64,000 nt of DNA, taken from IMG/VR virus record IMGVR_UViG_3300020477_000990, positions 186,001 to 250,000 of that record, one strand, 5' to 3'. This document shows, in pieces, positions 1-64,000 of the stretch (the stretch's first letter is position 1; every line of letters begins with the position of its first letter). Below the pieces are notes generated by a model. It saw nothing but the letters and a program-made list of their open reading frames with translations. It ran no database searches and was not told the DNA's origin. A program made the translations under genes and the position numbers.

Positions 1-9
1 TTTTTTTGG

Positions 10-37
10 TTGACAGATTTCTATAGTATGCTATTAT
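10..37 (+). promoter_or_regulatory. sigma70-like early promoter
   Basis: TTGACA (10-15), 16 nt, then TG-n-TATTAT extended -10 (29-37). Confidence 0.65.
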
Positions 38-63
38 AGTTGAATATGTGGAGGTTATTAATT

Positions 64-636
64 ATGTATAAATTAAAAACAATAGTTGCAGGTTTGTTTG
101 CTATATTATTATTAACAAATTGTACAGCAACAACTGGTCAAACTGTTTCTAAAACAGATACCTATACATTAGGTGGAGCAGTAGTTGGCGGAGTTATTGG
201 TAATCAATTTGGTAGTGGAAGTGGTAAGACTGCGGCTACTATAGTTGGAATATTACTAGGTTCAAACATTGGTAATAATATTGGTCAACAATTAGATCAA
301 TATGATGAACTAAAACATCAAAAAGCGGCCTATCAAGCATTAGAGTATACTAAAGACGGAGTTCCAGTTAGATGGTCAAATCCAAATGGTCATAAAGGTG
401 GAATAATGATTACAGATACTTACTATATTGAAAACGGCCAGGTACCTTGTCGTAAGTTTTATCAAGAAGTACAAATTGGTGCTAGAATAGAAACAGGTGA
501 AGGAATTGCTTGTAGAACAGCATCAGGTAAATGGGAACTTATGAAAGATCCTAAAGTAAAGATTGAAAATGGTATGCAAGTCACTAATGATAAAGGCCAA
601 TATATGCTAACACCTGTTGGCGTTGGTTGGAATTAA
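64..636 (+). CDS. Lipoprotein with glycine-zipper 2TM and 17-kDa surface antigen-like C-terminal domain
   Basis: Start moved to ATG 64 (GGAGG at 50-54); lipobox LLTN-C; GGAVVGGVIG/GILLGSNIG glycine zipper; 'WSNP...CRKFYQEVQIG...GIACR...G.W' resembles Rickettsia 17-kDa antigen family. Confidence 0.75.
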   Translation: MYKLKTIVAGLFAILLLTNCTATTGQTVSKTDTYTLGGAVVGGVIGNQFGSGSGKTAATIVGILLGSNIGNNIGQQLDQYDELKHQKAAYQALEYTKDGVPVRWSNPNGHKGGIMITDTYYIENGQVPCRKFYQEVQIGARIETGEGIACRTASGKWELMKDPKVKIENGMQVTNDKGQYMLTPVGVGWN

Positions 637-2096
637 CTTGTATATTCTTCCCTAGCATAAGGTTCTCTAGATGGGAACCTTGTTAGGATTGTTCCTACCC
701 TCTCAGTATTTCTCGTATCAGTATCAGGACTTCTTGTATAAAGAGTATTTGTAAAATACAATTCACCTTTAGCATTTGCTTTAACAGTCAGCCCACCATA
801 ATTACTTGCACCAGCGGCTTCTGGTCCATTCATATGAACATTTGTTGCAGTTTCTATATGATCACCGCCACTTTTAATATTAGTACTTGCAGAAGCAGTA
901 AAATGATTTGCTCCTGTAGTTGATAAATGGAAATCACTTCCGGAAGTAATTTTTGTATTGTTACCTGTTTTAATGTTTACTGAACCTTCAACATCTAAAT
1001 TTAAATTACCTTCAACTGACGTTAATATGTTTGTTGTATCAGATGGTTGTCCACTATCACTAGTTTTATGAGCTTTAATATTAATATGTCTTCCTGACTC
1101 AATATTAAAATCTCTATCTGCTCTAAAATTAATATCTTTTTGTGAACGCACACTAATTGAATCATTTGCCCAAACATCTATTTTACCATCATTATCAATT
1201 TCAACATATCCAGATCCTTTTTTATTAATAATATAAACATTACCATTAGATTCATCTAATAATATTTGGGCTCCAGATTTAGTTCTTAATCTAATTAATT
1301 GTTGGTCACCATCATCCATTACAAATTGGTTTGCATCTGGTGTTAATATACCAAATACTTTTGAAGGTGTTTCACGTCTAGCTGATGACGATGTTAATCC
1401 TCTATTAGTATCAGATTCTAATCCTTGTTCTCTTAATCCTTCAAAGTGTGGAGTATGTGTAGGTCTTTTAATACCTGATTCTGGTTCACTAGTACTTTTT
1501 CGTTCTTTTGTCCAGTCAACGTCATCTGCTATTTCTGATAATTTATTGTATTCAGTTACTGGACAATCTTTTGATTCTTCATCATTAGATGTAAATGTTC
1601 CTGAACGAGCAATTCCTGGAACCATATGATTCATTAAATGTTGATATAAACAACCAACAACTACACCTCTAGAAATATCACCACCAACAAACATTACTAA
1701 AACTTTATTTCCAACATCAGGTGGAATCATCCACATACCATAACTTCTTTGTGAACCACTATATGTTTTAGATGGATCTGTATTTAAATGTGGAGTAACT
1801 ATTTCGCCTGGGGCAATATTATTATTAATATTTGTTGCTCCAGCAAATGGAGAAGACCAACGAACAGTTAAATTAAGATGTGTTTCATTAACATCAAATG
1901 AGTCTGGTAAAAAATCTACATTAACGTTTGCTCCAATTAAGCGAACAGTTAGCCTACCATTTTTTTGTATATCAGCGGCACTAATAACGATAGCTTCGTA
2001 TATGCCGTCATATGTTTTAACGTGACCTAGTGATTTAGCACTATCACTTTCTAAATTTTTAACATTTGATATTCTAGTTATTTTTTTAGTTGCCAT
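633..2096 (-). CDS. Baseplate central spike / gp5-VgrG-like protein (OB-fold + beta-helix, no lysozyme domain seen)
   Basis: 'PPDVGNKVLVMFVGGDISRGVVVGCL' gp5 OB-fold motif; C-terminal repetitive beta-strands; baseplate context. Confidence 0.8.
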   Translation of the reverse strand: MATKKITRISNVKNLESDSAKSLGHVKTYDGIYEAIVISAADIQKNGRLTVRLIGANVNVDFLPDSFDVNETHLNLTVRWSSPFAGATNINNNIAPGEIVTPHLNTDPSKTYSGSQRSYGMWMIPPDVGNKVLVMFVGGDISRGVVVGCLYQHLMNHMVPGIARSGTFTSNDEESKDCPVTEYNKLSEIADDVDWTKERKSTSEPESGIKRPTHTPHFEGLREQGLESDTNRGLTSSSARRETPSKVFGILTPDANQFVMDDGDQQLIRLRTKSGAQILLDESNGNVYIINKKGSGYVEIDNDGKIDVWANDSISVRSQKDINFRADRDFNIESGRHINIKAHKTSDSGQPSDTTNILTSVEGNLNLDVEGSVNIKTGNNTKITSGSDFHLSTTGANHFTASASTNIKSGGDHIETATNVHMNGPEAAGASNYGGLTVKANAKGELYFTNTLYTRSPDTDTRNTERVGTILTRFPSREPYAREEYTS

Positions 2097-5044
2097 TATT
2101 CTTCTCCAAATGATTCTAAAGTATTAGTATTATATATAAACGTTTCTCTAGGTCCTTTAATATTTTGTGTAAATTGACCACCTTCAAATCTACTAACAAT
2201 TTCTACTGCGGCATACACACCATTTAATAATCTTTCTTTATGTGTATCGCCTGGTGTTGCAATTCCAGTTTCTAAACTTGGTTCTCCAGCACTAGTACGT
2301 GCTGTAAATAGTAAATAATTTTCTCCAGCAAAGGTTGATACAGAGAATTCATCTGGATCATTTTCACTTTCTAACCAAAATATATCACCTCTAATTTCCA
2401 TATCCATTTGTACCATATCAGCTTGGAAGTCACTTAAAGTACCTTCCATTACCATATCAAATTGGTGTTTTCCTTTGTTTTTAGGATGTCCTTCACTATT
2501 ATATTTACCGCTCTCAGAACGATTAAGTCCCCACATTACTGTTACAGGACGATCCATACTTTCAATTTTATCAACTAATGATTGCTCATTTATTTTTTCT
2601 GCGTAAATTTGTTTAAAGTTTTCAGTTCCATCTACAGATACAGGAGTTTTTGCATCATCGTTCATTCTACCACGAACAATAACTTCTTTTTTATTTCCGA
2701 ACTCGTCTTCTACAACTTTAGTTCCACCATAAGTTGCTAACTGTCTATCTTCTTTTGTGTTTAAAGATTCAAGTGAGGTCGCCAATGCCTGGTCTGCTTC
2801 AAATGTACCATCTTTAATACCTGCAACAAATTGACTTACTAATTCTTTTCTTTCTTTTTCAAAATTACTTAATCCTGATTTCATTTCTTCTGTATTCTTT
2901 TTTTCTAATGAACTTGCTTTTGTTTTTAAATAACTTTTCCATGCTTCACGAACATTTTTTTGTTGTTCTCTAAAGTCATTAACTCTTATTGATGACTCTT
3001 TGATTTTTGTTTGTGCAGTATCATCTAACCCGGTAAATAAGTTTTGATAACTTTGTAGTGCCATGAAAAAATTATTATTATACTTAATATCAAATCTTAA
3101 AACTTTATCGTTTAACCCTGTAAATAGATAATCATATCTTTTCCTCATACATTTGTATGATGTAGTTTGACCTTCTTCACTACCAAAATTTTCATTTACT
3201 AGTGCTGTTATTTTCTTTTTTGCCCATTCTTCTGATTTATTAAATATTCCTTGTAAAATTTCTGGTCTGATAGTTGGAAACAATGATACTGTATAATGAT
3301 ATTCTCTAGCATAATCATTTCTTAATGAATCCCAAGCTATGTTAACAACGTCACATTTAATTTTAAAAATATATTTTATATGGTTTTTAACTTTATCTGA
3401 ATCATTTGAATCTGGATCTTCGTCATCAGGATTAAATCCTTTGGCTAAATTTTGCATTTTTTTTGAATGCGATAATCCAAATTCTAGTATTCTATCTAAA
3501 CTTGTATCTTGTGGAATAACAAATGATCTTAAAGTTGGATCCCATAACTCTTTATCCAATCCAGTACTTCTGTTTTCAGCAGTTGACTCTTTTTCTCCAT
3601 CAGTTGGAACAATATCATCATCGCCAATAAATTTTTTAGCTCCTGGACTTAAATGTATGTAATATTCATCTAATGTTTCTTTTTCAATTGCTAATTTATC
3701 AACTTCGTTAAGATTAATTGCTTCTGCTACTGAATCACATAAATTTTTAACTGTTCTAATATTGTTAAGTTGTAATGGTCTATCTGTAGTAAAGACGTGA
3801 TCGTATTTTCCTTGGTCACCTGCTCTAATACATTGTAAACTATATATTGCTCCTGATGTATCTACAGAAGTTTCTACAGCAATTATATTAATTAAAAATT
3901 GTCTTTCAGTATTTGGAATTGGTTTTACAATTTCTCCTGTATCTGGTTTACGTCCTATGAATTGGAGTTTCAATAAGTATGTTGCTTTTAAGCCATCTGG
4001 CATACCAAGTTTAACTGCACTATTAACTAAAATTGTTGTAAGTGATTCTCCTAATGGCTGAGCCATTGTAATCATAAAATCAACAGCCCCAGAAACTCTA
4101 TGAGCATTGCTAATTGGACCACCCACAGCATTAATTTGCACTCCTTGTATATTCATAACTGTAGAGGCTGTTTCTGCAATTGTAATAGGTTGTATAGTTG
4201 GACTCCATTTATTAAAAGATTTTCCACCTTCAACAATATATCTTTGAGCTCTAATGGCATCATCTTCATGAAGCATTTGTAGTTCAAAGTTATATGTTGG
4301 TCCATCATAATCTAAAAGTACATTTCTTTGAAAAAAGTGTGATAAATTTCTTTCAGCATCAGAAGTTACATTACCAGCTTTGTCTTTATAGTCGATATCA
4401 TCAAACCTTTGGAGAGCAACTGTTATATCTTTTTTAGTAAATTTTACAGCCGAACCTTCATGAGGATTTATAACAATTTTATCCTTTAGTACTGCTTTGT
4501 CTTCATTTGAAAACTTTTTTATTTTACCTTCTCCGGCATTTTCGTCACCTTCAAATAATCCTGGTTGTCTATCAGAAATTATTGATGCATTTGAATTTTT
4601 AATTATTTCTGCATGATCTCTATATGCTTTTGTATATATTGGATGTTGGAATGTTTTTTTCTCTTTACTTGCAACAGTATTATCAGTATTAGTAAGTGAA
4701 TTTTCTAAACTTCTTTTCCAACCAACATGAGCAAAACCTTTACCTGCGGCAGTATGATCACCTTTATAGTTGTTACCATGGGCTAATATTTCACTATGGT
4801 TAGTTTTTTTATTAGTAAGATCTTCGCCGCCAGTAACAATAGCTTCTGCAGATATACTATTTTTATGATTAGCTACCTCGGCAAATGCTCTAGGTTTATA
4901 AAATTTTCCATCTTTTATAAATCCACCTCTAGTTCGAACACCTCCCTCGATTTTACCCCAGTTTGGGTTTTCAGTCACAACCTCATCTTTCTTTTTATTT
5001 TTTTCTTTGTGTGCTGGATGTTTATTTTTTCCAAAGCCAACCAT
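2096..5044 (-). CDS. Large baseplate hub-like protein (gp27/VgrG-N-like)
   Basis: 982 aa; lies between LysM/wedge gene and spike; C-terminal 'YAAVEIVSRFEGGQFTQ' resembles hub proteins. Confidence 0.5.
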   Translation of the reverse strand: MVGFGKNKHPAHKEKNKKKDEVVTENPNWGKIEGGVRTRGGFIKDGKFYKPRAFAEVANHKNSISAEAIVTGGEDLTNKKTNHSEILAHGNNYKGDHTAAGKGFAHVGWKRSLENSLTNTDNTVASKEKKTFQHPIYTKAYRDHAEIIKNSNASIISDRQPGLFEGDENAGEGKIKKFSNEDKAVLKDKIVINPHEGSAVKFTKKDITVALQRFDDIDYKDKAGNVTSDAERNLSHFFQRNVLLDYDGPTYNFELQMLHEDDAIRAQRYIVEGGKSFNKWSPTIQPITIAETASTVMNIQGVQINAVGGPISNAHRVSGAVDFMITMAQPLGESLTTILVNSAVKLGMPDGLKATYLLKLQFIGRKPDTGEIVKPIPNTERQFLINIIAVETSVDTSGAIYSLQCIRAGDQGKYDHVFTTDRPLQLNNIRTVKNLCDSVAEAINLNEVDKLAIEKETLDEYYIHLSPGAKKFIGDDDIVPTDGEKESTAENRSTGLDKELWDPTLRSFVIPQDTSLDRILEFGLSHSKKMQNLAKGFNPDDEDPDSNDSDKVKNHIKYIFKIKCDVVNIAWDSLRNDYAREYHYTVSLFPTIRPEILQGIFNKSEEWAKKKITALVNENFGSEEGQTTSYKCMRKRYDYLFTGLNDKVLRFDIKYNNNFFMALQSYQNLFTGLDDTAQTKIKESSIRVNDFREQQKNVREAWKSYLKTKASSLEKKNTEEMKSGLSNFEKERKELVSQFVAGIKDGTFEADQALATSLESLNTKEDRQLATYGGTKVVEDEFGNKKEVIVRGRMNDDAKTPVSVDGTENFKQIYAEKINEQSLVDKIESMDRPVTVMWGLNRSESGKYNSEGHPKNKGKHQFDMVMEGTLSDFQADMVQMDMEIRGDIFWLESENDPDEFSVSTFAGENYLLFTARTSAGEPSLETGIATPGDTHKERLLNGVYAAVEIVSRFEGGQFTQNIKGPRETFIYNTNTLESFGEE

Positions 5045-5050
5045 AGTTAC

Positions 5051-5335
5051 CTACCTTATATTTTTTAATTTAGGAATTCTAATTACTATACCTGCTCTAA
5101 AATCTTGAATAGGATCAATTAATATGTTTTCATTTCTTACAGCAAATACCCACCAATAGTCTACAGTTCCATATTTATTGTTTGATAATAAATCTGGTCT
5201 TTTGTCATATTTTGATTCAATAACATAAGACTCATCTGACTCATCTTTAATAATATATTTTGGATCCATTATATCAAGGTAATCACCTTTAATTGATGTT
5301 TTACTATATGGACTTGTAGATTTATATGATGCCAT
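5051..5335 (-). CDS. Baseplate wedge LysM/gp53-like protein
   Basis: 'RPDLLS...YGTVDYWWVFAVRN...DF..G..IRIP' LysM/tail-X pattern. Confidence 0.75.
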   Translation of the reverse strand: MASYKSTSPYSKTSIKGDYLDIMDPKYIIKDESDESYVIESKYDKRPDLLSNNKYGTVDYWWVFAVRNENILIDPIQDFRAGIVIRIPKLKNIR

Positions 5336-6045
5336 TAATAAAATCCTTTATCTAATAATTTTCCTGTACGGAAATCTTCTAAATTAAATTCGTCTCTTAA
5401 TGCTGATGGATTAGGACTTACAACCAAATCAACAAACACATTAAGAATTAATGGTACATATGATTTTGATAGCATTTCTTGAAGTTGTGAAGTTTCGTTT
5501 CTTTGTTCTTGGATATTCATTCCTTCATAATCCATTGAAGAACCGCATGGAACATAATCAACATCTTGGTCTAAACCATAAGCAACTGATCTTATATATA
5601 CTGGTGTTCTATCAAACATTGCAGGACCATAAGCACTAAAGGCTAATTTTGGAGGTGGTGTACCTCTTTTTTGACGGTCTGCTTTATCTGATTCAACTCC
5701 ACCAAAAGCAGATTTTGACACCACTCTAAAAAAATGTAAAGCGGCCATCATATATGATGCTTCTTCTTCAGTATGAGCACCAAAAGTTCCTGTAACAGTC
5801 ATTGATGGTGATTGTGTTCTTGAGTATGCTAGATAATCATAGTTTGTGTGTGGTAGTTCATATTGTCCAAAACCAACGTTGGCGTGTTGTACTTGAATCA
5901 TTGGAGTATATGGAAACATTAATCCATTTGTTTTCCATAATGGTCTTATTAAATTACCTGGTTCATCTGGACCATAAATTAAGGCCTTATGTTCAGGTAA
6001 TTTACCCATTGCTTGAATTTTTGCTCTATAATCTGTACGTGCCAT
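5335..6045 (-). CDS. Tail tube initiator / baseplate gp48-gp54-like protein
   Basis: 'LMFPYTPMI...TNY.Y.AY...SP...VTGTF' tube-initiator pattern; directly upstream of LysM gene. Confidence 0.6.
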   Translation of the reverse strand: MARTDYRAKIQAMGKLPEHKALIYGPDEPGNLIRPLWKTNGLMFPYTPMIQVQHANVGFGQYELPHTNYDYLAYSRTQSPSMTVTGTFGAHTEEEASYMMAALHFFRVVSKSAFGGVESDKADRQKRGTPPPKLAFSAYGPAMFDRTPVYIRSVAYGLDQDVDYVPCGSSMDYEGMNIQEQRNETSQLQEMLSKSYVPLILNVFVDLVVSPNPSALRDEFNLEDFRTGKLLDKGFY

Positions 6046-6053
6046 TATAGTAT

Positions 6054-6059
6054 TATTTA
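6054..6059 (-). promoter_or_regulatory. Late promoter core TAAATA for baseplate operon
   Basis: TAAATA 8 nt upstream of ATG 6045; no SD. Confidence 0.6.
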
Positions 6060-6096
6060 TTGGAAAAATTAACTACACACATAATAAAAAACATTC

Positions 6097-6125
6097 TTGA
6101 CTTTTAGCCGTTAATATTATATTAT
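6097..6125 (+). promoter_or_regulatory. sigma70-like promoter for gp55-gp47-gp46
   Basis: TTGACT-17-TATTAT. Confidence 0.6.
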
Positions 6126-6149
6126 ATTATATAAATCAAAGGATATAGT

Positions 6150-6956
6150 GTGGCTAAAAGAGTAAATTACCTTAATAACAAAGATATGTTGGCTGAAATT
6201 CATAAGAGTAAAACCTCTTATTGCCATTATACAAAGCCAGAATATCAGCAATATGACATAATTTTACCAAGTATTTCAAAGATTAATAGGCTAACAATAT
6301 CACAAGCACGTAAGAACCATGCAGAAAGATTACTTCAAATTAAAGTAGATGAGCTTGGGCTAAAAAGATCACAATATGATGAATATAGAGTTGATCATAA
6401 AACAATACCTGTAACTTCTTTAATTTTTAGAGTAATGACATATGATCATATTCCAGATGAACCGGGGCGTAAATTAAATCCAAAAACTGTTGCTGACACA
6501 AAAGTTAAATTAAATTTTCCACCATTTAAACATTATAAGTTAAACAAAAATGGACAACCTTTTGAAGTAGGAAAAAGCCATTATAGAAATCATAATGAAT
6601 TTTGTTTAGATCATGGAAAAATTACACCAAAGTTAGCTACTATGTTTATTAAGTTATGCCATAGATATGGTACACGAGCTAACTGGCGAGGATATACGTA
6701 TAACGATGAAATGCAAGGACAAGCATTGTTACAATTATCACAAATTGGTTTACAATTTGATGAGTCAAAATCACAAAATCCATTTGCTTATTATACAGCA
6801 ACAATTACAAACTCATTTACAAGAGTTTTGAATATGGAAAAGAAAAATCAAAATTTAAGAGATGACTTGTTACAAGAGGCAGGAGTAATGCCATCCTTAA
6901 CAAGACAAATGCAAAACGAAGAAAAGCAGAAAGAACCACCCAAGGAAACTAAATGA
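6150..6956 (+). CDS. gp55: Late transcription sigma factor, T4 gp55-like
   Basis: N-terminal 'NYLNNKDML.EI' and 'NPFAYYT..I.NSF.R.LN.EKK'; upstream of gp47/gp46 as in T4-like phages. Confidence 0.8.
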   Translation: MAKRVNYLNNKDMLAEIHKSKTSYCHYTKPEYQQYDIILPSISKINRLTISQARKNHAERLLQIKVDELGLKRSQYDEYRVDHKTIPVTSLIFRVMTYDHIPDEPGRKLNPKTVADTKVKLNFPPFKHYKLNKNGQPFEVGKSHYRNHNEFCLDHGKITPKLATMFIKLCHRYGTRANWRGYTYNDEMQGQALLQLSQIGLQFDESKSQNPFAYYTATITNSFTRVLNMEKKNQNLRDDLLQEAGVMPSLTRQMQNEEKQKEPPKETK

Positions 6957-7963
6957 CGTTATTTAAAAAGGCGGCGTGTTTTACTGACATACACTTTGGT
7001 ATGAAAAACAATGCTAGGCAACATAACATAGATTGTGAAAATTTTGTCAAATGGTTTATAGAAGAAGCTAAAGAACGTGGATGCGAAACCTGTTTCTTTT
7101 TAGGCGATTGGCACCACCAAAGATCCGCAATTAATATTTCAACATTAAATTATTCAATATCAAATTTAAAAAGATTAAATGAATCTTTTGAAAAAGTTTA
7201 TTTTATTGTTGGTAATCATGATTTATTTTATAGAGATAAACGTGAGATATCTTCAGTAGTATTTGCTAATGAACTTGCAAATATTAAAGTAGTTGATGAA
7301 TGGATTGTTGAAGATGAAGTTGCTATTATACCATGGTTAGTAGGTGATGAATGGAAACAAATTAAAAAAATGAAATGTAAGTATATGTTTGGTCATTTTG
7401 AATTGCCACATTTTAAAATGAACGCAATGGTAGAGATGCCAGATATAGGAACAATACGAAGTGACCATTTTAAAAATGTTGGTCAAGTGTTTACAGGACA
7501 TTTTCATAAAAGACAACATTCAGGGAATATTTCTTATATTGGAAATCCTTTTCCTCATAACTTTGCAGATGTTTGGGATGATGACCGTGGAGCAATGTTT
7601 TTAGAATGGGACCAAAAACCAGAATATAGAATTTGGCCTGACGCACCTAGATATAGATCAATTAATTTAAGCAAGTTATTAGAAGACCCAGAAACAGTTT
7701 TAGAACCAAATTCTTATATAAGAGTAAAAGTAGATTTAGATATTTCATATGAAGAAGCAAATTTTATTAAAGAAAATTTTGCACAAAATTATGATATTAG
7801 AGATTTATCTTTAATACCGCAGAAAAAAGAAGAACACGCACAAGAAGTAGAAGGTGAGATTATATTTGAATCAGTTGATCAAATAGTAACAAATCAATTA
7901 TCAAAAATAGAATCTGATACTTTTGAAAATAATGTGCTAATTGAGATTTACAATAATTTATGA
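6953..7963 (+). CDS. gp47: Recombination endonuclease, Mre11/SbcD-like
   Basis: Phosphoesterase motifs DIHFG, GDWHH, GNHD, GHF, GHFH. Confidence 0.92.
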   Translation: MTLFKKAACFTDIHFGMKNNARQHNIDCENFVKWFIEEAKERGCETCFFLGDWHHQRSAINISTLNYSISNLKRLNESFEKVYFIVGNHDLFYRDKREISSVVFANELANIKVVDEWIVEDEVAIIPWLVGDEWKQIKKMKCKYMFGHFELPHFKMNAMVEMPDIGTIRSDHFKNVGQVFTGHFHKRQHSGNISYIGNPFPHNFADVWDDDRGAMFLEWDQKPEYRIWPDAPRYRSINLSKLLEDPETVLEPNSYIRVKVDLDISYEEANFIKENFAQNYDIRDLSLIPQKKEEHAQEVEGEIIFESVDQIVTNQLSKIESDTFENNVLIEIYNNL

Positions 7964-9792
7964 TTAAATTACAAAACATAACTATTAAAAATTTTATGAG
8001 TGTAGGTAATACTACTCAAGCAGTTAATTTTTCCCATGATGGACTTACACTAGTTCTTGGTAATAATTTAGACTTGGGTGGTGAAGGTTCTAGAAATGGT
8101 ACTGGAAAAACTACACTTATAAATGCTCTAAGCTATGCAATATATGGACAAGCACTTACAAATATTCGTAAGGACAATCTTGTTAATAAAACTAACAATA
8201 AAAACATGATTGTTACTGTGGATTTTGAAAAGGATGGTCACAAGTATAGATTAGAGAGAGGACGTAAGCCTAATAAATTCCAATTCATTGTTGACGATGC
8301 CGTTGTAAACGAGCAAGGTACAGATGAAGCACAAGGAGAAAATAGACTTACGCAAGATGAGGTGTTGAGGGTATTTGACATGAGCCACACCATGTTTAAA
8401 CATATTGTTGCCCTCAACACTTACACCGAACCATTTTTAGCAATGAAATCAAATGACCAACGTTCTATTATTGAAGAATTGTTAGGTATATTAAGGTTAA
8501 GTGAAAAAGCAGAAGTATTAAAAGAAAGAATTCGAGAAGTTAATGATGATATAAAAACTGAACAAGCACGATTAGAACAAATTAAAATATCAAATGAAAA
8601 AATTGAAGATACTATTAGAAAGTTTCATATTAAAAGTATTGCTTGGGAAGAGTCACATAAAAAAGCAATTACAGAACTTACTAATGGTATTATAGAATTA
8701 GAAAAAATAGATATTAATAGTGAAATTGAAAAACATAAATTACTAACATTATGGCAAGAACAATCTCAAAAAATTAAATCATATACACAAAATCTAAACT
8801 TTAATAAAAGTAATATAGTTGCTGTACAGAAGCAAATAGACTCTTTAAACACACAATTAAACACACTTGATGGTAAGCAATGCCCTATGTGTGAACAAGA
8901 ATTGCATACAGAGAAGCATACGCACTTGGTTGATGACGTTAAGGTACAACATACTGCTAAACTTGAAGAAGAAACACAAATACAATCAACAATAGAGTCA
9001 ATTGAAAAGCAAATTGCTGAACAAGGAGATATTGGTGAAAGGCCGGAAACAGCATACAGTTCAGCTGATGAGGCATATCAACATAGGCAAAATCTTGCAG
9101 AGTTAAAAACACAATTAGAAACAGAACAGCAAAAAGAAAATCCTCATACAGAACAAATTAATACTTTAAAAACTAAAAATATAGAAGAAGTTGATTATGC
9201 ACAAATTAATTCTTTAACAAAACTAAAAGATCATCAAGACTTTTTATATAAATTATTAACATCAAAAGATTCATTTATACGTAAAAAAATTATTGATCAA
9301 AACTTATTATATTTGAATTCAAGATTAAATTATTATTTGGATAAAATTGGTTTGCCTCATGAGGTTGTGTTTAAATCAGATTTATCTGTAGAAATTACTG
9401 AACTAGGACGAGAGTTAGACTTTGATAACTTATCTAGAGGTGAACGTAATAGACTTATACTTGGTTTAAGTTGGGCATTTAGAGATGTGTATGAATCAAT
9501 GAATACTACTGTAAACTTATTGTTTATTGACGAACTTGTAGATTCTGGTATGGATACAATGGGTGTAGAGTCAGCAATGTCGGTATTGAAAAAAATGTCT
9601 AGAGAACGTAGTAAAAATGTTTTCTTAATTTCACACAGAGATGAGCTAACATCTAGATGTTCTAATGTATTAAATGTTGTTAAAGAAAATGGATTTACAT
9701 CATTTGCTACAGACATTGAAACTGTAAGTCATAAATCACATCCTGATTTGTTTAAGGAAAAAGCAAATGAGCACGATACAGTTAGCACCTAA
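7960..9792 (+). CDS. gp46: Recombination ATPase, Rad50/SbcC-like
   Basis: Walker A NGTGKTT, coiled coil with CPMC zinc hook, LSRGE signature, LFIDE Walker B. Confidence 0.93.
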   Translation: MIKLQNITIKNFMSVGNTTQAVNFSHDGLTLVLGNNLDLGGEGSRNGTGKTTLINALSYAIYGQALTNIRKDNLVNKTNNKNMIVTVDFEKDGHKYRLERGRKPNKFQFIVDDAVVNEQGTDEAQGENRLTQDEVLRVFDMSHTMFKHIVALNTYTEPFLAMKSNDQRSIIEELLGILRLSEKAEVLKERIREVNDDIKTEQARLEQIKISNEKIEDTIRKFHIKSIAWEESHKKAITELTNGIIELEKIDINSEIEKHKLLTLWQEQSQKIKSYTQNLNFNKSNIVAVQKQIDSLNTQLNTLDGKQCPMCEQELHTEKHTHLVDDVKVQHTAKLEEETQIQSTIESIEKQIAEQGDIGERPETAYSSADEAYQHRQNLAELKTQLETEQQKENPHTEQINTLKTKNIEEVDYAQINSLTKLKDHQDFLYKLLTSKDSFIRKKIIDQNLLYLNSRLNYYLDKIGLPHEVVFKSDLSVEITELGRELDFDNLSRGERNRLILGLSWAFRDVYESMNTTVNLLFIDELVDSGMDTMGVESAMSVLKKMSRERSKNVFLISHRDELTSRCSNVLNVVKENGFTSFATDIETVSHKSHPDLFKEKANEHDTVST

Positions 9793-10924
9793 TAATTTAG
9801 CATATAAATTTGAAAGTCCTGGAAGATATGCTACTCATGTAAATTATCTTAATGGACATAATAGTTATGATATTATAGAATTTAATTCTTATTTAGATAA
9901 GCCATATCATCTTAATGATAGTTTTAAATTTGTTAATTTAACTAAATTAAAAAATCCAAATACCAGAGTATTAATAAGTCATATAAGAGAACGTTTAAAT
10001 TCTGATAGTAGTATATTACGAGGCCAGGCAGTTTTTATTGATTGGTTAGTGCAAAGCGAAGTATGTAAGGCAGAGCAAATTTTATATATTGTTGGATGTC
10101 AAACTGAACAAGATTTTTTACAAGAGTATACACAGGCTTGTTTAAAAGAACATACATTCCAACATAAAATAAAAATATTATCATATCCTCATTTTGAAAC
10201 TGATGCTGTTTGGCGTATGTATCAAGAAGGATTATCTATTGCAAATAGAAATTATGATGAACTAAAAACATTTGTTAAAAAAGATTTTTTATTTTTAAAT
10301 GCAAAAATACATAAAGCTAATAGAATTAATTTAGCAGTTGATTTGTTTCAACGTGGAATTTTAGATAATGGAATTTACTCTTTAAATACAAGTCATACAA
10401 GTACTGAACTTTATCCTTTAGTACAACACTTAATAGATCAATATTCATTTGGTCATTTTTATAGTAATATCCCACATAGTCCAGATAATATTGAGTACGA
10501 TAGTGAGTCGGACCATTATTTAGGTTATCCTTTTGATTATACTTTATATGAAAAAACAAAATATAGTTTAGTCGCAGAAACTCATTATGAAAATAATCCT
10601 TTTTTATTAACAGAAAAAACAGCAAGACCTATTTTAAATAAGCACCCTTTTGTTATAGCCAGTACGGTTGGTTTTTTAAAACAATTACATGAATTTGGAT
10701 ATCATACTTTTAATGAACTATGGCCAGAAGAATATGATTTAGAAACTGATACAACAAAACGTTTAAGCCTTGTTGCAGATACAGTTGAATACATAAACAA
10801 TAATACTGTTGATTGGATTTACGCATATCAAATCTCTAAGGAGAATTATACAACCCTGCAGAGGAGATATGATAGAAGTGTTAGACTATTAACAGAATGC
10901 CTTAGCGGTTCTTTTCGGATTTAG
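9767..10924 (+). CDS. Hypothetical protein, possibly glycosyltransferase-like
   Basis: C-terminal 'VAETH...FLLTEKT.RPI....PFVI' resembles GT10-like C-termini; weak. Confidence 0.4.
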   Translation: MSTIQLAPNNLAYKFESPGRYATHVNYLNGHNSYDIIEFNSYLDKPYHLNDSFKFVNLTKLKNPNTRVLISHIRERLNSDSSILRGQAVFIDWLVQSEVCKAEQILYIVGCQTEQDFLQEYTQACLKEHTFQHKIKILSYPHFETDAVWRMYQEGLSIANRNYDELKTFVKKDFLFLNAKIHKANRINLAVDLFQRGILDNGIYSLNTSHTSTELYPLVQHLIDQYSFGHFYSNIPHSPDNIEYDSESDHYLGYPFDYTLYEKTKYSLVAETHYENNPFLLTEKTARPILNKHPFVIASTVGFLKQLHEFGYHTFNELWPEEYDLETDTTKRLSLVADTVEYINNNTVDWIYAYQISKENYTTLQRRYDRSVRLLTECLSGSFRI

Positions 10925-11315
10925 TTACCATTACCTAAGAGATAAAATCATTTTGATTAATGATTGTATTGCATCATACAGAACCAGTCATAACTCACCC
11001 TGTTACGGGATGAGTCATTTTCGGCATCATACGAGACCACGCCATTCTAACTTTACAATCCTAAGGAAGCGGTTGGCCGGTACTCCCATCAATTGCGTCT
11101 CATCCAACGGAACTAAAATGTGTAAAGTAAGTTAGCACTACACACCTAGCTGAAGTTGTATCTTTTTCACAGAGCTTCATCGTTTAGCAGATATTAGCCT
11201 TTAGTCGCAACATCAGATTCACCATCATGAAGACGCATTTCTGAGATATTTCTATCAAGTAAGGTTGCTATGTAAGTTGATATTAGTTGATATTAGCCTT
11301 TATTAGCCTTATTGT
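10925..11315 (-). ncRNA. Putative large structured non-coding RNA of unknown family
   Basis: Intergenic gap richer in GC than its flanks, with no credible ORF; own promoter; hairpin 10990-11018; long-range complement 11094-11103/11227-11237; GCATCATAC direct repeat; ends approximate. Confidence 0.6.
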
Positions 11316-11321
11316 TATTAA

Positions 11322-11351
11322 AGTATAAGATTAAATTGGGTGTTTTGTCAA
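11322..11351 (-). promoter_or_regulatory. sigma70-like promoter firing leftward into the non-coding gap
   Basis: Minus strand TTGACA-18-TATACT with no ORF downstream. Confidence 0.7.
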
Positions 11352-11369
11352 GAGGAAAATTAAAAAATA

Positions 11370-11398
11370 TTGACTAATTGTGAAAATAGTTGTATAGT
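11370..11398 (+). promoter_or_regulatory. sigma70-like promoter (divergent)
   Basis: TTGACT-17-TATAGT, 10 nt before ATG 11409. Confidence 0.7.
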
Positions 11399-11408
11399 AT
11401 TATTATAA

Positions 11409-11705
11409 ATGACGAAAGATACAGTAATATCTAACATATATGGTGAAGATGAAAATGGGAATCCTATATTCATAGATAGGATTTATGGAGATAAAAATAC
11501 ACAAAGACTTATACAAAAAGATGGGTCTGAATATAAAGGTAGTATAACTAAACGTAGAATTATAGTAAAAAGAAGTAATGGAGATAGTTTTACATCACAC
11601 GTACATGAAACAGCAGACGGAAGATGGTTTGATAGAGGTGGTATGCCAATTGATAAACCAAAGAATTTAGATACTAGAAAAAAAGAAGAGGAAACACAAG
11701 AGTGA
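11409..11705 (+). CDS. Hypothetical protein
   Basis: 98-aa ORF behind promoter, overlapping next gene start. Confidence 0.6.
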   Translation: MTKDTVISNIYGEDENGNPIFIDRIYGDKNTQRLIQKDGSEYKGSITKRRIIVKRSNGDSFTSHVHETADGRWFDRGGMPIDKPKNLDTRKKEEETQE

Positions 11706-12220
11706 GTGGAGCAAAATCTAAAAATAAAGGTAAAATATACGAAAGAGATGTAGCAAATTTTCTTTCTGAATTATACAAAGAACCTTTTACAAGGGTTCCA
11801 TATTCAGGTGCATTTATTGGTGGACAAAATATTAAAAGAATAGATAGTTTATCTGAAAATCAAACTAGAGGTTTTAAAGGTGATATTATACCACCTGATA
11901 CATTTCCATTGTTAGTTATTGAAGCAAAGAACTATGGAGAGTTTCAATGGCATAATTTAGCATTAGGTAAAGAAGTAAAACAGTTAGATGAATGGATCAA
12001 ACAAGCACAAGATTCTTGTGAAGATAAAGACAAATGGATATTAAGTGTTAAAATATCTAGGCAAGGTGAATTTGTTTTATGGGATCCAACTTTATGGAGT
12101 GATTTAGATACAGACAATATGTATAAGCAATTCTTTTATACTGAAGCTTCAAAGTTTTGGCAATTAAATAGTGATAAAGTTAAACAACAATCTAAACAAC
12201 TACTTGACCAGCCTTCTTAA
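11702..12220 (+). CDS. PD-(D/E)XK nuclease, Holliday-junction-resolvase (Hjc)-like
   Basis: 'KNKGKIYERDV', 'GDII', 'IEAKNY' = E..D..ExK pattern. Confidence 0.75.
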   Translation: MSGAKSKNKGKIYERDVANFLSELYKEPFTRVPYSGAFIGGQNIKRIDSLSENQTRGFKGDIIPPDTFPLLVIEAKNYGEFQWHNLALGKEVKQLDEWIKQAQDSCEDKDKWILSVKISRQGEFVLWDPTLWSDLDTDNMYKQFFYTEASKFWQLNSDKVKQQSKQLLDQPS

Positions 12221-12428
12221 ATCGTTCTGCATTTTCACCAACATACTTAATCATCTCATTACGGTCCACATCGGAAAGTGACCATGCTTCTTCCCAAGTA
12301 ATTGATCCTCGCATATACCAACAAATTTCTGTTATTTGTTTTTGTATTGCAGAACGTTCTTTAGCTAACTGATCAAAGTAGGCATTTATTTCTTGAGGCT
12401 CAGCCCTTAAGAGCCAGCTACGAAAAAA
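12192..12428 (-). CDS. Start-less -1 frame extension of the 12407..13267 ORF (gp51/tail chaperone GT-like; 'WYMRGSITWEEAWSLS')
   Basis: 78 sense codons open from the slippery site to TAG at 12192-12194; TGA immediately precedes; only ATG/GTG codons are internal; absent from ORF track. Confidence 0.75.
   Translation of the reverse strand, partial: FFRSWLLRAEPQEINAYFDQLAKERSAIQKQITEICWYMRGSITWEEAWSLSDVDRNEMIKYVGENAERFKKAGQVVV
12397..12428 (-). promoter_or_regulatory. Programmed -1 ribosomal frameshift signal
   Basis: T TTT TTC heptamer (12422-12428), 6-nt spacer, GGCUC/GAGCC stem. Confidence 0.75.
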
Positions 12429-13267
12429 TCAGTTGGATTAATGTCTAACGTAGTTTCCCACTCATGTTTACATTTTTCATTTTGACAAATTAACGATATT
12501 TTTTTGTCAACGTCTAATGCATTAATTTCTGCTAATTTACTGTCAATTGCCTTAGCGGCAGTTGAATCTATATTTTGTAAAAATGCAAAAATTTCATTTG
12601 CGTGAGTTTCTTCGTCACCATCTGGTGTTACTACTTTAACAATACTTCTAGCAAGTAGTGATACACTAATGTCAGCCATTTTATTAAAACTTTTATTATA
12701 CACAGACATAGCGTCAGCACTAATGTCAGCAGTTTCTTTTGTCAATTGCTGTATTGCTTTTGTTTCATCAAAAGCCGCAAGTGCCGCCTCTGTTTGCATT
12801 GTGTAAGTATAAGGTTTAATATAAACTTTAATGCCAGTCTCTAATGTTACAACGTATTCAGTTTCTAACATTTTAGCAGTAGCTAACAAGTTACGCATAT
12901 TAACAGTAACTCTGTTGTCAGTTTTACAGCTAGGACATTTAGCAGTAACTTCGTGTTCATCTCCACTAGATGCAATTTTAATTGCAATTAAAAGAGTATC
13001 AATATCTGTTATTGGAATGTTTTTAGGTTCGCCAACTCCAGGAACACAACTTTTAATAACACTAGTAATAGCTTCGCCATTTAATAATGCATCTGGGTTT
13101 TTAGTTAATACTTCATCACGACCTGTCATAGCCATAACAGCTAATTCACCACTCATTGATTGTTCCATCTCTGGATTAAAAGCACCTTGACTTGGTATTT
13201 TTACATACAGTTTTGGAGCTCTATAATACTTCGATAGTTTGCTTTCGGTTTTAGTTTCTGTTGCCAT
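12407..13267 (-). CDS. Baseplate hub assembly / tail assembly chaperone, gp26-like
   Basis: 'MT..DE.L.KNPD.LLNG.AI..VIKSC', 'D.D.LLIAI.IAS.G', CPSC and C-terminal Cys pairs. Confidence 0.7.
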   Translation of the reverse strand: MATETKTESKLSKYYRAPKLYVKIPSQGAFNPEMEQSMSGELAVMAMTGRDEVLTKNPDALLNGEAITSVIKSCVPGVGEPKNIPITDIDTLLIAIKIASSGDEHEVTAKCPSCKTDNRVTVNMRNLLATAKMLETEYVVTLETGIKVYIKPYTYTMQTEAALAAFDETKAIQQLTKETADISADAMSVYNKSFNKMADISVSLLARSIVKVVTPDGDEETHANEIFAFLQNIDSTAAKAIDSKLAEINALDVDKKISLICQNEKCKHEWETTLDINPTDFFVAGS

Positions 13268-13308
13268 TTTTATTAGTTTCCCATTATATACGTAGTTTTC
13301 TACTACGA

Positions 13309-13318
13309 TAAATATTTA
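13309..13318. promoter_or_regulatory. Palindromic bidirectional late promoter core TAAATATTTA
   Basis: TAAATA on both strands between divergent chaperone and tape-measure genes. Confidence 0.5.
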
Positions 13319-13362
13319 TAATAATAGTATTTATTGAAGTATTTATATAGGGTTTTAATGAA

Positions 13363-15699
13363 ATGGCAGATGGCGATAGAATTATAGTTGATAAGATAAA
13401 TTGGAGTCCAGATCTTCCGGAATGGGCTACAGAAGCCACTCAAGCTAAAATTTTAGAAAAATTAGGTGGCCAATTAGATATTGTTAAAAAGACAGCAACT
13501 AAAACTACAACTAATTTAAAAGATAATACTAAAGCCCAAAAAGATACAACAACAATGCTTGAAAAAGGCTTTAAGTCGATGAAAGAAGCGGCTAGAAACC
13601 AAACGTCAGCCTTTAATAAATTTTCAGCACAAAAGCTAATACCCAAAACACCATTTAAAGCATTTAATAATGGAATTCAAAAAGTTGCAGGTAAATTAGG
13701 AATATTTGGTGCGGCACTAGGTGCAGTTGGATTTGTTATTGGTGGAATTATTGGTAGAATGAAAGCCTTTAGTGATCAATTTAGACAATTGTTTGCCGTA
13801 GGTTTCAGATTTGAAAAAGGTTCAATAGGTTTAGCACAGGCGGCTGTTAGAGCTGAAATGAGTTTAGATCAGTATAGTGAAATTTTAGGAAGATATTCAA
13901 CTACAATAGGAGTACTTGGTACAAGAGCATTTTCAGATTTAAATGTACAGATGAGGGAAACATTAATGGAAGTTGGATTACTTGGTATGAACTTATCTGA
14001 GTTAACTGAGTATACAGCTGATTATTTAGATCAAAGAAGATTGCTTGGTATATTAGAAGAAACAGATAGAGCGGCGTTGGCACAACAAACAGAAACATAT
14101 TTAAAAAATATTTCTGCAATGTCTACTTTACTGAATGTATCTAGAGACCAAATATCACAAATAGTTAAATCATCTGTAACAGTAGCGGCATTTACAAATG
14201 CATTAAACAAAGCACCACAAGAGTTACGAGAGCAGATGTTAGCTACAGCACAGGTAGTTACTGCCGGTTTTGCGGCATTAGGTAATGATTATGGTAATGC
14301 TTTAGCAAATGCATTTACAACAGCAGTTGGACGAGGTGGGTTATACTTCACAGAAGTAGGTAGAGAACTATTAGCAATAAGTCAACCATTGTATCATGCA
14401 ATGTCTGAATTAGCCAACACAGTTGGTCCACAAGAAGCTGGTGCTAAATTTAGTGCAATGTTAGATATAATGGCAAATGTATCTGATGCAGAACGTCAAC
14501 GTTTAATGATTTTAGAACGTTCTAATACTCAATATGCACAAGGTGCCAGAAATATGATTACATTAATTAATCAAGCACAACAATTAGAAGAAGAGCAAAT
14601 TGCGGCAATTAGAAACATGGAAAAAATGAGAGAGGCTCAAAGACCAGATGATACTACAAGAGCATTTACAAATTTAGAAATTGCAATGCAAAAATTAAGA
14701 GTTGTTTATGATAAGTTTTTTACAACATTATTTGGTAACAATAGAATATTAAATCTATTTGAAAGAATTATGATTAAGTTATCTAAAGCAGTAGTTAAGT
14801 TTGCTGATTGGATTTTAGAAAGAGCAGAAAAAATTGGTGATGCTATTGCTAATGTAGTTACAAGATTAATGGATTGGATTAAAGGTTTTGAAGGAATGGG
14901 ACTAGGAGCGTCAATTGCCAGAGCATTAAGCGGTGTGTTTGGATTAATGTCAGATATGATTGTTGGTGCAATTGTTAAAGGAATGAAAATGGCTCTACCA
15001 GGTGGTGGAGCGGCAAAAAGAGCTGAAAGTCAAAGACAAATAGCAAATCAAGATATTCAAAGATTATCAGGTGGTGGCTTAAATATAGATCCTAATAATA
15101 CAACATTTAATAAAGAATGGTTAAAGAGATGGTCCGGACCTAACGCAACAAGATTTGATTTTGATAACGATATAGTATCAGGAATTGCTAACGAATTACC
15201 ACCTACTCTTGCTAAAACGTTTGCATCAATGTTTCCAGATGGTGACGTAGATACGTCAGCAATAGAAACAATGCAATCTAGAGAAGGTGTTTTTGCAACA
15301 ATACTTGAAGAAGTAACTAAAAGTGGAAATAAAGATTTAATTGAAGCATTAAATAAATTATTACTTTCTCAAGCAGTTCTAGTAAGTAATACTGCAAAAG
15401 CAACACTAGATGACGAACTAGGTGTTAAAACAACTACTATGTCTGGTACTGACATTGCTAATAATTTAGCTGGCAAACAAGATGATAATGCAGTATTAAC
15501 TGGTACAAAAACACCAGCTGAAATTACTGAAGCTAAATTAAAAATAATGAGACAATATTTGCCAATGGCCGGAAAAGGTGATCCAAATCAGGACGCAACT
15601 GGTAATTATTATGAACAAATGATTGCTGAATTAAAGATTTTAAACGGTAAACAGGAAAAACAAATAAAAGAATTAGAGTCAGCAAACGCCAAATTATAA
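13363..15699 (+). CDS. Tail tape measure-like protein
   Basis: 778 aa, Ala/Leu-rich helical, Gly-rich hydrophobic segments; adjacent to chaperone genes. Confidence 0.7.
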   Translation: MADGDRIIVDKINWSPDLPEWATEATQAKILEKLGGQLDIVKKTATKTTTNLKDNTKAQKDTTTMLEKGFKSMKEAARNQTSAFNKFSAQKLIPKTPFKAFNNGIQKVAGKLGIFGAALGAVGFVIGGIIGRMKAFSDQFRQLFAVGFRFEKGSIGLAQAAVRAEMSLDQYSEILGRYSTTIGVLGTRAFSDLNVQMRETLMEVGLLGMNLSELTEYTADYLDQRRLLGILEETDRAALAQQTETYLKNISAMSTLLNVSRDQISQIVKSSVTVAAFTNALNKAPQELREQMLATAQVVTAGFAALGNDYGNALANAFTTAVGRGGLYFTEVGRELLAISQPLYHAMSELANTVGPQEAGAKFSAMLDIMANVSDAERQRLMILERSNTQYAQGARNMITLINQAQQLEEEQIAAIRNMEKMREAQRPDDTTRAFTNLEIAMQKLRVVYDKFFTTLFGNNRILNLFERIMIKLSKAVVKFADWILERAEKIGDAIANVVTRLMDWIKGFEGMGLGASIARALSGVFGLMSDMIVGAIVKGMKMALPGGGAAKRAESQRQIANQDIQRLSGGGLNIDPNNTTFNKEWLKRWSGPNATRFDFDNDIVSGIANELPPTLAKTFASMFPDGDVDTSAIETMQSREGVFATILEEVTKSGNKDLIEALNKLLLSQAVLVSNTAKATLDDELGVKTTTMSGTDIANNLAGKQDDNAVLTGTKTPAEITEAKLKIMRQYLPMAGKGDPNQDATGNYYEQMIAELKILNGKQEKQIKELESANAKL

Positions 15700-15702
15700 T
15701 GG

Positions 15703-15742
15703 TTGCTTATTTTATTAAAATACTATATAATTTATATAAATA
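15703..15742 (+). promoter_or_regulatory. Tandem sigma70-like and T4-late promoters upstream of portal
   Basis: TTGCTT-17-TATAAT (15703-15731) and exact TATAAATA (15735-15742). Confidence 0.65.
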
Positions 15743-15766
15743 CTGTTATAAAGGTACATATATACA

Positions 15767-17485
15767 ATGAGCTGGAAAAAACATTTTACAGAATATAGCA
15801 CAAAATTAGGTCAACAGTCAGTAATTGGTAATGCTGGAACGTCATATGGTAGTTCTTCACAATCAAAATACAGCACATGGTTACCAGAAGTATATGCAGG
15901 TCAACCAAATCGTATTGAACGTTATTACCAATATGATCAAATGGATTTAGATACTGAAATTAATGCTTCATTAGATACTATTGCAGAATTTGCCACTCAA
16001 GTAGAAACAAAAACAGGTACCCCATTTAAAATATTTTATAAAGATAAGCCAACAGATACAGAAACAGAAATTTTAAATCAATCAATTAAGCAATGGACTA
16101 ATATAAATGATTGGGACAAAAGATGCTTTAAGTTATTTAGAAATGTTATTAAGTATGGAGACCAAGTATTTGTTAGAGATCCAGAAACTTATAAATTACT
16201 TTGGGTTGATCAAAGTAAAATTGAAAAAATTATTGTTAATGAAGGTAAAGGTAAAAAACCAGAAGCATACTTTATTAGAGATTTAGATTTAAATTTACAA
16301 AACTTAAACTTAACAACAATGAGTCAATATAAAATGTCGGCTCCTATAGCATTCCAAGGTGGTAGTATGCCTTTTGCCACAGATGCAAAATATCAAGGAG
16401 TGACAACAAGTATTAGTACGTCAACAGGTGGTAGATTTATGCAAGAAACTCAAACAACACCTGTAGATGCTTCGCACATAGCACATATAAGTTTATCAGA
16501 AGGTATGGATAGATTTTGGCCTTTTGGTACTTCAGTACTAGAAAGTATTTTTAAAGTTTATAAACAAAAAGAATTATTAGAAGATGCAATTATAATTTAT
16601 AGAGTACAAAGAGCACCTGAAAGAAGAGTGTTCTATATTGATGTAGGTAATATGCCAACAAATAAAGCAATGGCATTTATTGAAAGAGTTAAAAATGAAA
16701 TACACCAAAAACGTATTCCAAATAAAACAGGTGGTGGTGCTAATGTAATGGATGCCGCATATAATCCATTGTCAATGATTGAAGATTATTTCTTTGCACA
16801 AACGGCTGAAGGTAGAGGATCAAAAGTTGAAACATTACCAGGTGGACAAAACTTAGGCGAAATTGATGATTTAAAATACTTTAATAATAAGTTGATGAAA
16901 GGCTTAAGAATTCCATCAAGTTATTTGCCATCAACACCAGAAGATCCAGGGTCAGCATTTACTGATGGTAGAGTTGGTACAGCATATATACAAGAATTTA
17001 GATTTACAAAATATTGTAAACGTTTACAATCAATGATTATGCCAACACTTGATAAAGAATTTAAAATGTTTTTAAAACATAGAGGTATTGAAATTGATTC
17101 AGGATCATTTGAATTACAATTTAATGAACCACAAAACTTTGGTAAGTATAGACAAATTGAAATTGATAATCAACAAACAAGTATCTTTACACAATTACAA
17201 CAAATTCCATTTATGTCAAAACGTTTTGCAATGAAACGTTATCTTGGACTTGATGAACATGAAATTTATCAAAATGAAAAATTGTGGGCAGAAGAAAATG
17301 CAAATGTAACAGGTCCAGCACCACAAGGTGATGATATAGCCGGCGGAGCAGGATTAAGTGATGTTGGTGCGGCTCCAATGCCAATGGCAGAACCAGAAGC
17401 AGATGCTGATGTAACTGACCCAGATACAGCAGGTGAAACTCCACCAATTAGTGGTGCTGAACCTACTCCAGACGAAACAGCATAA
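15767..17485 (+). CDS. gp20: Portal protein
   Basis: 'EDAIIIYRVQRAPERRVFYIDVGNMP', 'EDYFF...EGRGSKVETLPGGQNLGEIDDLKYF'. Confidence 0.96.
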   Translation: MSWKKHFTEYSTKLGQQSVIGNAGTSYGSSSQSKYSTWLPEVYAGQPNRIERYYQYDQMDLDTEINASLDTIAEFATQVETKTGTPFKIFYKDKPTDTETEILNQSIKQWTNINDWDKRCFKLFRNVIKYGDQVFVRDPETYKLLWVDQSKIEKIIVNEGKGKKPEAYFIRDLDLNLQNLNLTTMSQYKMSAPIAFQGGSMPFATDAKYQGVTTSISTSTGGRFMQETQTTPVDASHIAHISLSEGMDRFWPFGTSVLESIFKVYKQKELLEDAIIIYRVQRAPERRVFYIDVGNMPTNKAMAFIERVKNEIHQKRIPNKTGGGANVMDAAYNPLSMIEDYFFAQTAEGRGSKVETLPGGQNLGEIDDLKYFNNKLMKGLRIPSSYLPSTPEDPGSAFTDGRVGTAYIQEFRFTKYCKRLQSMIMPTLDKEFKMFLKHRGIEIDSGSFELQFNEPQNFGKYRQIEIDNQQTSIFTQLQQIPFMSKRFAMKRYLGLDEHEIYQNEKLWAEENANVTGPAPQGDDIAGGAGLSDVGAAPMPMAEPEADADVTDPDTAGETPPISGAEPTPDETA

Positions 17486-17506
17486 TATTAACGTCAATAT
17501 TTTTAT

Positions 17507-17514
17507 TATAAATA
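17507..17514 (+). promoter_or_regulatory. T4-type late promoter TATAAATA
   Basis: Exact T4 late consensus upstream of 17534. Confidence 0.7.
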
Positions 17515-17533
17515 GTATTAAAGGTATAGTACT

Positions 17534-17929
17534 ATGAAAATTTACGAAATTAGCAATACAGATTTTTATTGTTTTGAGCCAGTATTAGGCGAAGCAAGTA
17601 GAAGACAAGGTGGAGCATTCCAAATATTTGGTAGAAGTCCAGGTAAATTTGGATCAGGTGCTAAAAAAGGAAAACTAACTAGAAAATTTAGATGTCCTAC
17701 AGGTCCACGTAAAGGACGTATTGTTGCTAAACCTGAAACTTGTAATGCACCGTTAAATGTTAGACAAAGTACTAGAATGAAAGGCACACGTGCCGCGAAA
17801 GCTGGAATACATGGTAAAAAATCAAGCTATACTAAAAAATATAGTCCAGCATCAATACGTACTAAAAAAATGAATAAAGGCTTAAAGAAATTGCGTGGTA
17901 GAGCAAGAAAAAGTATTAGAAGAAGGTAA
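17534..17929 (+). CDS. Basic prohead core protein (gp68-like)
   Basis: Very Lys/Arg-rich 131 aa between portal and protease. Confidence 0.55.
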   Translation: MKIYEISNTDFYCFEPVLGEASRRQGGAFQIFGRSPGKFGSGAKKGKLTRKFRCPTGPRKGRIVAKPETCNAPLNVRQSTRMKGTRAAKAGIHGKKSSYTKKYSPASIRTKKMNKGLKKLRGRARKSIRRR

Positions 17930-17932
17930 ATA
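17927..17932 (+). promoter_or_regulatory. Late promoter core, leaderless
   Basis: TAAATA-5 nt-ATG(17938); overlaps upstream stop. Confidence 0.5.
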
Positions 17933-17937
17933 TTAAT

Positions 17938-18138
17938 ATGCGTTATAGAGAGTTAATTAAAGAGAATTATTTTCCAGCAGATGATCAATATCATCAAGCA
18001 ACTGTTAACGATAGTCGTAAGACTAGATTAACTTTAGTTCATTTAAATAAGTTGCGTAAAGTACGTGAAATGCGTAAAGCAGATAAAGAAAAAAACAGCG
18101 AATTTGTAGCTACAATGTATGCTCCAGTAATGCAATAG
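17938..18138 (+). CDS. Small head-module hypothetical protein
   Basis: 66 aa, starts MRYRELIKE. Confidence 0.6.
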   Translation: MRYRELIKENYFPADDQYHQATVNDSRKTRLTLVHLNKLRKVREMRKADKEKNSEFVATMYAPVMQ

Positions 18139-18162
18139 GCCAAATAAAGCATATTTTAATAT

Positions 18163-18195
18163 AAAATAGGTTCAAAAATGGCTCAAAATAGGCTT
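18163..18195 (+). repeat. Three imperfect tandem 11-nt repeats
   Basis: AAAATAGGTTC / AAAAATGGCTC / AAAATAGGCTT. Confidence 0.7.
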
Positions 18196-18296
18196 CTTTA
18201 CCTTAAATTTCCTATAAATCTGTTAAATAATATATACGATGGGTATCTTATAGGTATCTAAACTATTCACGTGAATAAGATTTAGGAGTATATATT

Positions 18297-19301
18297 ATGT
18301 CTACAACCAGATCAAAACTAGAACAAGTTCTAGAATATCTAGTAAACAATGAATCTGAAAAAGCTTCAGAGCTTTTGCATGATGTTATTGTTGAGAAAGC
18401 TAGAAAAATTCATGAAGAGTTAATCGATACACAGACTGATGAGATCGAAGAAGATCTTACTACTGAAACAAAAGACGAAGCAGTAGATGAAACTAAAGAC
18501 GAAGCTAAAGACGAAGCTAAAGAAGAAGTAGCTGAAACAGAAGAATCAAAAGATGAAGAAGCTGTTGAAGAAACTACTGACGCTGAAGCTGAAGATAAAG
18601 CTGATGTTGAAGAAACAGTTCTTGGTACAGGTGACTCTGAAGAAGATTTAATTAATGCTGTTAAAGACGAAGCTGACACAAATGCTGAAGAAATTGAGCA
18701 TGAAGAAACTAATGAAGAAGGCGACGATGACGAAGCATCTGATGATGCTGAAGCACCAGCTGACGACAATGGTGACGATGAAGGCGAAGTTGAAGACAGA
18801 GTTGACGACTTAGAAGACGCTTTAGAAGATCTTAAAGCTGAATTTGAAAAACTTATGGGCGACGAAGAAGCAGGTGACGATGCTGAAGCGGCGGCTGATG
18901 ACTTAGAAGGTGATGCAGAAGTTCCTGCAGAAATTCCAGTAATTGGTGCACCTGAAGAATCAGTTGAAGTTGCAGACGAAGTTGCTACTGAAAGCGAAGC
19001 TAAAGAAGATTCAAAAGAAGGCGAAGATTTAGAAGAAGCAACTGAATTATCTAAAGTGGCAGTTAGCCATTCAGATGGTTCTGATAGTACTAAATCACCA
19101 GTTGCGGCAGATGGCGGAGCTAAAAGAATCGACGGAGCAGATCCAGTTGATTTTACAGGCGGTGACGAAAAAGGTGGAAAAGCACCAGCAGTTAAGGACA
19201 ATCCAAATAGTTCTAAACAAGGCGATGCTAAATTGAAACCGGCACCAAAAGCTAAAGCACCAGCGAGTGATAAAAGTAAATCACCAGTTGCATCTAGATA
19301 A
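18297..19301 (+). CDS. Acidic prohead core/scaffold protein (gp67-like)
   Basis: Extremely Asp/Glu-rich; SD GGAG; precedes protease. Confidence 0.65.
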   Translation: MSTTRSKLEQVLEYLVNNESEKASELLHDVIVEKARKIHEELIDTQTDEIEEDLTTETKDEAVDETKDEAKDEAKEEVAETEESKDEEAVEETTDAEAEDKADVEETVLGTGDSEEDLINAVKDEADTNAEEIEHEETNEEGDDDEASDDAEAPADDNGDDEGEVEDRVDDLEDALEDLKAEFEKLMGDEEAGDDAEAAADDLEGDAEVPAEIPVIGAPEESVEVADEVATESEAKEDSKEGEDLEEATELSKVAVSHSDGSDSTKSPVAADGGAKRIDGADPVDFTGGDEKGGKAPAVKDNPNSSKQGDAKLKPAPKAKAPASDKSKSPVASR

Positions 19302-19338
19302 GGTGTAAGGAAGTTAGAAGATTAGGAGATCGTCAAAT

Positions 19339-19968
19339 ATGGTAAAACCGTTACTAGAGAGTTTAACTTTTGACCAAGCCGGAATGCAAGTATTACATGA
19401 AGGCGAAGGTGATAAGAAAAACTTATATATGAAAGGTGTTTTCATCCAAGGCGGAGTGAAAAACCAGAATCAACGTGTTTATCCACTTGAAGAAATTCAA
19501 AAAGCAGTTTCTTCAGTAGATGAAAGATTGAAATCTGGATTTTCAGTTTTGGGAGAAGCCGATCATCCTGAAGAATTAACAGTCAATTTGGATCGTGTGT
19601 CACATATGATAGAAAATATGTGGATGGACGGTCCGAATGGAATTGGTAAACTTAAAATTTTACCAACCCCAATGGGGAATATTGTTAAAACACTTTTGGA
19701 AAGTGGAGCGAAATTAGGTGTAAGCTCAAGAGGAACAGGAAACGTTAATGAGTCAGGCAATGTGTCTGATTTTGAAATTGTTACTGTTGATATTGTAGCT
19801 CAGCCATCGGCTCCAGATGCTTATCCGAAAGCAATATATGAAGGTCTTATGAACATGAGAGGCGGCAGACGAATTTATGGTCTAGGCGCTGAATCCGTAT
19901 ATGATCGTAGGGCTGAACGTTACCTTAAAGAAGAGGTAATGAAATTAATAAAAGAGCTGAAGTTATAG
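19339..19968 (+). CDS. gp21: Prohead protease
   Basis: 'GVFIQGGVKNQNQRVYP', 'GEADHP', 'LGVSSRGTG', 'DIVAQPSAPDAY'. Confidence 0.95.
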   Translation: MVKPLLESLTFDQAGMQVLHEGEGDKKNLYMKGVFIQGGVKNQNQRVYPLEEIQKAVSSVDERLKSGFSVLGEADHPEELTVNLDRVSHMIENMWMDGPNGIGKLKILPTPMGNIVKTLLESGAKLGVSSRGTGNVNESGNVSDFEIVTVDIVAQPSAPDAYPKAIYEGLMNMRGGRRIYGLGAESVYDRRAERYLKEEVMKLIKELKL

Positions 19969-19979
19969 GAGAACGACTC

Positions 19980-21092
19980 ATGGCAGATATTTTTACAGGT
20001 ATTCTTGAAGCAGACGGTATTTCAGAAGAATTGAAAAATCAAATTCAAGAAACGTGGAAAACTAAATTAGATGAAGCCAGAGAAGAAATCACAGCTGAAC
20101 TTCGCGATGAGTTTGCTCAACGTTACGAAAGTGACAAGAGCCAAATTGTTGAAGCAATGGACAAAATGTTAACTGATAGACTTGTTTCAGAAATGGAAGA
20201 GTTTAAAGCTGACAAAGAAGCTTTAGCGACAGAAAGAGTTGCATACAAAACTAATGTTGCAAAACATTTAGGTTTGGTAGACAAATTTGTTGCTGAGCAC
20301 CTTGCTAAAGAAGTGAAGGAATTACACGCTGATAAGACTGATTTGAAAAACAATTTTGCAAAATTGGAAAACTTTGTTGTTAAACAATTAGCAAAAGAGT
20401 TAACTGAGTTTGAAAATGACAAAAAAGCAGTTGTAGAACAAAAAGTTAAATTAGTAGCAGAAGGCAAGAAAATGATTGCTGAAGCTAAAAAACGTTTTGT
20501 TACTAAAGCGGCTGGTGTTGTTGAGAAAGCAGTTGAAAAATCACTAACTAGCGAATTATCACAACTTAAAGATGATATTAAAGTTGCTAAACAAAACAAC
20601 TTTGGTAGAAAAGTATTTGATGCATTCGCAGGCGAGTATATGTCTTCTCATCTAGCCGAAGGTACAGAGGTTAGAAAACTTCAAAAAGAATTAGAAACTG
20701 TTAAAGCAAATACTACTGAAACAGAATCTAAGATTAAAGAAAAAGACGCTGAAATTGAAGCAACTCAGACTAAATTGAGAATTGCTGAAGATAAAAACAT
20801 TCGTGAAAAAACTCTAGTAGAGTTAACAAGTGCTTTATCTAAAGATAAGCGTCGAGTAATGAATGAATTGCTTGAATCTGTACAAACAAGCGATTTAAAA
20901 AAGCAGTTTAACAAATACTTGCCAGCTGTTTTAAATGAATCTGCTCCGGCAGAATCAAATAAAACAATTGTTACTGAATCAGCTGATTCAAGAACAGAGG
21001 TAACTGGTAACAGAGAAACACCTGCTGAGCCTAGCTCAGAAGCTGGTGAAATTGTTGAACTTAAAAAACTAGCAGGTCTAGGAGTTAAGTAA
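19980..21092 (+). CDS. gp22: Prohead scaffolding protein
   Basis: Long coiled coil between protease and capsid; LLES/LNES/VTES cleavage-like sites. Confidence 0.85.
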   Translation: MADIFTGILEADGISEELKNQIQETWKTKLDEAREEITAELRDEFAQRYESDKSQIVEAMDKMLTDRLVSEMEEFKADKEALATERVAYKTNVAKHLGLVDKFVAEHLAKEVKELHADKTDLKNNFAKLENFVVKQLAKELTEFENDKKAVVEQKVKLVAEGKKMIAEAKKRFVTKAAGVVEKAVEKSLTSELSQLKDDIKVAKQNNFGRKVFDAFAGEYMSSHLAEGTEVRKLQKELETVKANTTETESKIKEKDAEIEATQTKLRIAEDKNIREKTLVELTSALSKDKRRVMNELLESVQTSDLKKQFNKYLPAVLNESAPAESNKTIVTESADSRTEVTGNRETPAEPSSEAGEIVELKKLAGLGVK

Positions 21093-21093
21093 A

Positions 21094-22290
21094 ATGACTG
21101 ATAAAGTAATCACAGATCAATGGGCTGATACAAAGAAGGCTTTAACTGAAGGTCTTGAAGGCCAAAGAAAAGCTTCAATGGAAACAGTTCTAGAGAATAC
21201 TAAATCATACTTGGCAGAGGCGGCAACAACAGGTGCTACAGGCGCCGGTAACGTTGCGGCTTTAAACAAAGTTGTATTGCCAATTATTAGACGTGTGATG
21301 CCAACTGTTATTGCGAACGAAATCATTGGTGTGCAACCAATGACTGGTCCAGTTGGACAAATTCACACATTAAGAGTTAGATATGCAGAAACAGCCGCTG
21401 GCGTAACAGCAGGTTCGGAAGCATTATCACCATTCGACATTGCAAGATCTTATTCAGGTTCTGGCACGTCAGACGATGGTAACCAAGGAACAGCAGGAAT
21501 GACTGGTGCAACTACTTCTACTTTAGAGGGTGCGGCAGGTTCTAAGATGTCAATTCAAATCTTAAAACAAACTGTTGAAGCTAAAACAAGAAAACTATCT
21601 GCAAGATGGACATTTGAAGCGGCGCAAGACGCAAGTGCTATGCACGGTTTAGATGTTGAAGCAGAAGTTATGGCGGCTTTAGCTCAAGAAATTACTGCTG
21701 AGATTGACCAAGAAGTTTTAACATCATTAGATAGATTAGCGGCACCAGGTGGTACTGCAGATGCTACTTATGATCAAAACTCTACAACAGGTACAGCAAC
21801 GTTTATTGGGGACAAACACGCGGCTTTGGCTGTTATGATCAATCAACAAGCTAACTTAATTGCACAAAAAACAAGACGTGGCGCGGCTAACTGGGCAGTG
21901 GTATCACCACACGCATTAACAGTTATCCAATCTGCGACAACTTCAGCGTTTGCAAGAACAACTGAAGGTACGTTCGAAGCTCCAACAAATACTAAATTCG
22001 TTGGTACATTAAATGGCGCTATGAGAGTTTATGTTAACTCTTATGCGGCTTCTTCAGCAAGAATCCTTATTGGATACAAAGGTGCTGGTGAAGTTGATGC
22101 GGCGGCTTTCTATTGCCCATACATTCCACTAATGTCTTCAGGCGTTATCGTTGATCCGTCAACTTTTGAACCAGTAGTAAGCTTCATGACAAGATATGGT
22201 TATGTTGAGTTAACAAACACAGCATCATCACTTGGTAATTCAGCTGACTATGTGGCTTCAATTGCGTTATCAAACGTAACATTTATCTAA
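21094..22290 (+). CDS. gp23: Major capsid protein
   Basis: 'IIGVQPMTGPVGQI', 'VEAKTRKLSARWTFEAAQD', 'FYCPYIPL', 'FMTRYG'. Confidence 0.97.
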   Translation: MTDKVITDQWADTKKALTEGLEGQRKASMETVLENTKSYLAEAATTGATGAGNVAALNKVVLPIIRRVMPTVIANEIIGVQPMTGPVGQIHTLRVRYAETAAGVTAGSEALSPFDIARSYSGSGTSDDGNQGTAGMTGATTSTLEGAAGSKMSIQILKQTVEAKTRKLSARWTFEAAQDASAMHGLDVEAEVMAALAQEITAEIDQEVLTSLDRLAAPGGTADATYDQNSTTGTATFIGDKHAALAVMINQQANLIAQKTRRGAANWAVVSPHALTVIQSATTSAFARTTEGTFEAPTNTKFVGTLNGAMRVYVNSYAASSARILIGYKGAGEVDAAAFYCPYIPLMSSGVIVDPSTFEPVVSFMTRYGYVELTNTASSLGNSADYVASIALSNVTFI

Positions 22291-22334
22291 TTTATATTAG
22301 ATACTTGAAGTGCAAATTAATTAATGAATAACTT

Positions 22335-22366
22335 AAACCCCCGGGGCAACTCGGGGGTTTTCTTTT
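22335..22366 (+). terminator. Rho-independent terminator after capsid
   Basis: AAACCCCCGGG-GCAA-CTCGGGGGTTT followed by T-tract. Confidence 0.9.
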
Positions 22367-22436
22367 ATAACAGCATATAATACATATTGGCCAAATCTGC
22401 TAAATAACTATATAGATATAAAAGAGAGATTATATA

Positions 22437-24848
22437 ATGGCTGATCTAACTATTTTAAAAGCAGATGATTTAGTAATTTCTGGTAACCTTACAGTTAAAG
22501 GTACAGAAGAAGTTATTACTACGACACAAACAGATTTACATATTAAAGATAGAATAATTACACTTAATAAAGGTGGTACTTTAGGTGGTAATACAGCAGG
22601 TATTGAAATAGAATCAGGTGGTGGTATTGTAGCTACAATGGGATACACTACAGCATCAGGATTTGATTTTGGTAATAAAAATATAACAACAAGTGGTACT
22701 ATTGCTGGTACTTTTAATATAGCAGTTAATTCAATTAATGATACACACTTAGATTGGGGTACTGGTGCTGATCAAATTAGTACAGCAGATATTCCAGAAA
22801 ATACAAATTTATTTTATACTCAAGCAAGATTTGATGCGGCTTTAACAGCAAAAGATACAGATGCATTATCAGAAGGTTCAACGAATTTATATTATACAGT
22901 TGCAAGAGCAAATTCAGCCATTGATGCTAGAGTATTAACAACGTCAATTAATTCATTACAAGATGTTGATACATCAGGTGTAGCAAGTAATAACACTTTA
23001 AAATGGAATGGTACAACTTGGGTACCAGGTGATCCAGGACACTCAACAACAGATACTTTAAATGAAGGATCAACAAATCTTTATTATACAAATGCAAGAG
23101 CTGATGCACGTATAGCCGCGGCAAGTATTAATGCATTATCAGATGTTAATACAACTGGAGCGGCAGGTGGTAAAGTTTTAATGTGGGATGGTACAAATTA
23201 TGTACCAAATGAAATTGCAGTAGGAGCCGCAAAAGCACAAAAAGGAACGTTAGCATCAAACCTAACTCATACAGCAACGTCAACAAGCGCCGCTGGTGAT
23301 CATGGCACAATTGTTATGTCTGGTCCATTAATAAATTATGTGGCTGGACAAGGAAAATTCTTAGTAAGTGTAGATATGACAATTAGTCAAACACACTCAC
23401 ACTTGGCAGTAAATGGTAGTGGTAATGGTACTGGACACGGAAACAAATATGAATTTAAAGTTCATAAAGTTCAAGGTGGTGCGGCAGTAAATTATGCATC
23501 ACCAATTTATTCATCAACAGTTTCAGGTTGGGAAGAACATATATCTTTACAATTTATTGATGATGGTTCAGTTGTAGGACATGGTTCAGCTCCAGATGGA
23601 GTTACATACCACGTTACAACAAATACAATATCAAATGGAGCAACAGTATATAATACAGCTGGTACAAGTGCGGCGGCATCAACAATAACAATATCAGCAA
23701 TAAATGGTTATGCAGTTGAATTAAATGATAAAGATTTTAATATAGGTGAATTAAAGAATGTCTTAATAACAACACCAGCAGAAGGACACCAATTGTATTA
23801 TGAAAATGCAACGTCAAAATGGAAAAACCATTTACCAACTTTAAGTAAACTTTCTGATGTAGATAGTGCTTTAAATCCTGCAGGTGGACAAATTTTAAAA
23901 TATACAGCAGGTGCAACAAATAAATGGCAACACGCAGACTTTAGTTTAAATGATGTTTCAGATGTTAACACGGCCGGTGTAGCAAATGGATCTATTATAA
24001 AATATAATGGTTCAAATTGGGTAATTGCTTCTGATGTTGATACAACAACAGATGTTGTTGATGATACAACACCACAACTTGGTGGTGATTTAGATGTTAA
24101 TGGTAAACAAATTGTTACAACGGCAAATGGTAATATTGCTTTAACACCAAATGGTTCAGGACAAGTAATTATAACAGGTGACTTAACAGTAACTGGTACA
24201 GCAACAACAATGGATGTTCAAAATATGACTGTTGAAGATTCAGTTATATTAGTTAACAAACATGACTCACAACCAGCAAATAATACTAATGATGCTGGAA
24301 TTATGGTACAACGTGGTTCAAGTGAAAATAATGCGGCTTGGTTCTGGGAAGAAACTACTGATCGTTGGATTGCAACAACTACAACAAGTGCGGCAAATGC
24401 CGTAGATATTACAGTAACAGCAAACGCAGATATACAAGCAGGAACAGTTTACGCAACAGCAACAACGGCTCAATATGCTGACTTGGCTGAGATATATGAA
24501 TCTGATTCAAATTATGAACCAGGAACAGTAGTTGTATTTGGTGGTGAAAAAGAAGTAACACAATCAACACACTTTACAGATCATAGAGTAGCAGGAGTTG
24601 TATCATCTAATCCAGCATATTTAATGAATAAAGATGCTGAAGGTGTTGCAGTAGCATTACGTGGTAAAGTTCCTTGTAAAATTGATGGACCTGTTAAAAA
24701 AGGTGATATTATAGTAACTGGAACACAACCAGGAACAGCAACAGGATTAGCAGAAGATAGTGCTATGCCAAGTGCTGTATGTGTTATTGGTAAATCAATT
24801 GAAGATGACAGCGGAACTAGTGTAAGATTAATTAATATTGTTGTTTAA
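22437..24848 (+). CDS. Virion fibre protein with repeats and C-terminal autocleaving chaperone-like domain
   Basis: 3x 'E.xTNL[YF]YT.AR', several 'L.DV' repeats; C-terminal 'AQYADLAEIY...PGTVVVFGG...VAGVVS.NPAYLMN'. Confidence 0.7.
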   Translation: MADLTILKADDLVISGNLTVKGTEEVITTTQTDLHIKDRIITLNKGGTLGGNTAGIEIESGGGIVATMGYTTASGFDFGNKNITTSGTIAGTFNIAVNSINDTHLDWGTGADQISTADIPENTNLFYTQARFDAALTAKDTDALSEGSTNLYYTVARANSAIDARVLTTSINSLQDVDTSGVASNNTLKWNGTTWVPGDPGHSTTDTLNEGSTNLYYTNARADARIAAASINALSDVNTTGAAGGKVLMWDGTNYVPNEIAVGAAKAQKGTLASNLTHTATSTSAAGDHGTIVMSGPLINYVAGQGKFLVSVDMTISQTHSHLAVNGSGNGTGHGNKYEFKVHKVQGGAAVNYASPIYSSTVSGWEEHISLQFIDDGSVVGHGSAPDGVTYHVTTNTISNGATVYNTAGTSAAASTITISAINGYAVELNDKDFNIGELKNVLITTPAEGHQLYYENATSKWKNHLPTLSKLSDVDSALNPAGGQILKYTAGATNKWQHADFSLNDVSDVNTAGVANGSIIKYNGSNWVIASDVDTTTDVVDDTTPQLGGDLDVNGKQIVTTANGNIALTPNGSGQVIITGDLTVTGTATTMDVQNMTVEDSVILVNKHDSQPANNTNDAGIMVQRGSSENNAAWFWEETTDRWIATTTTSAANAVDITVTANADIQAGTVYATATTAQYADLAEIYESDSNYEPGTVVVFGGEKEVTQSTHFTDHRVAGVVSSNPAYLMNKDAEGVAVALRGKVPCKIDGPVKKGDIIVTGTQPGTATGLAEDSAMPSAVCVIGKSIEDDSGTSVRLINIVV

Positions 24849-25516
24849 AGATAACGATTTTTAATATCGTCTTCAGAACCCCATTTTAAAAATTCTTGAA
24901 AAGTTTTAATCCAAGTAAGCATATCTTGTTCCATTTCTTTACAATGGTAATAACTCATTGGTAATACAAAATATGAATATTTTTCTTTAGCACGTAAATA
25001 TCTTTTTTGTAGCTCTTTTAATTTAAGCATATCATTTTTAATTGCAAATACAATTTCATTAATTTTTTCTACATTATGAAATTCTTTAACAATCCATATA
25101 TGATATTCTTCGGTAGCTTTATACATTGCCATTATTTCTTGGATTTCATATTTAAGAGCACGTATAGGATTAATATTTTTTCTATATTTAATTAGTATAG
25201 ATGGAACTTTCCATTTAGGATCTATAGTTTCTAGTTTTTGTAATAATGCAAAATAACTATCTTCGAGCTCGTATCTGATTTCTAAATTTTTATCACTAGT
25301 CATAGTTTTTACAGCACTTTTCATTTTTTGCAAAGTTTCATAAAAACGTACACGATCGTTGTCAGGATAGGAATCTAAAACATCATCTATATCGCTTTGA
25401 AAATGAAAATGTGGAATTATATTTTCTAATATATAATCAGTCACAGCAAAATCCTTTTCAAATTGTTCAAAAGTATGTGCTATTTTGGCTTGATCGAAAT
25501 TAATAATTCTTGACAA
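24845..25516 (-). CDS. Hypothetical protein
   Basis: TTG start with GGAG SD; 223 aa helical. Confidence 0.6.
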   Translation of the reverse strand: MSRIINFDQAKIAHTFEQFEKDFAVTDYILENIIPHFHFQSDIDDVLDSYPDNDRVRFYETLQKMKSAVKTMTSDKNLEIRYELEDSYFALLQKLETIDPKWKVPSILIKYRKNINPIRALKYEIQEIMAMYKATEEYHIWIVKEFHNVEKINEIVFAIKNDMLKLKELQKRYLRAKEKYSYFVLPMSYYHCKEMEQDMLTWIKTFQEFLKWGSEDDIKNRYL

Positions 25517-25534
25517 TGTTTTTCTCCAGTATTT

Positions 25535-25957
25535 TTAGCTATTGTTATTTACTATTAATTTTAGTTTTTTAACATTGTTTTTATCTAATAATGTTCTTTT
25601 AGCACCACGATGTAAAGGAGCAGGAAAGTGATTAATTTCGCACCAACGGTATCCTTTAGATTCATGATTTATTTTTGGTTTAAACTCAGTAGGTGTAATT
25701 ATAACAAATGTATGATACATAAATTTTTCATCATCACTTAAGAATACATCAAGTGGTTGTATTTTTATAATTTCTGGAACAAATCCCATTTCTTCTTTTA
25801 TTTCACGTCTAAGAGCTTGAATTGGATTTTCTCCAGACTCAAGTTTTCCACCCCAAAAACTCCAAGTTCCAGAATGACTTACTTCTTTTGAACGTAAGTT
25901 AAATATAATTCTTTTTGTGTCTTGTGCTAAAAATGTGGCGCCTACTGCATCATACAT
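25535..25957 (-). CDS. NUDIX hydrolase
   Basis: Nudix box GGKLESGENPIQALRREIKEEMG. Confidence 0.9.
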   Translation of the reverse strand: MYDAVGATFLAQDTKRIIFNLRSKEVSHSGTWSFWGGKLESGENPIQALRREIKEEMGFVPEIIKIQPLDVFLSDDEKFMYHTFVIITPTEFKPKINHESKGYRWCEINHFPAPLHRGAKRTLLDKNNVKKLKLIVNNNS

Positions 25958-25964
25958 AAAATTA

Positions 25965-27335
25965 TCAGCCTGTTAAATTTAATATCCAATAACCTGGTTT
26001 ATATTGACCTTGATATGTGTCAATCCATTCTGCTCCAGTCCATTTATATTGGTAACCTGTTGCTGTATTAGTAACATATTGTACAGTTGATCCATTAACA
26101 CTAACGTCTAAACTTACATTCCAATTAGTTCCATCAAACTCAATTATATCATTTGTTGATGCCTCTACGGAACCCCAGTTAACAGAGCCACTTAAAATAT
26201 CACCTACTAGTAAATATCTTTGTCCTGTAACTTGACCTGCTAATGTACCATCTCCTGGATTATTTTTTATTGGATCGACAATTTTTAAAACAGCCGTTTG
26301 TGTGTTAGTTGGTAATGTTGCTGAATCAACAGTAAACACTAATTGGTTTTCATTTAATGGATTATATGCAATGCTACCAACAATATCTTGTGATGAATCT
26401 TCTATATCTGAACTTCTTCTTAATTTAAGTTTGTCTGTACCACTTTGAAACTCTCCATATTGTTCAAAAAATTCTTTCCATGAATAATTTTCATTTACAC
26501 CGTGTTTATTTAATAAGCTAATTGTATTTCCAGAAACACTAACTTGAGCATCTTGTGGAGTAATAACAATTTCTTCTAATGTATTAAATTGACCAAAGAA
26601 ATCTGACATATTTTTATCATAAACTAAATCATCCATAGTTTCGTCTAAATGAATTCTATTAATAATTTGGTTTATAATAGTTTGCTTTTTAACTTTAGCT
26701 GGTGGATTAATCCAAATAGGTACTTGAAATATTAGTGTTCCAATATCTAATTGTGTGTCAACACCTTGTGGAACTGATCTTGAAGACCATTGTATATCAA
26801 TAAGTTCAACAACTGTAATATTTGTCCAATCTAAAGGGTTTGTGTTTGCTTGTAATTCAACAGTAGGATTAAACAAAGTTAATATTTGTTCCATAATTTG
26901 TAATTTTTGTTCTGTGTTAGAACACCAAATATCAACATTAATTGTTAGGTCGTATGGTACAGGCATATAACGTTCTACTGTATATGTGTTTCCTAATTCT
27001 GCTGTATATTGATCATTTAGAGGATCATATTTTCTTTCTTGAACTTGCTGTGCTGAAATTAATTTTGGATCATGACGTCTTTCACGTGCAACGTTCATGT
27101 TTGCAATATTACAAGTCATAAATGGTGTTGAATTAATTGCGTTCTCAGTATTACCACGTAATACGTGTGCAACTAATCTAGACATATCAGCATAACGCAT
27201 AGGTACAGTTTTATATACTTGTGATGAACTACCACCAGCATTTTTCTGTCCGCTTTGTACTTGAAAGCCATTAAAGATACGTACAAATTGTAGTAAATAT
27301 CTTCTTATTTGTTGATCATACCAAAAAGTTGCCAT
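25965..27335 (-). CDS. gp15: Tail sheath stabiliser/terminator, gp15-like
   Basis: 'FWYDQQIRRYLLQF', 'MPVPYDLT..VDIW..N..Q.LQI.EQIL..FNP'. Confidence 0.8.
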   Translation of the reverse strand: MATFWYDQQIRRYLLQFVRIFNGFQVQSGQKNAGGSSSQVYKTVPMRYADMSRLVAHVLRGNTENAINSTPFMTCNIANMNVARERRHDPKLISAQQVQERKYDPLNDQYTAELGNTYTVERYMPVPYDLTINVDIWCSNTEQKLQIMEQILTLFNPTVELQANTNPLDWTNITVVELIDIQWSSRSVPQGVDTQLDIGTLIFQVPIWINPPAKVKKQTIINQIINRIHLDETMDDLVYDKNMSDFFGQFNTLEEIVITPQDAQVSVSGNTISLLNKHGVNENYSWKEFFEQYGEFQSGTDKLKLRRSSDIEDSSQDIVGSIAYNPLNENQLVFTVDSATLPTNTQTAVLKIVDPIKNNPGDGTLAGQVTGQRYLLVGDILSGSVNWGSVEASTNDIIEFDGTNWNVSLDVSVNGSTVQYVTNTATGYQYKWTGAEWIDTYQGQYKPGYWILNLTG

Positions 27336-27340
27336 ATCAT

Positions 27341-29176
27341 TTAATCCGTTTTAGGCGTAACTGCCTTACTTAATCCTTGTTTCTCTTTACCGTCTGAAGT
27401 ATCTGTGTTTGTATTAGAATTTTCTATAAATGTATTTAATATTCTATTAGCCGCAGAGTAAGTACCTCTAAAGTCATCTTCAATTCTAATATATCTGTTA
27501 CCAGCTTTTTTAAATAATCTATTTGGTGAGTAATCAGTTCTTAGAACATAATCCCCGTCATTTAATGAATTAGGGAAACTTGTACCAGTATGTGCTATTG
27601 CGATACCATTTGGTGGAGTACCATCTCCTGCATGAATACCAACTTTAACTGAAAATCCAAATGCACTATTGGCTGAATCTCTGCTAGAGTGTAAAGCTAC
27701 ATCAACACCAACCCAATTATCAACAGTTGAATCATATTTTTTAAATGAAAGATTTAATCCACCAGTTGTATTAGTTTTTAACCAAATTTTGTTTGCTGTA
27801 TTATTACTTGGGGTTGTTGAATTAATAGCAACGTCAACTCCTAGTAAAGCTAAATTAGTAGCGTCAGTTGAAATTTTAACCCAAGAGCCATTTGTAACTT
27901 TTTTATAATAAGCTGAACCAAAGCTACCATCAATATTAACTACTGCATAATCGTTTGTAGGTGCATATGATGAAATTGGTGCTTTTGTTTGTCCGTCAAT
28001 ATTTGCATCATCAACTATTGAAACTGCTTGACTTGTCCAAGTAGTTCCATTTCCAATATATAACCCCCAATTAGTTGAAGTTGTATCTAACCAATAGTCT
28101 CCATTTTTATAATTTGTAGTTGGTTTAGTTGAGCTAACAAAATAATCAAATGTTTCCCATCTAGAATCAGTTGACTTATATAATTTAAGTGAAGCTTCAT
28201 TAGTTTGCCAATGTGCGTAAATGCTACCAGGTGTATATTGATCTGCTTTATTAATATATAAATGACCAGTTTCAACACCTTTTTTAGGTACATCAGTTTG
28301 TGCTTGGTTTACTATTGCTTCTGAAATGTCAATTTCTGATTGATAAGTTGAAATTAAATTTTTAATATCATCTTTTTGTTCACCAGTACCAAGTATATCT
28401 GTAAATTCTTGACTATCTGTAATTGGAGTACATTTAACTCTCCAAATATGTGGGAACCAAGTTGGTGAATAACCTTCTGATCCTCTAGCGGCATCTTCAA
28501 TAACATAGTAACGGTTCATTGCTTGTGGACCTTCAGGATAAAATGCTGATACTTCACTAGTTGCAGTACTCTTACTACCAGTAACAGTTTCTCCTGCAAT
28601 AAACACACCGTCAGTAACCATTCTTAAAACTTTAGCATCTTGATTAAAGTTTACTACAGTTGCAGTTGCTCCACTTGATGCTCCAGTTATTGTTTCGCCT
28701 TTTCTAAATTTTTTAGCCGCTTTAGTTGTAAATTCTAAACGTGCCATATCAAGCATCATATCTTCACGTTGATGTGGAAGTTCAATTACGTCACCACTCA
28801 TTAACTTTCTACCTAATATGTCTACCATATCATTTAGATGGAAAGTTAAAAAGATTGTATCGTTAGATAAAAATGCACCAAATTGTGTTAAATCAAATTC
28901 AGAATCAGCAACTTGATATACTCCACGTAAATCATATACGTCTGCATCATACTTGCGATCTCTATTTTCTAAAAATAATAAGTCTTGTATATTAGTAGGT
29001 CTAACTACAGAATTATCTGGTTGTGTAGCATCAGTAGTTGATGCTTGGGCATGAGGACCAAGGTACTTATGTACAAAAACTCCAGTACCACCCATATTAA
29101 AATGCTCCCGTATAACACGGTCTATCATTTTATAATCATTACCTTTTTCTGGTTTCCACAAACTGATTCTTGGCAT
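27341..29176 (-). CDS. gp14: Neck protein gp14-like with inserted domains
   Basis: 'DSEFDLTQFG.FL..D', 'GDVIELPH', 'PH.WRVKC.P'; insertions at aa ~145-213 and ~310-520. Confidence 0.7.
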   Translation of the reverse strand: MPRISLWKPEKGNDYKMIDRVIREHFNMGGTGVFVHKYLGPHAQASTTDATQPDNSVVRPTNIQDLLFLENRDRKYDADVYDLRGVYQVADSEFDLTQFGAFLSNDTIFLTFHLNDMVDILGRKLMSGDVIELPHQREDMMLDMARLEFTTKAAKKFRKGETITGASSGATATVVNFNQDAKVLRMVTDGVFIAGETVTGSKSTATSEVSAFYPEGPQAMNRYYVIEDAARGSEGYSPTWFPHIWRVKCTPITDSQEFTDILGTGEQKDDIKNLISTYQSEIDISEAIVNQAQTDVPKKGVETGHLYINKADQYTPGSIYAHWQTNEASLKLYKSTDSRWETFDYFVSSTKPTTNYKNGDYWLDTTSTNWGLYIGNGTTWTSQAVSIVDDANIDGQTKAPISSYAPTNDYAVVNIDGSFGSAYYKKVTNGSWVKISTDATNLALLGVDVAINSTTPSNNTANKIWLKTNTTGGLNLSFKKYDSTVDNWVGVDVALHSSRDSANSAFGFSVKVGIHAGDGTPPNGIAIAHTGTSFPNSLNDGDYVLRTDYSPNRLFKKAGNRYIRIEDDFRGTYSAANRILNTFIENSNTNTDTSDGKEKQGLSKAVTPKTD

Positions 29177-29225
29177 ATTAATATCCTTTTACATTAGTAT
29201 TTATTTGATTGAAATCTATTAGTGA

Positions 29226-29253
29226 TTGACAAAACTAGCTAATTATGTATAAT
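29226..29253 (+). promoter_or_regulatory. sigma70-like early promoter
   Basis: TTGACA-16-TATAAT. Confidence 0.75.
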
Positions 29254-29270
29254 CATGTATATATAGCTAT

Positions 29271-30200
29271 ATGGAGAAGAAAAAATTGACAAATGAGGAT
29301 TTATTAGATATTCCTGAGTTTCTAAAGCGTCAAAGTAATGGCGATTCTGCCGAAACTGAAGTAAAACAGCCAGTTAAAGAAGAACCAAAGCCAGAAGTTG
29401 TCGAAGAAGTTAAAGAGCCAGAGAAGCCAAAAAAGCCTACGATTCAAGATCGTATGCAAAGACGATTTTTAACTATCATGGGTGATATACATGATGCATT
29501 TGAAGACGTATGGGATCGTAATGGTGATCCAATGAAGTTTAAAGCATATGATTATTTTGCTAAAGAAGAAATTCCTGGGGCTTTTATGAAAATGATTATA
29601 GCAGATGTTAATGAATGTTTAGATGAAGAACGTAAAGCACTTGATTGGAGAGCAATTCCAAAAAGTGAACGTACAGATATTCAAGAAGATTATGTTGAAA
29701 GTTTTGATTCATACACTAAAAAAGAAATGCAAACACATATTTCTTGGTGGGAAAGAATTATAAAAGACTGTGAAATATATAAAATTCAAAAATTAAAAGA
29801 ACGTAAGCCAAGAAGATTTAAAGCACCTAGTAAAGAAAAACTAGCTAAAAAAGTAAAATATAAAGAAAAAGATGATGATGCTAAATTAACATCAATAAAC
29901 CCAGTACTTATTATAGGAGCTCATGGATTAATAGTGTATAATAGCAAAACTAGAAAACTAGGGTTATATGAAGCAACACATAAACACCATGGATTAACAG
30001 TACGTGGTACTACAGTATTAAATTATGATAGTGAAACGTCAGTACAAAAAACACTCCGTAAGCCGGTTGAAGTATTAGAAAGAGTACATACAGGGGGAAT
30101 TCAAGCATTTAAAAATACACTTGAATCAGTTAAATCAACTGATGTGAAGCTTACAGGACGTTTAAATGCTGATACTGTACTTGTCCGTGTTTTTAACTAA
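29271..30200 (+). CDS. Hypothetical protein with N-terminal FtsZ-tail-like peptide
   Basis: aa 12-23 LDIPEFLKRQSN, P/E/K-rich linker, then globular 'YNSKTRKLG...KTLRKP' domain. Confidence 0.8.
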   Translation: MEKKKLTNEDLLDIPEFLKRQSNGDSAETEVKQPVKEEPKPEVVEEVKEPEKPKKPTIQDRMQRRFLTIMGDIHDAFEDVWDRNGDPMKFKAYDYFAKEEIPGAFMKMIIADVNECLDEERKALDWRAIPKSERTDIQEDYVESFDSYTKKEMQTHISWWERIIKDCEIYKIQKLKERKPRRFKAPSKEKLAKKVKYKEKDDDAKLTSINPVLIIGAHGLIVYNSKTRKLGLYEATHKHHGLTVRGTTVLNYDSETSVQKTLRKPVEVLERVHTGGIQAFKNTLESVKSTDVKLTGRLNADTVLVRVFN

Positions 30201-30230
30201 AACAATAAATACATATATAGGATATATAAA

Positions 30231-30980
30231 ATGGCTAAAGACAAAAGCAACAGATCAAAAATTATCGACGAACTTCGCAATATATTAGGTGATGGTATGG
30301 TTGATGTAGAGCTTGATCCCAAGCACTATGATACAGCATTAGATTTAGCAGTTGATAGATTTAGACAAAGATCATCAAATGCTAATGAAGAAGCAACATT
30401 ATTTTTAACTTTGCTTGAAGATATAAATGAGTATACATTACCTGGTGAAGTAATTGAAGTACGTGAAACATTTAGACGTGCTTTAGGATCTGATACACAA
30501 AGTGGTGTTGATGTAGATCCATTTGAATTAGCATATACCAACTTATATTTCTTACAAGCAGGTAGAATTGGTGGGTTAACTACTTGGGAAGCATTTAGTC
30601 AATATCAAGAAACTGTAGGTAGATTGTTTGGTAATAAACTTAATTTTACTTGGGATACTGTTACTAAAAAAATTACACTTGTTAGAAGGCCAAGAAATAC
30701 AGAAACTATTTTATTACAAGTTTATATGCTAAGAACTGATGAAACATTATTATCTGATCCTTATGCTAAACCATGGTTACGTGATTATGCATTGGCACAA
30801 TGTAAAATGATGTTAGGAGAGGCCAGAAGTAAGTTTGCATCATTACCTGGTGCACAAGGTGGTGTTAGCTTAAATGGTGCTGATCTTAAAGCAGAAGCAC
30901 AGGCTACAATGGATAGATTAGAAGAAGAAATTCAAAAATATTCAGATGGTGGCGATCCTATTACATTTTTAATTGGATAA
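30231..30980 (+). CDS. gp13: Neck protein gp13-like
   Basis: 'LG...VDVEL', 'WLRDYALAQCK..LG.AR.KF..LPG..GGV.LNG'; TAAATA at 30206. Confidence 0.85.
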   Translation: MAKDKSNRSKIIDELRNILGDGMVDVELDPKHYDTALDLAVDRFRQRSSNANEEATLFLTLLEDINEYTLPGEVIEVRETFRRALGSDTQSGVDVDPFELAYTNLYFLQAGRIGGLTTWEAFSQYQETVGRLFGNKLNFTWDTVTKKITLVRRPRNTETILLQVYMLRTDETLLSDPYAKPWLRDYALAQCKMMLGEARSKFASLPGAQGGVSLNGADLKAEAQATMDRLEEEIQKYSDGGDPITFLIG

Positions 30981-30986
30981 TTCCAA

Positions 30987-31015
30987 TTGACAAACTCATT
31001 ATAATATTATACTAT
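30987..31015 (+). promoter_or_regulatory. sigma70-like promoter, near-leaderless
   Basis: TTGACA-17-TACTAT-7-ATG. Confidence 0.6.
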
Positions 31016-31022
31016 ATTAACT

Positions 31023-31283
31023 ATGATTGAAGTTACTTTAGATATAGATAAAATTTCCAAACGAGATGAATATATAGGACAATCAACAGGTACTAGTGTT
31101 GAGGGCGGAGCTCTTAATGCCAACTATAGAGAAGTTGATGCAGTAGCCAGAGTAGCAAACTTTATGGGTATGGTAGGTTATAAGTATGAAAAAGATTGGC
31201 ATTGGGAAGATGCTGGTTGTGATGAATTAATACTTAAAGTAAAAGACGAAGAAATAGCTACACAATTAAAGTTAAGGTGGTAA
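31023..31283 (+). CDS. Hypothetical protein
   Basis: 86-aa ORF behind promoter, co-operonic with kinase. Confidence 0.6.
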   Translation: MIEVTLDIDKISKRDEYIGQSTGTSVEGGALNANYREVDAVARVANFMGMVGYKYEKDWHWEDAGCDELILKVKDEEIATQLKLRW

Positions 31284-31284
31284 T

Positions 31285-31953
31285 ATGATCGTTGGACTAG
31301 TAGGCTGGATAGGTAGTGGTAAAAATACAGTTGCTAATATACTAACAGAAAAGCATAGTTTTAATTCTGATTCATTTGCGGCACCATTAAAAGATGCAAC
31401 AGCACACATTTTTAATTGGCCTAGAGAAACATTAGAAGGTGATACAGATCGTAGTAGGCATTTTAGAGAATGCGTAGATTATTGGTGGCAATCAAAGTTA
31501 AATATTAAAAATTTTACACCAAGATTAGCATTACAAATAGTTGGTACAGAATTATTTAGAGAACACTTCCACCATGAAATTTGGTTAAACAGTTTAGAAA
31601 ATAGATACATATCAGCTGGTAAAAAACTTACAGTAGTTACAGATTGTAGATTTAGAAATGAAATACAATTTATTAAAAATTTAGGTGGATTTACAATACG
31701 TGTAAAACGTGGTCCAGATCCACATTGGACTACAATGGCAGAAGAAGCTCAACAAGGAGATGAGTTTGCTGAACAACAATTGGCTGATATTGGTATACAT
31801 AAATCCGAATGGGATCATACAGGAGCCCCTGTAGATTTTATTATAACTAATGATGGTACGTTAGAGCAGTTGCATGATAAGGTTAGTAGTGTAATAAAAG
31901 TATTAAGCAATATAACTAAAGTTAAAAGACAAAAGCAACGTGAAGTATTTTAA
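31285..31953 (+). CDS. gp1: Deoxynucleoside monophosphate kinase
   Basis: P-loop GWIGSGKNT, 'SFAAPLKD', 'PRLALQIVGTE', 'DCRFRNE'. Confidence 0.9.
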   Translation: MIVGLVGWIGSGKNTVANILTEKHSFNSDSFAAPLKDATAHIFNWPRETLEGDTDRSRHFRECVDYWWQSKLNIKNFTPRLALQIVGTELFREHFHHEIWLNSLENRYISAGKKLTVVTDCRFRNEIQFIKNLGGFTIRVKRGPDPHWTTMAEEAQQGDEFAEQQLADIGIHKSEWDHTGAPVDFIITNDGTLEQLHDKVSSVIKVLSNITKVKRQKQREVF

Positions 31954-32303
31954 TCTGGCATTAAATCACCTTGTCTCCATTTAAATTGATCAGTACTTAA
32001 TAAACGTTGACAATTAGCACATATAGTTTTTAGATTATCCCAGCTACTATTTTTTAAATTACCGTCAATATGAAACACATCCATTTGTGCAGAGTGTTTA
32101 GCTTTATACCCACACTTTTCACATATAGATTTTTTCTTATAGCCACTACTTTGCCAAGATGCAGTACCACCAATACCTTTACCTTTGCCTAGGCGTATAC
32201 ATTTATCACACATTTTTCTATAGTAAGTCTTATCACCTTTTTTATAATTAAAGGCGGCTGGTCTAGACTTACATTTAACACATAATTGACGTAATTCGTT
32301 CAT
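31950..32303 (-). CDS. Zinc-finger/HNH-like protein
   Basis: Four CxxC pairs; 'HIDG.L.N....NL.TIC.NC'; TAAATA-5-ATG at 32309-32314. Confidence 0.7.
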   Translation of the reverse strand: MNELRQLCVKCKSRPAAFNYKKGDKTYYRKMCDKCIRLGKGKGIGGTASWQSSGYKKKSICEKCGYKAKHSAQMDVFHIDGNLKNSSWDNLKTICANCQRLLSTDQFKWRQGDLMPD

Positions 32304-32444
32304 ACTACTATTTACTGCCCTTTTAAAGGGAATTTTATTGGTGTATAAACCCCTTGTTTTACACCTGGTTCGAATAAATATTACTAACAGAATACGGCAA
32401 ATTCAATACTTTATTGAAGCAAAAGAGTTTAAGGAGAGATTATT

Positions 32445-35438
32445 ATGCCAGATTTAGTTTCACCAGGTATATCAGTTTCCGTAACCGATGAATCGTTTTA
32501 CGCAGGCGCTGGTACAGGTACTATACCTTTATTTGTAGTTGCTACGGCTGAAAACAAAACAGACCCTAGTTCAACAAATGCAACGGCTATTGGTACTACA
32601 TCAGCAAATGTTGGTAAAGCATATTTGATTGGTTCACAGAGAGAATTGATATCTACCTTTGGTACACCAAATTTTTATTCAGCTGGAGCTACAATGCTAC
32701 CAGGTGATGAAAGAAATGAATACGGCTTATTAGCCGCATATAGTTATTTAGGAATTGCAAATAGAGCCTATGTAGTTAGAGCTGGAGTAGATCTAGCAGA
32801 ACTTACAGGTTCAACTTCAGTACCTACATCTAACCCAGCTAATGGAACATATTGGTTGGATACAGCATCTACTGATTGGGGAATTTACGAATCAGCTGGT
32901 GCAGACTCAACAAGTTGGTCAAAAGTTACACCAACAGTATTATTAGATACACCAAGTGCATCAGCAACTTCAAACGTTGGCGCAGACGGATACCCAAAAG
33001 CATCATACGGTGCAAATGACGACTATGTAGTTGTAGCTTCAACTACACCAGCTAGATTGTTTGAAAAACTTGCTGGAACTTGGTATCAAGTAGGCGGAAC
33101 TGACGGTGGTGCTGGTTCTTGGGCATCAGACAAAACAGGTTCAGTTGATACACACATACAACCAGGAACAGGCGTAGCACCAACGGCAGGTGCGGCAGGT
33201 TCAATTTGGTTGAAATCAACAGCAATTGGATCAGGCTCAAACGTAGTTGTTAAATATTGGACAGGTTCAACATCAACTTGGTCAACATTATCATCACCAT
33301 TACACGCAGATGATGACAATGCAATTGGTACAACAACAGCGGCAGGTAGCTTATATACATTGTTTGATGATGAAGATGACGCCGCTTGGGACAAAACAGA
33401 TATCGGTAATGCATCAGTAACACAAAAAGCAAACAATGCCACTCCAGAAATACAATGGACAATTAGAAAAAGAGCGGCAGGTACTGAAACTACGGTTACA
33501 GGTACAGCTGATATGGCAGATACTACAGCTTGGTATACAGCAGGTGGTTCTGATACTCACGTTAAAGTAAAAATTAACGGAGTAGAAGTAGAATGTGCTA
33601 CAGCAGGTGCGGCAGGTACAAGAGTTAAAATATCAGAAGTAGTTGCGGCAATTAACGGTAATGCTACATTGTCAGCGGCAAAAATTGTTGCATCAATTGA
33701 TGCATCTTCTGGAACAAAAGAATATTTAAAATTAACTAGAACAAATGGTAAAGCAATTTGGGTTGAAGATTCTTCAGCATCAGGGGCTAACAAAACTGGA
33801 ACTGTTACATCAGATCTAGGCTTTACAGACAATATGGGAACAGGTTCAGATTCATGGTACATGACGTCTTTATGGGCAGACTTATCATATGAAGCAAAAG
33901 CAACTGCACCAACATCATCGCCAACAGATGGTACATATTGGTACGATACTAACGTTACAGCAGACTTATATATTGCTGAAAACGATGGTGGTACAATGAA
34001 ATGGTTTGCTTATGCAAACAGTAAAAATACATTTACGGCAGGTTCAGTTGTTACTGGCGGCATCAAAGACTTGCAAATGGTATCTACAGAACCAACTAAA
34101 CAATCAGATGGTACTGCATTAGAAGACGGTGATATTTGGGTTGATTCAAATGAATTAGAAGCATATCCAACAATTTACAAATGGGGTTCTTCAAAATGGA
34201 ACGCAATAGATACTACAGACCAAAACTCAGCGGCAGGTATTGTTTTCGCAGATGCGGCTGGTAATCCAGCAGGCACAACAGACGCGGCAGTAGGTTGGGG
34301 AACAGCATACGCATCATTTGATGCAGATGCTCCAGATCCATCGGCTTATCCAGCAGGTATATTATTGTGGAATACTAGAACATCAGGTTATGCTACAAGA
34401 AAATACAATACTTCATATACTGCACCTAACGGTACGGCTATGGGAGCTACTTGGACTAACGCGGCAGGCCTTAAAGCAGATGGTTCACCATTCATGGGTA
34501 GAAAATCACAAAGAAAAGTTGTAGTAACAGCTCTTCAAAGTGCATTTAGCTCAAATGATGAAATCAGAGCTGAATCAAGAAACTTTAACTTGATTGCTTG
34601 TCCTGGATACGCAGAAACATATGATGAAATGATTGCTCTAAATACAGCGAAAAAAGAAACAGCATTTATTGTTGTTGACGCTCCGTTTAGATTAAAAACT
34701 CCATCAGAAGTTTCTAACTGGATGAATAATACAGCTAACTCAACTGAAAACGGTGAAGACGGTTTAGTATCAGCATCAACATATTCAGGTGTTTACTATC
34801 CATCAGCACTTACAACTGATTTAGCAGGTAACAATGTTGTTGTTCCAGCTTCACACGTAGCATTAAGAACAATTGCTTACAATGACCAAGCGGCATTCCA
34901 ATGGTTTGCTCCAGCTGGTTACCAAAGAGGTTCAGTAACTAACGCAACTTCAGTAGGTTATATTGATTCAAGCACAGGTGAATATAATTCAGTTGTTTTA
35001 AGTTCAGGATCTAGAGATACACTTTATACAGCTAAAGTTAATCCAATTGCTTATATGCCAAATAGAGGTTTAGTAGTGTTTGGTCAAAAAACATTACACT
35101 CTACAGCATCAGCACTTGATAGAATTAACGTAGCTAGATTAATTTGTTACTTAAGATATCAATTTGATAACTTGGCTAAACCATTCTTATTTGAATTAAA
35201 TGACAGAATGACAAGAGATCAAGTAACTGATACTTTCGAAAGATTCTTAGCTGATTTATCGGCAAAGAGAGCATTATATGACTTCTTAGTTGTTTGTGAT
35301 GAAACGAATAATACAGGTACACGTATTGATGCAAATCAATTATGGGTAGATGTAGCAATTCAACCAGCAAAAGCGGCTGAATTTATTTACATTCCAATCA
35401 GAATAAAGAACACAGGTGAGTCTTTAAGCTACAGTTAA
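32445..35438 (+). CDS. gp18: Tail sheath protein (long, with inserted domains)
   Basis: 'LVSPGISVSVTDES', 'WFAPAGYQRG', 'RDTLY..KVNPI', 'GQKT...ALDRINVARL'; TAAATA at 32375. Confidence 0.95.
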   Translation: MPDLVSPGISVSVTDESFYAGAGTGTIPLFVVATAENKTDPSSTNATAIGTTSANVGKAYLIGSQRELISTFGTPNFYSAGATMLPGDERNEYGLLAAYSYLGIANRAYVVRAGVDLAELTGSTSVPTSNPANGTYWLDTASTDWGIYESAGADSTSWSKVTPTVLLDTPSASATSNVGADGYPKASYGANDDYVVVASTTPARLFEKLAGTWYQVGGTDGGAGSWASDKTGSVDTHIQPGTGVAPTAGAAGSIWLKSTAIGSGSNVVVKYWTGSTSTWSTLSSPLHADDDNAIGTTTAAGSLYTLFDDEDDAAWDKTDIGNASVTQKANNATPEIQWTIRKRAAGTETTVTGTADMADTTAWYTAGGSDTHVKVKINGVEVECATAGAAGTRVKISEVVAAINGNATLSAAKIVASIDASSGTKEYLKLTRTNGKAIWVEDSSASGANKTGTVTSDLGFTDNMGTGSDSWYMTSLWADLSYEAKATAPTSSPTDGTYWYDTNVTADLYIAENDGGTMKWFAYANSKNTFTAGSVVTGGIKDLQMVSTEPTKQSDGTALEDGDIWVDSNELEAYPTIYKWGSSKWNAIDTTDQNSAAGIVFADAAGNPAGTTDAAVGWGTAYASFDADAPDPSAYPAGILLWNTRTSGYATRKYNTSYTAPNGTAMGATWTNAAGLKADGSPFMGRKSQRKVVVTALQSAFSSNDEIRAESRNFNLIACPGYAETYDEMIALNTAKKETAFIVVDAPFRLKTPSEVSNWMNNTANSTENGEDGLVSASTYSGVYYPSALTTDLAGNNVVVPASHVALRTIAYNDQAAFQWFAPAGYQRGSVTNATSVGYIDSSTGEYNSVVLSSGSRDTLYTAKVNPIAYMPNRGLVVFGQKTLHSTASALDRINVARLICYLRYQFDNLAKPFLFELNDRMTRDQVTDTFERFLADLSAKRALYDFLVVCDETNNTGTRIDANQLWVDVAIQPAKAAEFIYIPIRIKNTGESLSYS

Positions 35439-35454
35439 TAGTTAAAATACATAG

Positions 35455-35490
35455 AAAAGGCTACTATAGAGATATAGTAGCCTTTTTTTT
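35455..35490 (+). terminator. Rho-independent terminator after sheath
   Basis: AAAAGGCTACTATA-GAGA-TATAGTAGCCTTTT plus T-tract. Confidence 0.9.
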
Positions 35491-35576
35491 ACCCTTTAAC
35501 TTCAAACTTTTTCCTAAATTTTCCTATATTAGCATAAATACTAGTAATACAAATTAGTTTGTAAGGAGAGATTACA

Positions 35577-36179
35577 ATGGCTACATTAAATAAATTTGGC
35601 GTACCAATAGACGGTTCTACAGGTAGAGGTGGTATTTTACAACCTAAACTTAAATATCGTTTTAGAGTACGTTTTACAGGTTTTGGTAACCTTGGTGCTA
35701 ATCCTATTGATTTAACTCAACAAGTGATGAACATTACAAGACCAAAAGTAACACACGAAGAAGTACCTGTTCACGTGTATAACTCAGTAGCATACCTAAT
35801 GGGTAAACATACATGGGAACCAATCACAATTACTTTACGTGATGACATCAATAACAGTATTTCAAGATTAACTGGTCAACAAGTTCAAAAGCAAATGAAC
35901 CACTTTGAACAAACTGGTCCAATTAGTGGTGGACAATATAAGTTCACTTCAAAAGTTGAAATATTAGATGGTACTAACGATGCTGAATTAGAGCAATGGA
36001 ATCTAGAAGGTTGTTTCCTACAGAACGTTGACTATTCAGATGGTGACTATGCAGTTTCTGAACCTGTACAAGTTATTATGACCATGAGATATGATAATGC
36101 TACACACTTTGGTGCGGGTGGTAATGAAATATTCCCACAATTCCCATTAACGTTTCCTGGCAATTCATCGATTGGTTAA
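35577..36179 (+). CDS. gp19: Tail tube protein
   Basis: Follows sheath; 'KHTWEPITITLRDD', 'W.LEGCF...VDYSD.DY'; TAAATA at 35535. Confidence 0.88.
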   Translation: MATLNKFGVPIDGSTGRGGILQPKLKYRFRVRFTGFGNLGANPIDLTQQVMNITRPKVTHEEVPVHVYNSVAYLMGKHTWEPITITLRDDINNSISRLTGQQVQKQMNHFEQTGPISGGQYKFTSKVEILDGTNDAELEQWNLEGCFLQNVDYSDGDYAVSEPVQVIMTMRYDNATHFGAGGNEIFPQFPLTFPGNSSIG

Positions 36180-36211
36180 TAGTATAACTTTAGTATAGGG
36201 AGAGATTAGCA

Positions 36212-37903
36212 ATGCCAGAGATTACACCGGAACACGCGAAGTTGCTTCATGCAAAATATAGTAAAAGCACAAATACAACTTCGCAGTTTCCTAATCCACA
36301 TTCAGATGACTATCAGAAGTATGTAAATCCAAACGAGGAAACTACTAGCTCTTCGGCTAAAGTACAAAAGACAGAAGCCAAAGAAGCTCAAGTCCAAGAA
36401 CCTGGTGCAGAGTCTAATTTTAGAACCGGTAATAATAGACGTCAGTCTGATTCATTTGATCCAAATCTTAGAGGTCCATCGAGAGCCCAAGAACAATTTA
36501 GTTTGCGACAATCGCCAACTGGTTTTATGGATGGTGTACCAAGGCAGAAATTTCAATATGTTGCAACACTTAGATTTGCAAATGATGATACGTTTGAGCA
36601 AGTATTTAAAACAGCAATTGATTCTCAAGTAGAAACAAATAGTGGACCAGATCAATATACTGGCCCAGATGCCGCTTGGTATGATCCAAACACAGAAGCA
36701 TTTAAAAATGGTTTAAAAATTATACGTCAAAATGTTATTAGAAATTTAAGAAAAGATTTAATTTGGAATATTAAAAATATAGATGGCCCAAAAGTAAATT
36801 TACAATTAGATGTTTTAAATCAATACAATAGAAAAAGAAATGTTTATAGAACTAGACAATACGATCCAATTAATGTAACATTTTATGATACAATGAATAG
36901 TACTGCATTAAATTTATGGAGATACTTGTATGAGTATTATGCAGTAGATGGAAGAAATAAAAGTAAATTATATAATAGTACTAGTGGTAAACATGGAAAA
37001 AGATCTCCGTATGGAAATACAACATTAGCAACAAGTGAACAGTTTACTGAAGAACATAATTATGGTTTGTCAAATAGCTTTACAAATGATGATTACTTAA
37101 TTAAAAGTTTAGATTTATTTTTAATTCATGGACAAAAATATACACTAATAAGATTTGTTCATCCTAAAATTACAGGAATGGATCATGATATATTTACATA
37201 TGAAGCTTCAGCACCTGTTGAGTTAAGAATGCAATTTGCATATGAAACAGTTTTATATGAAACAGTAAATCATCCATTTGAAGATGGAAAAGATATGAAT
37301 GTTGATTTAAAAGATTTATTTAGAACAGTAATGATGCCAGACACACCAACAGTTGATACTAGAGCAGGTTCAACAGGTGGTGGAGAAGGATCACTTAAAG
37401 ATGATTCATACTTAACAAAAATGACAGGAGATATGAATCTTCAAGATACATTAAAAGCAAAATCACCTGGTAGTGGAACAAATTATATGACAGCTAATCA
37501 AAGAGGTGACGCTAATATTATTAATAAAAAATCAAATGGAGTATTAACTAGTATATTAGGTGGGTCACCAATTAGTGATGCAATTAGTAAAGTTTCAGAA
37601 GAAGTTTATAATATAACAAAAGGTGCAGTTTCAAGTTTTGGTAATGCTATAGGAACTTCAGGAAATTCTTTTACTAATAGTACTGCAAGTATTGATAAAT
37701 TATATAGTGATGATATGTATGCTTCTTTTGGCGGCAAAGAAAATTATGAAGCGGCACAAAAGAAAGCATTAGAAAAAGCAAATTCAGGTGGCTGGGGTTG
37801 GCAGAAAAAAGATAAAAATAATAGAGTAGTTAAAAACAATGATGGTAATCCTACTAGACATGATAAGAAAAAAATTAATAATAATAAAGGGATTTGGACA
37901 TAA
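36212..37903 (+). CDS. Tube-like baseplate protein (gp48/gp54-like) with long extensions
   Basis: 'NQYNRKR....R.YDPINVTFYD', 'P.I....HD...Y......E..M.F.YE' tube-fold pattern. Confidence 0.6.
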   Translation: MPEITPEHAKLLHAKYSKSTNTTSQFPNPHSDDYQKYVNPNEETTSSSAKVQKTEAKEAQVQEPGAESNFRTGNNRRQSDSFDPNLRGPSRAQEQFSLRQSPTGFMDGVPRQKFQYVATLRFANDDTFEQVFKTAIDSQVETNSGPDQYTGPDAAWYDPNTEAFKNGLKIIRQNVIRNLRKDLIWNIKNIDGPKVNLQLDVLNQYNRKRNVYRTRQYDPINVTFYDTMNSTALNLWRYLYEYYAVDGRNKSKLYNSTSGKHGKRSPYGNTTLATSEQFTEEHNYGLSNSFTNDDYLIKSLDLFLIHGQKYTLIRFVHPKITGMDHDIFTYEASAPVELRMQFAYETVLYETVNHPFEDGKDMNVDLKDLFRTVMMPDTPTVDTRAGSTGGGEGSLKDDSYLTKMTGDMNLQDTLKAKSPGSGTNYMTANQRGDANIINKKSNGVLTSILGGSPISDAISKVSEEVYNITKGAVSSFGNAIGTSGNSFTNSTASIDKLYSDDMYASFGGKENYEAAQKKALEKANSGGWGWQKKDKNNRVVKNNDGNPTRHDKKKINNNKGIWT

Positions 37904-38343
37904 TGGCACAAGATAGTACAAGTATAGTTAGTAAAGTAGGAGCAGAGTCTAAAGTTACTACATTATTTGGTAATATTGTTAATTCATTAAGTAATAGTGC
38001 TGGCGGTATTCCTGCAGGAGATGTTACAACAAGAATATTAAATCAATATGGTGGCGAGTTAAGACAAATAAGCCCTGCAAAATATGATTACATATATGGT
38101 ATATTTCAAAAAGAAACTGAATCTGAACAATTAGCAAAAGCATATACTTTATTAACAATAGATTCTGTTAAAACTTTAGGTATTACTGTTGATGAATTAT
38201 TTAAGAGTATAGAAAATCCAATTGAGTTTACTAATTTAGGATTAACATTATTAAATCATTATAGACCATTAACAAGCCAAGTAGGTAAAACAGTAACAGT
38301 TTCACAATCTCCTGATCATGTATCAAGAATGATATCATACTAA
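37894..38343 (+). CDS. Hypothetical virion-associated protein
   Basis: 149-aa ORF in tail operon. Confidence 0.55.
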   Translation: MDIMAQDSTSIVSKVGAESKVTTLFGNIVNSLSNSAGGIPAGDVTTRILNQYGGELRQISPAKYDYIYGIFQKETESEQLAKAYTLLTIDSVKTLGITVDELFKSIENPIEFTNLGLTLLNHYRPLTSQVGKTVTVSQSPDHVSRMISY

Positions 38344-38362
38344 CATCTCAATAAATACTAAT

Positions 38363-39616
38363 ATGACAACAAATGTAAACTGGCAGATTAATAATTCTGT
38401 GCATATTCATCCTGACAAATTAGTAAAAATTCAGTTTGAGCCAACGAGTTATTGTAATTTAAGATGTCCAGGATGTTCAAGAACTGATGAGTATACAGGG
38501 TTAGCAAAAAAAGATGTAATAAAATATCAACAACATATTCCAATGTCATTAATTAAGCCTATATTTTCTAATTTACCAAATTTAAAAGAAGTTAAAATGG
38601 ATGGTGATATAGGAGATGCAATGATGCATCCACATCTAGATAAAATTTGTGAAATGCTTATAGAAATGTATCCTAACATTTATATTCAAATTAATACTAA
38701 TGGAACTCCTGGGAAAGATAGTGTTTTTACAAAATTGTTAAGAATGAAAAATGTTATGTTTGTTTTAGGAATAGATGGATTAGAAGATACAAACCATTTA
38801 CATCGTGTAGGAGCAAACTGGAAAATAATTAAAAGGCGTCTTAAGTTAATTAAAAACATTGCTCCAGATCGTCATAAATGGAGATGGCTTGATTTTAAAC
38901 ATACTAGGCATCAGTTAGATGAAGCATTAGAGGTAGCAAAGTATTATCGAATAAGAAATCTTGAAGTTGGTGTACCTTATTCAGGGTCTGATGGAATGAT
39001 GCAAGAAGTTATAAAAGAAAGACAAGAAGGTATAAGAGACAGTAAAGGTCGAAAAGAAAAGAAAGAAGAAAAATTTACACCAGAACCTTATGAATTACCC
39101 AACATACACCAACACATAATAGAAGAAAAATTATTAAAAAAAGATGAATTGTTTAGTTGTCCATGGCAGGGTGCAAAGTTAATACAAGTTATGAGTACTG
39201 GTCAAATCTGGCCTTGCTGTTGGTCATCACAAATGCAAATAAGTACAATGAAATTTACAGCTGATGAAATAGTTAGTGAATATTATTTAGAAGATAATAT
39301 GAGGTATTTGCAGGTAGCTATGACTGATTGGTATAGTAAAATAAGTACTAATTGGGTAAAAGAAATAACAGTTACACCTAGTTATACTTTACGTGATGTA
39401 TTATTAGGAAAGTCATACAGAAAATTAGCAATGCTTTTAAAACCACAAAAAGAAAAGTATAATTTAAGTTATTGTAATATAACGTGTGGGAAATTTACCG
39501 AAGTGGAGAGGAATTCATCTAAAGGAGATAATTTATCTTCTGGGGTTGGTATAGCTCTTAAAAAGCAAATTTTAATTGACCCTTCAGGTCCAATTAATAT
39601 ACATAAAGGTTCGTAA
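38363..39616 (+). CDS. Radical SAM protein with SPASM/twitch-like C-terminus
   Basis: CNLRCPGC (CxxxCxxC), 'INTNG', 'GIDG', 'CPW...G.IWPCC...C..TC'; TAAATA-5-ATG at 38352. Confidence 0.88.
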   Translation: MTTNVNWQINNSVHIHPDKLVKIQFEPTSYCNLRCPGCSRTDEYTGLAKKDVIKYQQHIPMSLIKPIFSNLPNLKEVKMDGDIGDAMMHPHLDKICEMLIEMYPNIYIQINTNGTPGKDSVFTKLLRMKNVMFVLGIDGLEDTNHLHRVGANWKIIKRRLKLIKNIAPDRHKWRWLDFKHTRHQLDEALEVAKYYRIRNLEVGVPYSGSDGMMQEVIKERQEGIRDSKGRKEKKEEKFTPEPYELPNIHQHIIEEKLLKKDELFSCPWQGAKLIQVMSTGQIWPCCWSSQMQISTMKFTADEIVSEYYLEDNMRYLQVAMTDWYSKISTNWVKEITVTPSYTLRDVLLGKSYRKLAMLLKPQKEKYNLSYCNITCGKFTEVERNSSKGDNLSSGVGIALKKQILIDPSGPINIHKGS

Positions 39617-39691
39617 ATAGTGTATATATTGGTGTCTGTGTCCTATTTTAAGGTAGGCTACAATAAGGTTTAGAGGTTAAATAGTAGTGTT

Positions 39692-40129
39692 ATGCCAAAG
39701 TTTCAATCAGGTAATTATACGTTAAAAAATCCAACAAAATATGTTGGCCAAACAGTTCCAAGATATCGTTCTGGGTGGGAATTTTCTTTTATGAAGTTTT
39801 GTGATGAACATCCTAATATAATTGCTTGGTCCAGTGAGCCAATTAAAATACCATATCGTAATCCTTTTACTGGAAAATGGACGGTATATGTTCCAGACTT
39901 TTTAGTAACATATCTTAATAGAAGAGGTAGACGTTTTAGTGAACTAATAGAAGTTAAACCACGTGCAGAAACAATTTTTGAAGCGGCTAAAAATGCAAAA
40001 CATCGTGCCACTATTGTTCTTAATAGAGCTAAATGGAAAGCGGCAGGTGAATGGTCTAAAAGAAAAGGAATACGTTTTCGTATTTTAAATGAAGATTCTA
40101 TATATAAAATGAAGCCAAAAGGTAGATAA
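39692..40129 (+). CDS. gp4: Head completion nuclease (TnsA-like)
   Basis: 'YRSGWE..FMKFCD', 'WSSEP..IPY', 'YVPDF', 'IEVKP', 'N.AKW.AA'. Confidence 0.88.
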   Translation: MPKFQSGNYTLKNPTKYVGQTVPRYRSGWEFSFMKFCDEHPNIIAWSSEPIKIPYRNPFTGKWTVYVPDFLVTYLNRRGRRFSELIEVKPRAETIFEAAKNAKHRATIVLNRAKWKAAGEWSKRKGIRFRILNEDSIYKMKPKGR

Positions 40130-40159
40130 ATAATATACGTAGTTAATAGGTATTATAAT

Positions 40160-40777
40160 ATGACAAAAAAATTAGAAGAAGAATTCGATTTACCACCAAT
40201 GGAAGAGGTAATTAGAAAAGCCAAGGAGAAAGCTGATGAGGAAACTATCGAAAAAACAGAAAATTCGAAAGATCAAAATGGACAAGAAGAAGTTCAGCAG
40301 GAAGTTAGTGAGCAAAGCGAAGAAAAAAGCGGAGAGAGTAGCGAAGGCAATTCACAGTCAATTATAAGAGCACTCTCAACAGCAGAAAAAATTGATAGAG
40401 CATTACCACAAGTAACAGGATTAGATTCAGAAGATATTGATATGGACACTTACTCAAATGAAGCAATGAAATCATATAAAGATTTAATGGATTTAGGAAT
40501 GAATGTAGAAGTACGACATTCAGGTAAGCTATTTGAAGTAGCTTCAGCTATGCTTAAAAATGCTGTAGAAGCCAAAAACGCCAAATTAGAGAAAAAATTG
40601 CGTATGGTAGAATTACAATTAAAGAAGCAACGTATAGATCAAATGTCAGGAAATGACACAAATTCTGCAGATATTGTAGAAGGTGAAGGCTATATTGTTG
40701 GTGAAAGAAACCAATTATTAAAGCAAATTATAGACAAAGTACAAGATAATAGCAATAAAGACAAAAAGGATAAATAA
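40160..40777 (+). CDS. Terminase small subunit-like
   Basis: Helical 'R...LFEVAS.MLK..VEAK...L..ELQLKK'; next to gp4 and upstream of terminase large subunit. Confidence 0.55.
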   Translation: MTKKLEEEFDLPPMEEVIRKAKEKADEETIEKTENSKDQNGQEEVQQEVSEQSEEKSGESSEGNSQSIIRALSTAEKIDRALPQVTGLDSEDIDMDTYSNEAMKSYKDLMDLGMNVEVRHSGKLFEVASAMLKNAVEAKNAKLEKKLRMVELQLKKQRIDQMSGNDTNSADIVEGEGYIVGERNQLLKQIIDKVQDNSNKDKKDK

Positions 40778-40794
40778 AAATATAGGATATTATT

Positions 40795-41406
40795 ATGAAA
40801 ACATTTAAAGACTATCTTGCAGAAGCAGTAAAAGAGTACACGTTTAAAGTTAAAATTGCTGGTATTCTTGAAGATGAACATTTAAGCTCAATGGAAAGAG
40901 CTTTATCACGTTATAACGTAGTTAAAATGTCATCACCTAAAAAAACTATTATGCAAGAACATCCACTGGATTTTCCAACAGATGTTACAAACACAGAAGT
41001 AACAATGTTTGAAGTAACAACTTCACTTCCGGTATCATATGATACTGTAGCAAGACAAATTTCTGATCATACAGGAATACCATTTCAATCAGTTGTAGTA
41101 ACACACGAAGGTATGCCTTTAGAGCAAGAGCAAGTTAAAGAAATTGAAAAAGCAAAAGCTAAACCAGAAGATTATAAACCAGTTATGGGTCAAGCATACG
41201 ATAAAAAAGAAGAAGCTAATACTAAAAATGTAGTACATGATGAAAAATCTAAAGTAAGTTTTTTAGCTAAATTAGAAAAAGCTAAAAAAGAACGTGCAAA
41301 CGTTGAAGTAGTTACAGGCTTATCAGAAAGTAAAGAACCAGAAACATTAAGTCCGTCAACTACAATTACTACACCAACAAGTTATTTTGCAAAGGGGAAA
41401 AAATAA
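40795..41406 (+). CDS. Putative internal head protein
   Basis: N-terminus MKTFKDYLAE resembles T4 capsid-targeting sequence. Confidence 0.55.
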   Translation: MKTFKDYLAEAVKEYTFKVKIAGILEDEHLSSMERALSRYNVVKMSSPKKTIMQEHPLDFPTDVTNTEVTMFEVTTSLPVSYDTVARQISDHTGIPFQSVVVTHEGMPLEQEQVKEIEKAKAKPEDYKPVMGQAYDKKEEANTKNVVHDEKSKVSFLAKLEKAKKERANVEVVTGLSESKEPETLSPSTTITTPTSYFAKGKK

Positions 41407-41726
41407 TGTCAGATAAAATTAACGAAGATTTTGGTTTATCAAGATTATTATCATTAGCTGGTCTAAAACCAACTATTGTTGTTCTTCCAACTAAAGCAGT
41501 TGAACCAACAGATGAAGAGGTTGAAGACGAAGTTGAAACTGATGCTGAAATGAAATATTCAGATGCTAAAGTTGTAGACCCTAATGCATTTGTTCCATCT
41601 AAAAAAACTACTAGAAAACTTAAATGGGTACCTTCTAAACAAGGTGACAATCCATTAGATGAAAAAGTAATCGACGAAAAAGCTACACAACTTCAAGACG
41701 AGTACGCAAAATTTAAAGCGGAGTAA
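41406..41726 (+). CDS. Putative internal head protein
   Basis: INE site near N-terminus; 'RLLSLAGL' motif shared with scaffold C-terminus. Confidence 0.45.
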   Translation: MSDKINEDFGLSRLLSLAGLKPTIVVLPTKAVEPTDEEVEDEVETDAEMKYSDAKVVDPNAFVPSKKTTRKLKWVPSKQGDNPLDEKVIDEKATQLQDEYAKFKAE

Positions 41727-41731
41727 CTATC

Positions 41732-42100
41732 ATGGCTACTTTAGGAGCCACGATATTTCTTTTTTTACTTCTTAAGCATTGTGTAATTGATTTATACTTA
41801 CAAAGTTTAATTCATTTTAAAACTAGAAAATCTGATTATCTTTCTTTACCGGCACAGTTCCATTATTTTGAACATGGTGTTGGTACTTTTATTGTATTAA
41901 CATTTTTTATTCCATGGCCAATGGCACTATTTTTTGGAATGGTGGATCATTTATCCCATTGGCATATTGATTATTCTAAATCAGTAGCACAAAAACATTT
42001 TGGTATTGTTGCACCAGATAAAGGATATTGGTTCTTGTCGTCAATTGACCAAGCACTACATTATTTTACATATTATCTAATTGTATTATTAATTACGTAA
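41732..42100 (+). CDS. DUF3307-like membrane protein
   Basis: Hydrophobic; 'H..ID..LQ', 'H...HG', 'H.HID..K', 'DQ.LH' His pattern. Confidence 0.7.
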   Translation: MATLGATIFLFLLLKHCVIDLYLQSLIHFKTRKSDYLSLPAQFHYFEHGVGTFIVLTFFIPWPMALFFGMVDHLSHWHIDYSKSVAQKHFGIVAPDKGYWFLSSIDQALHYFTYYLIVLLIT

Positions 42101-42117
42101 TAATATTAAATAATTGT

Positions 42118-42366
42118 ATGCTTATTCGTGATCTAAGAATAACAACTATTAAAGTTTATTATTGGATGCCAGATTATATAAACATCCTACAATTATTCAT
42201 GTGGCAATTTGATGACTTGCCACCACGTTTTCCAAAAGCACATAAGTTTTTAAATCATTGGCATAAAAATATAGATGCAATTATTAAAGACATTTATTTA
42301 GGCCATTCCGGAAAATATAGACAAGTAGAATTTAATCCTATTGATGATATTTTTAATCTTCATTAA
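42118..42366 (+). CDS. usg: Usg-family protein
   Basis: 'TT..V.Y.MPD...LQ.F.WQ..D..P.FP....FL..W...I' Usg pattern; TAAATA-5-ATG at 42107. Confidence 0.75.
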   Translation: MLIRDLRITTIKVYYWMPDYINILQLFMWQFDDLPPRFPKAHKFLNHWHKNIDAIIKDIYLGHSGKYRQVEFNPIDDIFNLH

Positions 42367-42395
42367 GTACGCATATAATTCTGATAAATATAATT

Positions 42396-43991
42396 ATGTC
42401 AAGAAGTAAAGTATTAGAAGGCAATTTAATTAAAAAAGCATACGCCAAAACAAAGTATACAGCAAAGCAAATAAGAGAATTAAAAAGTTGTGCTGATTCT
42501 GAAAACGGTTATATGTATTGGATGAAAAAGTATATGTGGATACAACATCCAACAAAAGGTCGTATGAAATTTAAACCATATAAGTTTCAAGAAGAATTAT
42601 TAGAAGCATACAATGGTTATAGATTTAGTATTGCCATGTGTGCAAGGCAAACAGGTAAAACAACCTGTGCGGCCGGATATTTATTATGGTATGCAATGTT
42701 TCATCCTGATACTTTAATTTTAATTGCGGCACACAAATATCAAGGTGCCCAAGATATTATGCAACGTGTTAGATTTGCATATGAAGAATGTCCGGATTAT
42801 ATTAGATGTGGGGTTACAAGTTATAATAAAGGATCAATGGATTTTGATAATGGATCAAGAATTATAGCACAAACAACTACAGAAACAACAGGACGTGGTA
42901 TGTCTATTTCAATGATATACATGGATGAGTTTGCGTTTGTTGAACCACAAAATAAAGCAAGAGAATTTTGGACTTCTTTATCTCCAACTTTGTCAACAGG
43001 TGGTAAATGTGTAATTACATCTACACCAAATAATGATGATGATTTGTTTGCTCAACTTTGGCGTGGTGCAAATAAATTGCAAGATGAATATGGTAATCCT
43101 GCTGAAGTAGGGCTTAATGGTTTTAAGCCAACATTTGTTCATTGGAGCCAACATCCTGAACGTGATGAAGATTGGGCTAAAGAAGAAAGACAACGTATTG
43201 GTGAAGAAAGATTTAGACGTGAGCATGAATGTGAGTTTATTGCATTTGATGAAACATTAATTGATGGATTAAAATTAATTACATTACAAGGAACGCAACC
43301 ACAAGTTAAACATGGACAAGTTCGTTGGTATGATAAAGTTAAAAAAGGTAGTAGTTATGTTATTGGACTAGATCCTTGTTTAGGAACGGGCGGTGATTAT
43401 GCCGCAATACAAGTTTTTAGTTTACCAGATTTTAAACAAGTTGCAGAATGGCAACACAATAAAACACCAATACAAGGACAAGTAAGAATAATGCATAGTA
43501 TATTAAAAGAAATAGATGCAAAATTACGTGAGCTAGGTACACCACAACCTGAAATATATTGGACAGTAGAAAATAATACATTAGGTGAAGCGGCAATTGT
43601 TACTATTGATGAAATGGGAGAAGATAAATTTCCAGGATACTTTTTACACGAACCACGTAAAGGTGGACAGCAAAGAAGAGTACGTAAAGGATATAATACT
43701 ACTCATAAATCAAAAGTTACTGCTTGTTCAAAACTTAAAGCATGGATAGAAACAGATAAAATTACAGTATATTCAAAACCATTAATACGAGAATTAAAAG
43801 TTTATGTTGCTAGAGGAAATAGTTTTCAAGCCAAGTCTGGTGAAAATGATGATTTAGTAGCCGCATTATTATTAGTAATTCGAATGACAGACTTTTTAAC
43901 AAAGTATGATGCTACAATGGAAGAGTCTTTAGGAGCCACACTTGAAGACGATGATGAATATAGAGATCCACCTCCAATAATGATTGGATAG
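42396..43991 (+). CDS. gp17: Terminase large subunit
   Basis: Walker A ARQTGKTT, Walker B YMDEFAF, 'ITSTPN', nuclease 'GLDP..G.G.DY', 'DDLV'; TAAATA-5-ATG at 42385. Confidence 0.96.
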   Translation: MSRSKVLEGNLIKKAYAKTKYTAKQIRELKSCADSENGYMYWMKKYMWIQHPTKGRMKFKPYKFQEELLEAYNGYRFSIAMCARQTGKTTCAAGYLLWYAMFHPDTLILIAAHKYQGAQDIMQRVRFAYEECPDYIRCGVTSYNKGSMDFDNGSRIIAQTTTETTGRGMSISMIYMDEFAFVEPQNKAREFWTSLSPTLSTGGKCVITSTPNNDDDLFAQLWRGANKLQDEYGNPAEVGLNGFKPTFVHWSQHPERDEDWAKEERQRIGEERFRREHECEFIAFDETLIDGLKLITLQGTQPQVKHGQVRWYDKVKKGSSYVIGLDPCLGTGGDYAAIQVFSLPDFKQVAEWQHNKTPIQGQVRIMHSILKEIDAKLRELGTPQPEIYWTVENNTLGEAAIVTIDEMGEDKFPGYFLHEPRKGGQQRRVRKGYNTTHKSKVTACSKLKAWIETDKITVYSKPLIRELKVYVARGNSFQAKSGENDDLVAALLLVIRMTDFLTKYDATMEESLGATLEDDDEYRDPPPIMIG

Positions 43992-44602
43992 TGATGTTTA
44001 ATTTAGATACAATAAAAAATACAAAAATAGATACGTATCCATGGGAGCATATTATAATTAAAAATTATATTAATAGTGATATAGCAATTAATCTTAGTAA
44101 AGAATTACAAGAAATATATAATTGGAAGTATGATACACATCCAGATATGAAAGGATGTGTGCAAGTTGCAGTTAATACAGAAAATTTTGAACATTTTAAT
44201 AGTAAAAATTTTTGTGAAGTTATAGTAGAAAAATTTGGTCATAAATTACCAAATAATTATCTATCAACACAAACTAATACTTGGCATACACAAGGAGCAA
44301 CTTTACCAGCTCATACAGATATGCATTGTCTTCCAAATACTAATGAAAAAATGAATACTAATTATACAAATTGTTTAACTTGGCAATTATATCTTCCAGA
44401 TACGGATAAATTTCCAAATAGTGGAGTTTGGTTGCATGGCGATTGGAATGATAGTGAAAATTCAAGGCAAAAAATAAAGCAAATTCCATGCTATCCAGGA
44501 ACATTTTTTGCATATATTAATACTAAAAAAAGCTACCATTCTGTACCAGAACAAATTGACAATTTTAATAGGGTAAGTCATATGGGTAGGATATATTGGT
44601 AG
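43991..44602 (+). CDS. 2OG-Fe(II) oxygenase
   Basis: HxD (AHTD), distal 'SYHSV', 'R.S' co-substrate motif. Confidence 0.75.
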   Translation: MMFNLDTIKNTKIDTYPWEHIIIKNYINSDIAINLSKELQEIYNWKYDTHPDMKGCVQVAVNTENFEHFNSKNFCEVIVEKFGHKLPNNYLSTQTNTWHTQGATLPAHTDMHCLPNTNEKMNTNYTNCLTWQLYLPDTDKFPNSGVWLHGDWNDSENSRQKIKQIPCYPGTFFAYINTKKSYHSVPEQIDNFNRVSHMGRIYW

Positions 44603-44620
44603 TAAAGGATAAATATTAGT

Positions 44621-46807
44621 ATGGCAGTTAATTATAGTACAGTTTCTGATAAAGTTTTTAAAGTTATTAAAGGTAGTGGGCATGAAGTAAAGATGTATGA
44701 CTCAACTACTGGTGATGAAACAGTTGATCCATCAAAATCACGTTATTTTTACGTAAAAAATCCAAATTTTATGGTTAATATTGATGAAGAAACTGGAGAA
44801 ATTAAGTTCCACGAAGGGTCAAATGATAATGTGGCTACTAATTTAAAAAGTATTATAAATAACATAAAGCATTTAGCAAAAGGTTATATGCTTGATTTTG
44901 ACCATAGGCAATTTGGTAAAGAATTAAAACCAAAGAATTATGCTTGGAGAGTTGAGCAAAATAAAGGTACACAAATGGCAGACGTTACAACAGAAGGTTA
45001 TACACCGTTACAAGGATCAACAAAAACAAGTGAACAAAAACTTGAAGGTGTTAAAGTTATTGTAAGACACAATAAAGCAGTTGACGAAACTAGCAGAGGT
45101 GCTAGATCAAGAAATATACAAGGTATATTTGTTGAAACATCAGAAGGTGAAAGATTTAAATATCCGCACATTCATTTAAATGGTGCTAGAGCAATGGCAC
45201 GTCACGTACACGCAGGTGGTAAACCACATGATGAAGTAGGTGAAGCAATTGTTGAATTATCAGACACATTAGCAAAATTAAAAGAAGTTACAAAATACGC
45301 AAGACGTTTTAGCCAAGTACAAGAACAAGCGGCAGATATTTTACCATTAGTAGATAGCAAAATTGCTAGTGTTAAAAATCAAATTCATAAATTAACAACT
45401 GCAAGTGGATACACTTCATTTGTTGAAGGATATAAAAAAGCAGAATCAAAAGAACATAGTATTGAATCATTAGAAGATTTAAAAACTAAATTTACTGTTA
45501 CAAAATTTGATGAAAAAATTGGAGAGGTTCTTCCATTATTACAATCAATAATGGATGAAGCAAAAGCAGAACAAGACAATTCTACAGAAGCAATGATGCA
45601 ACGAATTGCACAAAAATTAAAAACTGGCGAACCAGTTGAATTAATGGCACCAGCCAAGGACGAGTACGCGATCGATAAAGTGGGGAGCTTTAAAGATAAT
45701 GCGAGTGCAATTTCATATAAATTAGCAGACATGGCAGGTAAAATTAAAGATGATGAAATGAGTGTATTCCTTTCAAGACTTTCAGATAAAGTTGGTCATA
45801 TGCATAGAAGTAAATATGAACCACAACCAACAAGACAAGAAATGGAATTAGCAAAACAAATAGTTTCTTTGTCTAAAATGAAAGATGTAACACCAAATGA
45901 AGATTTAGTTCCAGACACAGTTAAAGAGTTAGAAGAGTCAGTAGAAGACTTTGGTACAGATGCTTCATTTATAGAAGCAGACCCGGCAGTAAAAAGAGAT
46001 GATACTGTAGATAGAGCTGTTAAAAATGTTATGTCATATGTTGGTAAAGATGTTAATCCAAAAATGAGTTACCATAATTGGTTAAAAAAAGTTAAAGGTA
46101 TCGAAAGAGGTGCTAGAGGAATTAGTGGTAATCAACACGCAGAATTTTCAAAAGAGTTTAGAGCATATAAAGGTGAATCAGCTAATGAAGATGGAATAAC
46201 TCAAGCTGATTTAGATTCAGAAAGATTTGCTGAATTGCATGATTATGAAGAATATAAAGATGCAGTATTAGATGATATTAAAACAAATCCGCATTATGCA
46301 AAAATGTCAAGAGAACAAGTTATTGCAGATTTAAGAAAAGAAGCTGATAGTATTGGATATGCTGATGTTTCAGATGGTGATAGACGTCCAGAAGAACCAA
46401 CTTGGTTAACTAAAATTGCAGATGAGTTAGAAAGTGAACGACAAGAACCATCATTAAATGATCTAGTAAAACAAGATGCAGAATCAAAAGATGAAGATAC
46501 TACAGAAGCAAGTGGATATGAAGGACAAAATGAAGCACACGCACATCAAGTTTCATTTGATGGTGATTGGGATCAAGACAGAGGTATAAGTGATAAGGAT
46601 TGTAAAGAAGTTGAATTTGCACTTGCTAAAGTTGGAATTAAATCACAATGTGAACCAGATGAAATGAGACAAGGTGGAGTAATTATCCACACTATGGCTG
46701 ATAGAGATGCTACAGTTGATGCTTTAGATAAAGCAGGAATGAATTTAGACGAAACTTCTGAAGAATCAGAAGAAGTAAATAGAATCAAAGACCTAGCTGG
46801 TCTTTAA
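44621..46807 (+). CDS. Large putative internal/core virion protein
   Basis: TAAATA-5-ATG at 44610; multiple xxE-[ASG] sites; C-terminal RIKDLAGL. Confidence 0.6.
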   Translation: MAVNYSTVSDKVFKVIKGSGHEVKMYDSTTGDETVDPSKSRYFYVKNPNFMVNIDEETGEIKFHEGSNDNVATNLKSIINNIKHLAKGYMLDFDHRQFGKELKPKNYAWRVEQNKGTQMADVTTEGYTPLQGSTKTSEQKLEGVKVIVRHNKAVDETSRGARSRNIQGIFVETSEGERFKYPHIHLNGARAMARHVHAGGKPHDEVGEAIVELSDTLAKLKEVTKYARRFSQVQEQAADILPLVDSKIASVKNQIHKLTTASGYTSFVEGYKKAESKEHSIESLEDLKTKFTVTKFDEKIGEVLPLLQSIMDEAKAEQDNSTEAMMQRIAQKLKTGEPVELMAPAKDEYAIDKVGSFKDNASAISYKLADMAGKIKDDEMSVFLSRLSDKVGHMHRSKYEPQPTRQEMELAKQIVSLSKMKDVTPNEDLVPDTVKELEESVEDFGTDASFIEADPAVKRDDTVDRAVKNVMSYVGKDVNPKMSYHNWLKKVKGIERGARGISGNQHAEFSKEFRAYKGESANEDGITQADLDSERFAELHDYEEYKDAVLDDIKTNPHYAKMSREQVIADLRKEADSIGYADVSDGDRRPEEPTWLTKIADELESERQEPSLNDLVKQDAESKDEDTTEASGYEGQNEAHAHQVSFDGDWDQDRGISDKDCKEVEFALAKVGIKSQCEPDEMRQGGVIIHTMADRDATVDALDKAGMNLDETSEESEEVNRIKDLAGL

Positions 46808-46820
46808 GAATCCTCCCAGG

Positions 46821-46860
46821 AAAAAAAGGACCTAAGGCCTAAAAGCTATGGTTCTTTTTT
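46821..46860 (+). terminator. Probable (imperfect) terminator
   Basis: A-tract, GGACC..GGC-loop-GCT..GGTTC, T-tract. Confidence 0.55.
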
Positions 46861-46874
46861 TATGAAAAAAATAC

Positions 46875-46903
46875 TTGACAAATTGAAAAATAATAAATAT
46901 ACT
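46875..46903 (+). promoter_or_regulatory. Overlapping early and late promoters for gp32
   Basis: TTGACA-17-TATACT with TAAATA embedded at 46894-46899. Confidence 0.8.
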
Positions 46904-46936
46904 AGTAGATAATGTTTATAGAAACATTATTTACAG

Positions 46937-46990
46937 AGGCTAACATAGGCAATTATAGGCTAATATTTACAAAAGGAGGCAATTATGGCT
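46937..46990 (+). repeat. 10-nt phased AGGC(T/A)A repeats in gp32 leader
   Basis: AGGC at 46937, 46947, 46957, 46977 (last inside the SD). Confidence 0.8.
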
Positions 46991-48004
46991 ACATTGGCAC
47001 AAATTAGAGCAAAGCTTCAAGAACAAGAAGTAAAACGTTCACCGAACGCCACAGGAGGCGACAACGCAATTTATCCGTTCTGGAATATTCCTGAAGGTAC
47101 AACAGCAACATTAAGATTTCTAGCAGACAAAGATCAGAATAATACTTTTTTCTGGGTAGAAAGACAAATGATTAAATTACCATTTGCTGGAATTAAAGGA
47201 CAATCAGAAGCAAAACCAACTTTGGTACAAGTTCCTTGTATGGAGATGTGGGGAGAACCATGTCCAGTATTAAGTGAAATTAGACCATGGTTTAAAGATC
47301 CACAATTGGAAGATATGGGTAGAAAATATTGGAAGAAAAGAAGTTATATATTCCAAGGTTTTGTTGTAAATTCTCCACTTGATGAAGATACAACACCAGA
47401 AAATCCGATTAGACGTTTTGTAATTAATCCGTCAATCTTTAATATTATTAGATCAGCATTGATGAATCCAGAAATGGAAGATCTTCCAACTGATTTAGAT
47501 AAAGGTAGAGAGTTTAAATTAACTAAAACTCAAAAAGGTGGGTATGCTGACTATTCAACATCATCTTGGTCTTTCAAAGAAAGAGCATTGCAAGATAGCG
47601 AACGTCAAGCAATTAACACTAATGGGTTATATACTCTTAGTGATTATCTTCCTAAGAAACCTTCTTCAGAAGATGTTAAAATTATCGCAGAAATGTTTAA
47701 AGCATCTGTTGATGGTGAGTTGTATGATGAAAGCAGATTTGGTCAATATTACAGACCAGCTGGAATGGCATCAACACCTAAAACTGTACAAGCAACTACA
47801 ACAACTACAACTGCACCAGCGGCACCAGTTGTTGAAACTGCAACAGCACCAGCACCAGTAACACCGGTTCAAACTGCACCAGCACCAGCGGCACAGCCAG
47901 AAGTGGCTACTGCAACTGCAACTGCAAGTGCACCAGCATCGGATGGTTCTAAAGCATCAGCTGAAGATATTTTAGCAATGATTAGATCAAGGCAAAACAA
48001 ATAA
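46985..48004 (+). CDS. gp32: Single-stranded DNA-binding protein
   Basis: 'LRFL.D', 'C...WGE.CP', 'YWKK.SY', 'GY.DYS.S.W'; long A/T/P linker. Confidence 0.9.
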   Translation: MATLAQIRAKLQEQEVKRSPNATGGDNAIYPFWNIPEGTTATLRFLADKDQNNTFFWVERQMIKLPFAGIKGQSEAKPTLVQVPCMEMWGEPCPVLSEIRPWFKDPQLEDMGRKYWKKRSYIFQGFVVNSPLDEDTTPENPIRRFVINPSIFNIIRSALMNPEMEDLPTDLDKGREFKLTKTQKGGYADYSTSSWSFKERALQDSERQAINTNGLYTLSDYLPKKPSSEDVKIIAEMFKASVDGELYDESRFGQYYRPAGMASTPKTVQATTTTTTAPAAPVVETATAPAPVTPVQTAPAPAAQPEVATATATASAPASDGSKASAEDILAMIRSRQNK

Positions 48005-48014
48005 ATCAAAATTG

Positions 48015-48042
48015 TATAGTGCATAGGCAACTATGCACTATA
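48015..48042 (+). other. Perfect 12-bp GNRA-capped hairpin between gp32 and uvsX
   Basis: TATAGTGCATAG-GCAA-CTATGCACTATA; no U-tract. Confidence 0.85.
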
Positions 48043-48058
48043 TTAAAAGGAGAAATTT

Positions 48059-49120
48059 ATGGTAAGACCATTTGACGTTAGTAAGTTTAGAAAATCGATA
48101 ACAAAAAGCATTGGTGGTATTTCTGTTGGCTTTGATTCTGATCCAGTAGATTGGATAGATACAGGAAACTACACTTTAAATTATTTAATTAGCGGAGATT
48201 TTCAAAAAGGTATTCCGCTAGGTAGAGTAACAATGTTAGCAGGTGAATCAGGATCTGGTAAGAGTTTGATTGCATCTGGTAATATTATAGCTAATGCACA
48301 GAAGCAAGGAATATTTTGTATTCTTTTTGATTCTGAAAATGCATTAGATGAAAAATGGCTACAAGCATTAAACGTTGATACAGCAAAAGATAAATTAATG
48401 CGTATTAATGTTGCAATGATTGATGATGTAGCAAAAACAATATCAGATTTTGTAACAACATATAGAGCAGACTATGGATCTTTAGATATAAGTGAAAGAC
48501 CAAAAGTTATGTTTGTTATAGATTCGTTAGGTATGTTGTTAACACCAACAGATAGAGACCAATTTGATAAAGGTGATTTAAAAGGTGATATGGGTAGAAA
48601 ACCTAAAGCACTTACGGCACTTATTAGAAATTGTGTTAATATGTTTGCAGAATTAAACATTGGATTAGTAGCAACAAATCATACATACGCATCGCAAGAT
48701 ATGTTTGATCCAGATGACAAAATATCTGGAGGACAAGGATTTGTATATGCAAGTTCAATTGTAATAGCGATGAAAAAATTAAAACTTAAAGAAGATGAAG
48801 CAGGTAACAAGATATCGAGTGTTACTGGAATTAGATCGGCGGTTAAAGTAATGAAAACTAGATTTTCAAAACCTTTTGAATCTGTGCAAGTTAAAATTCC
48901 ATATGAATCAGGAATGGATCCATATTCAGGATTAGTTGATTTATGTGAGAAAAAAGGTTTACTTGTTAAAGATGGAAATAGATTAAGGTATGTAGATCGT
49001 TTAGGCAAAGAGCATAAGCACTATAGAAAAGATTGGACTGGAGACAACCTAGCAATGGTTATGGCCGAGTGGGATTCTAAAGTAGTAGAATCAGAGGAAC
49101 CTGCTGAAGCGGAGGCATAA
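48059..49120 (+). CDS. uvsX: RecA-like recombinase
   Basis: Walker A GESGSGKS, 'DSENA', 'VIDSLG', 'ATNHTY', 'SGG.G..Y'. Confidence 0.93.
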   Translation: MVRPFDVSKFRKSITKSIGGISVGFDSDPVDWIDTGNYTLNYLISGDFQKGIPLGRVTMLAGESGSGKSLIASGNIIANAQKQGIFCILFDSENALDEKWLQALNVDTAKDKLMRINVAMIDDVAKTISDFVTTYRADYGSLDISERPKVMFVIDSLGMLLTPTDRDQFDKGDLKGDMGRKPKALTALIRNCVNMFAELNIGLVATNHTYASQDMFDPDDKISGGQGFVYASSIVIAMKKLKLKEDEAGNKISSVTGIRSAVKVMKTRFSKPFESVQVKIPYESGMDPYSGLVDLCEKKGLLVKDGNRLRYVDRLGKEHKHYRKDWTGDNLAMVMAEWDSKVVESEEPAEAEA

Positions 49121-49365
49121 TGACTGAAGAAATTCAAGTGTTAATCGAAGCATGGGGAAAACTAAAAAGTTATATTCCTGCAAAAGATAGACTTGATGCG
49201 GCAATATCGTATGTTAATATAATTGACGAATACGGTGCAGATGAGCAAGATTGGAGAGAAGTTTTTTCATCGTCAACTCATTTACATGATGCATACAAAG
49301 AAGTCTTTGGTGAAATGGAAGATGATAACCCATTCCATGAAGATGAAAGCGAAGAGGATTATTAA
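49120..49365 (+). CDS. Hypothetical acidic protein
   Basis: 81 aa, coupled between uvsX and uvsY. Confidence 0.65.
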   Translation: MTEEIQVLIEAWGKLKSYIPAKDRLDAAISYVNIIDEYGADEQDWREVFSSSTHLHDAYKEVFGEMEDDNPFHEDESEEDY

Positions 49366-49841
49366 TGATTAACTGGTATGGTTTAGTTTCAAGTAATTTA
49401 GGAAAGTTACCAGAATGTATTGAATACTATTTAAAACAATTAGAAGAGGCTAGAGTTGAAGCAGGATTAGTAGGTAATATTGAACGTAATGCTTCACAAA
49501 TACCTGGAGTTGTTGAACATAGATTTAATCAATTACAGGAAATTGAAGCCATACTAGAGCATCTTAATATTGAATTAAGAAAAATAAGAGCAAGACATTA
49601 TAAGAAATTTTTAGAAGCATATCAAAGAGCTTTAACATCAAGAGATGCTGAAAAATATATTGATGGTGAAGATGAAGTAGTTACAATGAGTAGATTAATA
49701 AACGAGTTTGCACTTGTTCGTAACAAGTATCTAGGATTATTAAAAGCCATAGATGCAAAACAATTTCAAATTAACAATATTGTAAAATTAAGAGTAGCGG
49801 GGTTAGATGATGCGGAACTCTACAGCAAAAACAGGCACTAA
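49365..49841 (+). CDS. uvsY: Recombination mediator
   Basis: 'LTSRDAEKYIDGEDEV', 'K..FQINNI.KLR'; next to uvsX. Confidence 0.75.
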   Translation: MINWYGLVSSNLGKLPECIEYYLKQLEEARVEAGLVGNIERNASQIPGVVEHRFNQLQEIEAILEHLNIELRKIRARHYKKFLEAYQRALTSRDAEKYIDGEDEVVTMSRLINEFALVRNKYLGLLKAIDAKQFQINNIVKLRVAGLDDAELYSKNRH

Positions 49842-50022
49842 AGGTTGGAAAAACCACGAAGACGATCCTATGGAACAAATGCGTAGGTCACTTTTAGCTA
49901 AAGAAGATATCATACAAGGTCTTAAAAGACAAATAAAAGAAGAAGTAAAAGAGAAGTATTCTTTATATCATAGAATTATGGAATTGAATACTGAAATTGA
50001 AAAACTTAAGAGTAGTCTTTAA
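49807..50022 (+). CDS. Small coiled-coil hypothetical protein
   Basis: 71 aa, codon-like composition. Confidence 0.5.
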   Translation: MMRNSTAKTGTKGWKNHEDDPMEQMRRSLLAKEDIIQGLKRQIKEEVKEKYSLYHRIMELNTEIEKLKSSL

Positions 50023-50218
50023 GTGGACCACCATAGTGTACTGAACGTACTTTTTTACCCCTTAAAGATTTTCCTTTGTATTTTTTATCGGTTTCTCTAG
50101 CACGATGACCCTGTGCTTTACAACTAGATTCATCAGAAGCACCCAATTTTTTGTTACTTCTGCATACAGAACCGGGTACTGCACCCTTCCATTCACCAAT
50201 AATATCAATAACTTTCAT
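50006..50218 (-). CDS. Small basic late protein (possible head-internal)
   Basis: Start moved to ATG 50218 (TAAATA-5-ATG, 50224-50229); MKVIDIIGE N-terminus. Confidence 0.6.
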   Translation of the reverse strand: MKVIDIIGEWKGAVPGSVCRSNKKLGASDESSCKAQGHRARETDKKYKGKSLRGKKVRSVHYGGPLKDYS

Positions 50219-50242
50219 ACATTTATTTATGCTAAATTCCAG

Positions 50243-50270
50243 TTGACAAAGCAACTAAATATGTTATAGT
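50243..50270 (+). promoter_or_regulatory. sigma70-like promoter, leaderless
   Basis: TTGACA-16-TATAGT with TGn, 5 nt to ATG 50276. Confidence 0.7.
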
Positions 50271-50275
50271 AAGAT

Positions 50276-50890
50276 ATGCGATTAATAACAGTTATATTAA
50301 TAGTTGTAATAACTCTATTACCAAGTACTACAGTTGGTAATGGTATTAAAAAAGTAGACGTATTTTCAGTACAAAATAATGAAGATTTTGTGCTAAAAAT
50401 ATTTTCTTGTGTAAAAACCCTATATACAGAATTTCCGGAAAAATATCCATTAGAAAAACAAATACCATTTGATTTAATTGTAGCTATGGCGGCATATGAG
50501 TCAGCTTGGGGTAAAAGTAGATTTGCATTTGAAGGTAATAATTTATTTGGTATTAGGACTTGGGATCCATTAATTCCTCAAATGAAAGCTAAACAGAAAC
50601 CAAATGCTCCATGGGGAGTAAGAAAATATGAAACATATTGTACTTGTATAGTAGATTATATTCAAATTTTAAATAATCATCCTGCATATGAAGAATTTAG
50701 AACAGAAAGATCAATTGAGCTTGAAACATACGGATATACAAATGCAACTAATTTAGCACAATTCCTTGTAGCTTGGTCTGAACTTGGTGACCAATATACA
50801 AATAGATTAAGAGAAATTATTGTTTTAATTCATAAGCAAGGATATTATCAAGGTCTACCGGTTGATAATAAAGGCCGGATTATTAAATAA
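50276..50890 (+). CDS. Glucosaminidase (GH73/Bax-like) peptidoglycan hydrolase with N-terminal signal/anchor
   Basis: 'AAYESAWGKSRFA..GNNLFGI', 'LN.HPAY..FR'; hydrophobic N-terminus. Confidence 0.8.
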   Translation: MRLITVILIVVITLLPSTTVGNGIKKVDVFSVQNNEDFVLKIFSCVKTLYTEFPEKYPLEKQIPFDLIVAMAAYESAWGKSRFAFEGNNLFGIRTWDPLIPQMKAKQKPNAPWGVRKYETYCTCIVDYIQILNNHPAYEEFRTERSIELETYGYTNATNLAQFLVAWSELGDQYTNRLREIIVLIHKQGYYQGLPVDNKGRIIK

Positions 50891-50891
50891 G

Positions 50892-50920
50892 TTGCAATTC
50901 AATATTAAATCAGTTATTAT
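50892..50920 (+). promoter_or_regulatory. sigma70-like promoter, leaderless
   Basis: TTGCAA-17-TATTAT-6-ATG. Confidence 0.6.
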
Positions 50921-50926
50921 ATAATT

Positions 50927-52381
50927 ATGTCTAAAGTTACGAAATTAATTATTAAAGATGAAGTGAATGTAAGATTTGAAGGCCTAGATGTTATAACTAG
51001 ACGTAAAATTTCTGATAAGCTAAAATTCTTTTTACCGTATGCATATCATTTACCTGCTTATAAGTTAGGAAGATGGGATGGTAATATACGATTTTGTGAT
51101 ATTGGAGGAAGAACATATTTAAATTTACTTGATAAAATTTTACCAATAATTGAAGATCAAGAGTATGATGTGCAAATTGAAGATAATAGACAGCCACATG
51201 ATTTTCAATTTCAGTTAATAGATGAAAGTTTACATTTTAGTAAAAATTGGGGAGCAAAACATCCATTGGCAGGACAGCCAATTGTTTTAAGAGATTATCA
51301 AGTAAAAGCAATTAATAAATTTTTACAAGAGCCACAATGTTTACAAGAAATTGCCACAGGTGCAGGAAAAACATTAATTACAGCAACGTTATCTCAATTA
51401 GTGCAACCATATGGAAGATCAATTGTAATTGTTCCAAATAAATCATTAGTATCGCAAACAGAAGAAGATTATAAAACACTTGGATTAGATGTTGGTGTTT
51501 ATTATGGTGAAAGAAAAGAATTTGATAAAAAACATACAATTTGTACTTGGCAAAGTCTTAATGTATTATTAAAGAAAACAAAAAAATATGAAGCTGAAGT
51601 ATCTATAGGAGATTTTTTGCAAGATGTTGTATGTGTTATGGTTGATGAAGTACATCAGGCTAAAGCAGATGTTCTTAAAACATTATTAACAGGACCTTTT
51701 GCTAATGTTCCAATACGTTGGGGACTTACAGGTACAATACCTAAAGAAGATTATGAAATGGCATCATTAAAAGCAAGTTTAGGTGAAGTTATTAGTAAAC
51801 TATCAGCAAGTGAATTACAAGAAAAAGGTGTATTAGCAAAATGTCATGTAAATATTATTCAAACACAAGATACTCAAGCATTTACAAATTATGCAAATGA
51901 GCAAACACATTTAGTTACTAATCATGAACGTTTAGAATTTATTTCAGATTTAATTGATAAAATTAGAGCAGAAGGAAATACATTAATTTTAGTTGATAGA
52001 ATTAAATCAGGACAGTTGCTAGAAGAATTAGTTGTTGGATCGGTATTTGTTCAAGGTAGAACAAAGATGGAAGATAGAGAAGAAGAATATGATAGTATTG
52101 CAACAGAGCAACATAAAGTTATTATTGCTACATATGGTGTAGCGGCAGTAGGAATTAATTTACCAAGAATATTTAATTTGGTATTATTAGAACCAGGTAA
52201 ATCTTTTGTAAGGGTTATACAGTCAATTGGTAGAGGTATACGTAAAGCAGAAGATAAAGATCATGTAGAAATATGGGATATAACGTCGACGTGTAAGTTT
52301 TCAAAACGACATTTGACTACAAGAAAGAAATTTTATAAAGAAGCAAATTATCCTTTTACAATAGAAAAGGTAACAATATGA
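50927..52381 (+). CDS. uvsW: SF2 DNA helicase
   Basis: 'LRDYQ', ATGAGKT, DEVH, 'GLTGT', 'QSIGRG.R'. Confidence 0.92.
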   Translation: MSKVTKLIIKDEVNVRFEGLDVITRRKISDKLKFFLPYAYHLPAYKLGRWDGNIRFCDIGGRTYLNLLDKILPIIEDQEYDVQIEDNRQPHDFQFQLIDESLHFSKNWGAKHPLAGQPIVLRDYQVKAINKFLQEPQCLQEIATGAGKTLITATLSQLVQPYGRSIVIVPNKSLVSQTEEDYKTLGLDVGVYYGERKEFDKKHTICTWQSLNVLLKKTKKYEAEVSIGDFLQDVVCVMVDEVHQAKADVLKTLLTGPFANVPIRWGLTGTIPKEDYEMASLKASLGEVISKLSASELQEKGVLAKCHVNIIQTQDTQAFTNYANEQTHLVTNHERLEFISDLIDKIRAEGNTLILVDRIKSGQLLEELVVGSVFVQGRTKMEDREEEYDSIATEQHKVIIATYGVAAVGINLPRIFNLVLLEPGKSFVRVIQSIGRGIRKAEDKDHVEIWDITSTCKFSKRHLTTRKKFYKEANYPFTIEKVTI

Positions 52382-52878
52382 ACATATTAACAGTTGATAA
52401 CGTAACTTACGATTTAAATGCAGTTCCAAATGAAGTTGATGATTTACAATATTGTGTTTTAGATTGTGGAAATCCAAAATCATTGGATTATTTTTTTATA
52501 CCATTAATATTTTTAGAATCCTTTAATGCTCCAGCAGTAATATTAGACATTGGAGGACAACAAATAGAAATGCCAATGGATTGGAGTATATTAATTGGAG
52601 AAAAAGAAATGGGTATATGTGAAATGGTTCCATTAACAAGTTTAAATGATAGAGGATTTGAAGCATTTGTACATAATCCATTTTCAGGCTATACACACGA
52701 GTTTAAAGAAGTTAAAATAGTAAATGTATTTCAAGAAGTTAAATGGTATTTTCCAAAACTTAAAAATGGTCATATATTAACAGCACCGTTATATGCAGGA
52801 ACTAAACCGTCATGTGTATTTTTTGCTAAAGAATTAAACCAAATACCAGATACTATACAAGTAGGAGATTTAATATAA
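52378..52878 (+). CDS. Hypothetical beta-rich protein
   Basis: 166 aa, coupled to uvsW. Confidence 0.65.
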   Translation: MNILTVDNVTYDLNAVPNEVDDLQYCVLDCGNPKSLDYFFIPLIFLESFNAPAVILDIGGQQIEMPMDWSILIGEKEMGICEMVPLTSLNDRGFEAFVHNPFSGYTHEFKEVKIVNVFQEVKWYFPKLKNGHILTAPLYAGTKPSCVFFAKELNQIPDTIQVGDLI

Positions 52879-53357
52879 TGAGTGATAAAAAAATTAATTT
52901 AAATCAAATGTTATATAATATTGATATGGCAAATTCTAATTGGTATAATACATTAGAAGATGAAGAAAAGAAAACATTTTCTCCATATACAGCAATGAGA
53001 TTTACTAGCAATGTACAAGGTCAGAAAGCATTTAAAGAGCATTATATTTTAGCTATAAATGATTTTGCTAATAAGCATTTTGGTGTAACGCAAAAGCATC
53101 AAGGAGATTCTACAATGTTTTGGAAATTATTATCACTAGCTGGTATTAAAAAGAAAATGTTTCATCCATGGGTTAAAGCACCAAAAGGAAAAGGTAAAAA
53201 AAACGTAGTTGATAAACTATTATATGAGTGTTATCCAAATGCAAAACGTGATGAAATAGAAGTTTTAAGACAAATTAATAATAAAGATAGTTTAAAAAAG
53301 TTAGCACAAGAGCATGGTTGGACAGATAAGGAAATTAAAGAGCTTGGTAAAAAATAA
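52878..53357 (+). CDS. Clamp-loader small subunit (gp62)-like
   Basis: 'F.PY...R', 'KK.FHPWVK.PK' pattern. Confidence 0.5.
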   Translation: MSDKKINLNQMLYNIDMANSNWYNTLEDEEKKTFSPYTAMRFTSNVQGQKAFKEHYILAINDFANKHFGVTQKHQGDSTMFWKLLSLAGIKKKMFHPWVKAPKGKGKKNVVDKLLYECYPNAKRDEIEVLRQINNKDSLKKLAQEHGWTDKEIKELGKK

Positions 53358-54031
53358 TGTTTAAATGTAAGTATTGTGAATCAGAATTTACTAAAGAACA
53401 AACGTTATCAATTCATATGTGTGAGCCAAAAAGGCGATGGAAACAACAAGATGATCGATTTGTTCAGTTGGCATTTAGAGCTTATCAACATTTTTATAAA
53501 CAAACAATGACTCAAGCAGTAAAAGAAAGAACATATGAAGATTTTTCTAAAAGTAGATATTATACGGCATTTACAAAATTTGGAAGATATTTAGTAGATG
53601 TAAATGTTATAGACCCAACTGATTATGTAAATTATTTAATTAAGAATACAGTTAATATTGATAAATGGCATTTGGATTCTATATATGAACAATATGTTAA
53701 AGATCATGGTAAAAAAGAAGAAGCAAAAAATGCCATAGAACGTGGAATAATAGTTATGAAACGTTGGGAAGATGAAACAGGAGAACCTTGGTATATGTTT
53801 TTAGAAAATATAACACCAAACAGGGCAGTTCATTATATTAGATGTGGAAAAATATCACCTTGGATCTTGTATAATTCCAAAAGTGGTGTTAAACTATTAC
53901 AGTCATTAAATGAAGAACAGGTATCATTAGTAAATGATTACATTGATCCTGATTTTTGGACAGCAAAATTTCAGATGGCAAATAATGATGTTAAGTTTGT
54001 AACTGAAGTATTAGAAAAGGCGGGTATATGA
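53357..54031 (+). CDS. Hypothetical protein with N-terminal zinc finger
   Basis: CKYC-x12-H-x-C. Confidence 0.65.
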   Translation: MFKCKYCESEFTKEQTLSIHMCEPKRRWKQQDDRFVQLAFRAYQHFYKQTMTQAVKERTYEDFSKSRYYTAFTKFGRYLVDVNVIDPTDYVNYLIKNTVNIDKWHLDSIYEQYVKDHGKKEEAKNAIERGIIVMKRWEDETGEPWYMFLENITPNRAVHYIRCGKISPWILYNSKSGVKLLQSLNEEQVSLVNDYIDPDFWTAKFQMANNDVKFVTEVLEKAGI

Positions 54032-54579
54032 GTGAAAAAGATAATATGAAAAAATATCATGGCACACCAGAAATAGTTGCCAAAATAGCAGAAGAAAGTG
54101 ATCATCCATCTGTACGTGAAAAATGGGACGAGCTTAATACATTAGTACATTTGGTGCATAAAGAAAAAGTTATAAAGAAAAAACAAGAAGCATCTGACTT
54201 ATCAAAAACTTGGGATGAAATTGAACATAGAATGAGATTAGTTAAGAATGCAACTAAAGGTTCAGGTATTGATTATGAAGGATACGATGTTGATAAAGGT
54301 TTTTTAGATGGGTATAATCCAAATGTAACGTATTCGTTTGGTAATGATGATGGGACGTATGAATGGCCTGACCCGTCAACACAAATGACTTTAGACTTTC
54401 CTGGAGTAGATATGCAACCAACGGCATCAAGTGCTGTTAATGTAGAAACAGTTGCAGTATCGTTTCCAAAAGAAAAACCACTTAAACTTGATGAAATGGA
54501 AAAACATATTGAAGAAAATACATTGTCATCACCGTTATCAGAATATGAAGCAATTGAAAAATTAAGTAAAGATGATTAA
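54028..54579 (+). CDS. Hypothetical, largely disordered protein with QMTLDF motif
   Basis: Acidic low-complexity C-half; overlaps mini-DnaE start. Confidence 0.55.
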   Translation: MSEKDNMKKYHGTPEIVAKIAEESDHPSVREKWDELNTLVHLVHKEKVIKKKQEASDLSKTWDEIEHRMRLVKNATKGSGIDYEGYDVDKGFLDGYNPNVTYSFGNDDGTYEWPDPSTQMTLDFPGVDMQPTASSAVNVETVAVSFPKEKPLKLDEMEKHIEENTLSSPLSEYEAIEKLSKDD

Positions 54580-55144
54580 AACAGACGTAGATATTGATGT
54601 AAAAGATAGAGATAAAGTTTTAGAAAAGCTAAAACATATACCAGCAAGTATTATACAAAATGGTGAAATTAAAAAGCATAATACTGGAGTATACTTTACT
54701 GACATACCTACACATCCGTTTACTAATTCAGCAAATATAGATTACAAGGAAGCAGAAGACAGAGGTTATTTTAAATTAGATTTTTTAAATGTAGGTGTTT
54801 ATGAAAAAGTAAAAGACGAAAAGCATTTAATTGAATTAATTAATCAAGAACCAAATTGGTCGTTATTAGACCATAAAGAAATTGTAGAGGGGTTATTTCA
54901 TATTCATAATCATTTTGATATTGTTAGTAAATTAAAACCAAAGTCAGTTGAAGAATTGGCGGCAGTTTTGGCAATAATAAGACCAGCTAAGAGACATTTG
55001 CTTAATGTTAGCTGGCCAGAAATTCATTCCAAAGTTTGGGTAAAGCCAGAGGATAACACATATTACTTTAAGAAAAGTCATGCTGTAGGATATGCGTTAG
55101 CCATTTGCGTACAATTAAATCTATTATCTAATGCTATTGTTTAA
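54572..55144 (+). CDS. Miniature DNA polymerase III alpha (DnaE)-like protein
   Basis: DVDID, KHNTGVYF, GYFKLDFLN, FKKSHAVGYA match successive DnaE motifs. Confidence 0.8.
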   Translation: MIKTDVDIDVKDRDKVLEKLKHIPASIIQNGEIKKHNTGVYFTDIPTHPFTNSANIDYKEAEDRGYFKLDFLNVGVYEKVKDEKHLIELINQEPNWSLLDHKEIVEGLFHIHNHFDIVSKLKPKSVEELAAVLAIIRPAKRHLLNVSWPEIHSKVWVKPEDNTYYFKKSHAVGYALAICVQLNLLSNAIV

Positions 55145-55512
55145 TCGTCAGTCTTTTTCACTAATTGAATTTGACGCCTTTTAATACGTTTTCTTATAAT
55201 ATTGTTTAAGCTAGTTACAGGGCCAAATACTAATTTAACATCTTTAGTAGTAAATGTTTTTAAGCAGTTTCCAAATTTAGTAAAATCACCAGCTAAAAAT
55301 ATATTAATAGGAATTACACGGTTTGATTCCCACCACCATACATCACCTAGACGTAAAAATTCACGTTTTTGATCTTCATTATCTAGCACATCATACACGT
55401 ACATACTGGTAACAAAATCATCTTGATTTTGCATAATGCCAACATATTCGTTAGTACCATGCTTTATGCATGATAAGAAAGGAAATTTATCTGTAAGTTC
55501 GTTATAATCCAT
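55141..55512 (-). CDS. Hypothetical protein
   Basis: 123 aa with own promoter. Confidence 0.7.
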   Translation of the reverse strand: MDYNELTDKFPFLSCIKHGTNEYVGIMQNQDDFVTSMYVYDVLDNEDQKREFLRLGDVWWWESNRVIPINIFLAGDFTKFGNCLKTFTTKDVKLVFGPVTSLNNIIRKRIKRRQIQLVKKTDD

Positions 55513-55518
55513 CGCTAT

Positions 55519-55547
55519 ATTATACTTGCTTTAATTTTATTTAGCAA
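55519..55547 (-). promoter_or_regulatory. sigma70-like promoter, leaderless
   Basis: TTGCTA-17-TATAAT-6-ATG. Confidence 0.7.
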
Positions 55548-55581
55548 CATAAATATACATATAATTTGAAGGAAATTTACT

Positions 55582-56373
55582 ATGTCAATAAATGTATATG
55601 TATATAATAATACCCATACAGTTATAGTAAATACAAGTACAAATCAAGGTAGTGTAACTATGTACGATAAAACTATAAAACTATATCAAGGTATTGATAA
55701 TACAGTAAAGTTTGAGTTAAAAGATAATGACAGAGCACCTGTTAATTTAACCAATATGACTGTAACTATGAATATTCTTGATACTAAAAGCAACGAAACA
55801 TCAATCACACGAGCTTTAGAAATAACAAACGCAACTTCAGGGTTAGCATCATTGAATTTAACTAGTGCTGATTTAGACAATTTAGCTTCTGGATTTTATA
55901 ATTATAGTCTATATACTACAGATGCTAATAGTGAACAACAAATAGTATATACAGACTTAAATCAAGCGGCAAAAGGTACAGTTGAAATTATTGAAGGTGT
56001 AGTACCAAATCCAGCAACAACATTTACAATGGAATGGAATCCTGGTACAAATGATGGAACTTGGTATTATTCAAATGCAGTTTCAGGAGCATCAGAACGT
56101 AATTTAACATCAAGTAATCATACTATTGCAGTTTATACATCATCATTTGATGGTAAATTTAAAATGCAAGGTTGTTTGGCAGACACGGCTAGTACTGTTA
56201 ATACTGATTGGTTTGATATTCCATTAACAACTGGAACAACTGAAGTAACATTAACTAATTCAGATTCACTTGCACCATATAGATTTATAAGTCAAGCACG
56301 TTGGATTAGATCAGCATATGATCCAGATGCCGGTAACGCAGGAACTTTTACTAAAGTACTAATGAGGAACTAA
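55582..56373 (+). CDS. Virion structural protein (BppU-N-like Ig-type fold)
   Basis: 'LYQGIDNTVKF...D.D..PVNLT', 'G.A.L.LT..DL....G.Y.Y'; T/N-rich; TAAATA upstream. Confidence 0.55.
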   Translation: MSINVYVYNNTHTVIVNTSTNQGSVTMYDKTIKLYQGIDNTVKFELKDNDRAPVNLTNMTVTMNILDTKSNETSITRALEITNATSGLASLNLTSADLDNLASGFYNYSLYTTDANSEQQIVYTDLNQAAKGTVEIIEGVVPNPATTFTMEWNPGTNDGTWYYSNAVSGASERNLTSSNHTIAVYTSSFDGKFKMQGCLADTASTVNTDWFDIPLTTGTTEVTLTNSDSLAPYRFISQARWIRSAYDPDAGNAGTFTKVLMRN

Positions 56374-56375
56374 GA

Positions 56376-57533
56376 ATGGTTAATAGACCATTTTTAAAAA
56401 TAGAAGAAATCAAAAGAGCTGATTTTGAAAGAGTTATTCATGCGACTCAAGAAGATTCAAATTTCAGTTGCTATATTGCAATTCATACTTTAAAAAATGG
56501 TCCAGCTTTTGGCGGCATAAGATTTTGGAAGTATAAAGATTCACAAACACCATATAAAGATGTTTTAAATTTATCAAGAGCAATGACAACTAAATGTGCA
56601 ATTGCTGGAATACAGTTAAGTGGTGGAAAAACAGTTATTGAAGGAGTAGTTCATAGAGAAACAGGTAATCTTGGTGTTGAACCAAAACGAATATTAGGTT
56701 GGTTAGGCGACGCAATTAATTATTTAAAAGGTGATTATTATGCAGGGCTAGATGTTGGCTTTGATTTTGATATGTTAACAAAACTAAGATTACATACAGA
56801 ATATACTGCAACATATTCTGATCCAAATGTTGGTAGTTCATGTACTGCTTATAGTGTTTATAATTCTATGAAAGCCGCTGTTGAATATAAACTTGGTAAG
56901 CAATCACTTGAAGGTGTTAAAGTAGGTATTAAAGGTTTAGGAAAAGTTGGTTTTCAGTTAGCAAATTATTTGTGTGATGATGGTGCTAAATTATATTTTT
57001 CAGAAGTAGATCAAGATAAATTTAATCAGTTTAAAAATGAATCATTACCACCTAGGTGGGTATATAAAGTTGTACCAACATATAATTTGCATAGAGAAGA
57101 TCTTGATGTTTATTCTCCATGTGCATTAGGTAATGATATAAAATTGCATATGGCTGAAGAAATGAATTGTAAAATTATTTGTGGAGCCGCAAATAATCAA
57201 ATTGATTTATCTGAACCAGATAGAACAATAGAAGCATTAACTAAAAAAGATATATTATATATACCAGATAATTTGGCCAATGTTGGCGGGGTATTTAGAT
57301 CTGCTGGAACAATATTAAAATCAAGAGATGAAGAAGAATCATTTAAATTAATAGGAACATCATATCCAAGAACATTGCATATATTAAAAATAGCAGAAAA
57401 TTATAAAGTTACACCTAATGAAATTTGTAAAGAAATGGGTCTAGCGGCATCAGGAGAAGGTCAAAATAGGTTTAAACTTAATGTTGGTGGCCTTGGTGAT
57501 GTTTTTGAAGGCAATAATACCTATAATTATTAA
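56376..57533 (+). CDS. Glu/Leu/Phe/Val dehydrogenase (leucine dehydrogenase-like)
   Basis: 'GPAFGGIR', 'MTTK...AG...GGKTV', 'DVG', GLGKVG, 'SPCALG', 'GAANNQ', 'N.GG'. Confidence 0.9.
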   Translation: MVNRPFLKIEEIKRADFERVIHATQEDSNFSCYIAIHTLKNGPAFGGIRFWKYKDSQTPYKDVLNLSRAMTTKCAIAGIQLSGGKTVIEGVVHRETGNLGVEPKRILGWLGDAINYLKGDYYAGLDVGFDFDMLTKLRLHTEYTATYSDPNVGSSCTAYSVYNSMKAAVEYKLGKQSLEGVKVGIKGLGKVGFQLANYLCDDGAKLYFSEVDQDKFNQFKNESLPPRWVYKVVPTYNLHREDLDVYSPCALGNDIKLHMAEEMNCKIICGAANNQIDLSEPDRTIEALTKKDILYIPDNLANVGGVFRSAGTILKSRDEEESFKLIGTSYPRTLHILKIAENYKVTPNEICKEMGLAASGEGQNRFKLNVGGLGDVFEGNNTYNY

Positions 57534-57562
57534 TTGACTTTTTGTTAATTTTCTTATATTAT
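57534..57562 (+). promoter_or_regulatory. sigma70-like promoter, leaderless
   Basis: TTGACT-17-TATTAT-6-ATG 57569. Confidence 0.7.
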
Positions 57563-57568
57563 ATAAGC

Positions 57569-58558
57569 ATGAATCTTCAAACAACAATATTAACACATTT
57601 ACGTGGAAAAAGAAAAATGACTCCAAGTGGGTGGACAACGGTTAATTGTCCAATGTGTGTGACTAACGGGCAACCAAGGCCAGACACTAGATCACGAGGA
57701 GGCTTCAGTTTTGTTGATGGAATGGTTTACCATTGCTTCAATTGTGGATTCAGTACTAGTTTTAAATCAGGTAGATTATTTGGTAAGAAACTAGTAGGAC
57801 TATTGCGTGGAATTGGTATACCTGATAATGAAGTTAAAAAACTTCAATTGTTAGCAATACGTGAAAAAGAAACTTTCACGCAAGAAGTCCATAAAGAAAA
57901 ACCAAAGGTATCGTGGAGAGAAATACAGTTACCAAAAGGATCTAAACCTTTAATCGAGATTATTAAAAATGATAATCCACCAGATGATGCTGTGTGGGTA
58001 TACAAGCACATTATTGATAGAGGTTTAGATCATTATGGTGATTTTTATTGGAGCAATGATACATATTTAGATTTGAACAGAAGGTTTATCGTACCGTTTT
58101 ATTATCAAGGTAGTACAGTTGGTTATACATCAAGAATTATTGATAATAATCCAGATAAGCCAAAATATTTTACAAATTCACAACCAAATTATATGTATAA
58201 TTTAGATGTATTAAGTAAAAAAAGAAAATATTTAATTGTTGTAGAAGGTGTACTAGATGCTTTAAGTATTGATGGATTAGCAGTATTACATAATAAACTA
58301 AACCAACAGCAAATAGATATTATAAATGAATTTGAAGGTGAAATTATAGTTTGTCCTGATAGAGATAGAGCAGGAACAACATTAATTGATCAAGCAGTTG
58401 AAAATAATTGGGCTGTCAGTTTTCCGCCATGGCATAAAAAAATAAAAGATTGTGCTGATGCTGTAAAAAATTATGGTCAATTGTTTACTATAAAAAGCAT
58501 CATAGAAAATCGAGTAAATAATAAAGTAAAGATTAATGTATTGAGAAAGATCGCATAG
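57569..58558 (+). CDS. DNA primase (gp61/DnaG-like)
   Basis: CPMC...HCFNC zinc domain; TOPRIM 'VVEGVLDAL', 'PDRDRAG'; start moved to 57569. Confidence 0.9.
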   Translation: MNLQTTILTHLRGKRKMTPSGWTTVNCPMCVTNGQPRPDTRSRGGFSFVDGMVYHCFNCGFSTSFKSGRLFGKKLVGLLRGIGIPDNEVKKLQLLAIREKETFTQEVHKEKPKVSWREIQLPKGSKPLIEIIKNDNPPDDAVWVYKHIIDRGLDHYGDFYWSNDTYLDLNRRFIVPFYYQGSTVGYTSRIIDNNPDKPKYFTNSQPNYMYNLDVLSKKRKYLIVVEGVLDALSIDGLAVLHNKLNQQQIDIINEFEGEIIVCPDRDRAGTTLIDQAVENNWAVSFPPWHKKIKDCADAVKNYGQLFTIKSIIENRVNNKVKINVLRKIA

Positions 58559-58571
58559 GAGAATAAAAAGA

Positions 58572-59183
58572 ATGGCGGATTTAGATAGAAAGAAAAAAGA
58601 AGATAAAGCAAGAGGGCCGACCCCATCTCCACAACCATTACAACCAGGAGTAATGATGTGGGAAGCTGGAATAATGTATTTTAGTGAACCATTTGATGCT
58701 AAAACAACGCAACCAGTTATTAACACAATTATCGAAAAGAACTTATTGCCAAATTCACAAAGACCAAATGAACTTACGTTAGTAATTAATTCACCAGGTG
58801 GGCAAGTTCATTCAGCATTTGCTTTAATTGACACGATGAAAGGATCAGCTATTCCTGTAAAAACTGTAGGATTAGGTATGATAGCATCATGTGGATTATT
58901 AACATTTATGAGTGGAACAAAAGGACGTAGAGTGTTAACACCAAATACATCTATATTATCACATCAATATAGTTGGGGATCAGGCGGAAAAGAACACGAA
59001 TTATTTGCAAGAGTACGAGAATTTGAATTAAGCACAAAAAGAATGATTGAACATTACAAAAAATGTACAGGATTATCTGAAAAGAAAATTAGAGAGATAT
59101 TATTACCACCAGAGGACGTTTGGTTATCAGCCAAAGAAGCAGTCAAATATGGTATAGCAGATAAAATTGTAAAAACTTATTAA
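58572..59183 (+). CDS. clpP: ClpP-like serine protease
   Basis: 'INSPGG', 'IASCG' (Ser), 'SHQ' (His), 'EDVWLSA.EAV.YG..D' (Asp). Confidence 0.85.
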   Translation: MADLDRKKKEDKARGPTPSPQPLQPGVMMWEAGIMYFSEPFDAKTTQPVINTIIEKNLLPNSQRPNELTLVINSPGGQVHSAFALIDTMKGSAIPVKTVGLGMIASCGLLTFMSGTKGRRVLTPNTSILSHQYSWGSGGKEHELFARVREFELSTKRMIEHYKKCTGLSEKKIREILLPPEDVWLSAKEAVKYGIADKIVKTY

Positions 59184-59365
59184 TGAGTCCAAGAGAAAAA
59201 ATATTAATAGTAATTTTTTTATTTGTATTAGGAATATCAAACTTGTTTTTAGCTTATCAGATAATTGATTTGCAGGTTACTGTAACTGAATTGTTTGAAA
59301 TGGTTTATAAGCATGATGCTTTTTTACGAATGATAGAAATGTTTAGTCCAGGAATGGAAATTTAA
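59183..59365 (+). CDS. Small single-pass membrane protein
   Basis: N-terminal hydrophobic helix; coupled to both neighbours. Confidence 0.55.
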   Translation: MSPREKILIVIFLFVLGISNLFLAYQIIDLQVTVTELFEMVYKHDAFLRMIEMFSPGMEI

Positions 59366-60012
59366 TGATTGTAGAATTAATAGATAAAATGGGATCTGAT
59401 CTAACGGTAGTAAATGCCGCTAGAGTTAGTTATGGTAAAAACAAAGAAGTATTTGATGCATCAGATGAAAAACTTATTAAGTTTTTAGCTTTGCATAATC
59501 ATTGGTCTCCATTTGCTCATTGTAGCCTACAATTTAGAATTAAAGCACCAATATTTGTTGCTAGGCAGTTAGTTAAGCATCAAGTAGGATTAAGTTGGAA
59601 TGAAATTAGTAGACGCTATGTTGATTTCCCACCTGAATTATATAGCCCAAAAGAATGGAGAGGCAGACCAAAAAATTCTAAACAAGGATCAGATGGCACA
59701 GTTGAATTTAATAAAAATGAACAACATATACTTGATACAACTATGGAACAATGTTTATTAATTTATAATAATATGATAGCAAAAGGTGTAGCACCAGAGC
59801 AGGCTAGAATGGTATTACCACAATCAATGATAACAGAATGGTATTGGACAGGAAGTTTATATGCGTTTGCTAGAGTTTGTGATTTAAGATGTGCAAGTGA
59901 TACACAAGAAGAAACTAGAATAATAGCAAATTCAATTGATAAATTTTGCAATGAGGAATTTCCATATAGTTGGAAATATTTAAGACTTGTAAAACAACAG
60001 GAAAGTGTGTAA
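59365..60012 (+). CDS. thyX: Flavin-dependent thymidylate synthase
   Basis: 'VNAARVSY', 'HWSPF', 'RQLVKH....NEISRRY', 'EQARMVLP', 'TQ.E.R'. Confidence 0.95.
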   Translation: MIVELIDKMGSDLTVVNAARVSYGKNKEVFDASDEKLIKFLALHNHWSPFAHCSLQFRIKAPIFVARQLVKHQVGLSWNEISRRYVDFPPELYSPKEWRGRPKNSKQGSDGTVEFNKNEQHILDTTMEQCLLIYNNMIAKGVAPEQARMVLPQSMITEWYWTGSLYAFARVCDLRCASDTQEETRIIANSIDKFCNEEFPYSWKYLRLVKQQESV

Positions 60013-60021
60013 TATATAACT

Positions 60022-60189
60022 ATGGGTATGGATATTAAAAGAGAATATAGTGCTGATAAACCAGAAGATATAAAAGCAAAAGAAGATGCAAAGAAAAAAA
60101 TGTGGAAAGAGTTTTTTGCAAAAGGTGGAAAAATTGAAAAGATTCCATATAAGGTAACAAAAGATCAATTGAAAAAAGGACAACTGTAA
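60022..60189 (+). CDS. 55-aa protein with SutA RNAP-binding-like motif (not in ORF track)
   Basis: MGMDIKREY...EFFAKGGKIEKIPY; TAATG overlap with helicase; TTGTAA-17-TAATAT-6-ATG. Confidence 0.65.
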   Translation: MGMDIKREYSADKPEDIKAKEDAKKKMWKEFFAKGGKIEKIPYKVTKDQLKKGQL

Positions 60190-61619
60190 TGGCCGCATCT
60201 GACTATAAAAATTATGATGAAAGTTTACAAAAACTTTTTATAGAGTTTTGTGCAACTGATCCTGAGTTATTTGTAAGAGTAAAAAATATAGTTAGGAAAG
60301 AATATTTTTCAGGAAAATTATCTAATGCAGTTAAGTTTATGTTAGAGCATACTGAACAATATAATGCATTACCAACAACTGAACAAATTAAAGCAACCTG
60401 TGATGTAGAATTAACAAAAGTTGAAATAACTGAACAACATAAAAATTGGTTCTTTGATGAGTTTGAAACATTTTGTAGGCACAAGGCATTAGAACACGCA
60501 ATTATAAGTTCAGCTGATTTATTAGAAAAAGGCGATTATGGTCAAGTAGAAGAAAAAATAAAACACGCAGTAAGAATTGGACTTACAAAAGATTTAGGTA
60601 CAGATTACTTTGTTGATCCAAAAGCAAGATTGTTAGCACTTAAAGATAATAATGGCACAATTAGTACAGGATGGACAGCATTAGATCAAAAATTATATGG
60701 TGGATTTAATAAAGGTGAATTGAATATATTTGCAGGACAAAGTGGTGCAGGTAAAAGTTTATTTTTACAAAATCTTGCATTAAATTGGGTAACTTCTGGA
60801 ATGAATGTAGTTTACTTTACTTTTGAGTTAAGTGAAAATTTAAGTTCGATGAGAATTGATTCGATGTCAACAGGTGTAGCATCAAATGAAATATTTAAAA
60901 AGATTGATGATATTGATTTAATGGTACGTATGCAAGGACAAAAAGCAGGTAAGTTTCAATTAAAGTACATGAATAGTGGATGTACAGTAAATGATTTAAG
61001 ATCATATATAAAAGAATATGAAGTACAAACAAATGCAAGACCAGATTGTATTTGTGTTGATTATTTAGATTTGTTAATGCCAATTAGTAAGAGAGTTTCA
61101 CCAAGTGATTTATATATTAAAGACAAATATGTATCTGAAGAATTACGTAATTTAGCAGTAGAAAATCAAATTGTATTAGCAACAGCATCACAATTAAATA
61201 GGTCATCAGTAGAAGAAATTGAATATGATCATTCACATATAGCTGGTGGGTTAAGTAAGGTTCAAACAGCTGATAATGTTATAGGGATTCAAACTAGTAG
61301 AGCTATGCGTGAACGTGGTAGATATTTAATACAATTAATGAAAACTAGGTCAAGTGGTGGTATTGGAAATAAAATATCATTATCATTTAATATAGATACC
61401 TTAAGAATTACTGATCTAACTGAAGAGCAAATAGCAGAAGATGATAATATGACGTCATCATCAATAACTAGTTCTATTAAGAAGCGAACTGCTACAATTA
61501 AGCCAAAAACACCACAAAATCAAGGAGCTCAAGTAGTTCAACAAGTAGAACAAGTAGCAAATTTACGTAGTATGCTTAAGACTAGAAGAACTGCATTAGA
61601 TGACACAGACAAGTTATAA
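60189..61619 (+). CDS. gp41: Replicative DnaB-like helicase
   Basis: GQSGAGKS, 'FTFELSE', 'VDYLDL', 'TASQLNRS', 'QLMKTR'. Confidence 0.93.
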   Translation: MAASDYKNYDESLQKLFIEFCATDPELFVRVKNIVRKEYFSGKLSNAVKFMLEHTEQYNALPTTEQIKATCDVELTKVEITEQHKNWFFDEFETFCRHKALEHAIISSADLLEKGDYGQVEEKIKHAVRIGLTKDLGTDYFVDPKARLLALKDNNGTISTGWTALDQKLYGGFNKGELNIFAGQSGAGKSLFLQNLALNWVTSGMNVVYFTFELSENLSSMRIDSMSTGVASNEIFKKIDDIDLMVRMQGQKAGKFQLKYMNSGCTVNDLRSYIKEYEVQTNARPDCICVDYLDLLMPISKRVSPSDLYIKDKYVSEELRNLAVENQIVLATASQLNRSSVEEIEYDHSHIAGGLSKVQTADNVIGIQTSRAMRERGRYLIQLMKTRSSGGIGNKISLSFNIDTLRITDLTEEQIAEDDNMTSSSITSSIKKRTATIKPKTPQNQGAQVVQQVEQVANLRSMLKTRRTALDDTDKL

Positions 61620-61681
61620 TACACACTTATATAGGTTTCCTTTAATAATAAATAATAGTATAAGATTTAGGAGATGTAGTT

Positions 61682-61945
61682 GTGAATAAGCGAAATACAA
61701 AATCAATACTTGAAGAAATCAGTAAAGTTATACCAAATAGCAATCGTGAGTCATTAATTGAATCACGAGCTGGGCACGTTATATCTTCAGCTATAAATCT
61801 TATTGATATGCTCCACGAGTCATATGATCAAGAAACTGCCGGCGAGCTAACTAGACGTTTAGTTAATAGTATTAAAAGTAGCGACCCTGCTAAATTTGAA
61901 CGTGGAATTAGAAGGGTTTTACAGAATAAAAATGAAGATAAATGA
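61682..61945 (+). CDS. Hypothetical helical protein
   Basis: GTG start, GGAG SD, TAAATA at 61649. Confidence 0.65.
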   Translation: MNKRNTKSILEEISKVIPNSNRESLIESRAGHVISSAINLIDMLHESYDQETAGELTRRLVNSIKSSDPAKFERGIRRVLQNKNEDK

Positions 61946-63926
61946 TATTAAAATCGATGAAAATATCAACACACATTTAACCCATTTAGAAGATTTAAGT
62001 CTTTTTAATGGTAAAAAAGGTGCGGTGCAGGCACTTGGTTTTTTAACAGGATTATCTAATATTGTAAAAGGGAATTCATCAAAAAAATTTAATATTACTA
62101 CAAAATGGGATGGGTCTCCAGCAATTGTTTGTGGAACAGATCCTAAAGATGGTAAATTTTTTATTGGCACAAAAGGTGTTTTTAACAAAAACCCAAAATT
62201 AAATAAGTCAATGAAAGATGTATCAGTAAATCATGCTGATACAGTTGCTAAAGGTGAAACTACAGATAAAAGTGAGTTAAGAGGCAAATTAAGACAAGCA
62301 TTAAAATATTTAGAAAAATTAAATATTAAAGGTGTATTACAAGGTGATTTAATGTTTACACAAGGTGACCTTCAAGAAAAGAATTGCCAAGGTGAAGCTT
62401 GTATAACGTTTCAACCAAATGAAATAGTTTATGCTGTCCCATCAAATAGTGAATTAGCACAAAGAATTAAAAGAGCTAAAGTTGGAATAGTATTTCATAC
62501 ATCATATGAAGGTGATAGTTTAGATAATATGACAGCGTCATTTAGAGTTGATTTATCTAATTTAACACCTACACCAGATGTTTGGTTTGATGATGCATAT
62601 ATTAAAGACTATTCTGGTATGGCAACAATGACAGCACAAGAGTCAGCGGCAGTAGATTCTGGAATAGCTCAAATAAAAAGTAGTTTGCAATCAGTAGGAA
62701 ATGCATTTGAATTTTTAGATGGTTCTGAAGCTGGTAATGATTTAAAGATTAATATTGCGGCTAATATTAATTCTAATATTAAGCAAAATGTAATACAACA
62801 AAATCCTGAAACATTTTTTAATCAATTTGTTGAGGATTATAAGAAAAGAGCAGAAGCTAAAATAGAGCAATTAAAGACGGGTAGAGAGGGTGTTGCAGGA
62901 CAACGTCGCTTAAATGCCCTACAAATTGGCTTAAATTACTTAAATACTAATAAGAATAATATGTTGAGTTTTTACTCTATATGGCTTAAATTAGGTGCTA
63001 TGAAGAACATATTATATAAAAAATTATCAAGTATTAAAGCAATTGATAGTTTTGAACAAAATGGAGATGAATTAAAAGTAAGAGATCCAGAAGGTTTTGT
63101 TGCTGTTGACCATATAGGAAATGCAATAAAAGTTGTGGATAGATTAGATTTTAGTAGGAAAAATTTTATGAAAAAAGAAGGTATAGAATTAGATTTAGTT
63201 ACACAATTGCTTACTGAAGCAAGAATGTTTAAATCAAGACAAGGTGTATCAAAGTTTTCAGCACGTGAAATAGCTGATATGGCTTTTGCACATTGTATCG
63301 CTTTGCAAGTAATGAATCGTGAATTCAAGTACACATCAGTTGCAAAAAGTTATGCATCAAGAACTTCAAGTTATGGTAACTATGATTATTTTAGATCAAA
63401 TGGTACTGATTTATATGTAATGTTACACGCCTTATTTGGTAAAGGTTCTATTATTAAATTTGATGATGAAAAAAATAGTAAAATTTTATTAAGCAGAATG
63501 AAAAGTGATATAATGCCGTTTAGAGAATTTTTAAGTCATATTGGATCTTCAGGATCAAATACTGATACTGAACAACGTATGTTAATGAGATTGCAAGGAG
63601 CATTGTATATTTCAAACAGTAAGTTACGTTCTATGAAACGTTTAGCAGGTGATTGGGAAAATTTAAAAACACGAGAAAAAAGAACATTAGTATCTAGCTT
63701 ATTAACTTATTTTAGATCAAATTCACCTATGTCATCGCTTACAACTTATATTCAAAGATTAGCACGTGAACGTGATTTTGGTGATGATAAGCAAAAAGTT
63801 AAAACATCAAAAGCAATGGCAGTTGGTGCGGCATTGGCAGGTGCATATTTAGGTTATAAACTTGGTCGTGGTAAAACACCAAGCTATGCAGATAAAAAAT
63901 TTAATTTTAAAAAGGATAAAAAATAA
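61932..63926 (+). CDS. Covalent nucleotidyltransferase/RNA-ligase-like protein (DUF6267-like) with extra C-terminal domain
   Basis: KWDG (motif I, Lys58), 'LQGDL', 'EGFV', 'KVVDR'; start moved to ATG 61932. Confidence 0.65.
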   Translation: MKINDIKIDENINTHLTHLEDLSLFNGKKGAVQALGFLTGLSNIVKGNSSKKFNITTKWDGSPAIVCGTDPKDGKFFIGTKGVFNKNPKLNKSMKDVSVNHADTVAKGETTDKSELRGKLRQALKYLEKLNIKGVLQGDLMFTQGDLQEKNCQGEACITFQPNEIVYAVPSNSELAQRIKRAKVGIVFHTSYEGDSLDNMTASFRVDLSNLTPTPDVWFDDAYIKDYSGMATMTAQESAAVDSGIAQIKSSLQSVGNAFEFLDGSEAGNDLKINIAANINSNIKQNVIQQNPETFFNQFVEDYKKRAEAKIEQLKTGREGVAGQRRLNALQIGLNYLNTNKNNMLSFYSIWLKLGAMKNILYKKLSSIKAIDSFEQNGDELKVRDPEGFVAVDHIGNAIKVVDRLDFSRKNFMKKEGIELDLVTQLLTEARMFKSRQGVSKFSAREIADMAFAHCIALQVMNREFKYTSVAKSYASRTSSYGNYDYFRSNGTDLYVMLHALFGKGSIIKFDDEKNSKILLSRMKSDIMPFREFLSHIGSSGSNTDTEQRMLMRLQGALYISNSKLRSMKRLAGDWENLKTREKRTLVSSLLTYFRSNSPMSSLTTYIQRLARERDFGDDKQKVKTSKAMAVGAALAGAYLGYKLGRGKTPSYADKKFNFKKDKK

Positions 63927-64000
63927 TGGCAGTAAGAATTAATGGTGCGGCAAGAGGCGGCGAGTTTATTAGTAATAACTTACAGTTTTATACAATGTAT
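63926..64000 (+). CDS. Partial ORF running off window (MAVRINGAARGGEF...)
   Basis: TAATG coupling; open to end of window. Confidence 0.5.
   Translation, partial: MAVRINGAARGGEFISNNLQFYTMY

What the first reader, a model, noticed from the sequence alone, without database searches (positions are those of the whole stretch)
61932..63926. Ligase-like nucleotidyltransferase that looks capsid-targeted and protease-processed
Seen: motifs KWDG, QGD, EGFV and KVVDR (covalent nucleotidyltransferase motifs I, III, IV, V); an N-terminus MKINDIKIDE; and an internal LLTE-A (63210-63221) exactly where the ligase-like region ends and a ~235-aa unrelated domain begins. A late TAAATA promoter lies upstream (61649). 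Established: T4 gp21 cleaves after (I/L/V)xE and T4 Rnl1 repairs tRNA cut by host anticodon nucleases. Inference: a polyprotein packaged in the head, cut in two and injected as a pre-made RNA-repair or counter-defence enzyme.
Basis: partly seen in the sequence, partly recalled or inferred. Interest (0 to 1): 0.6.

Follow-up and report, generated by a model that had tools for sequence, protein, structure and literature searches.

The report
Packaged ligase-like phage polyprotein candidate
A late gene of a 328-kb marine T4-like phage fuses a ligase-fold enzyme of an uncharacterised family (DUF6267) to a helical partner protein; both halves keep T4-style head-targeting and cleavage leaders, so the product is probably packed into the capsid, cut in two and delivered with the DNA, which is predicted here but not yet shown.

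Summary
Residues 13-414 are Pfam DUF6267. An AlphaFold model of this part has RNA and DNA ligases as its best solved-structure matches (top Z 8.7). The KWDG, QGD, EG and K..DR residues are invariant in 50 homologs, but sequence profiles do not link the family to ligases.

The last 235 residues form a separate helical family. It is normally a free-standing gene just downstream of DUF6267, so this gene is a fusion.

The capsid-targeting idea has comparative support:
- 77 of 82 DUF6267 N-termini carry a variable leader ending (L/I)xE.
- 130 of 149 representatives of the helical family carry a leader of about 11 residues ending LxE-S/A.
- The fused forms keep that leader as the invariant LTE-A junction.
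- T4 IPII and IPIII begin MKTYQEFIAE-A.
- The genome encodes a gp21-type protease, and its capsid protein has a matching LAE-A site.
- A positionally enriched ATAAATA element precedes the operon.

Leaderless cyanophage homologs were not found in virion proteomes, whereas a leader-bearing neighbour was. Packaging, cleavage and catalysis remain untested, and the RNA-repair role is unsupported. Verdict: a real feature and a new variant of known kinds, of moderate to high interest.

The parts
61648..61654 (+). ATAAATA, a T4-late-promoter-like element 28 nt upstream of the 87-aa ORF that heads the operon.
   Evidence: The genome holds 102 copies, and 81 lie 1-100 nt upstream of a same-strand ORF start, a zone that makes up 6.7% of the sequence space. 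In the window the motif is depleted (23 copies against 53 expected). A gp55-like ORF lies at window 6150-6956 (tblastn E 8e-5).
61682..61945 (+). 87-aa ORF that overlaps the start of the main ORF by 14 nt. It belongs to a family named 'virion structural protein' in several jumbo phages.
   Evidence: It matches phrog_11854 at E 2e-20. tblastn finds homologs in 85 phage records, including PA5oct, CBB, the 121Q group, Serratia BF and Atu_ph07, some annotated as structural. The same small gene precedes DUF6267 in loci L086-L090.
61932..63926 (+). Main ORF of 664 aa (P0001), 74 kDa, pI 9.5.
61932..61961 (+). Predicted capsid-targeting and cleavage leader MKINDIKIDE, with cleavage predicted after E10.
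   Evidence: I8 and E10 sit at the positions that govern processing of the T4 IPIII leader (PMC9026906). T4 IPII and IPIII start MKTYQEFIAE-A. 77 of 82 family N-termini end a leader with [LIVMFC]xE. Residues 1-14 are disordered in the model.
61962..63218 (+). Predicted mature DUF6267 part, aa 11-429 (46 kDa, pI 8.5), with a ligase-like nucleotidyltransferase fold.
   Evidence: Pfam PF19782 scores 322 bits. The model has pLDDT 81.9. VIA-align Z is 8.7 to 7.0 against RNA ligases.
62103..62114 (+). KWDG, the candidate motif I, with K58 as the predicted nucleotidyl-accepting lysine.
   Evidence: It is invariant in 50 homologs. In the model it lies in a loop between strands 54-57 and 64-69.
62337..62351 (+). 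LQGDL, the candidate motif III, on strand 135-143.
   Evidence: Q137, G138 and D139 are invariant. The register against solved ligases was not verified.
62625..63035 (+). Helical insertion (aa 232-368) between the two halves of the ligase-like core. It is shortened in the cyanophage short forms.
   Evidence: Model secondary structure. The Syn9 gp183 alignment lacks much of this segment.
63090..63143 (+). EGFVAVD ... KVVDR, the candidate motifs IV and V.
   Evidence: E387, G388, V390, K400 and R404 are invariant. They lie on strands 389-392 and 398-401.
63207..63221 (+). LLTE-A junction, with an internal cleavage predicted after E429. It is the retained leader of the formerly separate downstream gene.
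   Evidence: It is invariant in all fused homologs, while the linker before it varies and has indels. Free-standing homologs begin with leaders that end at the aligned LxE. Model confidence is low on both sides of the junction.
63219..63923 (+). C-terminal helical domain, aa 430-664 (27 kDa, pI 10.1). It belongs to a family without a name, and no informative fold match was found.
   Evidence: There is no Pfam or PHROG hit. The model has pLDDT 75.7 and is all-alpha. Only generic helical-bundle matches appear. The family has 738 representative clusters, mostly free-standing proteins of 230-300 aa.
63813..63866 (+). Gly/Ala-rich uncharged segment (aa 628-645), followed by a basic tail.
   Evidence: Read from the sequence. 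A similar tail occurs in 29 of 119 free-standing representatives. Its function is unknown.
19339..19968 (+). gp21-type prohead protease (Peptidase_S77), the enzyme expected to cut at the LxE sites.
   Evidence: the genome search with PF03420 gives 93 bits, E 2.4e-27.
21094..22290 (+). gp23-type major capsid protein. Its SYLAE-AATTG aligns with the SFLTE-AEIGG of T4 gp23.
   Evidence: PF07068 scores 322 bits. That T4 gp23 is cut at this site is established knowledge, and the T4 record notes cleavage by gp21.

Best explanation
P0001 is a natural fusion of two proteins that most related marine T4-like phages encode as neighbouring genes. One is a DUF6267 enzyme with the fold and signature residues of a lysine-nucleotidylating polynucleotide ligase. 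The other is a basic all-helical partner protein.

Each ancestral gene carried a short N-terminal leader of the T4 capsid-targeting type, ending (L/I)xE. The proposed course of events is as follows. The gene is transcribed from an ATAAATA (T4-late-type) promoter together with a small virion-protein-family gene. The precursor is drawn into the prohead core through its N-terminal leader. The phage's gp21-type protease then cuts after E10 and after E429. The resulting basic 46-kDa ligase-like enzyme and 27-kDa helical protein stay in the head and enter the cell with the DNA.

Shown here: the domain architecture, the fold-level similarity to ligases, the fusion history, the family-wide leaders, the protease and capsid-site context, and the positional enrichment of the promoter-like motif.

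Inferred: packaging, cleavage, injection and catalysis.

Most speculative: that the enzyme joins or nucleotidylates nucleic-acid ends at the very start of infection, with the helical protein as its substrate-binding or localising subunit.
For: Family and fold:
- Pfam DUF6267 matches at E 7e-96.
- The AlphaFold model has pLDDT 81.9 and pTM 0.73.
- In VIA-align against 48,161 chains, the top 12 matches are all RNA or DNA ligases: NgrRnl Z 8.7 over 183 aa at 3.7 A, REL1 Z 8.1, T4 Rnl1 Z 7.2 and T4 Rnl2 Z 7.1.
- In BFVD, the Atu_ph07 'RNA ligase' matches at E 1.3e-3, probability 0.99.
- The KWDG, QGD, EG.V and K..DR residues are invariant.

Fusion:
- A free-standing C-domain gene lies one or two genes downstream of DUF6267 in L086-L090, L013, L014, L016 and L023.
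- The C-domain family has 738 representative clusters, mostly stand-alone.

Leaders:
- 77 of 82 DUF6267 N-termini carry one.
- 130 of 149 C-domain representatives have the site, against 19 of 149 in a control window. The commonest leader length is 11, with P3 L or I and P1' S or A.
- The junction is invariant in fused forms.
- The T4 IPII, IPIII and IPI leaders were read from NC_000866. The rules for the CTS come from PMC9026906.

Context:
- The genome has a Peptidase_S77 protease.
- The capsid protein's LAE-A aligns with T4 gp23's LTE-A.
- A paralog of the gp68-position basic core protein lies three genes downstream.
- The upstream ORF belongs to a family named virion structural.
- ATAAATA is positionally enriched.

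Natural contrast: leaderless cyanophage DUF6267 (T4-GC 71) has no proteomic detection. The adjacent T4-GC 190 protein, whose leader in P-SSM4 is MKKFSAFLKE-A, was found in P-SSM4 virions with 25 peptide counts (PMC3037559 supplements).

Both predicted mature parts are basic.
Against: - No experiment shows this protein, or any leader-bearing homolog, in virions or cleaved.
- Sequence methods give no link to ligases. These were the Pfam scan, the profile against PDB sequences, and hhalign against T4 Rnl2 as a single sequence and as a profile. Foldseek against PDB has no hit at E <= 0.001.
- Z values of 7-9 are only middling by the tool's own calibration.
- The residue register between the listed motifs and ligase motifs I-V could not be checked, because no structural alignment is printed.
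- Candidate motif III has D where ligases have E, and candidate motif V has one lysine instead of two.
- The conserved LxE could be a structural feature of the first helix rather than a cleavage site.
- The loose motif occurs in 13% of this genome's ORFs.
- The P1' residue after E10 is N, whereas A or S is the usual residue in the other leaders.
- DUF6267 lies in the replication gene cluster next to the helicase, and cyanophage versions evidently work without a leader.
Confidence: 0.55

Rival explanations
1. The protein is an ordinary cytoplasmic two-domain enzyme. It is made late or throughout infection, stays intact in the cell and works with the replication and repair machinery. On this view the N-terminal and junction LxE motifs are structural or coincidental.
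For: - The gene sits directly after the primase and the gp41-type helicase, and before an exonuclease and NrdA.
- The same synteny is seen in HTVC008M, S-PM2, P-HM2, Syn9 and P-SSM4.
- Cyanophage homologs lack leaders and were not detected in three virion proteomes.
- In S-PM2, DUF6267 is fused without any leader to a cytidylyltransferase-like domain, which is a plain two-domain enzyme.
- The loose motif is common.
Against: - The leaders vary in length from 6 to more than 40 residues and in sequence, yet 77 of 82 end in (L/I)xE.
- An unrelated neighbouring family shows the same feature at a fixed distance of about 11 residues from the Met, in 130 of 149 representatives against 19 of 149 controls.
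- The fused forms keep the site invariant inside an otherwise variable linker with indels.
- The leaders resemble the T4 IP leaders closely.
- The operon contains genes of virion-protein families and a paralog of a prohead-core protein.
Confidence: 0.22
2. The protein is a non-catalytic head-internal or scaffold-associated protein. It is packaged and processed, but the ligase-like core is a pseudoenzyme or binding module rather than an active nucleotidyltransferase.
For: - There is no profile-level similarity to ligases.
- The motif III and V candidates depart from the ligase consensus (read from the sequence).
- Z values are middling.
- The protein is basic like the T4 internal proteins.
Against: The residues at the candidate catalytic positions (K58, D60, G61, D139, E387, G388, K400, R404) are invariant across homologs down to 38% identity, and in the short cyanophage forms as well. 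That pattern is expected for an active site and not for a decayed one. The family is also repeatedly fused to or adjacent to another nucleotidyltransferase-type enzyme.
Confidence: 0.12
3. The protein is a T4 Rnl1-style tRNA repair ligase that counters host anticodon nucleases.
For: RNA ligases, including T4 Rnl1 and the fungal tRNA ligase, are among the best fold matches. The genome carries 16 tRNA genes.
Against: - No Pfam RNA-ligase family matches the protein.
- PF09414 finds nothing in the genome.
- No PNK3P-type end-healing domain was found.
- The best fold matches are the nick-sealing types (NgrRnl, REL1), not Rnl1.
- Nothing in the neighbourhood points to tRNA.
Confidence: 0.08

Closest known systems
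T4 internal head proteins IPI, IPII, IPIII and Alt (capsid targeting sequence, processed by gp21)
   Same: Both have a short N-terminal leader ending (L/I)xE, with I at position 8 and E at position 10 as in IPIII. Both have basic mature products. Both come from genomes with a gp21-type protease and a capsid protein that has a homologous cleavage site. Alt is likewise an enzyme delivered pre-made.
   Different: There is no sequence relation in the mature parts. Here the cargo is a ligase-fold enzyme plus a helical partner, joined in one precursor with an internal site. Hydrophobic residues sit at positions 3 and 6 rather than 4 and 7. Packaging is only predicted.
ATP-dependent RNA ligases of the nick-sealing kind (Naegleria NgrRnl/Rnl5, trypanosome REL1, T4 Rnl2) and T4 Rnl1
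   Same: These are the best structural matches, at Z 8.7-7.0 with 171-200 residues aligned. The protein has a KxDG element in a loop between two strands, and later EG and K motifs on adjacent strands.
   Different: - No sequence-profile similarity was found.
- A 137-residue helical insertion splits the core.
- The protein has an invariant N-terminal N.HL.H.ED element and an FHT.Y element that these ligases are not known to have.
- The candidate motif III has D rather than E, and the candidate motif V has a single lysine plus an arginine.
- No OB domain or Rnl-type C-terminal domain is present.
Pfam DUF6267 (PF19782) = T4-GC 71, a gene listed in all 16 cyanomyovirus columns of the T4-GC table (Syn9 gp183, PSSM4_154, PHM2_162)
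   Same: The protein is a clear member, at 322 bits against a cut-off of 27. It shares the position downstream of the gp41 helicase.
   Different: The cyanophage isolates are leaderless, are often shorter (about 310-320 aa), and are followed by or fused to a cytidylyltransferase-like protein rather than the helical domain. The family has no assigned function, and no paper in the library mentions it.
Processed ejection and inner-body proteins of giant phages (phiKZ, 201phi2-1, SPN3US)
   Same: Many head proteins of these large phages, some of them enzymes, are cut after Glu by a gp21-related protease and delivered to the cell (PMC9026906).
   Different: Those phages and proteins are unrelated in sequence. 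This genome is T4-like (gp20, gp21, gp22, gp23 in T4 order), not phiKZ-like.

Membership tests
Pfam DUF6267 (PF19782) | Score above the curated gathering threshold over the full model | tested here: met
   322.2 bits against a cut-off of 27, covering aa 13-414 on model positions 1-374 of 376. It also matches phrog_455.
Covalent nucleotidyltransferase superfamily (ATP/NAD ligases, capping enzymes) | Nucleotidyltransferase-domain fold | tested here: met
   The predicted model's top 12 matches among 48,161 chains are all ligases, at Z 8.7-6.5 with 171-205 residues aligned. Foldseek against BFVD matches an annotated phage RNA ligase at probability 0.99. This is fold-level evidence from a prediction, with middling Z.
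Covalent nucleotidyltransferase superfamily (ATP/NAD ligases, capping enzymes) | Motif I KxDG with a conserved lysine nucleophile | tested here: met
   K58-W-D-G is invariant in 50 homologs. It lies in a loop between two strands.
Covalent nucleotidyltransferase superfamily (ATP/NAD ligases, capping enzymes) | Motifs III, IIIa, IV and V in order and in structural register | tested here: inconclusive
   Invariant candidates occur in the right order: QGD 137-139, F160/Y167, EG 387-388, K400/R404. No residue-level superposition is available. D replaces E in motif III, and motif V has one lysine.
Covalent nucleotidyltransferase superfamily (ATP/NAD ligases, capping enzymes) | Detectable sequence or profile homology to a ligase family | tested here: not met
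   The Pfam scan to E 1 finds only DUF6267. phmmer and hmmsearch against PDB sequences find nothing relevant. hhalign against T4 Rnl2 and a 14-sequence Rnl2 profile gives probability below 1%.
Covalent nucleotidyltransferase superfamily (ATP/NAD ligases, capping enzymes) | Formation of a covalent enzyme-NMP intermediate | not testable with these tools
   Needs a biochemical assay (label transfer from alpha-labelled NTP, with a K58A control).
T4-type CTS-bearing, gp21-processed head-internal proteins | Short N-terminal leader ending (L/I)xE, cleaved after Glu | tested here: met
   The sequence feature is present (MKINDIKIDE, and LLTE-A at the junction) and is conserved family-wide. It compares well with T4 IPII, IPIII and IPI. 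Cleavage itself is not shown.
T4-type CTS-bearing, gp21-processed head-internal proteins | A gp21-family prohead protease in the same genome, with matching capsid-protein processing sites | tested here: met
   PF03420 scores 93 bits at window 19339-19968. The capsid protein's LAE-A aligns with T4 gp23's LTE-A.
T4-type CTS-bearing, gp21-processed head-internal proteins | Late expression | tested here: inconclusive
   An ATAAATA element lies 28 nt upstream of the operon. The motif is strongly enriched upstream of ORF starts (81 of 102), and a gp55-like ORF is present. Timing is inferred by analogy with T4 only, and the motif also precedes genes that do not look structural.
T4-type CTS-bearing, gp21-processed head-internal proteins | Physical presence of the processed protein in virions | not testable with these tools
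   Only indirect evidence exists. Leaderless cyanophage homologs were not detected, while the leader-bearing neighbour T4-GC 190 was detected in P-SSM4 virions (PMC3037559 supplements).
T4 Rnl1/Pnkp tRNA-repair system | Rnl1-family ligase plus an end-healing kinase-phosphatase | tested here: not met
   The protein has no RNA-ligase Pfam match. PF09414 is absent from the genome, as is PF08645. PF09511 and kinase families were not searched genome-wide, so absence is not complete.

The most novel reading that the evidence does not exclude
DUF6267 and its helical partner may form a widespread two-part system of marine T4-like phages. Both would be pre-packaged in the capsid through T4-type targeting leaders and delivered with the genome. 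This would be the first polynucleotide-ligase-type enzyme known to travel inside a virion. It would act on DNA or RNA ends in the first moments of infection, for example by sealing, capping or protecting the entering genome, or by undoing host nuclease damage. DUF6267 has thousands of metagenomic proteins, and the partner has 738 clusters at 50% identity. In the lineage of this 328-kb phage the two proteins are made as one precursor and separated by the prohead protease.
Probability: 0.3. Interest if true: 0.8.

Novelty: new variant of a known kind. Interest (0 to 1): 0.62.

Why it matters
DUF6267 (T4-GC 71) is listed in all 16 cyanomyovirus genomes of the T4-GC table in PMC3037559. It is also abundant in ocean metagenomes, with more than 5,000 word-search hits. 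It still has no function, and no paper in the searched library mentions it.

This work assigns the family a ligase-type fold with a candidate catalytic lysine. It also shows that most non-cyanophage members and their partner protein carry T4-style head-targeting leaders. Together these turn an anonymous core gene into a testable hypothesis.

If the hypothesis holds, the repertoire of enzymes that phages inject ahead of gene expression grows to include a nucleic-acid end-joining or nucleotidylating activity. So far that repertoire includes ADP-ribosyltransferase, restriction inhibitors and RNA polymerases.

The leader analysis also gives a simple sequence rule for predicting head-packaged cargo in uncultured T4-like phages. 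It has a built-in natural control, namely leaderless against leader-bearing orthologs.

Tried and rejected
- Sequence routes to a function for the N-domain all gave nothing beyond DUF6267. They were the Pfam scan to E 1, PHROGs, phmmer and profile hmmsearch against PDB sequences, and hhalign against T4 Rnl2 alone and against a 14-sequence Rnl2 profile.
- Foldseek against PDB gave no hit at E <= 0.001 for either domain.
- For the C-domain, VIA-align wide, the ESM Atlas fold search and the Atlas feature search gave only generic helical bundles or nothing, so no function is proposed from fold.
- hhalign of the C-domain against the cyanophage cytidylyltransferase-like neighbour and against the Atu_ph07 gene that follows the 87-aa homolog showed no relation.
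- Atu_ph07 has no DUF6267 by profile search.
- Complex prediction on the N-domain against the C-domain returned no verdict (score 0.00). This is evidence neither for nor against binding.
- The idea that DUF6267 is the phage's replicative DNA ligase was dropped as the main reading, because the genome has a canonical ATP-dependent DNA ligase (PF01068, G000 305257-305847).
- The sigma-70 promoter and terminator scans around the operon did not exceed the shuffled controls.
- The loose single-sequence leader pattern was rejected as evidence in itself, since it fits 59 of 441 ORFs.
- I did not use the sequencing-run or read-laying tools, because expression data would not test packaging or cleavage.
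Full report
THE OBJECT

The window lies at 186001-250000 of a 328,149-bp virus record with terminal repeats, about 32% G+C. The record is T4-like. The window holds, in T4 order:
- a portal gene (15767-17485);
- small core-type ORFs;
- a gp21-type protease (19339-19968, Peptidase_S77, 93 bits);
- a scaffold-like ORF (19980-21092);
- a gp23-type capsid protein (21094-22290, 322 bits).

Further on it holds a primase, a ClpP-like protease, ThyX and a gp41-type helicase (60189-61619). The ORF in question follows the helicase. It runs from ATG 61932 to the stop at 63926 and gives 664 aa (P0001). An 87-aa ORF (61682-61945) overlaps its start by 14 nt.

CHECKING THE OBSERVATION

KWDG is aa 58-61, QGD 137-139, EGFV 387-390 and KVVDR 400-404. 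The N-terminus is MKINDIKIDE, LLTE-A is aa 426-430 (63207-63221), and TAAATA is at 61649 within ATAAATA 61648-61654.

Pfam places aa 13-414 in DUF6267 (E 7e-96). All 467 phage-isolate matches stop at aa 412.

WHAT THE N-TERMINAL PART IS

I aligned 50 homologs of 38-76% identity (A2). The invariant residues include H15, H18, E20, K58, W59, D60, G61, Q137, G138, D139, F160, Y167, H189, T190, Y192, E387, G388, V390, K400 and R404.

The AlphaFold model built on this alignment is confident (pLDDT 81.9, pTM 0.73). Its ends are disordered (aa 1-14 and 416-425), and a helical insertion (aa 232-368) splits a beta-rich core.

Foldseek against PDB gave no significant hit, although ligases led the weak ones. 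The exhaustive VIA-align search was clearer. Its top twelve matches among 48,161 chains are all polynucleotide ligases: NgrRnl at Z 8.7 (183 aa, 3.7 A), REL1 8.1, fungal Trl1 7.4, T4 Rnl1 7.2 and T4 Rnl2 7.1, followed by DNA ligases and capping enzymes. In the viral model library, beyond family members, an Atu_ph07 protein named RNA ligase matches at E 1.3e-3 and probability 0.99, and further RNA ligases follow more weakly.

Against this, no sequence or profile method connects the family to ligases. I also could not check the residue register of the motifs. My reading is that a ligase-type nucleotidyltransferase fold is likely (about 0.8), that an active site is plausible given the invariant residues, and that the substrate is unknown.

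The genome has its own canonical ATP-dependent DNA ligase. I found no PF09414 RNA ligase and no PNK3P domain. The protein is therefore not the only ligase in the genome, and a T4-style tRNA repair pathway has no visible support.

WHAT THE C-TERMINAL PART IS

Residues 430-664 have no Pfam or PHROG match. They fold as an all-helical domain (pLDDT 75.7, core about 88). That model matches only generic helical bundles.

The word search found a 238-aa free-standing relative, P0132. On its contigs the gene order is primase, helicase, an 85-aa ORF, DUF6267 (423 aa), a 68-aa ORF, then P0132. Other lineages have the free-standing gene directly after DUF6267 (L013, L014, L016, L023).

A profile search of 1.84 billion representatives found 738 clusters. 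Most are stand-alone proteins of 230-300 aa whose match begins at their first residues. The 664-aa protein is therefore a gene fusion, present in a clade of marine metagenomic proteins of 628-676 aa down to 47% identity.

A separate finding is that cyanophage S-PM2 and some uncultured phages fuse DUF6267 to a cytidylyltransferase-like domain instead. In Syn9, P-SSM4, P-HM2 and Syn1 that domain is the next gene.

THE LEADERS

T4 IPII and IPIII begin MKTYQEFIAE-A, and IPI begins MKTFKEF...ITE-A (read from NC_000866). T4 gp24 begins MAKINELLRE-S, and gp23 has ...SFLTE-AEIGG. The review PMC9026906 states three things. The first ten residues of IPIII suffice for head targeting. Residues 8 and 10 govern processing. 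gp21 cuts after Glu with few other determinants.

In 82 complete DUF6267 N-termini from IMG/VR and metagenome loci, 77 carry a leader ending [LIVMFC]xE within nine residues of the conserved N.HL.H.ED core. These leaders range from 6 to more than 40 residues. Examples are MKFQEFLTE-A, MKSFKKYIAE-A and MYSFKQYLNE-A. P0001 has MKINDIKIDE-N, with I8 and E10.

The unrelated C-domain family shows the same feature. Of 149 mutually distant representatives, 130 have [LIVMFCY]xE[SAGN] in the first 25 residues, against 19 of 149 in a control window. The commonest leader length is 11. P3 is L (76%) or I (15%), and P1' is S (80%) or A (13%).

In the fused proteins this leader survives as the linker. For example, IELDLVTQLLTE-ARMF in P0001 aligns with MELSFINKEITE-ARMF in L016. 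The (L/I)(T/S)E-(A/S)R core is invariant in every fused homolog, while the preceding linker varies and has indels. Model confidence is low around both sites, as expected for accessible segments.

SUPPORTING CONTEXT

- The capsid protein's SYLAE-AATTG aligns with T4 gp23's SFLTE-AEIGG, so the protease probably has T4-like specificity.
- The 131-aa basic ORF at the gp68 position (17534-17929, leader ending LGE-A) has a paralog three genes downstream of P0001 (E 1e-18).
- The 87-aa upstream ORF belongs to a family annotated as virion structural in several jumbo phages.
- A 289-aa ORF further down matches another PHROG named 'virion structural protein'.
- ATAAATA occurs 102 times in the genome. 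Of these, 81 lie 1-100 nt upstream of a same-strand ORF start, a zone that is 6.7% of the space. In the window the motif is depleted overall (23 against 53 expected).
- One ATAAATA copy lies 28 nt before the 87-aa ORF.
- A gp55-like ORF exists.
- That these units are late is inferred by analogy with T4. The motif also precedes genes that do not look structural.

EXPERIMENTAL DATA FROM THE LITERATURE

In Sullivan et al. 2010 (PMC3037559, supplementary files 2 and 3), T4-GC 71 has no entry under 'Existence of Proteomic Data?'. T4-GC 71 is the DUF6267 homolog in Syn9 (gp183, hhalign E 4.5e-34), P-SSM4, P-HM2 and Syn1.

T4-GC 190, the neighbouring cytidylyltransferase-like protein, is marked detected. 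By my reading of the column order in Table S8, it was found in P-SSM4 virions with 25 peptide counts and not in S-PM2 or Syn9.

Those cyanophage DUF6267 proteins start directly at the conserved core (MPNKHLEH, MSKNTHLEH) and have no leader. P-SSM4 GC 190 starts MKKFSAFLKE-A. The one available contrast therefore agrees with the leader rule, but it is a single case. It also shows that DUF6267 can work without being packaged.

MECHANISM I COMMIT TO

The operon is transcribed from the ATAAATA element. The 74-kDa precursor enters the prohead core through its leader. The gp21-type protease cuts after E10 and E429. Basic products of 46 kDa (pI 8.5) and 27 kDa (pI 10.1) remain with the DNA and are delivered at infection. 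There the ligase-type enzyme acts on nucleic-acid ends, with the helical protein as an accessory.

Rough confidence by step:
- fold: 0.8;
- fusion history: 0.95;
- packaging and processing: 0.6-0.65;
- catalytic activity: 0.6;
- any specific substrate: low.

The complex prediction for the two halves returned no verdict and is not used.

RIVALS

They are set out in their own sections.

NOVELTY

The protein is a member of a known but uncharacterised Pfam family. Both the fold class and the targeting mechanism have precedents. Three things are new:
- the pairing of the two, a ligase-type enzyme as predicted head cargo;
- the partner family;
- the polyprotein form with a retained internal leader.

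I rate it a new variant of a known kind, with interest 0.62.

Noticed in passing
window 40795-41406 (+): A 203-aa ORF with no Pfam match starts MKTFKDYLAE-A, very close to the T4 IPI and IPIII leaders. An ATAAATA lies 19 nt upstream (40770). It is a strong further candidate for head-packaged cargo.
   Followed up: partly
window 17534-17929 and 17938-18138 (+); paralog at G000 250601-250891 (window-equivalent 64601-64891, just past the window end): Between the portal and the gp21-type protease lie a very basic 131-aa ORF (leader ending LGE-A, at the gp68 position) and a 66-aa ORF starting MRYRELIKE-N. The basic ORF has a 96-aa paralog three genes downstream of the studied gene (BLASTP E 1e-18).
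   Followed up: partly
whole genome G000; window examples at 15736, 17508, 30205, 40770 and 61648: ATAAATA behaves as a genuine promoter-like signal. The genome has 102 copies, and 81 lie within 100 nt upstream of a same-strand ORF start. The full T4 form TATAAATA is rarer (5 in the window).
   Followed up: yes
window 61682-61945 (+): The 87-aa ORF has homologs in unrelated jumbo phages (Vibrio 2.275.O, PA5oct, CBB, the 121Q/K64-1 group, Serratia BF, SCTP-2, Atu_ph07), several annotated as virion structural. In Atu_ph07 it also sits just after the primase/helicase gene.
   Followed up: partly
L004 (S-PM2, AJ630128) 4983-6762; L095 (Syn9) 2772-4884: In S-PM2, DUF6267 continues without a stop into a cytidylyltransferase-like domain. 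The old record splits it by a frameshift into p138 and p139, and BFVD holds a 591-aa fused protein. In Syn9, P-SSM4, P-HM2 and Syn1 the two are adjacent genes. The 'cytidyltransferase' label of T4-GC 190 therefore partly covers DUF6267 sequence in S-PM2.
   Followed up: partly
G000 94952-95270 and genome ends (outside the window): ARAGORN finds 16 tRNA genes and a tmRNA-like gene (tag ADENLALAA). The record's terminal repeat coincides with a tRNA-Ala at both ends (1-76 and 328075-328149), which looks like an assembly overlap of a circularly permuted genome.
   Followed up: no
window 58572-59183 (+): A ClpP/S49-like protease ORF (PHROG 'head maturation protease', E 3e-28) lies between the primase and ThyX. 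The genome thus has a second protease besides the gp21-type one in the head module.
   Followed up: no
L003 7422-7450 (window-equivalent 68422-68450, past the window end): A perfect sigma-70 consensus (TTGACA, 17 nt, TATAAT, with TG) sits before the exonuclease and NrdA genes. It may mark the end of the ATAAATA-driven unit that contains the studied gene.
   Followed up: no
L011-L013, L023, L028, L040, L049 (IMG/VR loci): One DUF6267 clade has a long leader with an Arg/Lys-rich insert (about 30 residues, of the type ...RRFRGPRKPR...) between an MKIKDI start and the final LxE. Its meaning is unknown.
   Followed up: no
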